The notes under the pieces: generated by a model | What the model saw: only the letters and a program-made list of their open reading frames with translations | Told to the model about the DNA's origin: nothing | Database searches by the model: none | Program-made: the position numbers and the translations under genes | Shown here: positions 1 to 64,000 of the stretch, piece by piece | Position numbering within the stretch: position 1 is the first letter of the stretch | Layout of the letters: the number at the start of each line of letters is the position of its first letter | Assembly: GCF_006345805.1 (NCBI RefSeq) | Contig: NC_043021.1 | Location: forward strand, 27,218,001 to 27,282,000 | Direction of reading: 5' to 3' | DNA: 64,000 nucleotides | From: Octopus sinensis | Lineage: Eukaryota

Positions 1-589
1 AATCACATTGATGGTTATTTTCACTATTTTAGACTGAAATGATTTTTGTTAGGATGAGATAAGCAGCAGCAGCAGTAGTATTAGTAGTTTACTCACGTCA
101 GCCACAACAAATTAATGACTTGTGTCCACGAAGTTTTCCCTGCATGACTCAAACAGGCTCGGTTGAACGCTTCCCGTGAAATAAATATACCAGTGCTGTA
201 CAGCAGAGTTAGTCTACAGGGGATAAAAAGAAAAACAAACAAAACTTAAAACAATGTAATGAGGTCACATGACCAATTCAAACAGTACAAAAGCGATGAT
301 GATGATGATGATGATGGAGACATCAATTTTAGCTCCATTCCATCATTTAGATGTGGTGGTGGTGGTGGTGGTGGATGAGTGGAAGATGTAGACTTGGTGG
401 GATAAATATGGTTTCAGGTCCAAAGAATTGAAGGAAAAGGAGTTTAGGGAATTCATCCTCATCATTTTAATGTCCACTTTTCCATGCTTTTTACTACTAC
501 TACTACTACTACTACTACTATACTAGCACCACTATTGTCATTTCACTTGCTCCAGCTAATTCAGTAAGAGAGAACAACCTGTTGTCAAG

Positions 590-895
590 GACCTCACAGG
601 TACTTAACATCCAAACACCAATCTAAAAATCCTTGCTGTCCCCAACAAAGCAGTTTTCTGAGCATCTTCTACTTTCATGTCAATTCCAATTTCACCAACA
701 AATTTCTCAAAATTGGTTGTTAATGTTCCATTATTATTATTGTTATTATTATTTGATGAAAGTTCTCAACTTAGTCTGCTGGGTGTGATGGAAAATGCCA
801 TGTTAATACATGGCGTTTGTTTATTGGTTATGCTTCAAGAATCCTACAGAGAACTCTTGCAGTTCTAAGCAATGGCTGATTTTTGTAGGTCTTCT
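590..895 (-). mobile_element. Two short C-terminal remnants of RLE-type (R4/NeSL-like) non-LTR retrotransposons
   Basis: Minus-strand peptides EDAQKTALLGTARI and LEDLQKSAI..TARVLCRIL resemble the QKxxLLGTAxILRxVL terminal motif of RLE LINEs. Confidence 0.4.
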
Positions 896-2226
896 AGCCT
901 TACATTTATTTTTGAGCCAGGTTGGTTGACCCTGACGGTTTGACCAGAGCTGGCAAGCTGCACCAGACTCCACTCTGTTTTGACATGGTTTCTACAGGTG
1001 GATGCCTCTTCCTAGCGCCAACCACTCTGTAGAGTGTGCTGAGTGCTTTTACATGGGACCGCATGGGTGCTTTTACGCGGCACTACATGGATGCTTTAGG
1101 TGGAACCATCACGAGTGCTTTACACCACCTGAGGGACCAGTCTTAACACTTTTGCTGCAGAGTACAGCAAGGCACCAGGTATCTCCGTCCTTTGTCATCT
1201 CACCTGAAAGGTTCAGCATCCTGAGATTGTTCTTCAGCACTTCATCCCATGTGATTCCTGGGTCTTCCACTTCCACGTGCTCCATCTACTTTGTTCTAAG
1301 TTCAGATTCCACTGAGGCTGACTTTACCTTTCATCCCTTCAAGATCAATGAGTACCAATTAAGCCCTGGAGTTGACATAATTGAACCCCCACCTGCACCC
1401 TCTAAAATTCCAGGCTTTGTGCCTATAGTAGAAAAGTGAGCCAGCAGAATCGTTAGCACCCCAGGCAAAATGCTTAGCATTTCTTTGAGGTCTCCTTTGC
1501 TTTTCATCCTTTTGAGGGCAATAAAAATAAAGTACCAATTGAGTACCTGGGCCAATGTACCAGCTTTCCCTGTCAAATGTAATGCTTATCTATTCACAAT
1601 ATTTTGAATTAATCATAGCTTTGAGATTTTGATGATGTAGTCATCTTCTTTTGGACTAACATTGTGGGTAGGTGTGAAAGACCAGATACGACCAGTTTTT
1701 ACATAAAACATGTAGAATATTTAGGCCAGATATGGCCAGTCTAAATGCTAAAGGATTAATTACTTTATAATCTGACAACCATCAATTAATAATACATACA
1801 CAACTACTCTTCTTTTACGATCTTAATATCACCTCAATGCCTTCAACATCACACTTTATCTAAGTTATTTATGTAAATTATAATTACAATAAAGATAATG
1901 ATTATTATTTTAACATTAAATCAAATAAATCACAGGTTCCTTCTACTTTCAGCACTTTTTATGCAGATGTCATCTTCCAGGTACACAACACCTGTTCATA
2001 CCTACACTATCCTCTCTTGATCAATATCTGATTTTGTTTATATAGATCACTTTAAAAGAAGAAGCTTGTATCACAAGATTAGGGATGGCCTCAATTGGAT
2101 TCATATCAAAATAGTCAAACAACAAACAAAATATACATTGAGTCTTGCAAAATTTATAAATTGATTATTACAAAATTATTAGAATTATCCAACTTTTTTT
2201 ATTTATAGGAGAAACAAGAAACTAAC

Positions 2227-2312
2227 CTGACATTAACAACGCCCAGCATGTCTCGAGAGATGTAGTGAAGAATGAAAGCATTCAGTATAAATGTCAAAAT
2301 CCGAGTGCTTAG
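2227..2312 (-). CDS. RFT1: Protein RFT1 homolog, coding exon 2 (LSTRILTFILNAFILHYISRDMLGVVNV-R); gene continues beyond the left edge
   Basis: Polypyrimidine/TTTCTCAG acceptor and GTTAGT donor; 86 nt in phase with exon 1. Matches the recalled human sequence [29 protein letters not shown]. No exon 3 found in the window. Confidence 0.9.
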
Positions 2313-2599
2313 CTGAGAAATAGACAAAATGATGCAATTATTTTAAAGACACATTTGCATATTAATGATGTCTTCTTTTACAAAAACACAGCTGAGTGTT
2401 TAGTCTTTCAGTATTGGTCTAACTTAGACTAGAAAGTTCTAGCATTCTAGACTTCTTCATAATGGATTAATAATTTAGAAGAAACAGTTCCAGTTCCAAA
2501 ATTGTGGTAAAGATTCAGTTAATGATGAATGATTTTTGTTGTTTAGTGGATCAACACTGATGAATGCCATTATGTATTTGTCTGAGCCATAATAATAAT

Positions 2600-3735
2600 A
2601 ATAATAATCCTTTCTACTAAAGACACAAGGCCTGAAATTTGGAGGGAAGGGGCTAGTTGATTACAGCAACACTAGTTTCTCACTGGTACTTAATTCATTG
2701 ACCCCTAAAGAATGAAAAGTTGACTTCAACAGAATTTGAACCCAAAATGTAAAGAGAGATTAAATGCTGTCAAGAATTTTGCCTGATGAGCTGACAATTC
2801 TGCCAGTTGGCCACCTTAATAATAATAAAGGCACAAGGCCTGAAATTTATGGGGAGGGGACAAGTTGATTGCATTGACCCCCAGTGTTCAACTGGTACTT
2901 AATTTACCGACCCCAGAAGGATTAAAAGCAAAGTCGACCACAGTGGATTTTGAACTCAGAAGGTACATCTATCTTCCTCATAAAATCAAAGCCACAATAT
3001 TTCAAGTAGATTGTTCACAGCAGTTCATTGCATGTAGGAGAATGATTCCTATAACACCTGAAAGGAGTCCCCTACCAGTTGTCGTTGCTGTGTGTCCCCT
3101 TTTCTCTCTCTACTGCATTCATTCTAGGATCAACACTGGCGAGACTTCACTAAATATCGGTTTTAAATTTTGGCAGAAGGCCAGCAATTTCGGTGAGAGG
3201 GGCGTGAAGTCGACTACATCAACCCCAGGGCTCAACTTTATTAACCCCCGAAAGGAAGAACAGCAATATCGAACTCAGAACGTTAAGACGGAGAAAATGT
3301 TGCTAAGCATTTTGCCCGGCGTGCTAACGGTTCTGCCAGCTCACCGCCTTTTAGAGACGTACCGCAATATTCTTTTCTACTGTAGGAACAAGGCACAAAA
3401 GTTTGGGAGGAGAGGGCGCAAGTCGATTATATCGACCCCCAGTACGCAACTAGTACTTAATTTATCGACTCCGAAAGGATGAAAGGCAAAGTCGACCTCG
3501 GCGGAATTTGAACTCAGAACGTAGCGGCAGACGAAATACCTATTTCTTTATTAGCCACAAGGGGCTAAACAGAGAGGATAAACGGATTAAGTCGATTACA
3601 TCGACCCCAGTGTGTAACTGCTACTTATTTAATTGACCCCGAAAGGATGAAAGGCAAAGTTGACCTCGGCGGAATTTGAACTCAGAACGTAACGGCAGGC
3701 GAAATACTGCTAACGGTTCTGCCAGTTCGCGGCCG
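2600..3735 (-). mobile_element. Cluster of several tRNA-derived SINE copies in RFT1 intron 1
   Basis: Repeated core GACCCCGAAAGGATGAAAGGCAAAGTCGACCTCGGCGGAATTTGAACTCAGAAC; the reverse complement contains a B-box-like GAGTTCAAATTCC. The same family recurs elsewhere, e.g. about 37775-37920. Confidence 0.7.
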
Positions 3736-4128
3736 CCTTACGTAGCTAAATATTGCGGGATATTTGATTCAACACTCAATCGTTTCTATTACTTTACAGT
3801 GGATTTTATTTTAACCATTCATATTTAGACACAACATCAATAACAAAATAATTTCAATTTTCTAAACTTCGAGAAAACAGCTGTAATTTAATGTAAACAA
3901 AAACAGTAGTTGTTACATTATAAAAACAAAATAAGATACAAGTAAAACTAATAATTGAGTTCCTGGTCTCTTCGGGGAATATATTCGTTAATTCTATTAT
4001 CCATTTATATTTAATTCCAAATATATTTAGAGGATTAAGGATTTGGATTAAGAAACAGGTCAGGAGTAAATTGGGACAAAACCGGTCGGCAAAGGAAGAA
4101 GTATGGTAAATAAAGTGGTATTTAATAC

Positions 4129-4191
4129 CTGCAGAATGATATTATAGGATGCGGCTTTAGCAGCTCCTGAGAGTAGATTTGAAGCTTTCAT
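4129..4191 (-). CDS. RFT1: Protein RFT1 homolog, coding exon 1 (MKASNLLSGAAKAASYNIILQ)
   Basis: Minus-strand ATG at 4191, 21 codons, then a GTATTA donor. The peptide aligns from memory with the human RFT1 N-terminus [21 protein letters not shown] (same length, same junction after Q). Confidence 0.85.
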
Positions 4192-4772
4192 CTTCCTTTA
4201 AATCTCGGTAGTTTTTGGTTAATATTGAAAAGTTTATTAATTAAACGAGAAAAACACGGCAGACGACTTCCATGTTGTTGGAAGGTCGCTTAAAACATGT
4301 GTCAATAATAAAACTTTAGCATATTTCTTTTTACAAAATAAAAAAAAGGAAAACAAAGAAATATTGATTTTAAAATATTTAATAGAAATTTAAATTTGTA
4401 AATAATTCTTCACTAGCCAGTACTTATATTTGGCCAACTTTTTCTGATTACATAAGCGACGTTTCAATTAAGGAAGCACTTGCTTTCATCCTTTAACCAC
4501 GGAAAACTTGTTATGTTGTCGTTCTCGCTGCCGGTTTATATGGAAATCTTTCTTTTTTTTTTTACGAAAGGCAAACATCATTTATCTATTAAATACAGTA
4601 TTCATGAAACGAAACAAAAATTATTTCTTTAACTGTAGGCGTTGGTTTCGCTGTGTAATTAACTTCGCTAAGCAACAAGTTTTTGGGGTTCACTTGTCCC
4701 AGGTACCACGATGGGACACTTTGGGTCTTATACTATATAGTTCTGGGTCAACTAATACTTTATTTGGCGATC

Positions 4773-4908
4773 CTTCGGTATAAGTACACACGTGACTTTG
4801 TTTACATTTCTGAAGATAACAGAAACCCTTTTCTTCCACCCCTAACCCTAACCGCCCCATATATAAAAAAAACACTTTCTTGAAATGTATCCGGTACTTA
4901 TACCGAAG
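4773..4908. mobile_element. Small MITE-like element with 15-bp TIRs
   Basis: CTTCGGTATAAGTAC (4773-4787) and its exact reverse complement (4894-4908); internal CCCTAA-like repeats. No clear TSD. Confidence 0.5.
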
Positions 4909-6142
4909 TTACCCCCTTTATTTCTGAGTGGATTTGGTATGCAAAAACTACACACACATACACATATTTATGTGTGTGTGCCTCAAATTCGACTTAGCTC
5001 AAGATATCCGGGGGTATTCGTCACTGAGCAGACGAAATGAGATCGAATCACCATATGTGACGATACACCGCAATGGCCTTTTCCGAAGTTTGTGAATAAA
5101 TATGTTCTACGCTTGCATATAATATACATTATAAATGTTATACACACCGCCGTTCTAATCTGATTCTGTTTCAAGTGCTGAGATATAGTTATGCATACCT
5201 GTGCGAGTTATGCATACCTGTGCAAGTCATGCATGACCATTGGATTGAAGAGATATCTCCTATTCTGACCTCATTTCCCATCCCATTAAAAATAGCTTCG
5301 AACCTCCTATCTGTCAGGTTTTTTTGTAATTGGTGTCGCTAAAGACTGACGACATGGCTGAATGGATTTGGCCTCAGTCTAAAATTAAAAACCCTTTCAA
5401 AATTCTTAGTCAAATCGGTTTTGCCAACTGAACAAAATTATTTTCTCTTTGTTCGTTGTTACATTCCTGGACTTGTCTTTTGACTTTTGATTATCTGACC
5501 CAAGTTGGAATTTTTCCCTTTTGACCAGGATCTTTCAATGATTTAAGATTATTTTCCGTTTTGTTCAAATTTACTTTCAATTCGCACACACACATATGTA
5601 CGTCTATTTCTTTTATAAAATCTTTTGAACTTTCAAATGACTAAAACGTGCGTTATAGAAGAACTTTTGAAAAATAGTTTTTCAAAGAAGGACTTTGAAA
5701 GGAAACAATTATAAATGATGGCAGACCAACTCCGAAATTACCCAATTTGCAAAGTTTCAACAAGATAATCTTTATAAAAAGGGGAAAGTAGATGACTGGA
5801 AGTGCGAAACTAAATAAGTTATTCTGCTGACCATGTTTGTTATTTGGTTTAGAAAAACTATTTGGAGTGATAAAGGTCACGCTGATTTAAATAATCATCA
5901 TATGGCCATGCTAAAACATGAATGTTCTGAAAGACATTTAAAATCTTTGATTCATATTAAACAATGTTTGGATAGACTTGCAATTGGATGCGTATAAAAA
6001 ACAAAACAGAGCACACAACAGCATAATGAAGAAGTTAGATGAAACCGGTCGATTCTGCAGTGTGGTCGATCAATGCAGTCACCAGGAATCATCATTTCAG
6101 GGTCGTTTTGAATCCAATAATAATGGAAATTATAAAGAACTC

Positions 6143-6555
6143 GGATCTTTTCGGTTTGAACGGCAGTTTTTTTCTAGCGGTGTCATATGAAAATGTCACC
6201 CATAATTATGACCCTAGTATCGATCTATTGCATTTCAATCTGTTTTAATTTAGGGGTGGGGGGAAGGGCATCTTTTTTTTTTCTTCACAAATGTAAATAA
6301 ACCCAATCTGTTTCTTAAACGAGGGACATATTCATATGGCACAGAATGCTTTTTTACTTCAATGGACGTCAGTGATTGGTTGAAATTGCAGAAATTGAAG
6401 AAAAAAACCCAAATATTTTACAAACTATAGAATTTTCTCAATAAAGCCAAGAGAAAAGATGTTTTATAAACACATTCTACCAGTATACGAAGTTTAAAAG
6501 TGTTTAGTTAGGTGGAAATTATTTTAAAAAACTGCCGTTCAAACCGAAAAGATCC
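6143..6555. mobile_element. 413-bp non-autonomous DNA transposon (MITE) with 8-bp TSD
   Basis: TIRs GGATCTTTTCGGTTTGAACGGCAGTTTTT and its reverse complement; exact TSD AAGAACTC at 6135-6142 and 6556-6563. Confidence 0.85.
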
Positions 6556-6722
6556 AAGAACTCTTATATTTAAGAAGTAAATAAGATGAAAAATTGGCAA
6601 GCTTCTGTTTTCTCAAGTCTCTCAAACAGAATTCAAAATGACTTGATTGATGCAGTTCAAAAAAGTTAAATGAAATAGAAAATGAATTGAAACAGGCTAA
6701 ATTCGTAGCTATTCTTGTAGAT

Positions 6723-6888
6723 TAGGGGTTCCCAACCCCCTTGGGGGTTGCATGGCCTTGCTAAAAGTGGCTTGGATAATATTAATTTCAATTCATCCGT
6801 TTTTTATGCTCTGCTGATAGTAGGGCGTCGTGTGGGTTTCAAGCTTTTGGGTAAGGGATCACGAGTGCAAAAACGTTGGAAACTGCTG
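6723..6888. mobile_element. 166-bp hAT (Charlie-like) MITE
   Basis: Imperfect TIRs TAGGGGTTCCCAAC / CAGCAGTTTCCAAC (reverse complement of the right end); exact 8-bp TSD TTGTAGAT at 6715-6722 and 6889-6896. Confidence 0.8.
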
Positions 6889-7329
6889 TTGTAGATGAGA
6901 CATCTGATGTATCAAACTATTCACAACTGTTTTATGTTACAAAAGATTGTTAATTATGTTTTATTTAGTGCAGATCGTTCAGTAAATGCTTTATCTGAAC
7001 ATGTTTTTAAAGGCACTGAAACGTGCAAGTGTGGAAACAAATTAATTGCTTAGACCTATGATGGTACCACTACAATGGCAGGACACTTTGCTCATTGTTG
7101 TGCTCGTGTCTTAAACTTAGTTCTTTTGTTCTGCTATAAAAGAATGCAAGATATTTTTTCTACAATAAATGGACTGGGTGCATTTTTTATGAAATCACCT
7201 CAAAGGGCTAATGCGTTGGGTAAAATAGTTTAAAAAAGATTTCCCAAAGCTACAGGAACTGGATGGAACTACTCCTCACATCTTGTTCTTACTATTGTAA
7301 TTTCGAAGTCAGCTTTTTTGAAAAAAAAC

Positions 7330-7770
7330 CTCTGGTACATTCGTCACAGATAATTAAGTGACATCTTTGTATTAGTTCACCCATTGCAGAATATTTAGAT
7401 ATATTACAAACAGGATCTTGTTTGTTAGATAAATCTATCTGACTAATGGGCAGTCCGACCCCCCCGGGTAGTAATGTTGCTGCAATCCCTGAAGTAGCAG
7501 TAACTAAAGCTATTTTATTTCCTTGATGAACTTTAGCCAGGAGGAGTTTAATTACAAGTTTTCCCAGTACCTCTTGGAGAATCTAATAAAGTCCTCCTGT
7601 GTTATTGTTAATACTTTCCATGACAGTGGAATATGCACGATGTTGATCTGGTAGAAGCTTGGGAAGATTATCATTTATGTTCACGGTCAGTTCATCCTTA
7701 TCATAGGAAATTTCCCTCATTATTTCAGTGGACAGAGTGTTAAGATCCCTTCTATTAGTTAGTGGGAGAC
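7330..7770 (-). mobile_element. Helitron RepHel helicase (PIF1-like) fragment, frameshifted
   Basis: Minus strand encodes LLPDQHRAYSTVM, a Walker A-like LDSPRGTGKT, KIALVTATSGIAATLLPGG(R)TAH and a Walker B-like LIICDECT. Confidence 0.8.
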
Positions 7771-8603
7771 CAGAGAGAAAGAAAGAGACAAAGAAAGACA
7801 GAGTAAAGGAAGAGGGAAAATAAAGAAGAAAGAAAATCATAGAGATGGTGTCTGGTTGTAGGATAAACAAAGAAACAGAATCTCTTTGAAGTAGCATGGC
7901 AGTGAGAGAGACAGAATACAGAGGGGGAGAGAGAGAATAGAGGAGACAGAGAAAGAAAATTATAGAGATGGTGTCTAGTTTTCACTTTGTGGGAAAGACA
8001 GACAGAATCTCTTTTATAGATATATAGATGTATGTGTCACTTTTTGTACTTGGTTTGCAAGATTCTTGATGTGAATTTGTGTGTTGAAACATTTTGTTGT
8101 TATAATTTCTGTTCCTTCTCTGGAACTTTCTGTTTCTTGTTGGTAAGGCGATGCTGGCAATGAACACACTCGAAAGGTGCTTTTTTATGTGCCACTGGCA
8201 CAGGAGTCAGTCAGCAATCATGCTTTTAATGTTCCACTGGCACGAGTGCCAGTCAGGTGGTACTGTCATCAGCCACGTCAGCAAGTTTGATTTCGCTTGC
8301 CTCAACAGGTCTTCACAAGCCAAGTTTAATGCATCTAAATAAGCTTTACATTTGATAAATTAACCTGAATGCTAAAGAGCTAAAATTAAATTCCAACTTC
8401 AACTGCAGTATTTTTAATCTTCCACACTCCTTAATCCATACTTTTCCAGGTTGGATTAAGATTATTATCGTTCCTGTGCCTGCAGTTTTCCTGCTAGTTT
8501 ACTCTTTTTACTTGCAATGTTTTTTTATAGTCACAAAGTATTTATTGAAACAAACCTCAAATATAAAAGCTGAATATTTAAAACATTCTGGGTATGTCTA
8601 AAC

Positions 8604-8926
8604 CAAAGGTTCTCAATTGGGGCCATTTGGAACTCAAGTGGAGTGTTTTGGAGCAAAGGGGCTCTCTTGTACCAAAGAGCACTCTTTCAATAAACAATAA
8701 GTGTCAAGTGGTGAAACAAATGCAATTACCAAACTTTCAATTCATTATTTTGCATTTCAATTTGTACATCTGTATTCCCAGCTGCGTACAAGCGCGTATG
8801 TAAAATGACGCCCTTTATTTTTTAACCATTATCTGCTGATATCAAAATAAGTAGTATATTGAAAAGCCATTTGTGACTCCAAAGATCAAAAGGGGGCCTT
8901 TGGCCAAAATAGGTTGAGAACCTTTG
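8604..8926. mobile_element. hAT (Charlie-like) MITE
   Basis: TIRs CAAAGGTTCTCAA / TTGAGAACCTTTG; flanks GTCTAAAC and GTCTCGAC (6 of 8 identical, near the nTCTAGAn target). Confidence 0.65.
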
Positions 8927-10205
8927 GTCTCGACTATAAGTCAGAAAGTAATTTTTTAAATTTTCAAGAATAAGTTATAGAAATACCAGTGTGGAACCTG
9001 AAATGAGAGAGAAAACTGCCCAAAAAGCAGCAGTAGATGAATTGAATGAGGTCAGTCAGAAATGAATAGAGCAAATATGAGGAGAGCAATTTGGTGCAAA
9101 AGTGGTCTGATTCCATTCACATTTTCAAGTCTACTTGTAAATCAGGCCTCAGGTACACTTGATGCCTCCACGACAAACCAAACATCAGATGGCCAGCCTG
9201 GCACCGCCTTGGAAAGTTTGGTTAAAGGAAACAAGTAAAAAGATGGATGCTTGAGTCACATTCAAAGTTACTTCTTTGGATTGGTTGTATCACATCAATG
9301 ACACACCACCACCATCCTCTACCATCAAAATGGCAGCCTTTTACATCATTTGAAAAAATGGTATTTAACACTTTCATTACTGTATTTATTTTGAGATGCT
9401 CTGTGTTTCTTTCAATTACTTTAAATATAAACAAAGAATTTAGTAAAATAACTTGGTTATCATTCAGTTAGTGTTAGGAACATAAATTGCGACTAAGGTT
9501 TGGTGGAAGATTTTAATTCAAAACTTATGCAAACTAGACATTTGTACTCAGAGCCAGAGCCAGTTTCAGCCGGGTTGGTAATGAAAGGGTTAATAGATGC
9601 ATCAAATATATACACTTCATATAGAATAATTAAATATTTTATTGAAAATACTTTGAAGGATTGGATCCAAAGAGAACAAAATATGAGGGAAACTTTTATA
9701 TAAAATGTTTTAATATTTCACTGAGGTCAATAGAATAGAATTTCTTTATTTAAAAGTTACAGATTCCTCAGTTGTTATTTTATTAAATTGCTGGTGAATC
9801 TGCTTCATAAAAACGTATCAGTGATTCACACACAGAGTTATTCAGATTCATGATTTATACAAAGAATTACGAACAAAGCCTGTGGAGTCTACTGCTCACA
9901 GTTGAGGTTGGTTTGTATGCAGATAATATGGCCATCACCAATGAAATCCCTTTCAAAAGCAGTTGAACTCCTGTCCATTTTTATGAGTTCTACTGCTCAA
10001 CTACGAGATGGAAATATTATGTAAACAATAGATGTGGAAGCGCTGTTCCAAAATTGCAAGGCACAGTGTGTCAGAGAGAACGAAGATGGGTGGTGGGGGA
10101 GGGGAGCAAGCCCAACATGATTGTTTTGTGTGTATGTGTGAATCGTCACCATTTTAGCATCCACTTTTCCATATTTGCATGAGTTAATATATGTGTGTGT
10201 GTATC

Positions 10206-13200
10206 TGTTACACATTCATATCTATGTGTATACGTATGTATGAATACATCCCCACTATTGGCACTATTTGTTAGTAAACAGTATGAACTGCATCTAAGGC
10301 GGATATGCACAATGTGTATCACTCTGCTGTATATTGACAGTTCGTGTAACAGGTAAAGTAAATAAACACGTAAAACAATAACAATGCCTTCATTGAGTTG
10401 TCTATCATCCCATCACGAATGAAAGAATGCATAACATGGTGGCAGCGGTTAATAATTAACCAGAAACTGTGCCTTTACAACAAAACAGGAACACAACAAA
10501 CCAGAAATTTAACAAACTAAATATCGCTTCATCTTCAGACACACACACACGAGGATCCAAAATGGTGGCCCCCGTTGCCGTACAGATGAATTTACATCCG
10601 ACCATAAACTGGGACGCCGATTATATTGTGGAAACGTTCAAGAAATTCAAACAGAAAACTCAACTGGCTTTCAAAAGCTTCCTGAAAGGTACAACTGCCG
10701 ATGAAAAGGTAAGCTACATCCTTTTATGGACGGGAGAGAGGGCTTAGACCTATTCAATAGCTGGAACATGTCAGAATTGGATTGCAATAACCCAGACACA
10801 CTTTTAGAGAAATTTGAAAGGCACCAGATCGAACCATAGAATTCACAGATACGAATTCCAGGGCCTGAAGCAAGACCCACAAGAAACGATTGACAATTTC
10901 CTGTCCAGACTAAAGAATGTTGCCGAGAAATGCAAATTCAAAGACAAGGACGAAAGGATTGTTGATCAACTTATATAGGGGTGTGCTCATAAAGAAGTCC
11001 AGAAATCCCTCATAGGTAAGGACGCTCTCCAGCTAATAGAAGCAGTAGACACTGCAAGAGCATTCGAAGCCACTACCAAACAAATGGCCTCAGTTACTTT
11101 ACAAACAAACACACTAGGCAGCAGTGTAGATATTGTATCTAGACATAGGACGAAACATACCCGCAAACAAAGAACATGCCAGTACTGTGGTACAGAGCAG
11201 GAGTTCAATAACCGGAAGAAATGTCCTGCATTCGGTATACACTGCAAAGCATGTGGAAAACCCAAGCACTGGAAAAAAATGTGTAGACTAACAAAATCTC
11301 AGAAATTCAAGCCCTAATTTTCAAAGAGAGTGGAAAGAGAAGACAAAGAGATATACATGCCCAACAACAAGAACAAAACACCTCAGAAGAGGAATTCTTG
11401 GCAGTCAGCACAATAAATGTGCATGAGATGGGAAATGGCGACCAGAGAAAAGAAATGAGGCATACACAACGATACGAATACAAAAGAAGTCTGGCAAGAA
11501 ACGAATAAACATTGACTTAAGGCTGAAGATTGACACTGGAGCCCAGAGTGATATCTTGCCTGTCAACCTCTACAAAAAGATGTTCCCAGAACACATGACA
11601 CAAGGGAATAAAATCAAAGAAGGAATCCTCACACCAAGTGATGTAATCCTCACTGCGTACGGAGGTACCAGGATTCCACAACTGGGCAAAACAACAATCA
11701 CAGGGACACACAAAGGAAAAATAATCAAGTGTTCTTTTAATGTCACAAGAACAGAAGGACCAGCAATTCTTGAACTCAATACTTGTAAAAAGCTTAATAT
11801 TGTGTCAATCAATGGTGAAGTGAAGGTAGCGCCGAGCAGGATTGACAGAGATATGACTACCAAAGACCGACCACCAATCACAAATAAAGAAGAATTGATA
11901 AGCATGCACCCAGAATGCTTTGACGATACAGTCGGGTGTTTTGTGAAATGTCGATGCCATATAACAGTCGACCCCAATACCAAACCAATTGTTCATCCAC
12001 CATGCCACGGTCCTCTAGAATTAAAAGAGAAACTGAAGGCAGAGTTGGACAGAATGGAAGAAAAAAGAAATAATCACCAAAGTGACACGACCAACAGACT
12101 GGGTCAATTCAATTGTAATCAAAGAAAAACCCAATGGTACCCTACAGATATGCCTCGACCCAAGGGATCTGAACAAGGCATTAAAAAAAGAGTACCATCC
12201 AATTCCAACCCGTGAAGAAATCACACCATCATTAGCTGGATCCAAGATATTCAGCAAACTGGATGCCAGTAATGGGTACTGGACTGTAAAGATAGACAAA
12301 GCATCATCCATGCCCACTACCTTCAACACACCATTTGGCAGATACCGATTCAACCGACTCCCATTTGGGTTGAAGGTGAGCCAAGATGTTTTCCAGCGCC
12401 AAATAGATGAGACCTACCAAGGCTGCAAGGGAGCAACTGGGATCGCAGATGACATCCAAGTGCATGGCAAGGATGAGATCACATATGACTCCAATTTACA
12501 TGAAGCCATGGAGAAAACCCGACAAGCAGGTATCAAACTCAATGCAGGCAAGTGTGTGATAAAAGCAAAAGGAGTATATAATCTTTGAGATTATATACTC
12601 TGCAGAGGGAGTTAAACCAGACCCCATTAAAGTGGAAGCCATCAGAGACATCAAAGACAAGAAGGAACTCAGGAGCTTCCTTGGACTCATCCACTACATG
12701 GGAGGCTTAATACCCAAGCTGGCCGATCACACTGCAAATCTCTGAGAACTAAACAAAGATGACGTAGTGTTTGATTGGTGTGCTTCACACACACAGGATT
12801 TCAGCGCAATCAAAAAGCTCATCAGTAAGGAGACAACTCTGCAATACTATGACAGATGCAAACCAGTAATACTCCAAGTCGATGCTTCTATGAGAGGAGT
12901 TGGCGCAGCACTGGTACAGGAAGGTAAACCCATTGCATTTGCCTCGAAAGCTCTCTCACCCACAGAGACAAGGTATGCAAATATTGAAAGGGAACTCCTT
13001 GCAGTAGTATATGGCTGTGAAAAGTTCCATACATACCTGTATGGCAGACATTTCAATATTGAATCAGACCATTGCTCGCTAGAACAAATACATAGAAAAA
13101 AACCCCACGAAAGCACCAGCCAGACTGCAAAGATTACTGTTGAGGCTCCAAAAGTACAACTACAATATCGGGTAGAAGCCAGGAAAGGACCTGATATTGG

Positions 13201-14091
13201 TGGATGCTCTTTCCAGACTATCCTCACATGATAAACAGGAGATGGAAGGACTAAGCATAAAGGTCCACCACATTGTAAATGTAACAAACACAAAGCTAGC
13301 AGAAATCAAAGAGGAGACCAGCAAAGATGAAGATGAAGAACTCAGATGGTGATTCAGGGGTGGCCAAAGAGACGTCAGGTGCAGCCCCTCATTCATGAAT
13401 ATTGGGCCATCCATGATGACATAGAAGTGGAGAATGGAATCCTGATGGCTGGATCCTGACTAATTATACCCAAATCAATGCAAAAAGAGATTCTTGACAA
13501 GATCCACCAATGGAAAAATGCAAGCTCCGAGCCAAGTCAGCTGTATATTGGGTAGGCATGTACCAAGACATAGAAAAGATAGTTTCTACATGCCACATTT
13601 GTCAAAAGTACAGAAACTCACAACAAAAGGAGGAAATGATACCCAGTGACATCCCAAGAAGGCCATGGCAAACTATTGGAGTAGATCTGTTCACGGAAAG
13701 CCAAGAATGGTATTTGATAATGGTCTGCTACTACTCCAAATTTCCATTTGTGAGAAAAGTGAAAGACCTGAAAGCCAAAACAATCACTACAGTGACTTGA
13801 GGACTTCTAGCAGAGCAAGGAATACCAGAGCAGATCATATGTGACAATGGAACCCAGTTCACATCGCAAGAATTCAAAAAGCTAGCTGATGAGTATGGGT
13901 TCAATATTACAACCTCATCTCCACACTACCCCAAAGGCCATGGGTTTATAGAAAGACAGGTGCAGACAGTGAATAGAACACTAGTCAAATGCTGAGAGAC
14001 TAAGGAAGACCCACACCTGGCACTTCTGTCCCTACAAGCGACACCACTGAGGGCTGACATGAAATCCCCAGCAGAAATGCTGAATGGCAGG
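10206..14091 (+). mobile_element. Degraded Ty3/gypsy LTR retrotransposon (5' LTR, PBS, gag, PR, RT, RNase H, IN); 3' end missing
   Basis: LTR 10206-10436 with TGTTA...TAACA ends and AATAAA; PBS at 10437; gag ATG at 10562 and a CCHC-like knuckle; protease KIDTGAQ; RT DASNGYW and IADD; RNase H VDAS..GVGA..ERELLAV; integrase CHIC, PWQTIGVDLF, DNGTQF. Many stops and frameshifts. Confidence 0.92.
10437..10449 (+). promoter_or_regulatory. Primer-binding site complementary to the tRNA-Leu 3' end
   Basis: TGGTGGCAGCGGT directly after the LTR-terminal CA; complementary to the recalled 3' end ...ACCGCUGCCACCA of eukaryotic tRNA-Leu. Confidence 0.75.
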
Positions 14092-14799
14092 TTTGATGAA
14101 ATGATGAAAGGGGATGAAAAGATAACTGTTGAATTGACTGATTAATCCAGTAATTAGTTGGCTCATAATAATCCTTCCTACTATTGAAAACAAAACCTGA
14201 AATGTTGTTTGTTTTGTGTGTGTGTTGTTGGGGCACTAATTGATTACATCAACCCCAATTTTTGACTGATATATATTTTCTCAACCCTGAAAGGGTGAAA
14301 GCCAAAGCTGATCTCAGCAGAATTCGAACTCAAAACATTAAGATGGATAAAATTCCACTAAGCATGTTGCCTGCCATACTGTGCTAATGGTTCTGCCAGT
14401 TTGGCACCTTAGTTGGTTCATAATAAAAAAAAACTGCGAAACAAAACCAGTGTATGTGTGTGTGTATTTATGTATACAAGTCTAGGCTATGGGAATAATT
14501 GGCTTTGAAAGCACGTGGCTTTATGTTCTACCTCACTGCACAGCACCCTTGGGCAAGTGTCTTCTACTGTGCTAGTAACGGGAATTAGATGGAAACTGTA
14601 TGGAAGCCCGTTGTTTGTGTGTGTGTGTATATAATGGCTGACGACTAGCATACTGCTTGAAACTCAAGATTACCAACGAATTTGAATCAAACTGTTTTTA
14701 GTCCACATATATATATATATGTGTGTGTGTGTGTGTTTTGTTGCCCCTTTTTTGTATCACCTGTCTGGATGTTTTGCGTTCTTGTCCCATTTTTGTATT

Positions 14800-14834
<35 letters not shown>

Positions 14835-15300
14835 TTCATATACATATGCACGTATATATATATGTAGTGTTTTTGTGCTTAGATATCCTTGGCTATGAAA
14901 GGTGTTTGTTTTGATTATATTTCGAAATATGTGTGCATGTACAGGTGAGATTGTAACATTGACTAATCAGGACTCACAAATACATTTAGTACAGTCATTA
15001 CAATACAGTTTCAAACAAACATATCAACAACTAGGTACACAATTAAGTACCTGGCAAAATTACCTGACTGATAGCAGCAATGTCAGATGAATCTCATTGA
15101 GATTTACCTGACAGTAATTAGAAAATGGTAGTCCACTGGTGATGTGGTGGCCTTCATCAGTTGCAATTTACATGGAAATAAAGAATCCCTGCTTGAAACA
15201 ACAATCTCTCTTTCATCTCATCACACATCAAACCTTTTCTTCAAGATTTAGTCTTTCTCACAAAGACAGGTGAGTTTTGTTGTTTTTTTTTTGTTCTGAA

Positions 15301-18082
15301 TCATGCCTCACTAATGGATTCATTATCTTTCAAAACAGAAAATGTCACTTCATTTAGTTTCATTGGTTCGTAAGTGAAATCGTTGCTCAACAAAACGGCC
15401 AGCGTAGATCCTCGTTCTGATTTCAATTCTTTGAATTTCTGTATGGCATCATACTGCCTTTGGTTTGTGTCTATGCCTGTTGCAGGCTCTCCAGGGGTTA
15501 ATATATGGGAAAATGGGTAAACAGTCTCCAGGAAACTATCTATAAACATCTTCTTGTGGTTGTTGCTGTCGCGTCGAGCCGTTCGACTCATCTCTTTCTG
15601 CTTCTCAATCCAAGTGTCACGAAGCAATTGCATCCTGTCGAATTGATCTGCAACCAAAGGGAAAGATGCCAAAACCGAACTGGATATCAGCTCCGTGTTA
15701 TCCAAACCGGTTCTGTCTTGTAGGAGAGCCTTTGCCAGAATGTTCCGGTACAATGCATAGAAATGCATCAGGCACACATTACCAATGATGGTGTGAGGTA
15801 AACTGTTCAAAACATCTTTCTGTTCTTTTTTGGGAGGAAGAACTTTGACCACTAATGTTGGCTTTTGGTGCCCAGTAAAAAGACTAAGAAAGGAATTCTC
15901 TTCAACTGCATTTGAAAATCTGGAGTCAAGAGGAATACCCCTGTCATAGGGAGTTCCACCATGAAGGGGCAATTCATAAGAATGGTTTGTAATGGTTTCT
16001 TCATTTAATAAAAGCTTAGTCCAACCACAGCTGAATATCCCTTGTTCCTGGGTGTCTTGTTGGGTGTAAGACAGACACAGCTCAAACAGTAAACTTATCT
16101 GATTCCCTGAGTAATTTGTTCTCACAAAGAATTCTGTATGTAAACTGACATCCATATTATCAGAGACACGAGAAGAAAAACTCCAAGACTTTTGAGATTT
16201 ATCAACTGATTGCACTATGATTGTGTGTATGTTACTCAAGACATTTTTCCCATCAAAAATACAAACTCGTACGCATCGACACTGGACATCGATACCCGGA
16301 CCTGTTTGTGGAATGTTCCGGCAAGACTGAATACTCACAATTTTTAATATATTTACACTGTAAGGACAAATTTGTTTGTCTGAAGGAGAGTAAAACAAAT
16401 CTGTATAGCTCATTGCTGTTTTACTCAAGGATGGATGAAGTGCTTTCTCCATGCGATACTCCGAGTTGGCAGCCCATAAACTACTCAGAGTAGAAGGTCT
16501 GAAACCAGATGGCACAGTGCCTTTTGCTTGAAGAACATCAACAATGGATTGTTCTTGAATTGATTCTTTGATAGTTTGCCAAAGTTGTTTAGCAGAACGA
16601 GTTTTCGGTTTATCTCCTCCGCTGTCCACTTTCACATCCTCATCTATATCTGAGTCTTCTTCATCCTCAAAGTTATCATCACTGTCACTTTCTCCTTCAT
16701 CTTTCCTCGATTCTTCAGTGCTATCCTCCTCCTCCTCCTCATCATCATCATCAGTAGAAGACCTCATCTGCAGATAGGTGCTGGGCACCAGGCCTCGAAA
16801 ACCATCCTTATTTTCAGCAAGCCAACCATTTCGATGGGCCTGCACGATTTTCAAGACTTCACCTTTCTTAAAACTTAAATCATTTGTCTCTTCTTTCTCA
16901 TAGTTTGATAATGCAACAAAATACTTAGTAGGAAGTTCCATCTCTTCATCAGACTCAGATTCTTCCTCCTCCTCATCTGTAGAATCCCCTTCTTCCTCAT
17001 TCACTTTACTCAGGTCCTCCTTCTCCTCCTCATATTCATCAGACTCCTCCTCCACCTCTTCTTCATCTGACTCCTCCTCCTCCTCCCTTCCTTCATCTTC
17101 CTCTTCCAAGAGTTCCTTAGTTTTTGGAGGTAATTTCTGTTTAGGACGAAGATTATGTTTCAAATCTGATTTCATGTCAGCTATTAACTTTGATTTCAAA
17201 CCTTTCTTCTTCTGGTTGGTCACGGAACTTTGACTTTCTGTGGTTGTTGTTGTTGCTGCTGCTGGTCCTTCATGAGGATATGGTGTGGGAACAACTCGAG
17301 TGGGGCTTTTCTCAGATTCTGGTTTCTGATTCAAAATTTTCGACTTGGATTTCGAAGAAGAATGGCTACTTGTAAAAGACTTTACCTTACCAACATCTTC
17401 ATTCTCTGTAACTGCAACGCTGGTACTACTAGCTGGACCACTCGTGCTAGCTGCACCCTCTTCGTCATCCTCCTCCTCTTCATTGTCATCATCATCGTCG
17501 TCGTCGTCATCATCGTCATCAACATCATCGCTTTCCTCATGCTCGTCCACATCTTCGTTTATTTCTTTTTCCGGATTTCCTGCAATACTTTCCCCTGAAC
17601 TGGGAATCTTTCTTACTACTGTTATTATTGTTTTCTTTCTTCGATCGATTTTGCTTCTTCTTTGTTGTGATGCTTTTCGTTGCCGCCTTCTCCCCTGAAT
17701 CTGTATCTTTGGTAGTTTCAACGTTTTGGCTTCCTTCGTTTTCTTTTGATGCTGTTTGTTGAACAATAACATCGTAAGCATCTGATACTAGTTTCTGTTG
17801 GATGGCCACTTTTTTTAGAAGGCTCTTTTTCTTGGAATCGAAATTCTTCTGTTGTTTCGGATCCTTATTTTCAAGTAAATCAATTTCCTTCGTTAGACTT
17901 TCCAGCTCGTTCGCTAAACTTTTACATTCTTCGCTTAACGCCCAAACATTCTCCGACTCCTTCACGTCCGGATTCGACTTCCTAAACTTTTTAAACTTCT
18001 TTAGAAACGAATCTGTATCTTTTTTTAATTTATCAAACGAATTCGATAACGTCTGGAGCGCAACTGGTGTCCTGCCCAACAT
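15301..18082 (-). CDS. NPHP1: Nephrocystin-1, intronless; about 926 aa if one base near 17602-17604 is removed
   Basis: N-terminal coiled coil (MLGRTPVALQTL, cf. recalled human MLARRQRDPLQAL), acidic tract, SH3 domain (YFVALSNY..EETNDLSFKKGEVLKIV....GWLAE...GLVPSTYL), nephrocystin homology domain, and C-terminus LAVLLS...YEPMKLNEVTF (cf. human LQALLS...HEPFDLSEQTY). Present as two overlapping ORFs, 17537-18082 and 15301-17781. Confidence 0.9.
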
Positions 18083-21000
18083 TATTACGCCTGTGATGTA
18101 GAAGAATAAGTTGGGCGCGAGTGTGTGTACGAATGTATGAATGAATAAACGTGGCTGCTCGCGTCAATGTATGTCTTTATACGTCTGTGTGTGTGTGTAG
18201 CTATATATAAATATATGTGTGTGTGTATCTATCTATATATAAATATATATATATGTGTATGTGTGTGTGTGTGTATCTGTCTGTTCGTATTAACATTCTT
18301 TGCAAAATCTTGAACAAAGTTTTCGCGTTGTTAAGGCGAAGCGTTATTAACAACGCGCCACCTACAGGAAAGAAAGTAAACCCCACCAAAAACAAGAGGA
18401 GGTAAAGCCAAGTAGAAAATAAAACGGGAAATCAAAGGGAAGTAATTTGGTAAATTATTTTCGTGCGTTTAAAAAATGCGTCAAGAATGAAAGTAAAAAA
18501 ATTGGAAGTGACAAGAATGGATGGACTCACCCCTAACCATAACTCTAACCCGAACCCTAAAATAGATTGAAATGCAATAGATCGATACTGGGGTTATAAT
18601 TATAGGTGACAATTTCATATGACACCGCTACGGAAAATGGGATTTTTTTGTAGCGGTGTCAAATGAAATTGTCACCCATAATTATAACCCTAGTATCGAT
18701 CTATTGCATTTCAATCTATTTTAGGGTTAGAGTTATGGTTATGGTTAGGGTTAGGGGTGGGGGAAGGGTATCTTATTTTCTTCGCAAATGTAAATAAACC
18801 CAATCTGTTTCTTAAACGAGGGACATATTCATACAGCACGGAATTGTGTTGACATGTGCCGTTCAAAAGGAAAAGATCCCGATTTTGACTGAGGGCTGGC
18901 GAACCAGATGGCTGCACCAGGCTCCAATCTTGATCTGGCAGAGTTTCTACAGCTGGATGCCCTTCCTAACGCCAACCACTTCGAGAGTGTAGTGGGTGCT
19001 TTTTACGTGCCACCGGCACGAGGGCCAGTCAGGCAGTATTGGCAATGACCTCGCTCGAATCTTTTCACACATGTCACTGGCACAGGTGCCAGTAAGGCAA
19101 CGTTGGTAACGATGGAAACAAATATATATATATACATACAAATATGGAAACAAATATATATATATACATACACCAAATATACACAATATTATATATGTTT
19201 AATAATGAACCATGTAATTCACACCCTGGAAATTCTATTTCTGTAAAATGTTGGGAGTGGGTAAAATTTCCGAGGCTTCCATCTCACCCTACCCCGTTTT
19301 TCGGACCGCAAAAAGGGTTTTGTAACACATTAGGGTGTCACAGGAATTCATTCAACGGAAAAAAAAAATTTCCAACGATTCCAAGACGAGAGGGGGGGGG
19401 TCCCCCCTTTCGCCCCCTCTTTTCCGAACCAAAATAAGGGATTTGCAGCATATTAGGTCAGAGTGCTTAACTCCACACCAAAAATCCGATTTTTTCTTTT
19501 CCTTAGTGAAATTTCTCGGAGAGAAATAAAGTTTTGTTACTCCACAAATTTTTTCGACAGGCAGCTCAATTATATGTTCCCCCCACAGACCAGTCACACT
19601 TTCCGACTGCTTAATCGCAATTCCAGGGGTGCTAATGTAGATTTGCATCTCTCCTAGAAAAATACATTTTTCTGAGAAAGTTTATTTGGATTCCTAGGTT
19701 TTATAAGTCAGAATAAACTTTTTCAGAAAAATACATTTCTGAAGGGGAGGTGTGAATTTGCATTAGCCCCGTTCCCAAATCTTTTAGTGGGTGCATCAAA
19801 CAGCTTTTCCGTCATCCTCAAAAATTTCATGGATGCGAAAATGAAAGCAGACATATATAACAGGTATAAATCCTTAAATCCTTTAAAATGTTTTAGCCCG
19901 AAGGCCGCGGCCATGTAGAACATTTATTTCTGTACTTTCTGTTTATTCATTTAAGTCATTGAAATTGTTGTGCGCACACACAGATACAAATGTTCTCCAG
20001 GCATTTGGCTATTATTTTTAGGATATCGACATTTACAATTTCAGTCAGCTTGGAGTTTTTCATAGAAAATTTGAGATTAAAAAAATTTTTCATATTCTTA
20101 ATCTCTGTATTTTTCCACGTACATTGAAAAATATATTTAATTTTGCAAAAGTTTACCGGTAGATAATGCAGCTTGTATTCTCTCTCTCTCTCTCTTTTCT
20201 CAAGCAAAGATATGTTCATTTTAAATCGCTTCTCTAGAGAAACAACATTCTCCCCACCACCACCACCACCACCACACAAAAATTAGTTTGCACGCGAAAG
20301 TTTTTTTTTTTTGTTTTTTCGTAAAACGTTGGTCTAGCAAAACAGTATGTTTTGCTGAGAATTAATCCATTTTTTTGACAGCAAGAGGTAAGAAGCAGTT
20401 TGTCTGAATTTTTACCTGTCGACATACATGAATACACCAATTATACACAATTTATATATATTTAATAACGAACCATGTAATTCACACCCTGGAAATTTTA
20501 TTTCTGTAAAATGTTGGGAGTGGGTGAAACTTCCGAGGCTTCCACCTCACCCAACTCCATTTTTCGGACCACAAAAAGGGTTTTCTAGCTTGTTGGGATG
20601 GGTTATGTTAGCATGTTACAGGAATTCATTCAACGAGAAAAAAAAAAAAAAAATTCCAATTCGCTTCCCCCTTTTCCGAACCAAAATAAGGGATTTGCAG
20701 CATATTACGTAAGGAGGTTAGAGTACTCGATTCCACGCAAAAAATCCGAATTAAAAAAAATTTTTTTCCTTAGTGATAATTCCGGGGGTGGGGGTGGTTT
20801 GCCCCCCCTTCCAGACCAATTCCGAACCAAAATAAGGGATTTGCACCATATTACGACGTCAGGGTACTTAATTCCACGCAAAAAATCAGAATTTTTTTTT
20901 GGAGAGGAGGGATGTTCCCCCCCCCCCTTCCGGACCAATTCCGAACCAAAATAAGGGATTTGCAGCATATTACGAGGTCAGGATACTTAATTCCACGCAA

Positions 21001-21163
21001 AAAATCAGAATGTTTTTTTTCCTTAGTGAAAATCGTGCGGGTGTTACTCGAAAATAAGCTAAGATATTTAGAATTCTACTTTCGAAAATAGTTATATGAA
21101 AATCTATGATTAATAACATAAGCGGTCCATGTTCATATCCGTAAGCGGCTGAAGATCTTCAAA
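18083..21163. promoter_or_regulatory. Divergent (head-to-head) intergenic region between NPHP1 and SLC4A1AP
   Basis: The two ATGs face away from each other 3.08 kb apart. TSSs cannot be located from sequence alone. Confidence 0.55.
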
Positions 21164-21772
21164 ATGGATGCTATGTCTGGCAAAACCAAAACAGACGAAG
21201 AAGAAATGGATTTTTGTGACGAAGAGAAGAAACCTGCTGATACAGACACAGCAGATATGAACGACAAAGAAGAAATTGATTTTAAAAAGCCATTAGCGAT
21301 GGTTAAAAGCAACGATGAACAAAACTTACCGACGATCTCTTGCGAGGAACCCGAATGCGAAGAACCTGCTCTCGACTGCCCTTCGTCAGAACCAACAAAC
21401 CTAACAGCCTCGATCCCTTATAAAGAACCTTATTGGAGTGGAATGGCTACGAAACCATATTCGTTCGATGTATTAAAGAACGGCAGCATTATCGACAAAG
21501 TAAATTTGAAGGAGAAACCCTTCTACATATTCGGTCGCCTACCGACCTGTGATGTGACTTTGGAGCATCCGTCTCTCTCGCGCTATCACGCCTGTATACA
21601 ACACTGTGGCACCACATGCGACCGGTATCAGCAGGGCTGGTATTTATACGACCTTGATAGTACACATGGAACTTGGATTAATAAGATACAGGTTCGTCCC
21701 AAGGTTTATCATCGAATCCGTGTGGGTCATGTAATCAAATTTGGCGGCAGCAGTCGATTGTTCATCCTGCAG
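21164..21772 (+). CDS. SLC4A1AP: Kanadaptin exon 1 (FHA domain)
   Basis: PYKEPYWSG...FGRLPTCDVTLEHPSLSRYHA...YDLDSTHGTWINK...GHVIKFGGSSRLFILQ; 609 nt, phase 0; donor CAG|GTTTGT. Confidence 0.95.
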
Positions 21773-24258
21773 GTTTGTTTTCGTTCATTCCTTCGTTTTA
21801 TGACTTGTTTTACTTTCACGCCAGCATGGGATACTGTTTCTCAACCGGGGTCCACATGGCCCTTCGAGGACCATATAAGATTTTGTTAAAATTTATGGGC
21901 AGTAAACCGGTTATATTCCCTCAATACGTAACATTTAAACATATTTTTATACGATTCTTATAATATTTAATCATAAAAATATGAGAGGTTTTAGACATTG
22001 AAACGCAATGAGAGTGTTCCTCCCTGGGTTAAAGTAGGAATTGAAAGGGTCCAAAGGTAAAAAAATTGTTGAGAACCCCTGGGACAGACGAATATTTACA
22101 AAGTTTCTGGTTTTAAGGATGTCTCGAAAGGCTTGGCTGGAGGCCCAACCGTCCGAGTTCTTTAAACTGGACTGCTGCAATAAGTGTGGATCTGATTGGG
22201 GAATATGTTCAATAAAATCATAAACTGTATTTTCTTTTACCCCAAGTCAGGAACTTTTCGGCACCCACCTCGTAACACACATTATTGAGATATTGTTTAC
22301 TTAATAGTTGATATGTTATAAAAGAAAGATCAATAGAAAACGGTTAACTTGTACTTTTGTAGTTTCAAAAAGGAAAGCATATTGACCAGAAATGACGACA
22401 GTGATATCCATAATTCCATAAAAAGAACTGACGAAATCTTGTAATATTATTAACAGAACTCTCATTGTGTTGCATACTCAGACACTTGTATGTATCTTCT
22501 AGCAATAGCTGGAGTATTAGAAACAGCAGCTGAGGTACATCATTCCAACATCTGTGCAACAATGAACATTCCAGAGAAGAAGGCAATTTGCCGCTTGTTT
22601 GGCGATGCATGATAGCCAACATTGTTACATTCTAGCAATGCAATAATCCTGAATGACTACTGAGCTTTACAGACAAGAATCTGTGGTGGTGTTCCTGTGG
22701 ATTCACAATAGATTGTTTACTGTAATTATCAGAGTTCACTAGTTTGTATCCATTACTTCTGGTCAACTTCTTTTCCTTTAATCAAAAACATTCCTTAAAG
22801 TGCACATTTAATAAAAAAAAAAAAAAAAATCAGTGTGAGATGTGACAGACAAACTTACATGGTTGAGGTGATCTTTCATTTTATGATTCAGCAAGTGAAA
22901 CCACTGAATGCTACAGAGGTGTTCATTTGCCAGGAACTTGGTAATGAAATGGTTATAGTTTTCTCTAAAACTGTAAGTTTGTTTTGGAATGTAACAAAAC
23001 CAATGTGTGTGTACAGGCAGACACAAATGAACACACATTTGCTGTGTGTGGGTGTTTGTGAGAAAACTTGATTAATAGGTACATCTAAATGCCCAATGAT
23101 TGATTTGCAAATGAAATCTGAAAGAAATTCAGTATGTTAGATACTTACGTCTTATGCATCTTGAAAGACTTTTTTTCTTACGTTAAGTTAGAGTTATATG
23201 AAATTATGTTATAAGAGAATTACCTCCTCCTCCTCCTCATCATCATTTAATGTCTGTCTTCCATACTGGCATGGGTTGGACGTTTTGACAGAAGCTGGTA
23301 AGGCGGAGGACTGCACCAAGCTCTACCGTCCTTCTGAATGCCAACCACTAGATGCCAGATGCCCTTCCTACTACCAACCACTTTACTGAATGGACTTGAT
23401 GTTTTTTTACATGGCTCCAGCAAGGTCTGTTTTAGCATTGTGTCCATGGTTGGATGCCCTTCCTAATGCCAACCACTTTACAGAGTGGACTGGCTGCTGC
23501 TCCAGCATTGATGTGTTCTGCTTATGAGATTAACACCAGCAAAATTCCTGTAAAATACAGGGCTTGCTTGATGTCCCCTGCATGATGCTGTCTTTCTTTC
23601 TGTTCCTCATCCATTCTACAATATTTGCAAAGCTGCATCGATGTAGTTGTGCTGATTAGGGTTTATTATTGTCTGGTTTGGCAGTTGGCAGCAAGCATGC
23701 TGTCTGCAGTTATAATAATGCAGACCTCCCTGGAGAGACTTTGAGCTGAAAGTGTAACTGCTACTTTTTGGTTTGATGCGTTAAAGAACAGCAGCATTAT
23801 CGACAAAGCAGGAAACCCTGGAAGGATGAAAGGCAAAGATGACCTCAGTGGAATTTGAGGTCGAATACTAATTATGACAGAATTCTTTAACGTACAAAGC
23901 CAGTCATAACTTTGGTAGAGAAAGGAATAGTTAGGAAGTGCCCAGGAGATCATTAAAAGAAAGCAAGAAAATTGTACATTATGCAAACTTGAGAATGGGT
24001 GTCAAGAGAATGTGAAATATGAAAAGAAGAGTAGTACCAGTTGTAACTGGAGCACTTGGGTTGGTGATAAAAAGACTTTTGGAAACACTTTGATACAACT
24101 GGAATCTGTCCCAGCATTATGACACTGGAAGAGACAACTGTTTGGGGACTGGCTAATATCCTGTGAGAAGGTCTGCCTGAGGTTACGTAACTTGGTTGGG
24201 ATTCAGTGAAGTGCTCCACTGTTAATATGATTTGAATAAATATATAAATACACACACA

Positions 24259-24316
<58 letters not shown>

Positions 24317-24939
24317 AATGGCTGTCCCCTCTGTTGATACAGAGATCAGCTGAAGCAAAGCCTAAAACTGACAGGAATCGATCCTAAAGCCTGGGGCATT
24401 GAAGTTCAGGTCTGGCCCAGCTGGCATCACTCCATCTCCACTGTGACAAATCCCATACATTAATACCCTGGTGTAATCCAAAAAACACAAAACATATAAT
24501 CCATGATACAGCTCCAAGGTTGTATAAAGGAAGCTGGATTTACATGTAATACTCTGAAGTTACATAACTTCCAGTTGGCTTTCCTTGGAAATATATGTAG
24601 TACATATTTACCTACTCCATTACCTACACCCAATGATATATACATAGACAACTAGCTTCTCTCAGTTTCTTATCTACGAAATCCAATGGAAAGGCCTTGG
24701 GTTGGCCTGAGGGTTATAATAGAAATCACCTGGCCAAGGGGCTATGTAATGGAACTGGAGGTGAACCCATGTGTTTGGGACCTAAACTTTGTAACCACAC
24801 AGCTATGGCTATGTTAAATTAGAAAAATCTGTAGGGTAGGCCCAGAACCAACAGATAATACTTCAGTGGCCTTTATGCGGGCTGCCACCCTCTCTACTTG
24901 TGAATGACTCTTGCTTCAAATTAATGTTTCTCTTTAAAG

Positions 24940-25102
24940 GGTCCCGAAGAAGACCGAGAAGAGGAGGCCGAACTGAGTGTAGCAGAACTGAAGTTGCAAA
25001 GGGAAAAACAGAAGAAAGAAGCTGATCTCCTTCGACAAGATAATTTAATAGGAAACCCTCATGAAATCATCAGCCAAGATGATGGCTGCATGTGGGGAAT
25101 GG
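24940..25102 (+). CDS. SLC4A1AP: Kanadaptin exon 2
   Basis: TAAAG acceptor; GPEEDREEEAELSV...DDGCMWGM; GTAAGT donor; 163 nt. Confidence 0.93.
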
Positions 25103-25382
25103 GTAAGTAAAGGGGCCAGCCCATCTCCATCACTTACTTTTTTGTTTCTCTTTATTTTCTTTATTTTATTGGTGAACAATAATATATCAGGTATGACTGT
25201 GTGATAAGAAGCTTGCTTCCCAACCACATGGTTTTGGGTTCAGTCCCACTGTGTGGCACCTTGGACAAGTGTCTTCTACTATAGCTTCAGGCCAACCAAA
25301 GCCTTGAAGCCTTGTGAGTAGATTTGGTAGATGGAAAGTGAAAGAAGCCCATCGTATATATATATATATATATATATACTTC

Positions 25383-25953
25383 ATTTTAAGCAGCAGAAAA
25401 TTCAACAAAATCTGTTACTCTGAGTTTCTCGTTGCCGTTCATCAGACAGTTTTGGCTAGAATGGAACTGATATATCAATTCAATCTATACTCTTACAAAC
25501 GCTACACCTTTAAAAAGAAATGGACTTGTTTGATTGGCCCTTTAGAAAAAACAGTCAATCTTCGAGCGATAAACAAAAAGGTCAAAAATATATGTATATA
25601 TATATAAAAAACTTATAAAAATTATAAAATCCGAGGAAAAAACCTATTAATTTCTATGCATTAATTTGCACTGTCTTCATTAACGTCAATAGGTTTTTTC
25701 CTCGGATTTTATAATTTTTATAAGTTTTTTATATATATATACATATATTTTTGACCTTTTTGTTTATCGCTCGAAGATTGACCGTTTTTTCTAAAGGGCC
25801 AATCAAACAAGTCCATTTCTTTTTAAAGGTGTAGCGTTTGTAAGAGTATAGATTGAATTGATATATCAGTTCCATTCTAGCAAAAACTGTCTGATGAACG
25901 GCAACGAGAAACTCAGAGTAACAGATTTTGTTGAATTTTCTGCTGCTTAAAAT
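25383..25953. repeat. 571-bp palindrome (266-bp arms, 39-nt spacer), probably an inverted PLE pseudo-LTR
   Basis: Arms 25383-25648 and 25688-25953 are reverse complements with only a few mismatches (2 noted). Each arm carries a hammerhead-like motif; AATAAA and (TA)n follow the right arm. Confidence 0.9.
25881..25930 (+). ncRNA. Type I hammerhead-like ribozyme motif (mirror copy on the minus strand at 25406-25455)
   Basis: Stem I CAAAAACTGT/ACAGATTTTG (9 of 10 bp); core CTGATGA; stem II CG-GCAA-CG with an A.A mismatch at 10.1/11.1; GAAA; near-palindromic stem III ACTCAGAGT; GUA cleavage triplet. Confidence 0.65.
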
Positions 25954-26026
25954 AAAGGATATTACTCTACCACTGGTATTTGAGTACTCTTTTTTCCACC
26001 TTGTTTCACATTTATGTGTTTACTCC

Positions 26027-26078
<52 letters not shown>

Positions 26079-26084
<6 letters not shown>

Positions 26085-26661
26085 TATTGTATAGAGGGCA
26101 TTATTACACATAAATGCCACATGCTAGGAGGGACTCTTAAAGTCATAACTACCAAATATAAACACATTGCACCGAATGCAATTCTCAAAGCGAGTCATTT
26201 AAAAACAGAATTTAGCTCCAGTTCTTGCTGAGGGTGAGGGGACTCAGTCCGCTGCTTCCCGCCTAGGCGCCGTCGTCGTCGACGAACGCGCCGGTGGCAG
26301 CCGCTCGTTCCGTGGGCGGTCGTCTGCCGCCTCGTCGGCGTTCGATTTCCAGGGCGCCAACATCGGACACACTTCCCCTCCGATCCGTCATCGCGACCTG
26401 CTTCCTGTCGGGCCGGCAGGCGCACGGCGACCGTAGGTCACATACGAGCGCCCCGCCACTGCCGCCAGGTATGGCTAACCGACGAAGACGGGCAAACGCA
26501 CCTCGCCCTCAGCAAGAACTGGAGCTAAATTCTGTTTTTAAATGACTCGCTTTGAGAATTGCATTCGGTGCAATGTGTTTATATTTGGTAGTTATGACTT
26601 TAAGAGTCCCTCCTAGTGTGTGGCATTTATGTGTAATAATGCCCTCTATACAATATGATTA
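26079..26661. mobile_element. 583-bp element with 161-bp TIRs and a GC-rich 261-bp interior
   Basis: Arms 26079-26239 and 26501-26661 are near-perfect reverse complements; interior about 68% GC (178 of 260 counted by hand). Confidence 0.8.
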
Positions 26662-26781
26662 AATATTTTCAAAGAAAAAAAAATTAACAGTTTTTTTCTC
26701 TTATGAGGTTTTTCACACTAACTACTCGATAATTTCTTGTTAAGATTTCTTATTAAGATTTTATCCTATTTTTTAAATATA

Positions 26782-29700
26782 TCATCATCATCATCGTTTA
26801 ACGTCCGTTTTCCGCGCTAGCACGGGTTGGACGGTTCGACCGGGGTCTGGGGAGCCAGGGGCTGCCCCAGGCTCCAGTCTGGTCTGGCAGTGTTTCTACA
26901 GCTGGATGCCCTTCCTAACGCCAACCACTCCGCGAGTGTAGTGGGTGCTTTTTATGTGCCACCGGCACCCATTCGAGGCAGGGTTGGCATCGGTCACGTT
27001 CGGATGGTGCTTTTTATGTGCCACCGGCACAGAAGCCAGTGGAGGCTGCACTGGCGACGGCCACGTTCGGATGGTGCTTTTTATGTGTCACCGGCACAGG
27101 TATCACAACTACTACTGTTTCCATTGATATTTGGTTCGATGTTCATGTACATGCACTTGACTCAACAGGTCTCCTCAAGCACAGCGAGATGTTCCGGGAT
27201 CCCGCGATCGGTTGGTGCTTTTTATGTGCCACCGGCACAGAAGCCAGTCGGCACGGTGCTGGCATCGGCCATGTTCGGATGTTGCTTTATATGTGTCACC
27301 GGCACAGGTATCACAACTGTTTCCATTGATATTTGGTTCGATGTTCATGTGCCACCGGCACAGGAGCCATTCGAGGCGGGGTTGGCATCGGTCATGTTCG
27401 GATGGAGCTTTTTATGTGCCACCGGCACAGAAGCCAGTGGAGGCTGCACAGGCGACGGCCACGATCAGATGGTGCTTTCTATGTGTCACCGGCACAGGTA
27501 TCACAACTACTATTTCCATTGATATTTGGTTCGATGTTCATGTATATGCGCTTGACTCAACAGGTCTCCTCAAGCACAGCGAGATGTTCCGGGATCCAAG
27601 GTACTTTGGATGGGCAGGGGGTATGCGGAACTGGTGCCGGGAGCATCCCGGGTCTTAGTAGTCACAGCACATCTCCAGAGGTCTCGGTCCTTTGCCATTG
27701 CCTCAGTGAGGCCCAACGCTCTGAGGTCATGCTTGACTACCTCATCTCATGTCTTCCTGGGTCTACCTCTCCCCCTGATTCCTTCAACTGTTCAGGAGTG
27801 GCACTTCTTCACACATCTCTCCTCATCCATCCGCAGTACATTACCATACCATCGCAAGCGTCGCTCTTGCACACCACATCTGATGCTTCTTATGCCTAGC
27901 ATTTCTCTCAGGGTGCTTACACTCTGTCGTGCATTCACACTGACATTACACATCCAGCGGATCATGCTAGCTTCATTTCTTTCAAGTCTACGCATGTCCT
28001 CTGCAGTCACGGCCCATGTTTCACTGCCGTGAAGCATGGCAGTTCGCACACATGCATCATACAATCTACCTTTCACTCTGAGTGAGAGACCCTTTGTCGC
28101 CAGTAGGGGTAGGAGCTTTCTAAACTTTGCCCAGGCTATTCGTATTCTAGTGGTGACACTCTCTGAGCATCCACCCCCACTACTAACTTGGTCACCCAGG
28201 TAGTGGAAACTATCAACTACTTCTAGTTTATCCCCCTGGAGTGTGATGGAATCTGTTTTTTGAGTGTCTGTGGTGTCTATTGTCCCTGTGCATCTGCCGC
28301 ACATGAAAGCTATCTTATCAGTTAATTTCCCTTTGATGTTGCTGCACCTCTTATGCGTCCATAGCTTACACTGGGTGCATCTTATGGAGTTTCTACCTAC
28401 ACCTTTCCTACAGCTTGAGCAGGGCCACCTGCCCGATGGGGGGTGTACTGAGTTCGCCTTCCTGCATACTATAACTTTGGTCTTCGCTACATTTACTCTA
28501 AGGCCCTTAGATTCTAACCCTTGTTTCCACATCCGAAATTTCTTTTTTAGTTCTGGTAGTGATTCTGCTATGAGGGCCAGGTCATCAGCATAGAGGAGCT
28601 CCCAGGGGCAACCTGTTTTGAATTCCTCTGTTATTGCCTGGAGGACTATGATGAATAAAAGGGGACTGAGGGCTGAGCCCTGATGTACACCTACTTCTAC
28701 CCGGAATTCTTCACTATATTCGTTGCCAATCCTAACCTTGCTGACAGCCTCTCTGTATAGAGCCTGTACAGCCCTTATTAGCCATTCATCAATCAACAGT
28801 TTCCGCATCGACCACCAGATAAGGGATCGGGGAACCCTGTCAAAGGCTTTCTCCAAGTCCACAAAAGCTATGTAGAGGGGTTTATCTTTAGCTAGGTACT
28901 TCCAAGCAGTTGTCGGACCAGGAATATAGCATCAGTGGTGCTTCTACCCGACACAAAACCGAACTGCATCTCATCTAAGCAAATTCTCTCCCTAATGAGA
29001 TGGGTTATGACCCTCTCTGTGGTCTTCATCACCTGATCCAACAGTTTAATACCCCTGTAATTATTTCTATCTAGAGCATCGCCCTTACCCTTGTAGCAGT
29101 TGACAATGGTGCTGCTACGCCAGTCATTGGGTATGACTCCATTATGAACTACCTGGTTAACAATATGGGTGACTAGGCCATAGCCCGCATAACCAGCTGT
29201 TTTAAGCATCTCAGCAGTGATTCATGATGGGCCGGGGGCTTTACCCGGTTTCATATCCTTAATTGCTTTATCTACTAGGGAGCCGTCTATTCGGATAGCT
29301 GGTCCCTCTACTGGGTCAACATTTGGCAGGCTCTTCTCCTCCCATTCATTCTCCACATTCAGCAGTCTTTCATAATGGCTTCTCCAAGCCTCTTTTCACC
29401 AACAATAAAAGCAAGTGCCCCATCATCCATGCGGACACATTTCTCTCCTGTAACATCACTATTTTCTCTCACACACTGTCTAGCAATACGAAATACCTCA
29501 GTTCTTTGGTCCTCACGTCGCTGGACATTGGCAAACTTCTTCTTTTCTGCTATATCATTGGCTATGTATACCTGCCGCCCGGCCTCCCTTTTGGCTACTT
29601 GGTACGGTTCCCTGCTACCCCCATCCCTCCAGGCTCTCCAGGCCTGTTTCTTAGAACTAATAACTTTGTCTACTGCACTATTCCACCACCACGTAACTCT

Positions 29701-29985
29701 AGGTCTGGAAGGAACTTTGCACCATCCACAGACTTGGTCTGTGGCACTCAGCAAGCTACCTTCTATGTCCGACGTCTGTAGCTCCTCCTCCCTCTCATCA
29801 AATTTCTTGATGAGGATGTCCCTAAATCTCTGACCATGTGAAGGGTTCTTTAGCTTCCAAATCTTTCTTTTCTGGATTGGTCTGTGTCTTGGAGTCCTTC
29901 TGGCCTCAAGCCTAAAGTCACTAATTATTAGCCTATGCGGAGGAATACACTCTTCACCCGGGAGGGTCTTTGTATTTAAGAGCGA
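26782..29985 (-). mobile_element. 5'-truncated RTE-clade LINE (RT domain plus repetitive 3' UTR and (GAT)n tail)
   Basis: ORFs with NYRGIKLL, QFGFVSGRSTTDAIF, DLEKAFDRV, GVHQGSALSP, YADD and the RTE-type C-terminus RLRWYG.VLRM; frameshifted. Confidence 0.9.
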
Positions 29986-29993
29986 CCCTCTTA

Positions 29994-30082
29994 TATGTAC
30001 ATATATATATATATATATATATGTACATATATATATATATATATATATGTACATATATATATATTATATATATATATATATA

Positions 30083-30154
<72 letters not shown>

Positions 30155-30229
30155 TATATATATATATATATATATGTACATATATATAATATATATATAT
30201 ATGTACATATATATATATATATATATATA

Positions 30230-30272
<43 letters not shown>

Positions 30273-30275
30273 ACA

Positions 30276-30343
<68 letters not shown>

Positions 30344-30352
30344 TATATATAT
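29994..30352. repeat. (TA)n microsatellite with interspersed GTAC
   Basis: Direct reading of the sequence. Confidence 0.95.
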
Positions 30353-32279
30353 ACTAGCAGTATCGCCCGGCGTTGCTCGGGTTTGTAAGGGAAATAACTA
30401 TATAAGCATTTTTAGAGAGTTATAGCCAAAAAATAGCAAAAAATGCATTAAAATGGAAAAAATATGATGGTAAATTTTTTTTTAAATCGTTGACTCATCG
30501 TAGACATTTTTAGAGAGTTACTTCCCTTATATAATAGCGAAAAAATGCATTAAAATGGAAAAAAAAAACGATGGTAAATTTTTTTTTAAATTGTAGACTC
30601 ATGTAGACGCTTTCTTAGCCATTTCTGTTTTGGTGTCTTCAAGCCATGAAGTCGTTGTTCTAAAAGAACACTGGTCTCCTTGACAACGCATTACGACGTT
30701 GATTTCCTTACACTCCCTTCCCCACAGGTGCAGGTGTGAGCGTGGACGCCAACTCCGCCGCCATCGACACAAAAAATTATGCATTAAAATGGAATAAAAA
30801 ATGATGTTAAATTTTTTTAAAATCGTAGACTCATCGTAGAGCGCGCTAATATTCAGACGGGCTCGATATGAATCACGACTATAAGCTACCCGAATTTGGT
30901 TAAACTGTACCGCAAAATGTGTGGGAGTAGTTAGGAATCTAAATCGAAGGGGACAGACACTCACACAACTACATTTATATATATAGATATACATAGCGCA
31001 GTAGTGGTGAGATATGACAGCAAAGAAAAGCATACATTCACTCTCTGCATGCAATTAGACTCGGAAAGTTCGTGAGGAAACCATTGACCCAATTTGCTGA
31101 CTTTTCCGATAGCACACAGGTGTCAATGAATGGTTGAATGACCAAATCCAAGCTTCTCTGCTAGTTCCTCAACAGTACGATGATATTTTGTTCCACCAGG
31201 GTTTTCAGGATGTCCTTGTCGAGTTCTACAGATCTTTCAGGATGAGGCTCGTCTTCTAGGCTGTAGTTTATGGCTCGGGATTTCTGGAACCACCATTGAC
31301 ACTGCCTTACGCTTATTGTCCAATCCCCATATACTGCATTAATATTTCTTGTACTTTGCACACATTTATATTCTGTTATTCTTTTATATGTTTCAGCCTT
31401 GAGGTTGTGGCCATGCTGGATCATGTGTGTGTGTGTGTGTCTATCTGTCTGTCTGTCTGTATGTATATATGTATATGTATGTGTGTGAACAATAATATTT
31501 TCAACAGATGTGTTGCAAATGTATCTGATTGTTCTCAAGCTTCAATACTGTGTGTGTGTGTATGTATGTATGTATATGTATGTATGTATGTATATGTATG
31601 TATGTATGTGTGTATGTATGTATGTGTGTGTGTATGTATGTGTGTGTGTATGTGTGTGTGTGTGTATGTATGTATGTATATGTATGTATGTATGTATATG
31701 TATGTATGTATGTATGTGTGTATGTATGTATGTGTGTGTGTATGTGTGTGTGTATGTATGTATGTATGTATGTGTGTGTGTATGTATGTATGTATGTATG
31801 TATGTATGTATGTATGTATGTATGTATGTATGAGTGTATGTTTACTTTATTACTAATTACTCTCTTCCAAGAACATTTTCACTCACTCTTAGCTCTTAGC
31901 TTCCCATACATTTTACTCATGTATCTATCAGCGTCATAGACAGAATACTTTCACTTTAGTCTTCCTCAAATCACTCTGTCGCTATTACTTTCATTTTATT
32001 CGTTGCCCACTGTGTGTGTGCGTTTGCGTGTGGTGTAAACCAGACTAAGAAAAGCATTTGACACACACACCAGAATGTGAGTTTTCTGTAAATTTTGCTT
32101 ATTGGAGTTTAAATTTTAAAAACTGGACCTGGCATGACGCGATGCATTGTACTCTCAAAAACGCTAGGTAAATTGTAATTGAAGAAATCCTATATTGTAG
32201 ATTTGTATAACTCCCAAGGGAGGCAGATAAAATCTGCCTTTTATAATAAGAGATATATATATATGTACATATATATATA

Positions 32280-32341
<62 letters not shown>

Positions 32342-33184
32342 TATATATCTCTTATTATATATATATGTACATATATATATCTCTTATTATAAAAGGCAGA
32401 TTTATCTGCCTCCCTTTGGGAGTTATACAAATCTACAATATAGGATTTCTTCAATTACAATTTACCTAGCGTTTTTGAGAGTACAATGCATCGCGTCATG
32501 CCAGGTCCAGTTTTTAAAATTTAAACTCCAATTAAGCAAAATTTACAGAAAACTCACATTCTGGTGTGTGTGTCAATGCTTTTCTTAGTCTGGTTTACAC
32601 CACACGCAAACGCACACACACAGTGGGCAACGAATAAAATGAAAGTAAATAGCGACAGAGTGATTTGAGGAAGACTAAAGTGAAAGTATTCTGTCTATGA
32701 CGCTGATAGATACATGAGTAAAATGTATGGGGAGCTAAGAGTGAGTGAAAATGTTCTTGGAAGAGAGTAATTAGTAATAAAGTAAACATACACTCATACA
32801 TACATACATACATACATACATACATACATACATACATACATACATACATACATACATACATACACACACACATACATACATACATACATACACACACACA
32901 TACACACACACATACATACATACACACATACATACATACATACATATACATACATACATACAATATACATACATACATACACACACACACATACACACAC
33001 ACACAGTATTGAAGCTTGAGAACAATCAGATACATTTGCAACACATCTGTTGAAAAAATATTATTGTTCACACACACACATATACAATATAACATACATA
33101 CAGACAGACAGATAGACACACACACACACCACACACACACACATGATCCAGCATGGCCACAACCTCAAGGCTGAAACATATAAA

Positions 33185-33560
33185 AGAATAACAGAATATA
33201 AATGTGTGCAAAGTACAAGAAATATTAATGCAGTATATGGGGATTGGACAATAAGCGTAAGGCAGTGTCAATGGTGGTTCCAGAAATCCCGAGCCATAAA
33301 CTACAGCCTAGAAGACGAGCCTCATCCTGAAAGATCTGTAGAACTCGACAAGGACATCCTGAAAACCCTGGTGGAACAAAATATCATCGTAACTGTTGAG
33401 GAACTAGCAGAGAAGCTTGGATTTGGTCATTCAACCATTCATTGACACCTGTGTGCTATCGGAAAAGTCAGCAAATTGGGTCAATGGGTTCCTCACGAAC
33501 TTTCCGAGTCTAATTGCATGCAGAGAGTGAATGTATGCTTTTCTTTGCTGTCATATCTCA
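33185..33560 (+). mobile_element. Mariner transposase N-terminal fragment (mirror copy at about 31010-31390, minus strand)
   Basis: RNINAVYGD..ISVRQCQWWFQK...YSLEDEP...TVEELAEKLGFGHSTIH*HL..IGKVSKLGQWVPHEL (WVPHEL is the mariner hallmark). Confidence 0.85.
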
Positions 33561-33580
33561 CCACTACTGCGCTATGTATA

Positions 33581-34213
33581 TCTATATATATAAAACTGTA
33601 GTTGTGTGAGTGTCTGTCCCCTTCGATTTAGATTCCTAACTACTCCCACATTTTGCGGTACAGTTTAACCAAATTCGGGTAGCTTATAGTCATGATTCAT
33701 ATCGAGCCCGTCTGAATATTAGCGCGCGTCTACGATGAGTCTACGATTTTAAAAATAATTTAACATCATTTTTTATTCCATTTTAATGCATAATTTTTTG
33801 TGTGTCGATGGCGGCGGAGTTGGCGTCCACGCTCACACCTGCACCTGTGGGGAAGGGAGTGTAAGGAAATCAACGTCGTAATGCGTTGTCAAGGAGACCA
33901 GTGTTCTTTTAGAACAACGACTTCATGGCTTGAAGACACCAAAACAGAAATGGCTAAGAAAGCGTCTACATGAGTCTACAATTTAAAAAAAAATTTACCA
34001 TCGTTTTTTTTCCATTTTAATGCATTTTTTCGCTATTATATAAGGGAAGTAACTCTCTAAAAATGTCTACGATGAGTCAACGATTTAAAAAAAAATTTAC
34101 CATCATAATTTTTCCATTTTAATGCATTTTTGCTATTTTTTGGCTATAACTCTCTAAAAATGCTTATATAGTTATTTCCCTTACAACCCGAGCAACGCCG
34201 GGCGATATGCTAG
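33581..34213 (+). mobile_element. Non-autonomous Helitron (mirror copy on the minus strand at 30354-30987)
   Basis: Starts A|TCTATATATATAAA and ends with the CCCGAGCAACGCCGGG hairpin followed by CTAG|T; no TSD. Confidence 0.8.
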
Positions 34214-34498
34214 TATATATATATGTACATATATATATATATATATGTACATATAATATATATATATATGTATATATATAGATATATATATATAATATAT
34301 AATATATATATGTATATATATGTATATATATATATGTATATATATATATGTATAATATATATATGTATATATAGTATGTTATATGTATCTGTATATATAT
34401 ATATATATAGATATATATATATATATATATATAGAATATATACAAAATATATATATATATACATATATGTATATATAATATAATATATTGTACAATAT

Positions 34499-34530
<32 letters not shown>

Positions 34531-34905
34531 ATATATATATATAGTATATATATATGTATATATATATGTATATATATATTATGTATATATATATATTATA
34601 TATATATGTATATAATAGATATATATATATATATAAGTATATATATATATATATATGTATATTAATAGATATATGTATATATATATATTATGTACTATTA
34701 ATATATATATGTACATATATTATATATATATGTACATATATATATAGATAGTGTAATATATAATAGATATATGTACATATATATAATATATATATATATC
34801 GGTCATATTATACATAGATATATATATATATATATATGTACATATACATATATATATATATATAGATATATATGTACATATATACATATATATATATATA
34901 TGTAC

Positions 34906-34936
<31 letters not shown>

Positions 34937-35107
34937 CATATATACATATATATATATATATGTACATATATACATATATATATATATATATATATGTACA
35001 TATATACATAATATTATATATATGTACATATATAATATATATGTACATATATACATATATATATATATATGTACATATATACATATATTATATATATATA
35101 TATGTAC

Positions 35108-35138
<31 letters not shown>

Positions 35139-35763
35139 CATATATATATATATATATATATGTACATATATACATATTATATATATTATGTACATTATAT
35201 ATATATATATGTACATATAATATATATAGATATGTATATATATATATATATATATCTGTACATTATATATATTATATATAGATATGATGTATATATATAT
35301 GATGTAATATATATATGTATATATATATAATATAGATATATATATATATATATCTAGATATGTAATATATATATATATATGTATATATATAGATATATGT
35401 ACATATATATATATATGTACATATATATATATATATATGACATATATATATATATATGTACATATATATATATATTTATTATATATATATGTACATATAT
35501 ATATATATATGTACATATATATAATATATATATGTACCATATAATATATATATATATATATGATATAGTACATATACATAATATATTATATATATATATA
35601 TGTACATATTACATATATATATATATATGTACATATATACATATATATATATATATATATATGTACATATATACATATATATATATATGTCATTATATAA
35701 TATATATATATATATATATGTACATACATATACATATATATAATATATGTACATATATACATA

Positions 35764-35800
<37 letters not shown>

Positions 35801-35804
35801 GTAC

Positions 35805-35856
<52 letters not shown>

Positions 35857-35990
35857 GTACATATATACATATATATATATATGTACATATATACATATAT
35901 ATATATATAATGTACATATATATATATATACATATAAATATATATATATATAAATATATATATATATTTATGTGTGTGACACCGAAAGAA
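34214..35990. repeat. About 1.8-kb degenerate (TA)n / TATGTACATA microsatellite block
   Basis: Direct reading; source of the spurious YIYI ORFs. Confidence 0.95.
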
Positions 35991-36325
35991 GCCCATTGTG
36001 TATATATATATATATGTATGTATTATTTGTTTGTGCCTGTTTGTCCTCCCCACCATTGCTTGACAACCAATGTTGGTGTGTTTACATCCCTGTTACTTAG
36101 CAGCTCGGCAAAAGAGACTAATAAAATAAGTACTAGGCTTACAAAGAATAAGTCCTGGGGTCGATTTGTTTGACTTAAACCCCTTAAAGTAGTGGTCTAG
36201 CATAGGCACAGTTAGATGGTTGAAACAAGTAAAAGATATATATATTATTTTATATATATATATATATATATATAATATATTGTTGTATTTACTTGTTTCT
36301 GTCATTGGACTGTGGCCATGCTGGA

Positions 36326-36383
<58 letters not shown>

Positions 36384-39300
36384 AACAGATTTCTTTAAGT
36401 GTCTGTCCACCTGATCCACTCACAAAGCTTTGATTGGCTTGGGGCTATAGTTGAAGATACTTGCTCGAGGTGTCATACAGTGAGACTGAGCATAACGCCA
36501 TGTGGTTAGGAGGCAAGTCTCCTACTACTCAACCATGCTTTTGTGTGTGTGTGTGTAGCCCCTATCAGGGGCCCAGTTAAGGGGTTCTCAGCATGTTACA
36601 GAATTGCCTCCAGTAGAAGGTCACTCACAGACACTCTTGCAGACCCAGGATGGCTCTTTAGCTTCTTGTCTATTCGGAGGCAACTCCATACAAATCCCTG
36701 CATCATGATAACTGTAGGGCTTGTGGTAATTGTTACTCCAGACTAATACAAGTTTGAAGGACAAGACATGGGTCTTCACAAATGATGCCCTCTATAATAA
36801 TATCCATTGTGTTGGGTGTTCAGTAAACCAGGACGCCAGCACCCTGGTGACAGGGACAGAGGTGATGGGGAAACAGGTCAAAGATACTACTGTAAGATTT
36901 TGTCTTTGATGCTGCACACATGTGGCCATAGGGTGATGGATGTTTGCAGTTGTTTTGCTGAATCCTCATTTGTCAAAGTGATGAGAGAGTCTGGTGGTAT
37001 GAGAAACCTGGCCCCTTGCTGTACTCAAGAAGACCTGCACTCAGCAGTAGAAGTGTTAAGATTGGTCCTTCTGGTGGGGTAACACGTAAAAGTACCAGTG
37101 TGGTAAAAGCCATGTAAAAGCAACCAGCACACTCTGTAAGTGGTTGGTGTTAGGGTTGGGGTATTCAGCCATGGAAACCATGCCAAATCAGATTGGAGTC
37201 TGGTGTAGCCCCCCCCCCCCCCAGCTTGCCAGCTCTGGCCAAACCATCCAACCCATGCCAGCATGGACAACGGATGTGAAATGATGAAGATGATGCTAAA
37301 TAATGTGTGTGTGTGTGTGTGTATTTCATGCACAATGCAGCATCACTCAGAAACACTGAAATAAATTTCAATTTTAGTTTTAGGAAGCCTTAACTCAAAT
37401 AATAAGAGTGTGAATCCATTCCTTCTGTACTTGTGGAGGGCTGTAGTAGAAGAGACTTGTCCAAGGTGCCATGCAGTGGGACTGAACCCAGAACCAAGTG
37501 CTTGGTATGCAAGATTCTTAAGCACACAGCCACACCTGCACCTAATATTTAAGTTCCTTTAAACACACACACACACATATCTAGTGCTGGTGTCATGATA
37601 AAACGATCCCTATAAACTCTGTATGGCGGATAGTGTTTGAGAGGGCATCATTCTACATAATGCTGATTGTGAGAGAAAGGTGGTGGTGGTGGTTGGCGGA
37701 GGGTGGGTTAAAGAGAAAGACCTCTTCCAGGACTTGACTTATTTGACATTAGTCAGTTAATATATTTCTTTATTGCCCACAAGGGGCTAAACACAGAGAG
37801 GACAAACAAGGACAGACAAATGGATTAAGTCGATTACATCGACCCCAGTGCGAAACTGGTACTTAATTTATCGACCCCGAAAGGTTGAAAGGCAAAGTCG
37901 ACCTCGGCGGAATTTGAACTCCAAGGAAGGAGACCATGGGTTGCCTGGTTTCTTACTTCAGTATGACTAGCCTTCACTTGCTAACAATCATGGCTTCATT
38001 GCTTGTACCATGCTTTTGCTAATTATTTTAGGTGCCTGTGTAGTCCCAAGTAGAAACAGACCTCCTTGCCTTTGACCCATCTGGACATTGTTGAACATAT
38101 TCATTTTCAACATGTTCCAGTCGATCTCTTCATCTCATCTTCTTCACCCATTTAATTTGGTATCAATCTCTCCTGGATTGAATCTGGGCGAAAGAGCGAG
38201 GGCTGTGCAAGCACTGGACTCCCTTCATCTGTGTAACCTGTCATTGTTGGCATCAGCTTATATCCCCGTAGTTATTCTCTATAGAGTGACTGAGCCTCTT
38301 CATCATGATGGGCACAAAAAGGTGCTGGTGTCTGAGGTCACTGTTCAGGCCAGGGGTGGTATAGAAGAATTGGGGTGCATTTATTGCAGGAGAGCGTTGG
38401 CAGGGGATAAGGAAGGGCAAGTCACTCTTTGCGTCTTCGATGTCTGATCTCTGCCTCTTGATGTCTATTGTTTTCCTTCTGGTCCATTCCCTTGATGACA
38501 ACACATCATTGTAACTTGTAGCAACATGAAATGAAGTGCCTTGTGCAAGAGCAGAGTGTGCAGGCACTCAGTCTAGGAATCGAACCTCTAATTGTATAAT
38601 CATGAGCTGAGCACTCTAACCACTAGACCATGCTCGTATGGGAAATGTTAAACCTCTTGTAGATTAGCTTTCTGTCCAGGGAGGGATTTATCTTTCATCT
38701 GCTTGGCATCATGTCATTGTTATGTTATTCGCTGCTGATCTTTCATGGAAACATCAAACATGTCAGGGCCAGGGGAAATATTACCTGACTTGGAGACAAG
38801 TGAAGGTTGGCAGCAGGAAGAACATCCAGCTGTAGAAACTCTGCCTTGATAAATTCTGTCTGACCCAGGCAAAGATGGCAATGTGGACATAGAAAAAACA
38901 GGCTCTAGTTAAGCTTAAGAGTGAAATGTATGTAATGAGAAACCAAGTTATATCACCTGAAGAGATGCTTCTGCAGGGAACGTTGGAATTCCCTGTAGAG
39001 TTTCCTACCCATCAGGGAATAGTGTGGGCTGTGTTGAAATGACTGTTGTGATAAATAAAGTTTCCAGTATCTTCTATTTTCTGTATCGACTAAAGGTGGT
39101 GCTCCAGCATGGCTACAGTCAAATGACTGAAACAAGTAAAAGAGTTGACTTTGCCTTTCATCTGTTTGGGGGTCAATAAAATAAATATCTGGTGAGGAGT
39201 GGAGGTCATGTAGCCAACTAGTTTCTGTCTCTAAAATTTCTACCCTTGTAGCAAAATTTGAAACGCTCACTTTCAACGGTGGCCATCTGGCAGAATCATT

Positions 39301-39496
39301 AGTAGATTGGACAAAGATGCTTAGTGGAGTTTCTTCTCTCACCTAGGTCAACTTTTCATTTTGTCTTTTGACAATCAATGAAATAAATACTAGTTGAGCA
39401 CTTATTTCAATGTAATTGGCAAGTCCCCTCCACTACCAAAAATTTCAGGCTTTGTGTTAATAGTACAAATAATTATTTATATTATTTTTTTTTCAG

Positions 39497-39610
39497 ATAT
39501 GGCAAGTGCTGTGGAGGAGAGTCAAGAAAACCCTTTCAGTCAAGATTTAGATGAATCCTTATACATTGATGACCCTAAAAAATGTTTAAAGAACTACTTT
39601 GATCGAGAAG
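39497..39610 (+). CDS. SLC4A1AP: Kanadaptin exon 3
   Basis: TTTCAG acceptor; DMASAVEESQENPF...YIDDPKKCLKNYFDREG; GTATGT donor; 114 nt, phase 1-1. Confidence 0.93.
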
Positions 39611-39914
39611 GTATGTTGCTTACTTTGTTCATTTAAATGATTTTGTTTTATGTATAAAAGTTAAAAAAATAAATGTGCCCTTTTTTTTTTTTGTAAAGCC
39701 TAGCCAGTTGGATGGGACACCAGTCCATTGCAGCATTACTCCTTTTTGCCAGCTGATTGGACTGGAGCAATGTGAAATGAAGTGTTTTGCTCAAGAACAC
39801 GATGCGTCACCCGGTCCAGGAATCGAAACCACAATCTTACGATCATGATGCTGGCACCCTAACCACTAAGCCATGCGCCTCCACTTGTTTATATGTATAT
39901 ATATATATATACAT

Positions 39915-41646
39915 ATATATCTGTGCATGAGAAGACCCGGCAAGACTAGTCAGGCCATAACCCGTGGCCCCGACCTGGGACGTAGTCAGTCCTGTGCATA
40001 CCTTCCTTCTTGTGACACTTATGAAGACCTGTTGAGGCAAGTGAAAATCAAATCAAATCAAAACAAATCAAAATAGATGAACATCAGTGGAATTGTATTC
40101 TTTGTGGTACCAGTGCCGGTGGCACACAAGAAAACCACCCAAACGTGGCCGTAACCAGTACCGCATCGACTGGCCTCCGTGCTGTGGGCACAACAAACAC
40201 CATCCGATCGTGGCCGTTCGCCAGCCTCATCTGGCACCTGTGCCGGTGGCACATAAAGACACCATCCGAAGACCCGGCGACGTAGTCAGTCCACCTGTGC
40301 ATACCTTCCCTCTTATGACACTTGTGAAGACCTGTTGAGGCAAGTGTGTGACACTTGTGAAGACCTGTTGAGGCAAGTGAAAATCAAACCAAATCAAAAT
40401 AGATGAATATCAATGGAATTTGTATCTTTGTGGTTCCAGTAACGGTGGCACACAAGAAAACCATCCGAAGTGGCCGTAGCTGGTACCGCATCGACTGGCC
40501 TCCGTGCTGTGGGCACAACAAACACCATCTGATCGTGGCCGTTCGCCAGCCTCACCTGGCACCTGTGTCGGTGGCACATAAAAACACATCCAAAGACCCG
40601 GCGACGTAGTCAGTCCACCTGTGCATACCTTCCCTCTTATGACACTTGTGAAGACCTGTTGAGGCAGAGGCAAGTGTGTGACACTTGTGAAGACCTGTTG
40701 AGGCAGAGGCAAGTGTGTGACACTTGTGGAGACCTGTTGAGGCAGTGTGTGACACGCGTGACACTTGTGAAGACCTGTTGAGGCAAGTGAAAATCAAACC
40801 AAATCAAAATAGATGAACATCAATGGAATTTGTATCTTTGTGGTTCCAGTACCGGTGGCACACAAGAAAACCATCCGATCGTGGCCGTTCGCCAGCCACA
40901 TCTGGCACCTGTGTCGGTGGCACATAAAGACACCATCCGAAGACCCGGCGACGTAGACAGTCCACCTGTGCATACCTTCCTTCTTGTGACACTTGTGAAG
41001 ACCTGTTGAGGCAAGTGACACTTGTGAAGACCTGTTGAGGCAAGTGAAAATCAAATCAAATCAAAACAAATCAAAATAGATGAGCATAAATGGAATTTGT
41101 ATCTTTGTGGTACCAGTGCCGGTGGCACACAAGAAAATCATCCGAACGTGGCCGTAGCCAGTACCGCATAGACTGGCCTCCGTGCTTTGGGGACGTAACA
41201 AACACCATCCGATCGTGGCCGTCCGCCAGCCTCATCTGGCACCTGTGTCGGTGGCACATAAAAACACCATCCGAGCGTGGCGTCTGCCAGCCTCGTCTGG
41301 CACCTGCCAGCCTCATCTGGCACCTGTGTGGCGGTGGCACATAAAAACACCATCCGAGCGTGGCCGTCTGCCAGCCTCGTCTGGCACCTGTGTCGGTGGC
41401 ACATAAAAACACCATCCGAGCGTGGCCGTTCGCCAGCCTCGTCTGGCACCTGTGTCGGTGGCACATAAAATCACCCACTACACTCTCGGAGTGGTTGGCG
41501 TTAGGAAGGGCATCCAGCTGTAGAAACACTGCCAGATCTGACTGGCCTGGTGCAGCCTTCGGGCTCCCCAGACCCCAGTTGAACCGTCCAACCCATGCTA
41601 GCATGGAAAACGGACGCTAAATGATGATGATGATGATGATGATGAT
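39915..41646 (+). mobile_element. RTE LINE 3' end with a tandemly expanded 3' UTR and (GAT)n tail
   Basis: Starts at the RTE ORF terminus (HEKTRQD*); units restart at GACGTAG(T/A)CAG near 39980, 40280, 40600 and 40950; ends CATGGAAAACGGACGCTAAAT(GAT)n. Confidence 0.8.
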
Positions 41647-42279
41647 CTGTAAAAATAATATGTGACAATTACTCGGTTGCCAAGATAAAACTCTGAGTAT
41701 TGGATGCCAAGGTGGAAATCCACACCACCATCTCTTCAATTATCTGGCCAGCTGAAAAACGCTATGAAAAAGACCGTTATACAAGGGGAAATTACTGTGT
41801 TATAGACCGCTAACTATACAAAAGCGCTAATTCAAAAGACCGCTAATTAAGATAAGGTTAAAAGTTCATAGTAAATGCGTAAGCGTGTCTGTTCATACGT
41901 ACACGTGCGCTTGCACACCCATGTGCGTATGCATACATCACTATGAAAACGTACACATCTTCACTCGCATCTTTCACCAAATATATATGCATATATACAG
42001 ACCCCCCCCACACACACACACAAACACTCGCACCGTTATCTTACCGTTTTTACCAAAATATATATATATATATATATTAATAGTAATGGCAAGACAACAA
42101 AAGAATGAAAGAGACTTCGGTATTCTGTAAATACAGGAATTTATCTGTAAATATAATATGTGACAATTATTGGGCTGCCATAATAAGACTCCGAGTTTTG
42201 GATGTTGGGGCGGAAACCTGCTCCGACATCTCGTCAGTTATCAAGGCAATCATACCACACAGCCACTCCTGTGCCTATA

Positions 42280-42327
<48 letters not shown>

Positions 42328-42479
42328 TATAAAAATTATAATTAAGAGTATCTAAAAGATACCACCATGCTAGAGATGGCAGCCAAAACTTGACTCTAAA
42401 ACCACATTAAATGTTCATAGAGCACCAGAAGAGAAGACAAAGAGACAAAATAAACTAGCAAAAAATTATTGGATAACTC

Positions 42480-43030
42480 CAGATCCCGGAGTTATCCAGT
42501 GTGAGATTAACAGCGGACATTGAAGCAATCCAGAGAAGATTCACTAAGAAGATCGTCTCTTTGCAACAGCTCAGCTACTGGGAAAGGTTGAAACAGCTAA
42601 GACTCTACTCTCTGGAGAGAAGACGGGAGAGGTATGCAGTAATATATATCTGGAAGATCCTGGAAGGAATTGTACCAAATTTTGGCATTGAAAGCTACAC
42701 CAATGCCAGAATGGGACGACACTGCATAGTGCCAAAGATCCCAGCAATGCCATCACGCTTCAGGACCAGCTTCTGCAACAGCCTGGGTTTCAAGGGCCCA
42801 CAGCTTTTTAATAGTCTCCCAAAGAGTCTGAGGAACTTGCACAAAGTAGATGTAGGGCTTTTTAAATTAAAGCTGGACCTCTTCCTGTCGAGAGTCCCAG
42901 ATGAACCTACCTCATGACAAGAGGTGCAAATGAGGGTAGCTATATCAAACTCCATTCTTCATCAAGTGCCACATATTAGAGGAGGCTCCTAGTAATAACA
43001 GTGTAGCGCAAAACGGCGGTGCATCAGCAT
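42480..43030 (+). mobile_element. CR1/L2-like LINE 3' fragment
   Basis: DIEAIQRRFTKKI..LSYWERLKQLRLYSLERRRERYAVIYIWKIL...GPQLFNSLP..LR. Confidence 0.8.
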
Positions 43031-43735
43031 GGCCACAGCTCTGAGCTGAAACTTAAAAAGGTTTTAGGGTTAGGGTTGTCATAAATAACAGTGACAAACA
43101 AAATAGAAGTTCTTGTTGACAAATAACAGCAGTAATTTTATTCAACTGAATACACATCATTGATTTGTTTAAATTACCAAAATACAAGAACTTTAGCATG
43201 AAATAACTTCGTAAATATAAGTTTTTCTCAAAAATGCTAAAAGATGTTTTATATGATACATTCTACCTGTGTCCAAAGTTTGAAAGTGCTTAGTTACAAA
43301 AAATTATTTTCTAAATCTGTAGGTTAAAAGGTAAAAATCTGAAAACGCTTGCCCAAGGTGCTGCACCAGTGGCCCCTAAACCCCTAAACCATGTGGTTGC
43401 TGTGTGAGCTTCTTTAACCATGCAGTCATATCTGTAGCCTTTTCTTTAAAGCATGCAGGGCATTACTTGAAAGGGATTTTACTACTGATTTTAGCATGTC
43501 AAGTAATTTGTAAGCTCCACTCACTGTCTTATCCTTTCTTTGTTCATATTTCTCTTTAATGTTGTCACAGAAAGAATCTTCCTCATCAATGTTATAAAAA
43601 TAACATTTTTTATGGACGCTTTTTTGAGCAAACCTGAAATCAACAAAGAGAGACAGAATGAAATTCTAGCAGTTTTTTTGTTTAGTATATTGTTTTTTAA
43701 AATTTTTTTGTGAATTTTTCTCTATTTCTTTCCAG

Positions 43736-43799
43736 GATATGATGCTCCAGAATATGAGACATCTGCCGAAGGAAGTGGAAAATTCAAATGTTGCTTAGA
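43736..43799 (+). CDS. SLC4A1AP: Kanadaptin exon 4
   Basis: TTTCCAG acceptor; GYDAPEYETSAEGSGKFKCCLE; GTTAGT donor; 64 nt, phases fit both neighbours. Confidence 0.85.
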
Positions 43800-46166
43800 G
43801 TTAGTATTATATTTGTATTTGAAATTGCCATTTACCTGCATTCATTCATTCATCATCATCATCATCGTCGTTTAATGTCTGCTTTCCATGCTGGCATGGG
43901 TTGGACGGTTTGACTGAGGGCTGGTGAGCCATAAGGCTGCACCAGGCTCCAGTCTGATCTGGCAAAGTTTCTACAGCTGGATGCCCTTCCTAACGCCAAC
44001 CACCCCATGAGTGTACTGGGTGCTTTAATGTGCCAATGGCACAAAGGCCAGTCAGGCAGTACTAACATCGACCAGGCTCAAATGGTGCTTTTTACATGCC
44101 CCCTGCACAGGAGCCAATCAGGCAATGCTGGCAGTGACCACACTCAAACGGTGCTTTTAATGTTCCACTGGCACGTGTGCCAGTCAGGTGGTACTGTCAT
44201 TGGCCATGACAATGATTTCACTTGCCTTAACAGATCTTCGCTAGTGGAGATCATTGCCCAATGTTTGAAGGGTACTCCTAAATGGGCTGGTTATGCAGCA
44301 CTTGCATAGGCCACGGTTACGGTCTCACTTGGCTTGCTGGGTCTTCTCAAGCACAGCATATCTCCATGGGTCTCAGTCACTTGTCAGGTCTCGATCTGTC
44401 CCTAGTCTTGTAGGGTCAGTTACTCAGTTTCTATGGCATATAAGTGATGAAGCTCTTAACGTTGCCCCTGAATGGGACATCAGTCTGTTGCAGGGTCACA
44501 CATTTACAACAGAATAGGTTTGGAGCAGCGTGAGATGAAATGTTTTGCTGAAGAGCACAATGCACTACCTGATCCAGGAATTGAAACCACAATCTTGCAA
44601 TTGTGAGTGCAACACTTTAACCACTGGGCCATGTGCCTTCACTACCTGCATTCATTACTTGTAAGCATATTGTGTTAAGTGGTTGGCATCAGGAAGGGCA
44701 TCCAGCCATGGAAATCATGCCTCAACAAACAGCTGCAGTCTGGACAGCTTCCTGCCAGCCAGGTTCATGTCCAACTGTCCACTGTCCATGCTGGCATGAC
44801 CATCACTGAGTATGTGAGCTGCTACAGGATGTCTGCCATTGAGGAGCCCAAAGCGGGGCAAAGGTCATGTGGTCTGGCAGTTCTGGTGGGGCTGTAGGGG
44901 ACAATTCTTGTCTGTCAGCGATATGAATACAAGTGCCTTTAGGCACCACACGTCCATTGGAGAAGTTCTCTCAAGGTAAATAACGCAGTATTCAGTGTTC
45001 TAACAAAAACATCCACATTAAGTTGGACATAGAGATTGCCCTTTGGTACTGATACTGCTTCCATTACTCTTTTACTTGTTTCAGTCATTTGACTGTAACC
45101 ATTCTGGAGCATTGCCTTTAGTCAAACAAATCGACCACCAGAACTTATTCTTTGTAAGCCTAGTACTTATTCTCTCAGTCTCTTTTGCCAAACCGCTAAG
45201 TTACAGGAACGTAAACACCAGCATCGGTTGTCGAGCGATGTTGGGGGGACAAACACAGACACACAAACGTGTACACACACACACACACACTCTAACACAC
45301 ACACACACTCACACACACACACACACACACACACATAAATATATATATATATATATATTTGGCTTCCTTCACTTTCTGTCAACCAAATCCACTCACATGG
45401 CTTTGGTCGGCCCGAGGCTATAGTAGAAGACAGTTGCCCAAGGTGCCGTGCAGTGGGACTGAACCCAGAACCATGTTGGTTGGTAAGCAAGCTACTTACC
45501 ACACAGCCACTCTTGCACCTACTATTATTTAGTTTTTAGCAAGCATGCTAGCTATTAGTGACATCAGTGCCTGAAAAGACACTGAAATCTTATATATTGA
45601 GACAGTGAGATTCAGCTGTTCTGTCACTACTGGGCGTCTGCCACTGAGAAGCCCAAAGTTGGCATTATATGATCTGGCAGTTCTGGCAGCTGTAGCTGTA
45701 GTTTCTTGTCTGCCAATGATATAGATATGAGTGCTTGTATGCACCACACGTCCATATCAGAGTTCCTCCCAAAGTAAACAACAAGATATTCAGTGTTCTC
45801 ACAAAAACGTCTGCATTCAATAACTGCTCCATCTTCAGTGTGTCTATTTCATTTCTTTTCCACTTTCATCATGGCTGTTCCAACCCTTGTGTTTCACTCC
45901 AGTGTAACTTCTGCCCTCTTGTGTAACTATACTCCCCCCATGGCTCACCATCGTGATTACATTACTTCCTGTAACCATTCCACCCTCAGAGTAAGCATTC
46001 CAGCCCTGGTGTGATCATTTCACTCCTACTTTGATGATTCTGCCCCACTTTCAGTTTAGTTATTCGAACATTCATCATGATTCCATCCCGTCTGAACCTC
46101 ATCTGTTACATCCAGCATGAAGAATCTGCATTGATTGAATTTAATGTTGTCTCCTCTTTGCATCAG

Positions 46167-46309
46167 GCTTCCCATAGACGATGCCAGTGGACGTCCAATC
46201 ATAGCTGAAGCTACTGTGTCGGGTAAGAAGAAAGAATCTGTCGAAGCCTGTGCCCTTGAGGCCTGTCGCATCCTTGACCGACATGGAGTGCTGAGGGCTG
46301 CCACTCATG
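46167..46309 (+). CDS. SLC4A1AP: Kanadaptin exon 5 (dsRBM-like region)
   Basis: [43 protein letters not shown]; CATCAG acceptor, GTAAAT donor; 143 nt. Confidence 0.93.
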
Positions 46310-46515
46310 GTAAATATATGGGTTTTTATTTCTTTCTTCATCATCACCACCATCATCTTTGTTTTACTGTCCACTTGTCTATGCTCAAATGGGTCAGACG
46401 GAATTTGTTGAGGTGGATTTTCTGCAGAAGGATGCACTTCCTGTCACCAACTCTCACCTGTTTCCCAGCAAGGTAATATTTTTCCCCATATCCTTAAAGT
46501 CAGAACTTTTAAGCA

Positions 46516-46559
<44 letters not shown>

Positions 46560-46659
46560 GTAACAGAAAAGAGGAATTTCGATTATCCCCACGTGGTGTG
46601 TTGTAATGTATATAAGAAATTAAAAATGGAAAATACGCACACTTACATAGTTTTAATAT

Positions 46660-49252
46660 GATTTTTAATATATCGACCGGTTTTGCTATCGCTATTCATA
46701 ATATTATGTTTTACTTATTTGAATATATATTTTTTCTTAAGAAGAAATTTGGTCCATGTTGTGTGTGATGAGATCCACGAGTGAATGACTTCATAAGTAG
46801 ATAGATAAAGGGAGGTAATTGGTTGTCATTATTGTTATTGTTGTGGGTAAGGGAGATAACTGTTCAGCTTTCAGTAATAGGGAAATATATATGTGTACAG
46901 ACAGAGACAAGTTTCAAAAACCTTGTTTAGTTGGGGATTTATGTACAGTGATGTAATCGTGAATTGAAATATGTAAAAAAGATAAAAGTTGGTTGTGCAT
47001 GCATATTAAGACGTGTTTTGTATTTTTCAATGAAAAAAGTTTCTTTATTTAAACGTTCTAGTTGAGAGATTGCGTCTTTGCACTGGTAGAAAGGGAAGAC
47101 TGTGAAATTTGGTTTGATGCTATCTGCACATTTTTCTATATGTTCACTGAGAGGAATTTGTTTGTATTGCGGGAAACGGATTTGCTCTTTATGTAGAGTG
47201 GTTCTCTTTCTCAAGGTCATACTTGTTTGTCCAATACAGCGGTGTCCGCAACCTGAGCAGGTTATTACATAAATCAAGTTCTCAGAGGCACAAGTGAAAC
47301 TAGTTTTAATTGTAAACCTCTGTCCTTGTTTGAAAAGGAAGTCCGATCCTTCAAGCAGGTTGGGGTAGGTTCCACAGTTCGGGTGTCCACATTTTTCAAC
47401 CGTTGGTTTCGTGGTTGTTTTGTAAAGCTTCGCGTGTGTTAGTAGTCTCTTTAGCGATTTGTCTTGTTTTTTGCATTTGATGAGTTTGTGTGTTTTCAGG
47501 ATGTCGTTCAATTTTGGATCTCTAGTTAGTAAAGGGAGAGTTTGCACAATAGTGTTGTATGCCTCACTGTTTCTGGGGTTGTGTGTTGATATAAATAGTA
47601 ATGTTTTGAGTTGAGGTGCGTTGTTATGTTTTGTTGTTCTTAGTGTTTTTGTGTCTAATTGTTTGGTACGTTTAATTCCCTCGTCGATAAGTGAGGGTGG
47701 ATATTGTCTTTCAATAAGTGTTGTTTTGAGGTCTTGAAGACGAAGGTCCCGAGTTGTTCTATCAGACACTATTGTGCAGATCCTTTTTGTTAAGTTAAAA
47801 GGGATGTTTATTTTTATGTGTTTCGGGTGGCATGAGTTAAAGAGAAGATATTGTTTTGAATCAGTTGGTTTATAATAAATGTCAGTTATGATTTCATTGT
47901 TGACTTTTTTTATCATGATGTCTAAAAATGGGAGTTTTTCTTTGTTATATTCCATTGTGAATTGAATGTTACTATTTATGTCATTTAGTGTTGTTTTGTA
48001 ATCCAAAAGTTTGTCGATGTTCTTCTTCCAGCTGATAAAGCAGTCATCCAGGTATCGCTTCCAATTTTCTCTTATCTAGAGGTAAAATGGCTAACCATAT
48101 TTCTGGAGTGATACTTCATATAAGGTGAATTCAAAATAACCCAGTATTAGGTTCGCAAGAACAGGAGCTGCTTTCGTCCCCATCGCAATTCCGCAATTTC
48201 TGACGATAGTATGTGTCATCAAATAGGAAATAATTGTTCTGAAGTATAAATTTTAAGGATTCAATAATAAAGATCCGGTTTATGCGTTCCGGGAGAGCTT
48301 TGGGGTAATTTTCCAACCAGAATTTAATTGCTTTTATTCCATAGTCATGGCGGATGTTGGTGTAAAAATTGATAACGTCGAGGGTGACCAATATTGCCTC
48401 TTCATTAATCGTTTTTGGTAGGTGTTCTAGCATGTCTAAATCATCCCTAATGAAGCTTTTGATGTATTTCAGTAGGATGTCTAGAAAATTGCTCAGTCGG
48501 TGGGTTTCACAGGCCGGCCCAGCTACAATGGATCTTAAAGTCAAGTCTTCTGGCGTTTGGATGTTTATATATTTGCCTGGAGATTGTTTGCAGGCTTCAT
48601 TGATTATCTTGTTCTTGTGTATTTTAGGGAGGCCGTAAAAAAGACTGGGTTTACATTTGAAGTTTGTGATACAGTCTGTTTCTTTTTCTGTCAGGCCTTT
48701 TCCATGCAGAAGAATTAAGGATGCAAGATTTTTCATGGTTTTTTGTTGTCTATAGTTTATCACTTTTTCGTAGAAGGCCTTGTTTTCTAGTAGGGATAGT
48801 ACTAGTTTTTTATAGTGTTCTGTGTCCATCAGGACTACAGCACTTCCTTTGTCAGCTTCTTTAATTGTCAGGTCTGTGTCGTTTTTTAGTTCAATCAGAT
48901 TTTTCCATTCTAGATTGTTGAGGTTCGGATTAATTTTTCGTTTATTGGATGTGTAGGCAAAATTTTGGATATGGTTGCAGTAGTCATCCAGTGTTTTATT
49001 CCTACCCTTATGTGGAAGGTAATTACTTCTGTTTTTGACCAGTGATTCATCTTCGTTGTCGTAGTCAGTGCTTCTGCGAGTCGTAGTTTTCTGCAGAATT
49101 CCGAAATATTGTCTTTAATTTCATTGTGGTTAGCTCTTTGTGGGGTTGGGGTGAACTTTAAACCTTTGGCTCGTATATTGATTTTTGTTATGGATAGAGT
49201 TTTCTTTGATAAGTTAATCACTTTGGGTTTCTCCTGTATGTTTTGTTCCAAC

Positions 49253-49254
<2 letters not shown>
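46660..49254 (-). mobile_element. Penelope-like element (RT plus GIY-YIG endonuclease), frameshifted
   Basis: KGLKFTPTP; FYGLPKIHK; LVTLDV..FYTNI; KRYLDDCFI; LPFLDI; YYKPTD; SCHPKH; C-terminal LIYVITCSGCGHRCIGQT..LRKR (GIY-YIG-like). Confidence 0.9.
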
Positions 49255-49299
<45 letters not shown>

Positions 49300-50169
49300 A
49301 GGTGACTTTCGAGTGCTACTCGTAACATGTAACCCAGTACAACCTGTTGCATGGTCGGGTCGTCGGCGATTAAACCGGCAACCCCACCAAGCTTGCTTGG
49401 TGAGGAGGGTGTTTATTGGACACCCTGCAGGATGAAAAACAAAACCCGTCAAAGGGCGGAGGAACTCTTGAGAGTCAACGGCCATCCAATAAATGCCTTA
49501 AGGCTTTATCATGTTCGGGGACATAGAAATAATCGGACTGAATACCCGATCGTGCGGTTAAACCATTGGGAGTGAAGGACTCCTAGCCTTTGTTAGGGCA
49601 CCCTTCTAAGAGAAGGTAACTCAGGTAACTGGGATAACTCCGACATAAAACCTGCGGCTCAGTGGTTACCGATGATGTTGACTTGTTCTTCTTTTCGGAT
49701 TATGGCTGCTGTTGCTTAGTGAGTGGGATTGACTCAGTGCACAGCCTTTCCTCACTTAAAAAAAATCTTCTTGCACAGGCGTTGCATGATAACAACATTG
49801 ATTAAGCTTCGTGCAATGGCCATACTCGATAACGAGGGGGCAGCCACCATATATATGTATATATATGTTTATATACTTATTTTTATTTTCCTAAAATGAC
49901 TCTCCTCAGACACAACAGAATATGCTTCAACACACAAACTCATAAAGAATCTTGCAAACCAAATCCCAAAACGAAATATATATATCATCATCATCATCAT
50001 CGTTTAGCGTCCGCTTTCCGTGCTAGCATGGGTTGGACGGGTCAACTGGGGTCTGTGAAGCTGGAAGGCTTCATCAGGCCCAGTCAGATCTGGCAGTGTT
50101 TCTACGGCTGGATGCCCTTCCTAACGCCAAAATATATATTGTATACAATATATATTGTATATATACACA

Positions 50170-50372
50170 TGAGGAGGTGCTGAAAAGTTCCTGGTTTTGG
50201 GTAAGAGAAAATACAGGAGGGTCAGTTAATTATGATTTTATTCAACATGTTCCTCTCTCAGATTCACATACTTCAGTTTTTTCTGAACCCTGTAAAATAA
50301 CTCAGAACGTTGGGTTTCCAACTACGCTTTTCGCGATCCCCGTAATGCCAGGGACTTTTCAGTACCCCCTGG
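50170..50372. mobile_element. Tc1/mariner-type MITE
   Basis: TIRs TGAGGAGGTGCTGAAAAGTTCCTGG / CCAGGGACTTTTCAGTACCCCCTGG; TA follows the right end. Confidence 0.65.
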
Positions 50373-51249
50373 TATATATGCACACACACACAGATACACA
50401 CACATCGAGGTACATATGCATTTACAGACATGTTTATATCAGCATGAAGTGAAGGTGGCCAGCTAGTGGAATTGTTGGTACAGTGGACAAAACGCTTAGT
50501 ATCACTTCATCTAACTTTATATTCTGAGTTCAAATTCCACCAAAGTCGACTTTACCTTTCATTCTTTTGGAGTCAATAAAATAAATACCAGTTGTTCCCT
50601 GGGGTCGGCGAGATTGACTTACTCTCTCCTCCAAAATTGCTGGCCTTGTGCCAAAATGTAAAACCTGTATCAGCATATGGTTGTGTAATCAGTCCATTCA
50701 AATAAGCAATCCTCGCCTGAGTTACCTCCCCTGACAATAATGTTCACTTTGCGTTTTGGTGTCTGAACAAGAACAATAAAAATGACACCAAAGTGCTAAA
50801 AGTCCATTGGGGGCAGTGCTCCAGCAGGGCTGCAGACTAATGGCTAAAAGTTATTAAAACAAGGGGATGGGGTTTTGATTAAGGTTAAGGGATCCATATT
50901 TATTGTACTTTGCTCCAGGTCACTGTGTAGTCAGGAAGATGTACCTCAAATTGTTGTGGTACGTAAGTTAGACTGGAAGCTTATCTTCAGGTACCGACTG
51001 GAATCTACCATTTTTTATAACACCAGAGAAACTGGTGCTCAGAGCTGGTCGACCTCTGACGGACACATTTAGGTTGTATTCTTCAACAATAGGTATAAGG
51101 TTCATGGTTAGGATGGGTAGATCTCAGTATTTGACTTATCTTGTTTTTTTATAAACTTAGAAAAAAGATGAAAGGCATCATTGGCCATGGTAGGATTTGA
51201 ACTCAGAACATAAAAGGCTGGGCATATTACAGGCGCATAATTAAAAAGA

Positions 51250-51635
51250 GACTTTGATGTTTACTACCTGGGGTAGAGTCAAAGTGATGTTTACTACATG
51301 GAATAGTATCAGTGTAGTGTTTACTGTTTAGAATCGATATTTACTATCTGGAGTAGAGTCAAAGTAATGTTTAGTATATGGAACAGAATCAGTATAATGT
51401 TTACTATTGAGAAACGATGTTTACTATCTGGGGTAAAGTCAAAATGATGTTTACTGTTTGTGGTATTGTCAGTGTGATGTTTACTATCTGGAGTAAAATG
51501 AATGTGATGTTTACTGTCCGGGGTTGAGTCAGTATGATATAGGTCTTTGATGTTTACTATTCATGATACGCCTATGATGTTTACTGTGTGCGATATGTTT
51601 ACTATCTGTGGTAAATGTCTGTTCTGTTTACTATG
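51250..51635. repeat. About 30-bp minisatellite (core GATGTTTACTA)
   Basis: Around 14 degenerate units with 12 exact TGTTTAC cores counted. Confidence 0.85.
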
Positions 51636-51762
51636 TATTCAATGCTATAATTATTCTGCCTGTTCTTGCTAAGCCAGTCTCATGGTAATTTTAGAGATAA
51701 TTTTAGGAAGCATATTGTTGTACTTGGGGATGGTCAGATTTTGCCAGTTCACACACACACAT

Positions 51763-51796
<34 letters not shown>

Positions 51797-51848
51797 CCAA
51801 CCAAACCATGCTAGCATGGAAAGCGGACGTTAAATGATGATGATAATG

Positions 51849-51899
<51 letters not shown>

Positions 51900-52074
51900 A
51901 TCATCATCCTCATACATCCGTTTTCCATGCTAGCATGGGTTGGATGGTTTGACTGGGTTCTGGGAAGCCAGGAGGTTGCACCAGGCCCCAATCTGATCAG
52001 ACAGTGTTTCTACAGCTGGGTGCCCTTCCTAATGCCGACCACTCTGAATATATCACAAACAAAATTTTTTTACT

Positions 52075-54120
52075 AACCCATCATTAAGGCTTATCTGCCC
52101 TTCTAGCTCTGACATCGGTATCCTTAGTAAAAGTATACTAGATAAATATATTCCTAATTTAATTAAAACGGACTAATTCGTTTGAAGTAGTTGACTGGTT
52201 TAGGTCTATTAACAGTAAGGTGAGTACTAAGTTTATCCAGTTTGATATTTCCAATTTTTAATCATCTATCAATCCAATAGTACTTAGTAAGGCACTTTGG
52301 CTTGCTCATAACAAAGCTGGTCTCAGCCGAGAAGAAATTAATGTTGTGTTGGCAGCCAGAAGATCTATTATTAAATTTGATAAGTTGTGGGTCCGTAAAG
52401 ACACACCAGATAGTTTCGATATACCGATGAGAAGTTCTGATTCAGCACAGATAGCTGATTTGGTCTGTATATATATTCTTTTTGAAATGGCAGAAGAGTT
52501 CCCTAACATTTATGGAGGTCTATATCACGATGATTATTTACTTGACCTCCAAAATGTTTCCAACCAAAAGGTACAAAAAATTAAGAATAGTTTAGTTAAT
52601 TTTTTAGTAGAATGGGCTTAAAAATCGTTTTTGATGACGATATGATGAAGGCCAACTTTTTAGATATTATGCTTAATTTACACAGTGACTCTTACTTCCC
52701 ATATCGTAAACCGTTGACCAATCTTAAGTACATTAGCAAATTTAGTTATCATCCTAGAGCAATTACTAAGAACTTAGTTAAGAATATTTCATTTAGATTA
52801 TCTAAATTATCTGCTAATGCTGATATTTTCAATGATAATGCTGAATTCTATAACTCTGCCTTAATTAAAGCAGGTTATACAGAGAAAATTTTCTACATTG
52901 CTCAGTCTAATTGTAAATTCAATAATATAGATAAGATTTCTAGTCGTAAAAGAATTATTGATAACAAACATAACTTATGCACCGATACAAAGCGAATGAA
53001 GGCAGATAACCCTTATTTAATCCCCTATTATCATTCTAAAAGTAAATATAACACCTTCAAAAATAATTACGCTATGAATACTAGTAAAAGTATTTGGTTA
53101 ATAATTCCTTATGGGAGACAAATTAAATCTAATCTCCCACTGCTGTTTCGTCAAGCTATTGTTAGGAATTTTCCAAAAAATTTTAGGTATTACTCTATTA
53201 TCAATTCACATACGGTTAGGATCGGTTTTTCAAACACAAAAAAATCTCTTACAAATTATCTCTTCACATAATAACAAACTGTTAAATATTAATACATTTA
53301 CTAATACTAACATTAATTTAGCTAATACCATCCAACCCACTAGAAATATTAATAACAAGGTTATTGTATCTGAAGTCAATTCCAGTAGAATTAAGTTTAT
53401 GTCAAGAAACTCTAAGATTAAAAATTCTATATACCAGTGTATAATCAGTACTCGTAATAAAGTATGATTTTACATTGGAAGCACATCGTTAGAGTTATCT
53501 AAAAGAATTTCTATCCATTACTCAACATTTAGGGATAGAAATAAACGGAATAGTACCGGTCTCAGCAAACTGATTTGGGATTTAAAAGACCACAATGAAC
53601 AATTTCATTTAGAATGGTTGATCCTCTCAATTTCGATACCATTTGACAAAGGCAAGGAATTCTGTCTTCTCTGCAATTCTGAGCTATTTTTCATTATTTT
53701 TTCTAAAAATACTCTAGTAAACACGGTTATAGAGCGAGCATACAGATATAAGCATTGGCAAAAACATACATTTAGTGCATATAAGTAGTCTCTATCATTA
53801 TATATAATTTAAACTTTAATTTCCTTTATATTTAACATTCACTATTAATATCCCTACTCTTTCTGTTAGCTACTTAGGACGTTATATCATATAACGTTGT
53901 TTTAAACAATATTAATAGAGTTCTGTCAATCGCTATACAAATCCATCATTTTTGCTAAAATGTCTTATTGACGAGTTTCGTTTTTTTCACTTTCCTGAAG
54001 AGAAGATTGCATTGTTTGTACCATTTATTCTTTTGAATAGTATCAGTGGAATTTTCGAAACATGTGTCGAAAGTAAACATATTTGATTTACACCTGCGTT
54101 AAACTCCATTTATTTATTCA
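52075..54120 (+). mobile_element. Second Penelope-like element (degraded RT, GIY-YIG and a 3' pseudo-LTR with hammerhead)
   Basis: LRLICPSSSDIG..SK.ILDK; SDSAQIADLV; LYHDD; FLDIML; PYRKP; SYHP; IYQC...YIGSTS..KRI.....F; NSTGLSKLIWDLK. Confidence 0.85.
53989..54074 (+). ncRNA. Canonical type I hammerhead ribozyme
   Basis: Stem I ACTTTC/GAAAGT; CTGAAGA (53995-54001); stem II GAAGATT...AATTTTC with a G10.1-C11.1 pair; GAAA (54057-54060); stem III AC-ATGT-GT; GUC triplet with predicted cleavage after 54068. Confidence 0.85.
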
Positions 54121-54157
54121 TATATATATATAAGGCCAACGAGGGTACGGATGCTGC

Positions 54158-54418
54158 TATATATATTATATGTAGAAAAATACAAACTGGGACAAGAACG
54201 TAAAACATTTAGAAGACAATACAAAAAACACGGACGGGACATTCGGAGCCTTCAATCTTCAGTCAAGAACCGGATCATCCTAGCCGAAATTGCTAGGATG
54301 ATCCGGTTCTTGAATGAAGATTGAAGGCTCCGAATGTCCCGTCCGTGTTTTTTGTATTGTCTTCTAAATGTTTTACGTTCTTGTCCCAGTTTGTATTTTT
54401 CTACATATAATATATATA
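54158..54418. repeat. 261-bp palindrome (127-bp arms, 7-nt spacer)
   Basis: 54158-54284 versus 54292-54418, one mismatch noted; both ends lie in (TA)n. Confidence 0.9.
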
Positions 54419-54739
54419 TATATATATATATTTGGTCTTCACTTCAGTCTTATTATTATTATTTTAGTTTCTTTGTCAAAGCCTCTTCACTTTACACACC
54501 CTGTGACCTCTTCAGTAACTCTCAATCCCATGTGTCTCTTGTTGGGTAGTCATGTGTCAGGCATTCAAACAAGGTCGCCTGCCCACTTGACCTGTGCTCT
54601 CTCCTCAGCAGCATGTAAAATGCTTGTCAGATCCATATCTGGAATCTTGTCTTGTCAGATGGTTACTGACACATGGCGGCTTGGAAAAATAGACGTTCAA
54701 ATGATGATGGTAATCTGATATTGTTCTGCTGTTTTACAG

Positions 54740-54900
54740 AAAGTCGTAAACGTAAGAAGAAAAACTGGGAAGAAAACGATTTCTATGACAGTGATGAAGA
54801 CACGTTCCTTGACCGGACGGGGACCATTGAGAAGAAACGTGAACAAAGGATGAAGAAGGCTGGCAAACTGGACGACAAAGCTGAAACATATGACTCTCTG
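54740..54900 (+). CDS. SLC4A1AP: Kanadaptin exon 6
   Basis: SRKRKKKNWEENDFYDSDEDTFLDRTGTIEKKREQRMKKAGK...ETYDSL; TTACAG acceptor, GTAAAT donor; 161 nt. Confidence 0.95.
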
Positions 54901-56114
54901 GTAAATATCTTTTTGAATCTCTCAGAAAAATTTGTTTTCGTATTTAATTTGTTAGGATTTAAATCAGGGATTTCTGGCCAAAATATTCTGCTTTTTTTTT
55001 ATGTTCAAACTGACTGGATCGGACTCACACCTATCCTACAATGTTAGTCTAGAAAATTTATTGTCACATAATCGAAATCTCAAAGCTACGAGAAAATGCA
55101 TTGTTAATTCAAAATAATGTGAATGAATCGAAATGTTACATTTGGATCTCAATGTTCAACAGTTAAAGGTTAAATAGATCAAAAGCAAACTAGTTGTTAA
55201 CTGAATCATCATTATCATCATCATCATCTTGCCCCCCCCCACCAGCATTACCCTTTTGTCATCATCTTCCTCATCATCACCATTATCTACTTCACTACCA
55301 CCACTACCACTGCCACCATCTAGATCATAATCATCATCACCATCATCTCCATCATCATTTGACACGCTTCTGTATTTGCAAAGGTTGCCTAGTTTGACAG
55401 ATTCTAATAAGCCAGAGGACTGGATCATGCACTTATTATTACTTTGGCATTATTTCCACAGCTCCATGCTCTTCCTGACACCAACCACTTTACAGAGTGT
55501 ATTGGGTGTTCTTTTTTTGTTGTATCACTTGCACTAGAGATAATTCTCCCACAACTTGCAAAAGCTAAGGACGGGCTTACAGTGGCTCTTTGGGAGAATG
55601 GAACAATGTGCAATGGTTCTTGGCAGAAGGAAGAGGGACGTAGTAACAGGAAATGATGTACAAGTATAACAAAGAAGAGGGAAGAGATCAATGAGAAAAA
55701 GAGGGATAGATTTGAAAAGGGGATTGGGAAGATAGGGGTCTACGGTTATCTAACATTATAAGGGGTCACTTTGAGTAGAAGGTATGAGGAACAGGTGAGA
55801 ATGAAGATAAAATATATTTATTATCTTTTATTTTTTTACATACACATATATCTTTACAAACATTTATATATATGTATATATACACGCGTATATATTCTTT
55901 CTTTTCTTTTTTTTCTTTTACTTGTTTCAGTCATTTGACTGCGGCCATGCTGGAGCACCGCCTTTAGTCGAGCAAAGCGACCCCAGGACTTATTCTTTGT
56001 AAGCCCAGTACTTATTCTATCGGTCTCTTTTTGCCGAACCGCTAAGTGACGGGGACGTAAACACACCAGCATCGGTTGTCAAGCAATGCTAGTGGGACAA
56101 ACACAGACACACAA

Positions 56115-56157
<43 letters not shown>

Positions 56158-56371
56158 ATTATATATATATATATATATATACGACAGGCTTCTTTCAGTT
56201 TCCGTCTACCAAATCCACTCACAAGGCTTTGGTTGGCCCGAGGCTATAGTAGAAGACACTTGCCCAAGATGCCACGCAGTGGGACTGAACCCGGAACCAT
56301 GTGGTTGGTTAGCAAGCTACTTACCACACAGCCACTCCTGTACCTATATATATATATATATATATATTATA

Positions 56372-58105
56372 TCATCATCATCATCGTTTAATGTCCCTTT
56401 TCCATGCTAGCATGGGTTGGATGGTTTGACCGGGGTCTGGGAAGCCAGGAGGCTGCACCAGGCTCCAGCCTGAATTGGCAATGTTTCTACAGCTGGATGC
56501 CCTTCCTAATGCCAACCACTCCGAGAATGTAGTGGGTGCTTTTTACGTGCCACTGGCACAGGGGCCAGAGGAGGCTGGCAAATGGCCACGATTGGTTGGT
56601 GCTTTTATGTGTTACCAACACGGACGCCAGTCAGGCGGCGCTGGCATCTGCCATGTTCGGACGGTGCTTTTAACATGTCACCGGCACGGGTATCTTAACT
56701 ACAATTTCCATTTGATTTTCATTTTGATGTTGGTGTTAATTTACTTGACTCAATAGGTCTCCTCAAGAACAGAGGGTCACTCTACGATCCAAGGTTAGCA
56801 CAGTAGGCCATCCTGCGAGCCATGAATTCACTTCATTTGTCGGGTCTTCAAAGTCACAGCATATCTCCAGAAGTCTCGGTCTTTTGTCATAGCCTCTGTG
56901 AAGCTCAATGTTCGAAGGTCATGCTTGACCACCTCGTCCCATGTCTTCCTAGATCTACCTCTACCCCGGATTCCTTCAACTGTTTGGGAGTGGCACTTCT
57001 TCACATATCTCTCCTCATTCATCCGCAGTACATGACCATACCAACGCAGTCGTCTCCTGCACGCTGCATCTGATGCTTCTTATGCCCAACATTACTCTCA
57101 GGGCACTTACACTCTGTTGTGCATGGACACTGACATTACACATCCAGCGGATCATGCTAGCTTCATTTCTTTTGAGCCTATGCATGTCCTCTGCAGTCAT
57201 GGCCCATGTTTGACTGCCGTGAAGCATGGCAGTTCGCACACATGCGTCGTACAATCTACCTTTCACTCTGAGCAAGAGACCCTTTGTTGCCAGTAGGGGA
57301 AGAAGCTTCCTAAACTTTGCCCAGGCTATTCTTATTCTAGTGGTAACACTCTCTGAGCATCCACCCCGGCTACTAACTTGGTCACCTAGGTAGCAGAAAC
57401 TATCAACTACTAGTTTCTCCCCCAGGAGTGTAATGGAATCTGTTTTCTGAGTATCAATGGTGTCTATTGCCCCTGTGCATCAACCGCACATAAAAGCTAT
57501 CTTCCCGGTTAATTTTTCTTTGATGTTGCTGCACCTCTTATGTGTCCATAGCTTACACTGGGTACATCTTATGGAGTTCCTACCTACACCTTTTCTACAG
57601 ATCGAGCAGGGCCAACTACCTGAAGGGGTGTGTGGTGAGTTTGCCTTCCAGCTTACTATAACTTTGGTCTTTGCTACATTGACTCTAAGGCCTTTTGATT
57701 CTAAACCTAGCTTCCACACACGAAATTTCTTCTCTAGTTCTGGTAGTGATTCTGCTACGAGGGCTAGGTCATCAGCATAGAGGAACTCCCAGGGGCAACC
57801 CGTCTTCAATTTCTCTGTTATTGCCTGGAGGACTATGATGAATAGAAGGGGATTGAGACCTGAGCCTTGGTGGACGCCAACTTCTACCTGGAATTCTTCA
57901 CTGTATTCGTTGCCAATCCTAACTACAAGGGAGCTGTCTATATGGATAGCTGGTCCTTCTACTGGGTCAACATTTGGCAGGCTCTCCTCCTCCCATTCAT
58001 TCTCCACATTCAGCAGTCTTTCATAGTGGCTTCTCCAAGCCTCTTTCTTTTCAGAATCACAAAAAGCAAGTGCACCATCATCCATTCGAACACATTTCTC
58101 TCCTG
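56372..58105 (-). mobile_element. RTE LINE fragment with an internal deletion in the RT domain
   Basis: Same family as 26782-29985; reads ...PVEGPAIHIDSSLV directly into VRIGNEYSEEF...; YADD present. Confidence 0.85.
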
Positions 58106-59811
58106 TGACATCACAATTTTATATATATGTAAATACATAACATTTACAAGACTGCAAATAGCATGGGAAGATAAAATTTTGCAGAGAATCGAATGCTGCT
58201 GCAAGCCCCAGCCACTGTAGGGAGAAAGAATGATCGAGAAATTGGGAGGGATTTGGGACATCTCTGTTGACTTTAATAGTTAATATCATTTGCCCCTTTT
58301 TGCCATCAAAAGACCCAAGCTTGTTATGTAGTGTAAGGAAAAGAAGGAAGTAAAGATGTTAACGGTTCCCTGAGAAGAAAACATTGAAGATACTTTCCTC
58401 AGGAAAGACAGAAAATGGAGTGGATTGATTGGAATGTGTGTAAAGAATGGATGTGAGATGGGTCTTCTAGGATTTGTTGGAACTAGGGTGAACTCAGTGT
58501 TCTGATGTCGTCTTAGACTGTCTGTGAAAGAGACAGCTGTTGCAAGAAACTTGTTGGAAGCTGCTGAGAAAGAAGCCATTATATCTGGCTCAAGAGAGAG
58601 GATGGAGTGATGCAGCAAGAATGAGCAAATGAGCATGGTAGAAACATCTGGCCAAGAGTAGCAACTTCTGAATCATGCATTTTCGCACCAAAATTGGTGG
58701 GTGGCGGTGGGCAGTTCTGGTGTCACATTAGAAGGGGCTGAAATATTTACAGAACTACTTCACCACATGATAAGACATTGTCTCCTGCATTTGGAGATGG
58801 AGTATAGCAGCATCTTTAGCACCCAATTGTTTACCCTGAATCCTGTTCTGTACATTGGTCTATCCTTGCACGGGTCCAGTAATACATCTGTTTTGCCTAT
58901 GAAGAGAAGTTACTAGTTATTTGCTCAATCTGTTCTCGTGTCTATAGAAAGGGTCACTGTGATAAATCTCCTGACACCATGACATAACTGATTACACAAG
59001 AGTGAGAGAGAGATGGAGAGAGAGAAGAGAGAGATGGGGAAGAGAATGGGAAAGAGAATGAGTGAGAGAAAGAGAGAGGAGGAGAGAATAATTGATGCCA
59101 GTACACAATTTCGGAGGAGGGAGTAAGTCAATCACACCATCCCCAGGGAACAACTGGTATTTATTTTATTGACCCCAAAAGAATGAAAGGTAAAGTCGAC
59201 TTTGGTGACACTTTACTTATTGACACCAGTAAAATGAAAGTTAAAGTTTATAATGGAAAGATTTTTAATTTAGAATGTTCTCTAATAACAGCATTATTTT
59301 TGATATCATTATCAGAATCATCTCCATTCTTTTTCACACCCATACTCCATGATGGTATGTGTTGGTGGGTGCTTGTAAGTGAATTTCCTTGGTTCAAATT
59401 GTACAGAAGCTTATCATGTCCCCCCCCCCATATATATGTACAGTTTATAGATCCAGAATAGATAGAATCTCCGAAATAAGTACTCGGTCCAATGAGAGGT
59501 AGATACCAATTTAATGTATGACTGAAAGATCTACTAATATGCCTCGTTAAAGCATCGTTAAAACACGAAGCTGTGAGTAGCTCTTTCAGTTGTGCATTAA
59601 ATTGCCACACACATGCATGCATGTACACGCACACACACACACATACACACACACACATATGGTGTGGCTGTGTGGTAAGAGGCTTGCTTCCCAACCACAT
59701 GGTTCTGGGTTCAGTCCCATTGTATGGCACCTTGGGCAAGTGTCTTCTGCTGTAGCTTCAAGCCAACTAAAACCTTGTGAGTGGATTTGGTAGAAGGAAA
59801 CTGAAAGAAGC

Positions 59812-59842
<31 letters not shown>

Positions 59843-60170
59843 TGCATATGTTTGTGTTACTGTGTTTGTCCTCCCATCATCACTTGACAACCGATGTTGG
59901 TGTGCTTGTATCCCCTTAACTTAGTGGTTCATCAAAAAGAGACCGATAGAGTAAGTATGAGGCTTACAAAGAATAAGTCCTGGGGTCGATTTTCTCGACT
60001 AAAGGCAGTGCTCCAGCATGGCCACAGCCAAATGACTGAAACAAGTAAAAGAATAAAAGAATAACACGAAAGACTGTGTTTATAAATTTCTGTTTTTCCT
60101 TTTAGGATTCTATGTGTTGTTTGTATGTTTGTATGTTTATTGATACAGTTTCTTTTCTGAACAATTTCAG

Positions 60171-60240
60171 TCAGAAAAACATAGAGAAATCTTACAAGAA
60201 ATGCAAGAAATTGAAGAAAAATTAGAGAAAGCAAGAGCTG
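60171..60240 (+). CDS. SLC4A1AP: Kanadaptin exon 7
   Basis: TTTCAG acceptor; SEKHREILQEMQEIEEKLEKARA (coiled coil); GTAATA donor; 70 nt, phases fit. Confidence 0.82.
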
Positions 60241-60691
60241 GTAATATAACCCTTCTTTTGCAGAATGAGAAGGGGCCTAACTTTATGGGGTTTGTTGGGG
60301 TCATTTTATATTTTCATTGAATCAGTCCTGGTATATTTATTGTTGTAGAGGTTATTGTTGTTTAACCCCTAAACCAATCCTGATCGAGTAAGATATAGAT
60401 TGAAGCCATTCCAGCTGTGACCATCCTGTCTTTTACTCAGTGGTTTTAGGATTAAGTACTTTATGTGTTCTTGTTGTTTTGAACTAGTCAAGTTGTGATT
60501 GGAGGGAGAATTAACTGCATTTTCTGGCAGGTTGAGTGACCTTGTAGCAGCTCTTGTTAATGTGGTTTACATGGATGTGGTATTGAAGTACATGGTAATA
60601 GGTCATGAGTTCAAATCCACACATATACACACAAATAGATGCACATGCACACAGATACACTACATACACAACACACTCACACTATATACAC

Positions 60692-60722
<31 letters not shown>

Positions 60723-60766
60723 CACACATAATAGCAGATATTTTAAAGGTAACCACTTCATAATGT

Positions 60767-61086
60767 GTGGAGGCGCAATGGTCCAGTGGTGAGGGAAGCG
60801 GACTCATGGTCAGAGGATTGTGGTTTCGATTCCCAGACTGGGCGTTGTGAGTGTTTATTGAGCGAAAACACCTAAAGCTTCACGAGGCTCCGGCAGGGGG
60901 TGGTGGCGACCCCTGTTGTACTCTTTCACCCCAACTTTCTCTCACTCTTTCTTCCTGTTCCTTGAGTAACACTGCGATGGACTGGTATTCTGTCCAGCTG
61001 GGGGGAACACATACGCCATAGAAACCGGGAAACCGGGCCCATGAGCCTGGCTAGGCTTGAAAAGGGCACATAAATAAATAAATAAA
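60767..61086 (+). mobile_element. Full-length tRNA-derived SINE (V-domain-like core) with 12-bp TSD
   Basis: A/B-box-like head (TGGTCCAGTGG ... GGTTTCGATTCCC), central GCGATGGACTGG..TGTCCAG, (TAAA)n tail; TSD ACTTCATAATGT at 60755-60766 and 61087-61098. Confidence 0.85.
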
Positions 61087-61264
61087 ACTTCATAATGTAC
61101 CTCCAGTCTCTCGCTGTCTCACACTAGAAACAAAGGCGGTGCTCCTGCATGGTCGCACTCCGATGACTAAGAAGTAAAATAAAGCAATTTAAGGTTTCCT
61201 ATAAAGTCTAAATACTATTGTTGATGTTGTTGCTGATGTTGTTCTTGTTCTGCTATTTGATCAG

Positions 61265-61454
61265 ATGCGGAAGCAGCAGAAAGCAACGACGACTTGGATG
61301 CTCTCGATGCCTACATGAACTCAATCAAATCAGGAATGATGGATACAAAAACCCGGCTAAAGCTGAAGCGCCGTTTGTTGGAACTGCGACCTCAGGAACA
61401 GCGACTTCGGAAGCTGATGAATATCGCGAAACCCGTCTCTTTTGAATATCTCAA
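61265..61454 (+). CDS. SLC4A1AP: Kanadaptin exon 8
   Basis: DALDAYMNSIKSG...RLLELRPQEQRLRKLMNIAKP (cf. recalled human SLDAFMSEMKSG...ELRKEQQRLKGLIKIVKP); GTAAGA donor; 190 nt. Confidence 0.9.
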
Positions 61455-62243
61455 GTAAGAGATCCTGATCTTAGGGGACTTTATTCTGTTTTATTTGGTC
61501 GTGACACGGAAAAGGCACTGTGCTGGTGACACCTAAAAGGCACCCCTCATTCAGGTGGTCAGGTGAAACCAGGGCACTGGATTAACCTTGCCTTCTAGCC
61601 ATCTGTGGGTATCACAGATTTTTGTTGGTTATATCTGCTCCAGTACTTTGCCTGGTGACTTGGTTCATGAACCCCTTTTAATACCAATCCACCTGAGGCC
61701 ACCGCTGGTTCTATGACACAAACTTACTCTTTTTAAAGGGGTCTAAATTATAATCTTCCATAAAAATTTTATGCTAATTTGTTCCACACCCCAACTTAAT
61801 AATGATAAAGTTATTTTAATTAACTCTTCATTATTTTAAGAAGTAATTGAAACAATGGCACAGTTGTGACTGTGTGATGAGAAGCTTGCTTCCCAACCAC
61901 ATGGTTCTGGGTTCAGTCCAAGTGTGTGGCACCCCTGGGAAATGTCTTCTACAACTTTGGAGCTACTAAAGCCTTGTGAACGAATTTGGAAGACAAAAAC
62001 TGAAAGAAGCCTGTCGTGTGTGTGTGTGTGTGTCTAAGGATGTCCTCCTCCACCGCTTGGCAACTGGTGTTGTTGTGTTTACATCATCATAACTTAGTGG
62101 TTCTGCAAAAGAGACCAGGTTTCAAAAAAACACAAAATAAGTGCTGGGGTCAATTCATATGACTTAAAACTTCTTCAAGGCGTTGGCCCCAGCATGACCG
62201 CAGTCTAATGACTGAAACAAGTAAAAGATAAAAAGATGAAAGA

Positions 62244-62283
<40 letters not shown>

Positions 62284-63331
62284 CGTGCCGGTGGCACATA
62301 AAAAGCACCATCCGATCGTGGCCATTGCCAGCCTTGCCTGGCCCCCGTGCCGGTGGCACGTAAAAAGCACCACCTGACCGTGTCCGTTGCCAGCGCCGCC
62401 CCGACTGGCCTCCGTGCCGGTGGCACGTAAAAAGCACCATCCGATCGTGGCCATTGCCAGCCTTGCCTGGCCCCCATCATCATCATCATTTAACGTCTGC
62501 TTTCCATGTTGTCATGGGTTAGACAGTTTGACAGGAGCTGGTTGCTGAGGAGGCTGAACCAAGTTCCAGTGTCTGTTTTGGCATTCTTTTTATGGCTGGT
62601 TGCCCTTCCTAATGCCAACCACCTAGTAGACTGTTGAAGATGAATGACACTGCTTGGGTTCCTCTCAGTTTCCATCTACAAAATCTACTCGCTAGGAGTT
62701 GGTCAGCCCAGGGCTATCCTAGAACGCACTAGGTTGAGGTGTGATGCAATGAGACTGCAGCCATGGTTGGGAAGCCAACTTCTTAATCATCCATCTGCAC
62801 CTATCGAGAGATGGATCTCCTCTCTGCTCATTACATGATCTTACGTTAAGAAAGAGCATCTCTTTTACTCTTTTATTTGTTTCAGTCATTTGACTGTGGC
62901 CATGCTGGAGCACCGCCTTTAGTCAAGCAAATCGACCCCAGGACTTATTCTTTGTAAGCCTAGAACTTATTCTATCGGTCTCTTATGGTTTCTCTTTTGC
63001 CGAACTGCTAAGTTACAGGGACGTAAACACACCAGCATCAGTTGTCAAGCGATGTTGGGGAGACAAACACAGACACACAAACATATACACACACGTACAT
63101 ATATACATATATATACATATATACGACGGGCTTCTTTCAGTTTCCGTCTACCAAATCCACTCACAAGGCTTTGGTCGGCCTGAAGCTATAGTAGAAGACC
63201 ATTGCTCAAGGTGCCACACAGTGGGACTGAACCTGGAACCATGTGGTTGGTAAGCAAGTTTCTTACCACACAGCCACTCCTATGCCTACATTAAACATTG
63301 ATGTGCAAAACTGTCCATTTTTCTATTTCAG

Positions 63332-63461
63332 ACCAAAGACGGAAGCTGGAACGGTGAAGGTTGCTAGTTCTGAAAATAAGAAACCTAAAATTACTTTACC
63401 GATGTTTGGTAAAATGAAAGGTCTTCATGTACCGAAGATTCCCAAAGTGTTTACTGTGGAT
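63332..63461 (+). CDS. SLC4A1AP: Kanadaptin exon 9; gene continues beyond the right edge
   Basis: TTTCAG acceptor; KKPKITLPMFGKMKG (cf. recalled human KKLTLPLFGAMKG); GTGAGT donor; 130 nt. Confidence 0.87.
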
Positions 63462-64000
63462 GTGAGTATTCAATGTTAGATTTTTTAACCATGTTTCTAT
63501 CATTTATCTTTTTATCTGGTTGAATTTTTTTAGTCAAACAAATCGACCCCAATACTTCTCTTTTTTAAGCCTGGTACTTATTCTGTTGGTCTCTTCTTCT
63601 GAACTGCTAAGTTATGGGGTTGTAAACACACCAACACTGGTTGTCAAGCAGGGATGGGAGACAAACACACACACACTTATGACAGGCTTCCTTCACTTTC
63701 CATCTACCAAATCCACTCACCTGCCTTTGGTTGGACTGAGGCTATAGTAGAAGACACTTGCCCAAGGTGCTGCACAGTGGGACTGAACCCAGAACCATGT
63801 GGTTGGGAAGCAAGCTTCTTACCACACAACCATGCTTGTATATTTCTTTAAAATTTGACAGTTACTACTGATGATGAGGTGTGAAGGATGGGCCTTAACG
63901 ATACGAACTGGGTAGATTATGACTGGGAGCAGAGGGACCCAGGATTGTGGGTGGAAGGATGTAGCACAAGTGTATGTGTATATATTTCTTTTATTTTGAC

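What the first reader, a model, noticed from the sequence alone, without database searches (positions are those of the whole stretch)
53989..54074. Fully canonical hammerhead ribozyme in the sense strand of kanadaptin intron 5
All catalytic nucleotides, the G10.1-C11.1 pair, a 6-bp stem I and the GUC triplet are intact although the parent PLE ORF is badly decayed. Stem II is unusually long, with further pairings CATTG/CAGTG and TATTC/GAATA. The motif lies about 670 nt upstream of the exon 6 acceptor, so activity would cut host pre-mRNA. The 2-bp stem III with a self-complementary ACAUGUGU suggests dimer-dependent cleavage, which could make it a concentration-sensitive or tolerated element. PLE hammerheads are known; retention or a host role is inference.
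Basis: partly seen in the sequence, partly recalled or inferred. Interest (0 to 1): 0.7.

Follow-up and report, generated by a model that had tools for sequence, protein, structure and literature searches.

The report
Retrotransposon hammerhead ribozyme relic in intron
The motif is a real, complete hammerhead ribozyme sequence, but it is the standard ribozyme carried at the 3' end of a dead Penelope-like retrotransposon that landed in a kanadaptin intron, and nothing found here suggests the host uses it.

Summary
Observation confirmed. Window 53989-54074 (+) holds a type I hammerhead with every core nucleotide, G10.1-C11.1, a 6-bp stem I, a 55-nt stem II hairpin, a 2-bp stem III and GUC. None of 300 shuffled windows gave such a motif.

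It lies 200 nt after the stop of a 5'-truncated, frameshifted Penelope-like element (PLE; RT plus GIY-YIG, 52054-54133, + strand) and about 60 nt before that element's 3' end.

Two Octopus sinensis copies of the same PLE family carry an 86-nt homologue at the same place, with 5 of 21 pairs changed on both sides. Half of 80 distant PLE relatives carry a hammerhead on the ORF strand beside the ORF. A covariance model built only from those relatives finds this site and nothing else in the window (E about 0.002). Rfam finds none of them.

The host gene is kanadaptin on the + strand (FHA exon versus PDB 4H87, E 7e-42). The next exon starts 666 nt downstream.

There is no second hammerhead in the intron to form a dimer. 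An intact core is what neutral decay would leave at this age. PLE hammerheads, their weak stem III and dimer dependence are published.

Verdict: an ordinary new member of a known kind. A host role is unsupported and could not be tested here.

The parts
53989..54074 (+). Type I hammerhead ribozyme motif, 86 nt. Stem I 53989-53994 / 54069-54074. Core CUGAAGA 53995-54001. Stem II hairpin 54002-54056. GAAA 54057-54060. Stem III and loop 54060-54067. C17 at 54068, which is the predicted cleavage site.
   Evidence: Sequence. Descriptor scan. Fold. 0 of 300 shuffled windows. PLE-hammerhead covariance model R1: 20.5 bits, E=0.0024 and E=3.4e-4 with filters off over the intron. Covariation with two O. 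sinensis homologues.
52054..54133 (+). 5'-truncated, decayed Penelope-like element (PLE). RT and thumb about 52054-53270. GIY-YIG endonuclease about 53429-53785 (stop 53786-53788). Conserved 3' module 53965-54133, which contains the hammerhead and ends in a TA-rich tail.
   Evidence: Exhaustive HMMER search: 1869 relatives, best an O. sinensis protein at 60% identity. tblastn of full-length relatives maps their residues from about 185 to the C-terminus onto 52054-53785 in several frames. Alignment shows RT YxDD, NFLD thumb, GIY...YIG and CxLCxxE motifs. 3' homology to L001 and L002 ends at 54133.
46310..54739 (+). Host intron of the kanadaptin-like gene that contains the PLE fragment. It is flanked by exon 46167-46309 (dsRBD-like segment) and exon 54740-54900.
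   Evidence: Splice signals read. Gene identity comes from the FHA exon. Identity of the two flanking exons rests on my recollection of human kanadaptin, not on a tool result.
21122..21886 (+). Open frame containing the first coding exon of kanadaptin, with the FHA domain.
   Evidence: PDB 4H87 'Kanadaptin', E=6.7e-42. Pfam FHA, 67.4 bits.
54120..54132 (.). (TA)n run at the 3' junction of the PLE fragment.
   Evidence: Sequence. Homology to sister copies ends here. PLEs are reported to insert preferentially in microsatellites and AT-rich DNA (PMC8557442, PMC11167929).

Best explanation
The motif is the hammerhead ribozyme that canonical endonuclease-encoding Penelope-like retrotransposons carry in their terminal repeat (pLTR), on the ORF strand.

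How it got here: a 5'-truncated copy of an octopus PLE family inserted, in sense orientation, into an 8.4-kb intron of kanadaptin. Its ORF has since decayed. The 86-nt ribozyme module near its 3' end still has an intact core simply because it is a small mutational target.

How it works in a live element: the ribozyme sits in both flanking repeats of tandem PLE units. Its stem III is too short (2 bp) to hold the active fold alone. Two copies pair through their palindromic stem III and loop to form a double hammerhead, or the element's own protein assists.

Why it is probably inert here: it is a lone copy with no partner in the intron, an AU-rich stem I and a mutated loop III. It is therefore expected to cleave kanadaptin pre-mRNA little or not at all, which is why it is tolerated.

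Shown: motif, PLE membership, position, strand, family conservation, absence of a partner. Inferred: low activity and neutrality.
For: 1. Complete core and three helices. 0 of 300 shuffled windows match.

2. The motif is contiguous with a PLE ORF on the same strand, 200 nt after its stop and about 60 nt before the end of homology to sister copies.

3. Two O. sinensis copies of the same family have an 86-nt homologue at the same place (L002 7407-7492, L001 8165-8250).
- In L001 it lies between two tandem PLE units, 270 nt before the next ORF.
- Core plus stems I and III are 28/33 identical.
- Stem II is only 23/53 identical yet still pairs.
- 5 of 21 pairs changed on both sides. 92% of cells are paired, against at most 50% when partners are slid.

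4. Among 80 distant PLE relatives from metagenomes, 40 carry a hammerhead.
- 48 hits are on the ORF strand and 1 on the other.
- 23 lie 80-251 nt after the ORF match and 14 lie about 100-300 nt before it.
- The coral-metagenome relative L004 has one 77 nt after its ORF.

5. A covariance model built only from those metagenomic hammerheads finds three sites in 92 kb: the window's and the two octopus ones. With filters off it finds no second site in or around the intron.

6. Nothing marks the motif as protected.
- CpG o/e is 0.72 in the element and 0.92 (2 CpGs) in the motif.
- It has a G.G mismatch and G.U pairs where sister copies have Watson-Crick pairs.
- Loop III is AUGU where the sisters have palindromic AUAU. 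This makes the productive dimer register (-6.0 kcal/mol) no better than a shifted one, and an extended wrong-register duplex reaches -11.4.

7. Literature.
- PLE hammerheads sit in the pLTRs, have a large helix II and a short palindromic helix III. A single motif shows no detectable cleavage and dimers cleave weakly (PMC4209133).
- Canonical hammerheads are universal in C-terminal-EN PLEs (PMC8557442).
- A Poseidon PLE hammerhead cleaved only with its protein, and no RNA-seq ends were found at the cut site (PMC11167929).
Against: - No experiment was done, so inactivity is inferred.
- The core is perfect, including C11.1, which both O. sinensis copies have lost (U in one, G in the other). This copy is thus the best-preserved of the three seen.
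- Monomeric stems I and II fold with probability above 0.9 in isolation.
- Two pre-mRNAs, or other transcripts of the same PLE family, could in principle supply a partner in trans.
- I had no subfamily consensus and no orthologous locus, so the age of the insertion and relative conservation at host level are not measured.
- Rfam's curated hammerhead models do not score the motif. They also miss every PLE hammerhead found here.
Confidence: 0.82

Rival explanations
1. Weakly active passenger. The lone hammerhead does cleave a fraction of kanadaptin pre-mRNA, either as a poor monomer or by pairing in trans with other transcripts of the same PLE family. The loss is small enough to be tolerated, so it has no adaptive role.
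For: Perfect core and a well-formed stem I and II in isolation. Sense orientation in a transcribed intron. The 8-nt stem III segment can self-pair at -6.0 kcal/mol. Dimeric PLE hammerheads do show some cleavage in vitro (PMC4209133).
Against: Single PLE motifs showed no detectable cleavage (PMC4209133). The PAc hammerhead needed its protein (PMC11167929). No partner within the intron. A competing non-productive dimer register is predicted. Stem III pairing probability is 0.05 or less.
Confidence: 0.12
2. Host-exapted intronic ribozyme. The hammerhead has been retained by selection to modulate kanadaptin pre-mRNA processing, for example through concentration-dependent dimer cleavage. This would be analogous to the conserved intronic hammerheads of amniotes.
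For: Only circumstantial. The core is intact while the ORF is broken. C11.1 is kept where two sister copies lost it. It is in sense orientation, 666 nt before an exon.
Against: An intact 13-15 nt core is the expected neutral outcome at the few-percent decay implied by the ORF lesions. Stem and loop III changes go in the weakening direction. CpG retention is no different from the rest of the element. There is no partner copy. A preprint reports HHR-bearing retrozymes to be depleted from introns, which points to cost rather than benefit (bioRxiv 10.64898/2026.07.22.740005).
Confidence: 0.04
3. Chance occurrence of the hammerhead consensus in AT-rich intronic DNA.
For: The loose descriptor does give chance hits at 0.047 per window. 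A second, weak hit at 38951-39053 looks like one.
Against: 0 of 300 shuffles for the observed quality. Homologous motifs in sister PLE copies with covariation. Correct position and strand relative to the PLE ORF. Covariance-model hit.
Confidence: 0.01

Closest known systems
Minimal or dimeric hammerheads of Penelope-like elements (Cervera & de la Pena 2014, PMC4209133; also Lunse, Weinberg & Breaker 2017, recalled from memory and not read here)
   Same: Located in the PLE terminal repeat on the ORF strand. Type I topology. Enlarged helix II. Helix III of 1-3 bp with a small palindromic loop. Usually found as single, dispersed, 5'-truncated copies. Expected to need a dimer.
   Different: Helix II here is a 55-nt compound hairpin (about 13 bp plus a distal stem-loop), against 3-11 bp in the 29 relatives I collected and 7-8 bp in the paper. 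Loop III (AUGU) is no longer a perfect palindrome in the productive register.
Poseidon PAc hammerhead of Anolis carolinensis (Frangieh et al. 2024, PMC11167929)
   Same: A PLE-borne hammerhead in the pLTR. Cleavage there depended on the element's protein and was dispensable for insertion in vitro. That supports the view that a lone copy in host RNA is inert.
   Different: In PAc the ribozyme overlaps the ORF start. In the octopus family it lies about 200-600 nt after the ORF stop and about 270 nt before the next unit's ORF.
Newt satellite 2 and Schistosoma Sm-alpha type I hammerheads (double-hammerhead model of Forster et al. 1988, as cited in PMC4209133)
   Same: Unstable stem III. Activity comes through pairing of two copies.
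   Different: Those occur in tandem arrays that supply the partner. Here there is no tandem array.
Non-LTR retrozymes of animals (PMC7229834; bioRxiv 10.64898/2026.07.22.740005)
   Same: Type I hammerheads related to PLE pLTRs.
   Different: Retrozymes are short non-coding tandem repeats giving circular RNAs. This motif is physically continuous with a PLE ORF and is not repeated.
Conserved intronic hammerheads of amniotes (HH9, HH10; de la Pena & Garcia-Robles 2010, from memory)
   Same: Sense-strand hammerhead inside an intron of a protein-coding gene.
   Different: Those are stable monomers, ultraconserved across species and recognised by their Rfam models. This one is a transposon relic with a 2-bp stem III, gets no Rfam hit, and its conservation is untested.

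Membership tests
Hammerhead ribozyme (type I) | Catalytic core C3-U4-G5-A6-N7-G8-A9, G12-A13-A14, A15.1-U16.1 and H17 | tested here: met
   CUGAAGA 53995-54001, GAAA 54057-54060, U16.1 at 54067, C17 at 54068.
Hammerhead ribozyme (type I) | Three helices around the core with G10.1-C11.1 closing helix II; open end at helix I | tested here: met
   Helix I is 6 bp. Helix II is 7 bp, then 5 bp, then a distal hairpin. Helix III is only 2 bp. Helix III pairing probability in the monomer is 0.05 or less.
Hammerhead ribozyme (type I) | Helices supported by covariation among homologues | tested here: met
   Three octopus copies: 5 of 21 pairs changed on both sides, 92% of cells paired against at most 50% for slid partners. 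Only two independent lineages, so support is moderate.
Hammerhead ribozyme (type I) | Match to a curated Rfam hammerhead model (RF00163, RF00008, RF02275-7) | tested here: not met
   No hammerhead family at gathering score, or at E<=10 in 261 nt. The same models also miss the hammerheads of L001, L002 and L004, so this reflects the models' reach.
Hammerhead ribozyme (type I) | Site-specific self-cleavage giving 2',3'-cyclic phosphate and 5'-OH | not testable with these tools
   Needs in vitro transcription and cleavage assays.
PLE-associated (pLTR) hammerhead | Lies in the terminal repeat or 3' region of a PLE, on the ORF strand | tested here: met
   200 nt after the ORF stop and about 60 nt before the element's end. 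Same arrangement in L001, L002, L004 and 40 of 80 metagenomic relatives, with 48 hits on the ORF strand and 1 on the other.
PLE-associated (pLTR) hammerhead | Significant score against a model trained on hammerheads of other PLEs | tested here: met
   Model R1 (18 metagenomic PLE hammerheads): 20.5 bits, E=0.0024. It is the only hit in the window. Calibration is rough.
PLE-associated (pLTR) hammerhead | Short helix III with palindromic loop allowing a double hammerhead | tested here: inconclusive
   Helix III is 2 bp. ACAUGUGU self-pairs only with two G.U pairs (-6.0), equal to a shifted non-productive register. Sister copies have a perfect ACAUAUGU (-7.0 against -0.4).
PLE-associated (pLTR) hammerhead | Second copy nearby (other pLTR or tandem unit) to form the dimer | tested here: not met
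   No second hit in the window or the intron, even with filters off. No repeat of the region. The element is 5'-truncated.
Penelope-like element, canonical C-terminal EN type | PLE-type reverse transcriptase | tested here: met
   Window 52600-53268 has 1869 relatives (349 at E<=1e-10). The pieces align to the RT core and thumb of 700-800 aa relatives (LYRDDGL against LYHDDYL; NFLDV). Pfam RVT_1 itself is silent on the window pieces and reaches only 20 bits, below its cutoff of 29.6, in relative P0090.
Penelope-like element, canonical C-terminal EN type | C-terminal GIY-YIG endonuclease fused to the RT | tested here: met
   SIY...(stop)...YIG at 53429-53480, then the R..H and CxLCxxE blocks, align with relatives. 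Pfam GIY-YIG is above its cutoff in relative P0180 (24.0 against 22.6 bits) and sub-threshold in P0057. No Pfam hit in the decayed window piece itself.
Penelope-like element, canonical C-terminal EN type | pLTRs or partial tandem structure; frequent 5' truncation | tested here: inconclusive
   The window copy is 5'-truncated at about 52054 (relative residue about 185) and has no upstream repeat. The tandem arrangement is seen in sister locus L001.
Host-conserved (exapted) intronic ribozyme | Presence and constraint at the orthologous position in related species | not testable with these tools
   No cephalopod genome collection can be searched by DNA here. Exact-protein look-ups of three window ORFs found nothing.
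Non-LTR retrozyme | Short non-coding tandem repeats, each carrying a hammerhead | tested here: not met
   No tandem array other than microsatellites in 51500-55500. The region is unique in the window.

The most novel reading that the evidence does not exclude
The lone, sense-oriented hammerhead has been kept by the host as a conditional pre-mRNA cleavage element. It would cut kanadaptin transcripts only when nascent RNA density, or transcripts of the same PLE family, are high enough to supply a dimer partner. That would couple expression of a nuclear FHA protein to transposon or transcriptional activity.
Probability: 0.03. Interest if true: 0.7.

Novelty: new member of a known kind. Interest (0 to 1): 0.15.

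Why it matters
As it stands this is routine annotation: one more PLE hammerhead. PLE hammerheads number in the thousands in some animal genomes (PMC4209133).

Two points are mildly useful.

- **Family variant.** This octopus PLE family carries a hammerhead with a 55-nt helix II that Rfam's models do not detect. Rfam-based counts of cephalopod hammerheads (for example 235 'hammerhead 1' loci in the giant squid, PMC6962438) probably miss PLE-type copies.
- **Natural test case.** A sense-strand, core-intact hammerhead in an intron of a conserved gene could be used to ask whether dimer-dependent ribozymes are harmless passengers in host transcripts.

Only if orthologous conservation or in vivo cleavage were shown would it become a case of ribozyme exaptation in an invertebrate.

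Tried and rejected
- **Rfam.** A scan of the whole window at gathering score, and of 53900-54160 at E<=10, gave no hammerhead family. The weak snoRNA and miRNA hits there are noise. Rfam also missed the hammerheads in L001, L002 and L004, so its silence says little.
- **Pfam.** The window's PLE pieces gave nothing meaningful.
- **Word-indexed protein searches.** The search with 52600-53268 found nothing, and the one with the L002 GIY-YIG part found only P0181. The exhaustive HMMER search was needed.
- **Exact-protein look-ups.** Three window ORFs (52612-53268, 53111-53464, 54673-55044) were tried to locate the source assembly or an orthologous contig. None is on record.
- **PDB search with the exon 54740-54900 peptide.** Only chance hits. 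Kanadaptin identity therefore rests on the FHA exon.
- **In-context folding.** Stem I probability falls to 0 with flanks of 50 nt or more. The same happens for several bona fide PLE hammerheads and not for others, so I do not use it as evidence.
- **Second descriptor hit at 38951-39053.** It has G10.1.U11.1, GUU and an irregular stem II. It is not found by model R1, has no PLE coding remnant nearby and is within chance expectation. I treat it as chance.
- **CpG retention as a sign of selection.** No signal.
- **Not attempted.** I did not assign the PLE to a named clade (Neptune, Penelope/Poseidon or Nematis).
Full report
**1. The observation**

Window 53989-54074 (+) reads ACTTTC-CTGAAGA-G...C-GAAA-C-ATGT-G-T-C-GAAAGT.
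- Stem I is 6 bp (53989-53994 with 54069-54074).
- The core is CUGAAGA (53995-54001), then G12-A13-A14 and A15.1 (54057-54060).
- G10.1 (54002) pairs with C11.1 (54056).
- Stem III has two pairs (A15.1-U16.1, C15.2-G16.2) around an AUGU loop.
- The triplet is GUC, with C17 at 54068.
- Stem II is a 55-nt compound hairpin: GAAGATT/AATTTTC with one G-U, a G.G mismatch, CATTG/CAGTG with one U-G, then TATTC/GAATA around a TTTT loop.

ViennaRNA's MFE and centroid structures reproduce stems I and II with an open core.

My descriptor script found this site and one weak second site in the whole window, on both strands. In 300 dinucleotide-preserving shuffles of the window, a loose descriptor gave 0.047 hits per window. 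A descriptor as strict as the observed motif gave none.

Rfam 15 reports no hammerhead family here, either at gathering score or at E<=10 in a 261-nt slice.

**2. What surrounds it**

On the + strand just upstream lie open pieces that together read as the C-terminal three quarters of a Penelope-like element (PLE) protein:
- an RT core with LYHDDYL;
- a thumb with ANFLDIML...PYRKP;
- a WLIIPY block;
- then SIYQC...(stop)...FYIGST...R..H...CLLCNSE.

Pfam does not recognise the decayed pieces, and a word-indexed search found nothing. An exhaustive HMMER search with 52600-53268 found 1869 relatives, 349 of them at E<=1e-10. The best is XP_029650703.1 of Octopus sinensis (60% identity, misnamed 'myb-like protein I').

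Full-length relatives of 700-800 aa align with the window pieces across RT, thumb, a WFNPP block, GIY-YIG and a C-terminal CxLCxxEK block.
- Pfam GIY-YIG passes its cutoff in relative P0180.
- It is sub-threshold in P0057.
- RVT_1 is sub-threshold in P0090.

tblastn of those relatives places their residues from about 185 to the end on window 52054-53785, in several frames. The copy is therefore 5'-truncated and carries at least three frameshifts and two in-frame stops (52259, 53465).

Homology of the non-coding 3' end to sister copies runs from 53965 to 54133 and stops in a TA-rich run. The hammerhead thus sits 200 nt after the ORF stop and about 60 nt before the element's 3' end.

No other copy of this element or of the hammerhead region exists in the window. 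There is no tandem array.

**3. The host gene**

The + strand frame 21122-21886 matches the FHA domain of human kanadaptin (PDB 4H87, E=6.7e-42) and Pfam FHA.

Downstream + strand exons at 46167-46309 and 54740-54900 have clean splice signals. Their peptides match what I remember of human kanadaptin. That recollection is a lead, not a test.

The hammerhead is therefore in the sense strand of the 8430-nt intron 46310-54739. Its end lies 666 nt before the next exon. I did not verify that this is intron 5.

**4. Relatives of the ribozyme**

Two O. sinensis loci were fetched through the protein hits. Both carry an exactly 86-nt homologue.
- L002 7407-7492 was found by the descriptor.
- L001 8165-8250 was found by the covariance model.
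- In L001 the motif lies between two tandem PLE units, about 600 nt after one ORF and 270 nt before the next. This is the classical pLTR arrangement (PMC8557442).

Against these copies the window's element is about 62-66% identical everywhere: coding region, ribozyme and 3' tail. Within the ribozyme the pattern is uneven.
- Core plus stems I and III are 28/33 identical.
- Stem II is 23/53 identical yet still pairs.
- On the three-sequence alignment, 5 of 21 pairs changed on both sides, and 92% of cells are paired against at most 50% when partners are slid.

This is selection on structure in the lineage of active elements. It says nothing about selection in the host.

**5. Distant relatives**

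A scan of metagenome contigs with a PLE protein alignment returned 80 loci with near full-length ORFs.
- The descriptor found 49 hammerheads in 40 of them: 48 on the ORF strand and 1 on the other.
- 23 lie 80-251 nt after the ORF match and 14 lie about 100-300 nt before it.
- A coral-metagenome relative (L004) has one 77 nt after its ORF.

From 18 of these I built covariance model R1. R1 contains no octopus sequence. Searching the window and L001-L003 (92 kb, both strands), it reported exactly three hits:

| Locus | E-value |
|---|---|
| L002 | 5e-5 |
| Window 53991-54072 | 0.0024 |
| L001 | 0.008 |

With filters off over 44000-57000, the window site scores 20.5 bits (E=3.4e-4) and the next best scores 10.6 bits. 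The window motif therefore passes a membership test for PLE hammerheads, and no partner hammerhead exists in the intron.

Rfam misses all of these, so its silence reflects the models rather than the motif.

**6. How it works, and whether it works here**

Published work places PLE hammerheads in both pLTRs and describes an enlarged helix II and a very short, palindromic helix III. It reports no detectable cleavage for a single motif and weak cleavage for dimers or trimers (PMC4209133). For a Poseidon PLE, cleavage needed the element's protein, was dispensable for insertion in vitro, and left no RNA-seq ends at the cut site (PMC11167929).

The window copy fits that type.
- Stem III pairing probability in the monomer is 0.05 or less.
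- The dimer interface differs from the sister copies. They have ACAUAUGU, a perfect 8-bp palindrome (-7.0 kcal/mol, against -0.4 for a shifted register).
- The window has ACAUGUGU, where the productive register (-6.0, two G.U pairs) ties with a register shifted by 2 nt.
- With neighbouring core nucleotides included, a non-productive duplex reaches -11.4.

These are thermodynamic predictions only. In-context folding of stem I was uninformative, because bona fide PLE hammerheads behave both ways.

From my own knowledge (Fong et al. 2009), only fast ribozymes placed in introns disturb co-transcriptional splicing. A slow or inactive one would be tolerated.

**7. Is it 'retained'?**

Five disabling lesions in about 1.7 kb of ORF suggest only a few percent of neutral change since insertion. 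This is a rough inference. At 3%, the chance that 13-15 core positions all escape is about 0.6.

The motif also shows possible wear: the G.G mismatch, G.U pairs where sisters have G-C or A-U, and the loop III change. Its two CpGs are not exceptional, because the whole element has a CpG o/e of 0.72-0.74, above the window's 0.53.

The window copy does keep C11.1, where the O. sinensis copies have U or G. One position in three copies is not evidence of constraint.

A preprint reports that hammerhead-bearing retrozymes are depleted from introns in vertebrates (bioRxiv 10.64898/2026.07.22.740005). If anything this points to cost rather than benefit.

Orthologous loci could not be fetched. The DNA collections are prokaryotic, viral or metagenomic, and exact-protein look-ups of window ORFs found nothing.

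**8. Verdict**

The element is a new member of a well-described kind. The long helix II is a trait of this octopus PLE family rather than of this copy.

A host function is neither supported nor strictly excluded. I put it at about 3-4%. Interest is low.

Noticed in passing
window 38951-39053 (+): Second hit of my loose hammerhead descriptor. It has CUGAAGA, GAAA, GUU and a 6-bp stem I, but G10.1.U11.1 and an irregular, wobble-rich stem II. Model R1 does not find it, no PLE coding remnant lies nearby, and it is within chance expectation (0.047 per window).
   Followed up: partly
window 47110-48030 (-): A second, more divergent PLE coding remnant on the opposite strand, in the same kanadaptin intron (tblastn P0180 E=3e-6, P0021 E=9e-4). 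No hammerhead was detected beside it.
   Followed up: partly
window 54158-54200 and 54376-54418: Perfect 43-bp inverted repeat bracketing about 175 nt, immediately after the PLE's 3' end. A related arm occurs at 14777-14822 (87%). It looks like a small MITE or foldback element.
   Followed up: no
window 30561-31437 and 33130-34011: Three adjoining inverted-repeat arm pairs of 203-262 nt at 100% complementarity, flanking microsatellite-rich DNA and a mariner-like HTH peptide (33116-33442). This is either a very young palindromic duplication or an assembly artefact.
   Followed up: no
window 25374-25648 and 25688-25962: 275-nt inverted repeat, 99% complementary, with arms only 39 nt apart: a long hairpin or foldback.
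   Followed up: no
window 10460-14142 (+): Long open pieces with protease, RT, RNase H and integrase-like sequence (for example 'YxDD'-type RT and 'HCSLEQ' blocks). Judged by eye to be a Ty3/gypsy-type LTR retrotransposon upstream of kanadaptin exon 1.
   Followed up: no
window 57015-58085 (-): Non-LTR retrotransposon RT fragment (Pfam RVT_1 5e-10) followed by a PHD/C1-like zinc finger. A 91% identical 300-nt copy lies at 27864-28163.
   Followed up: no
window 34001-36000: Block of 12% G+C made of (TA)n/(TATG)n-type microsatellites. Similar arrays occur at 30000-30400 and 31500-33000.
   Followed up: no
L001 5053-9488 (O. sinensis CM016882.1): Nearly intact PLE unit: a 667-aa ORF, then a 161-aa GIY-YIG ORF after one frame break, followed in tandem by a second unit starting at its true N-terminus. 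Part of it is annotated in GenBank as 'myb-like protein I'. The L002 copy is annotated 'probable serine/threonine-protein kinase dyrk1'. Both names are annotation errors for transposon ORFs.
   Followed up: partly
L001, L002 and window PLE copies, linker before GIY-YIG: The octopus family lacks the CNC...CP...C cysteine motif that all eight metagenomic relatives reaching this linker have just upstream of the GIY-YIG domain. In its place, L002 (the only octopus copy in that alignment) has a long Asn/Ser-rich low-complexity insert.
   Followed up: no
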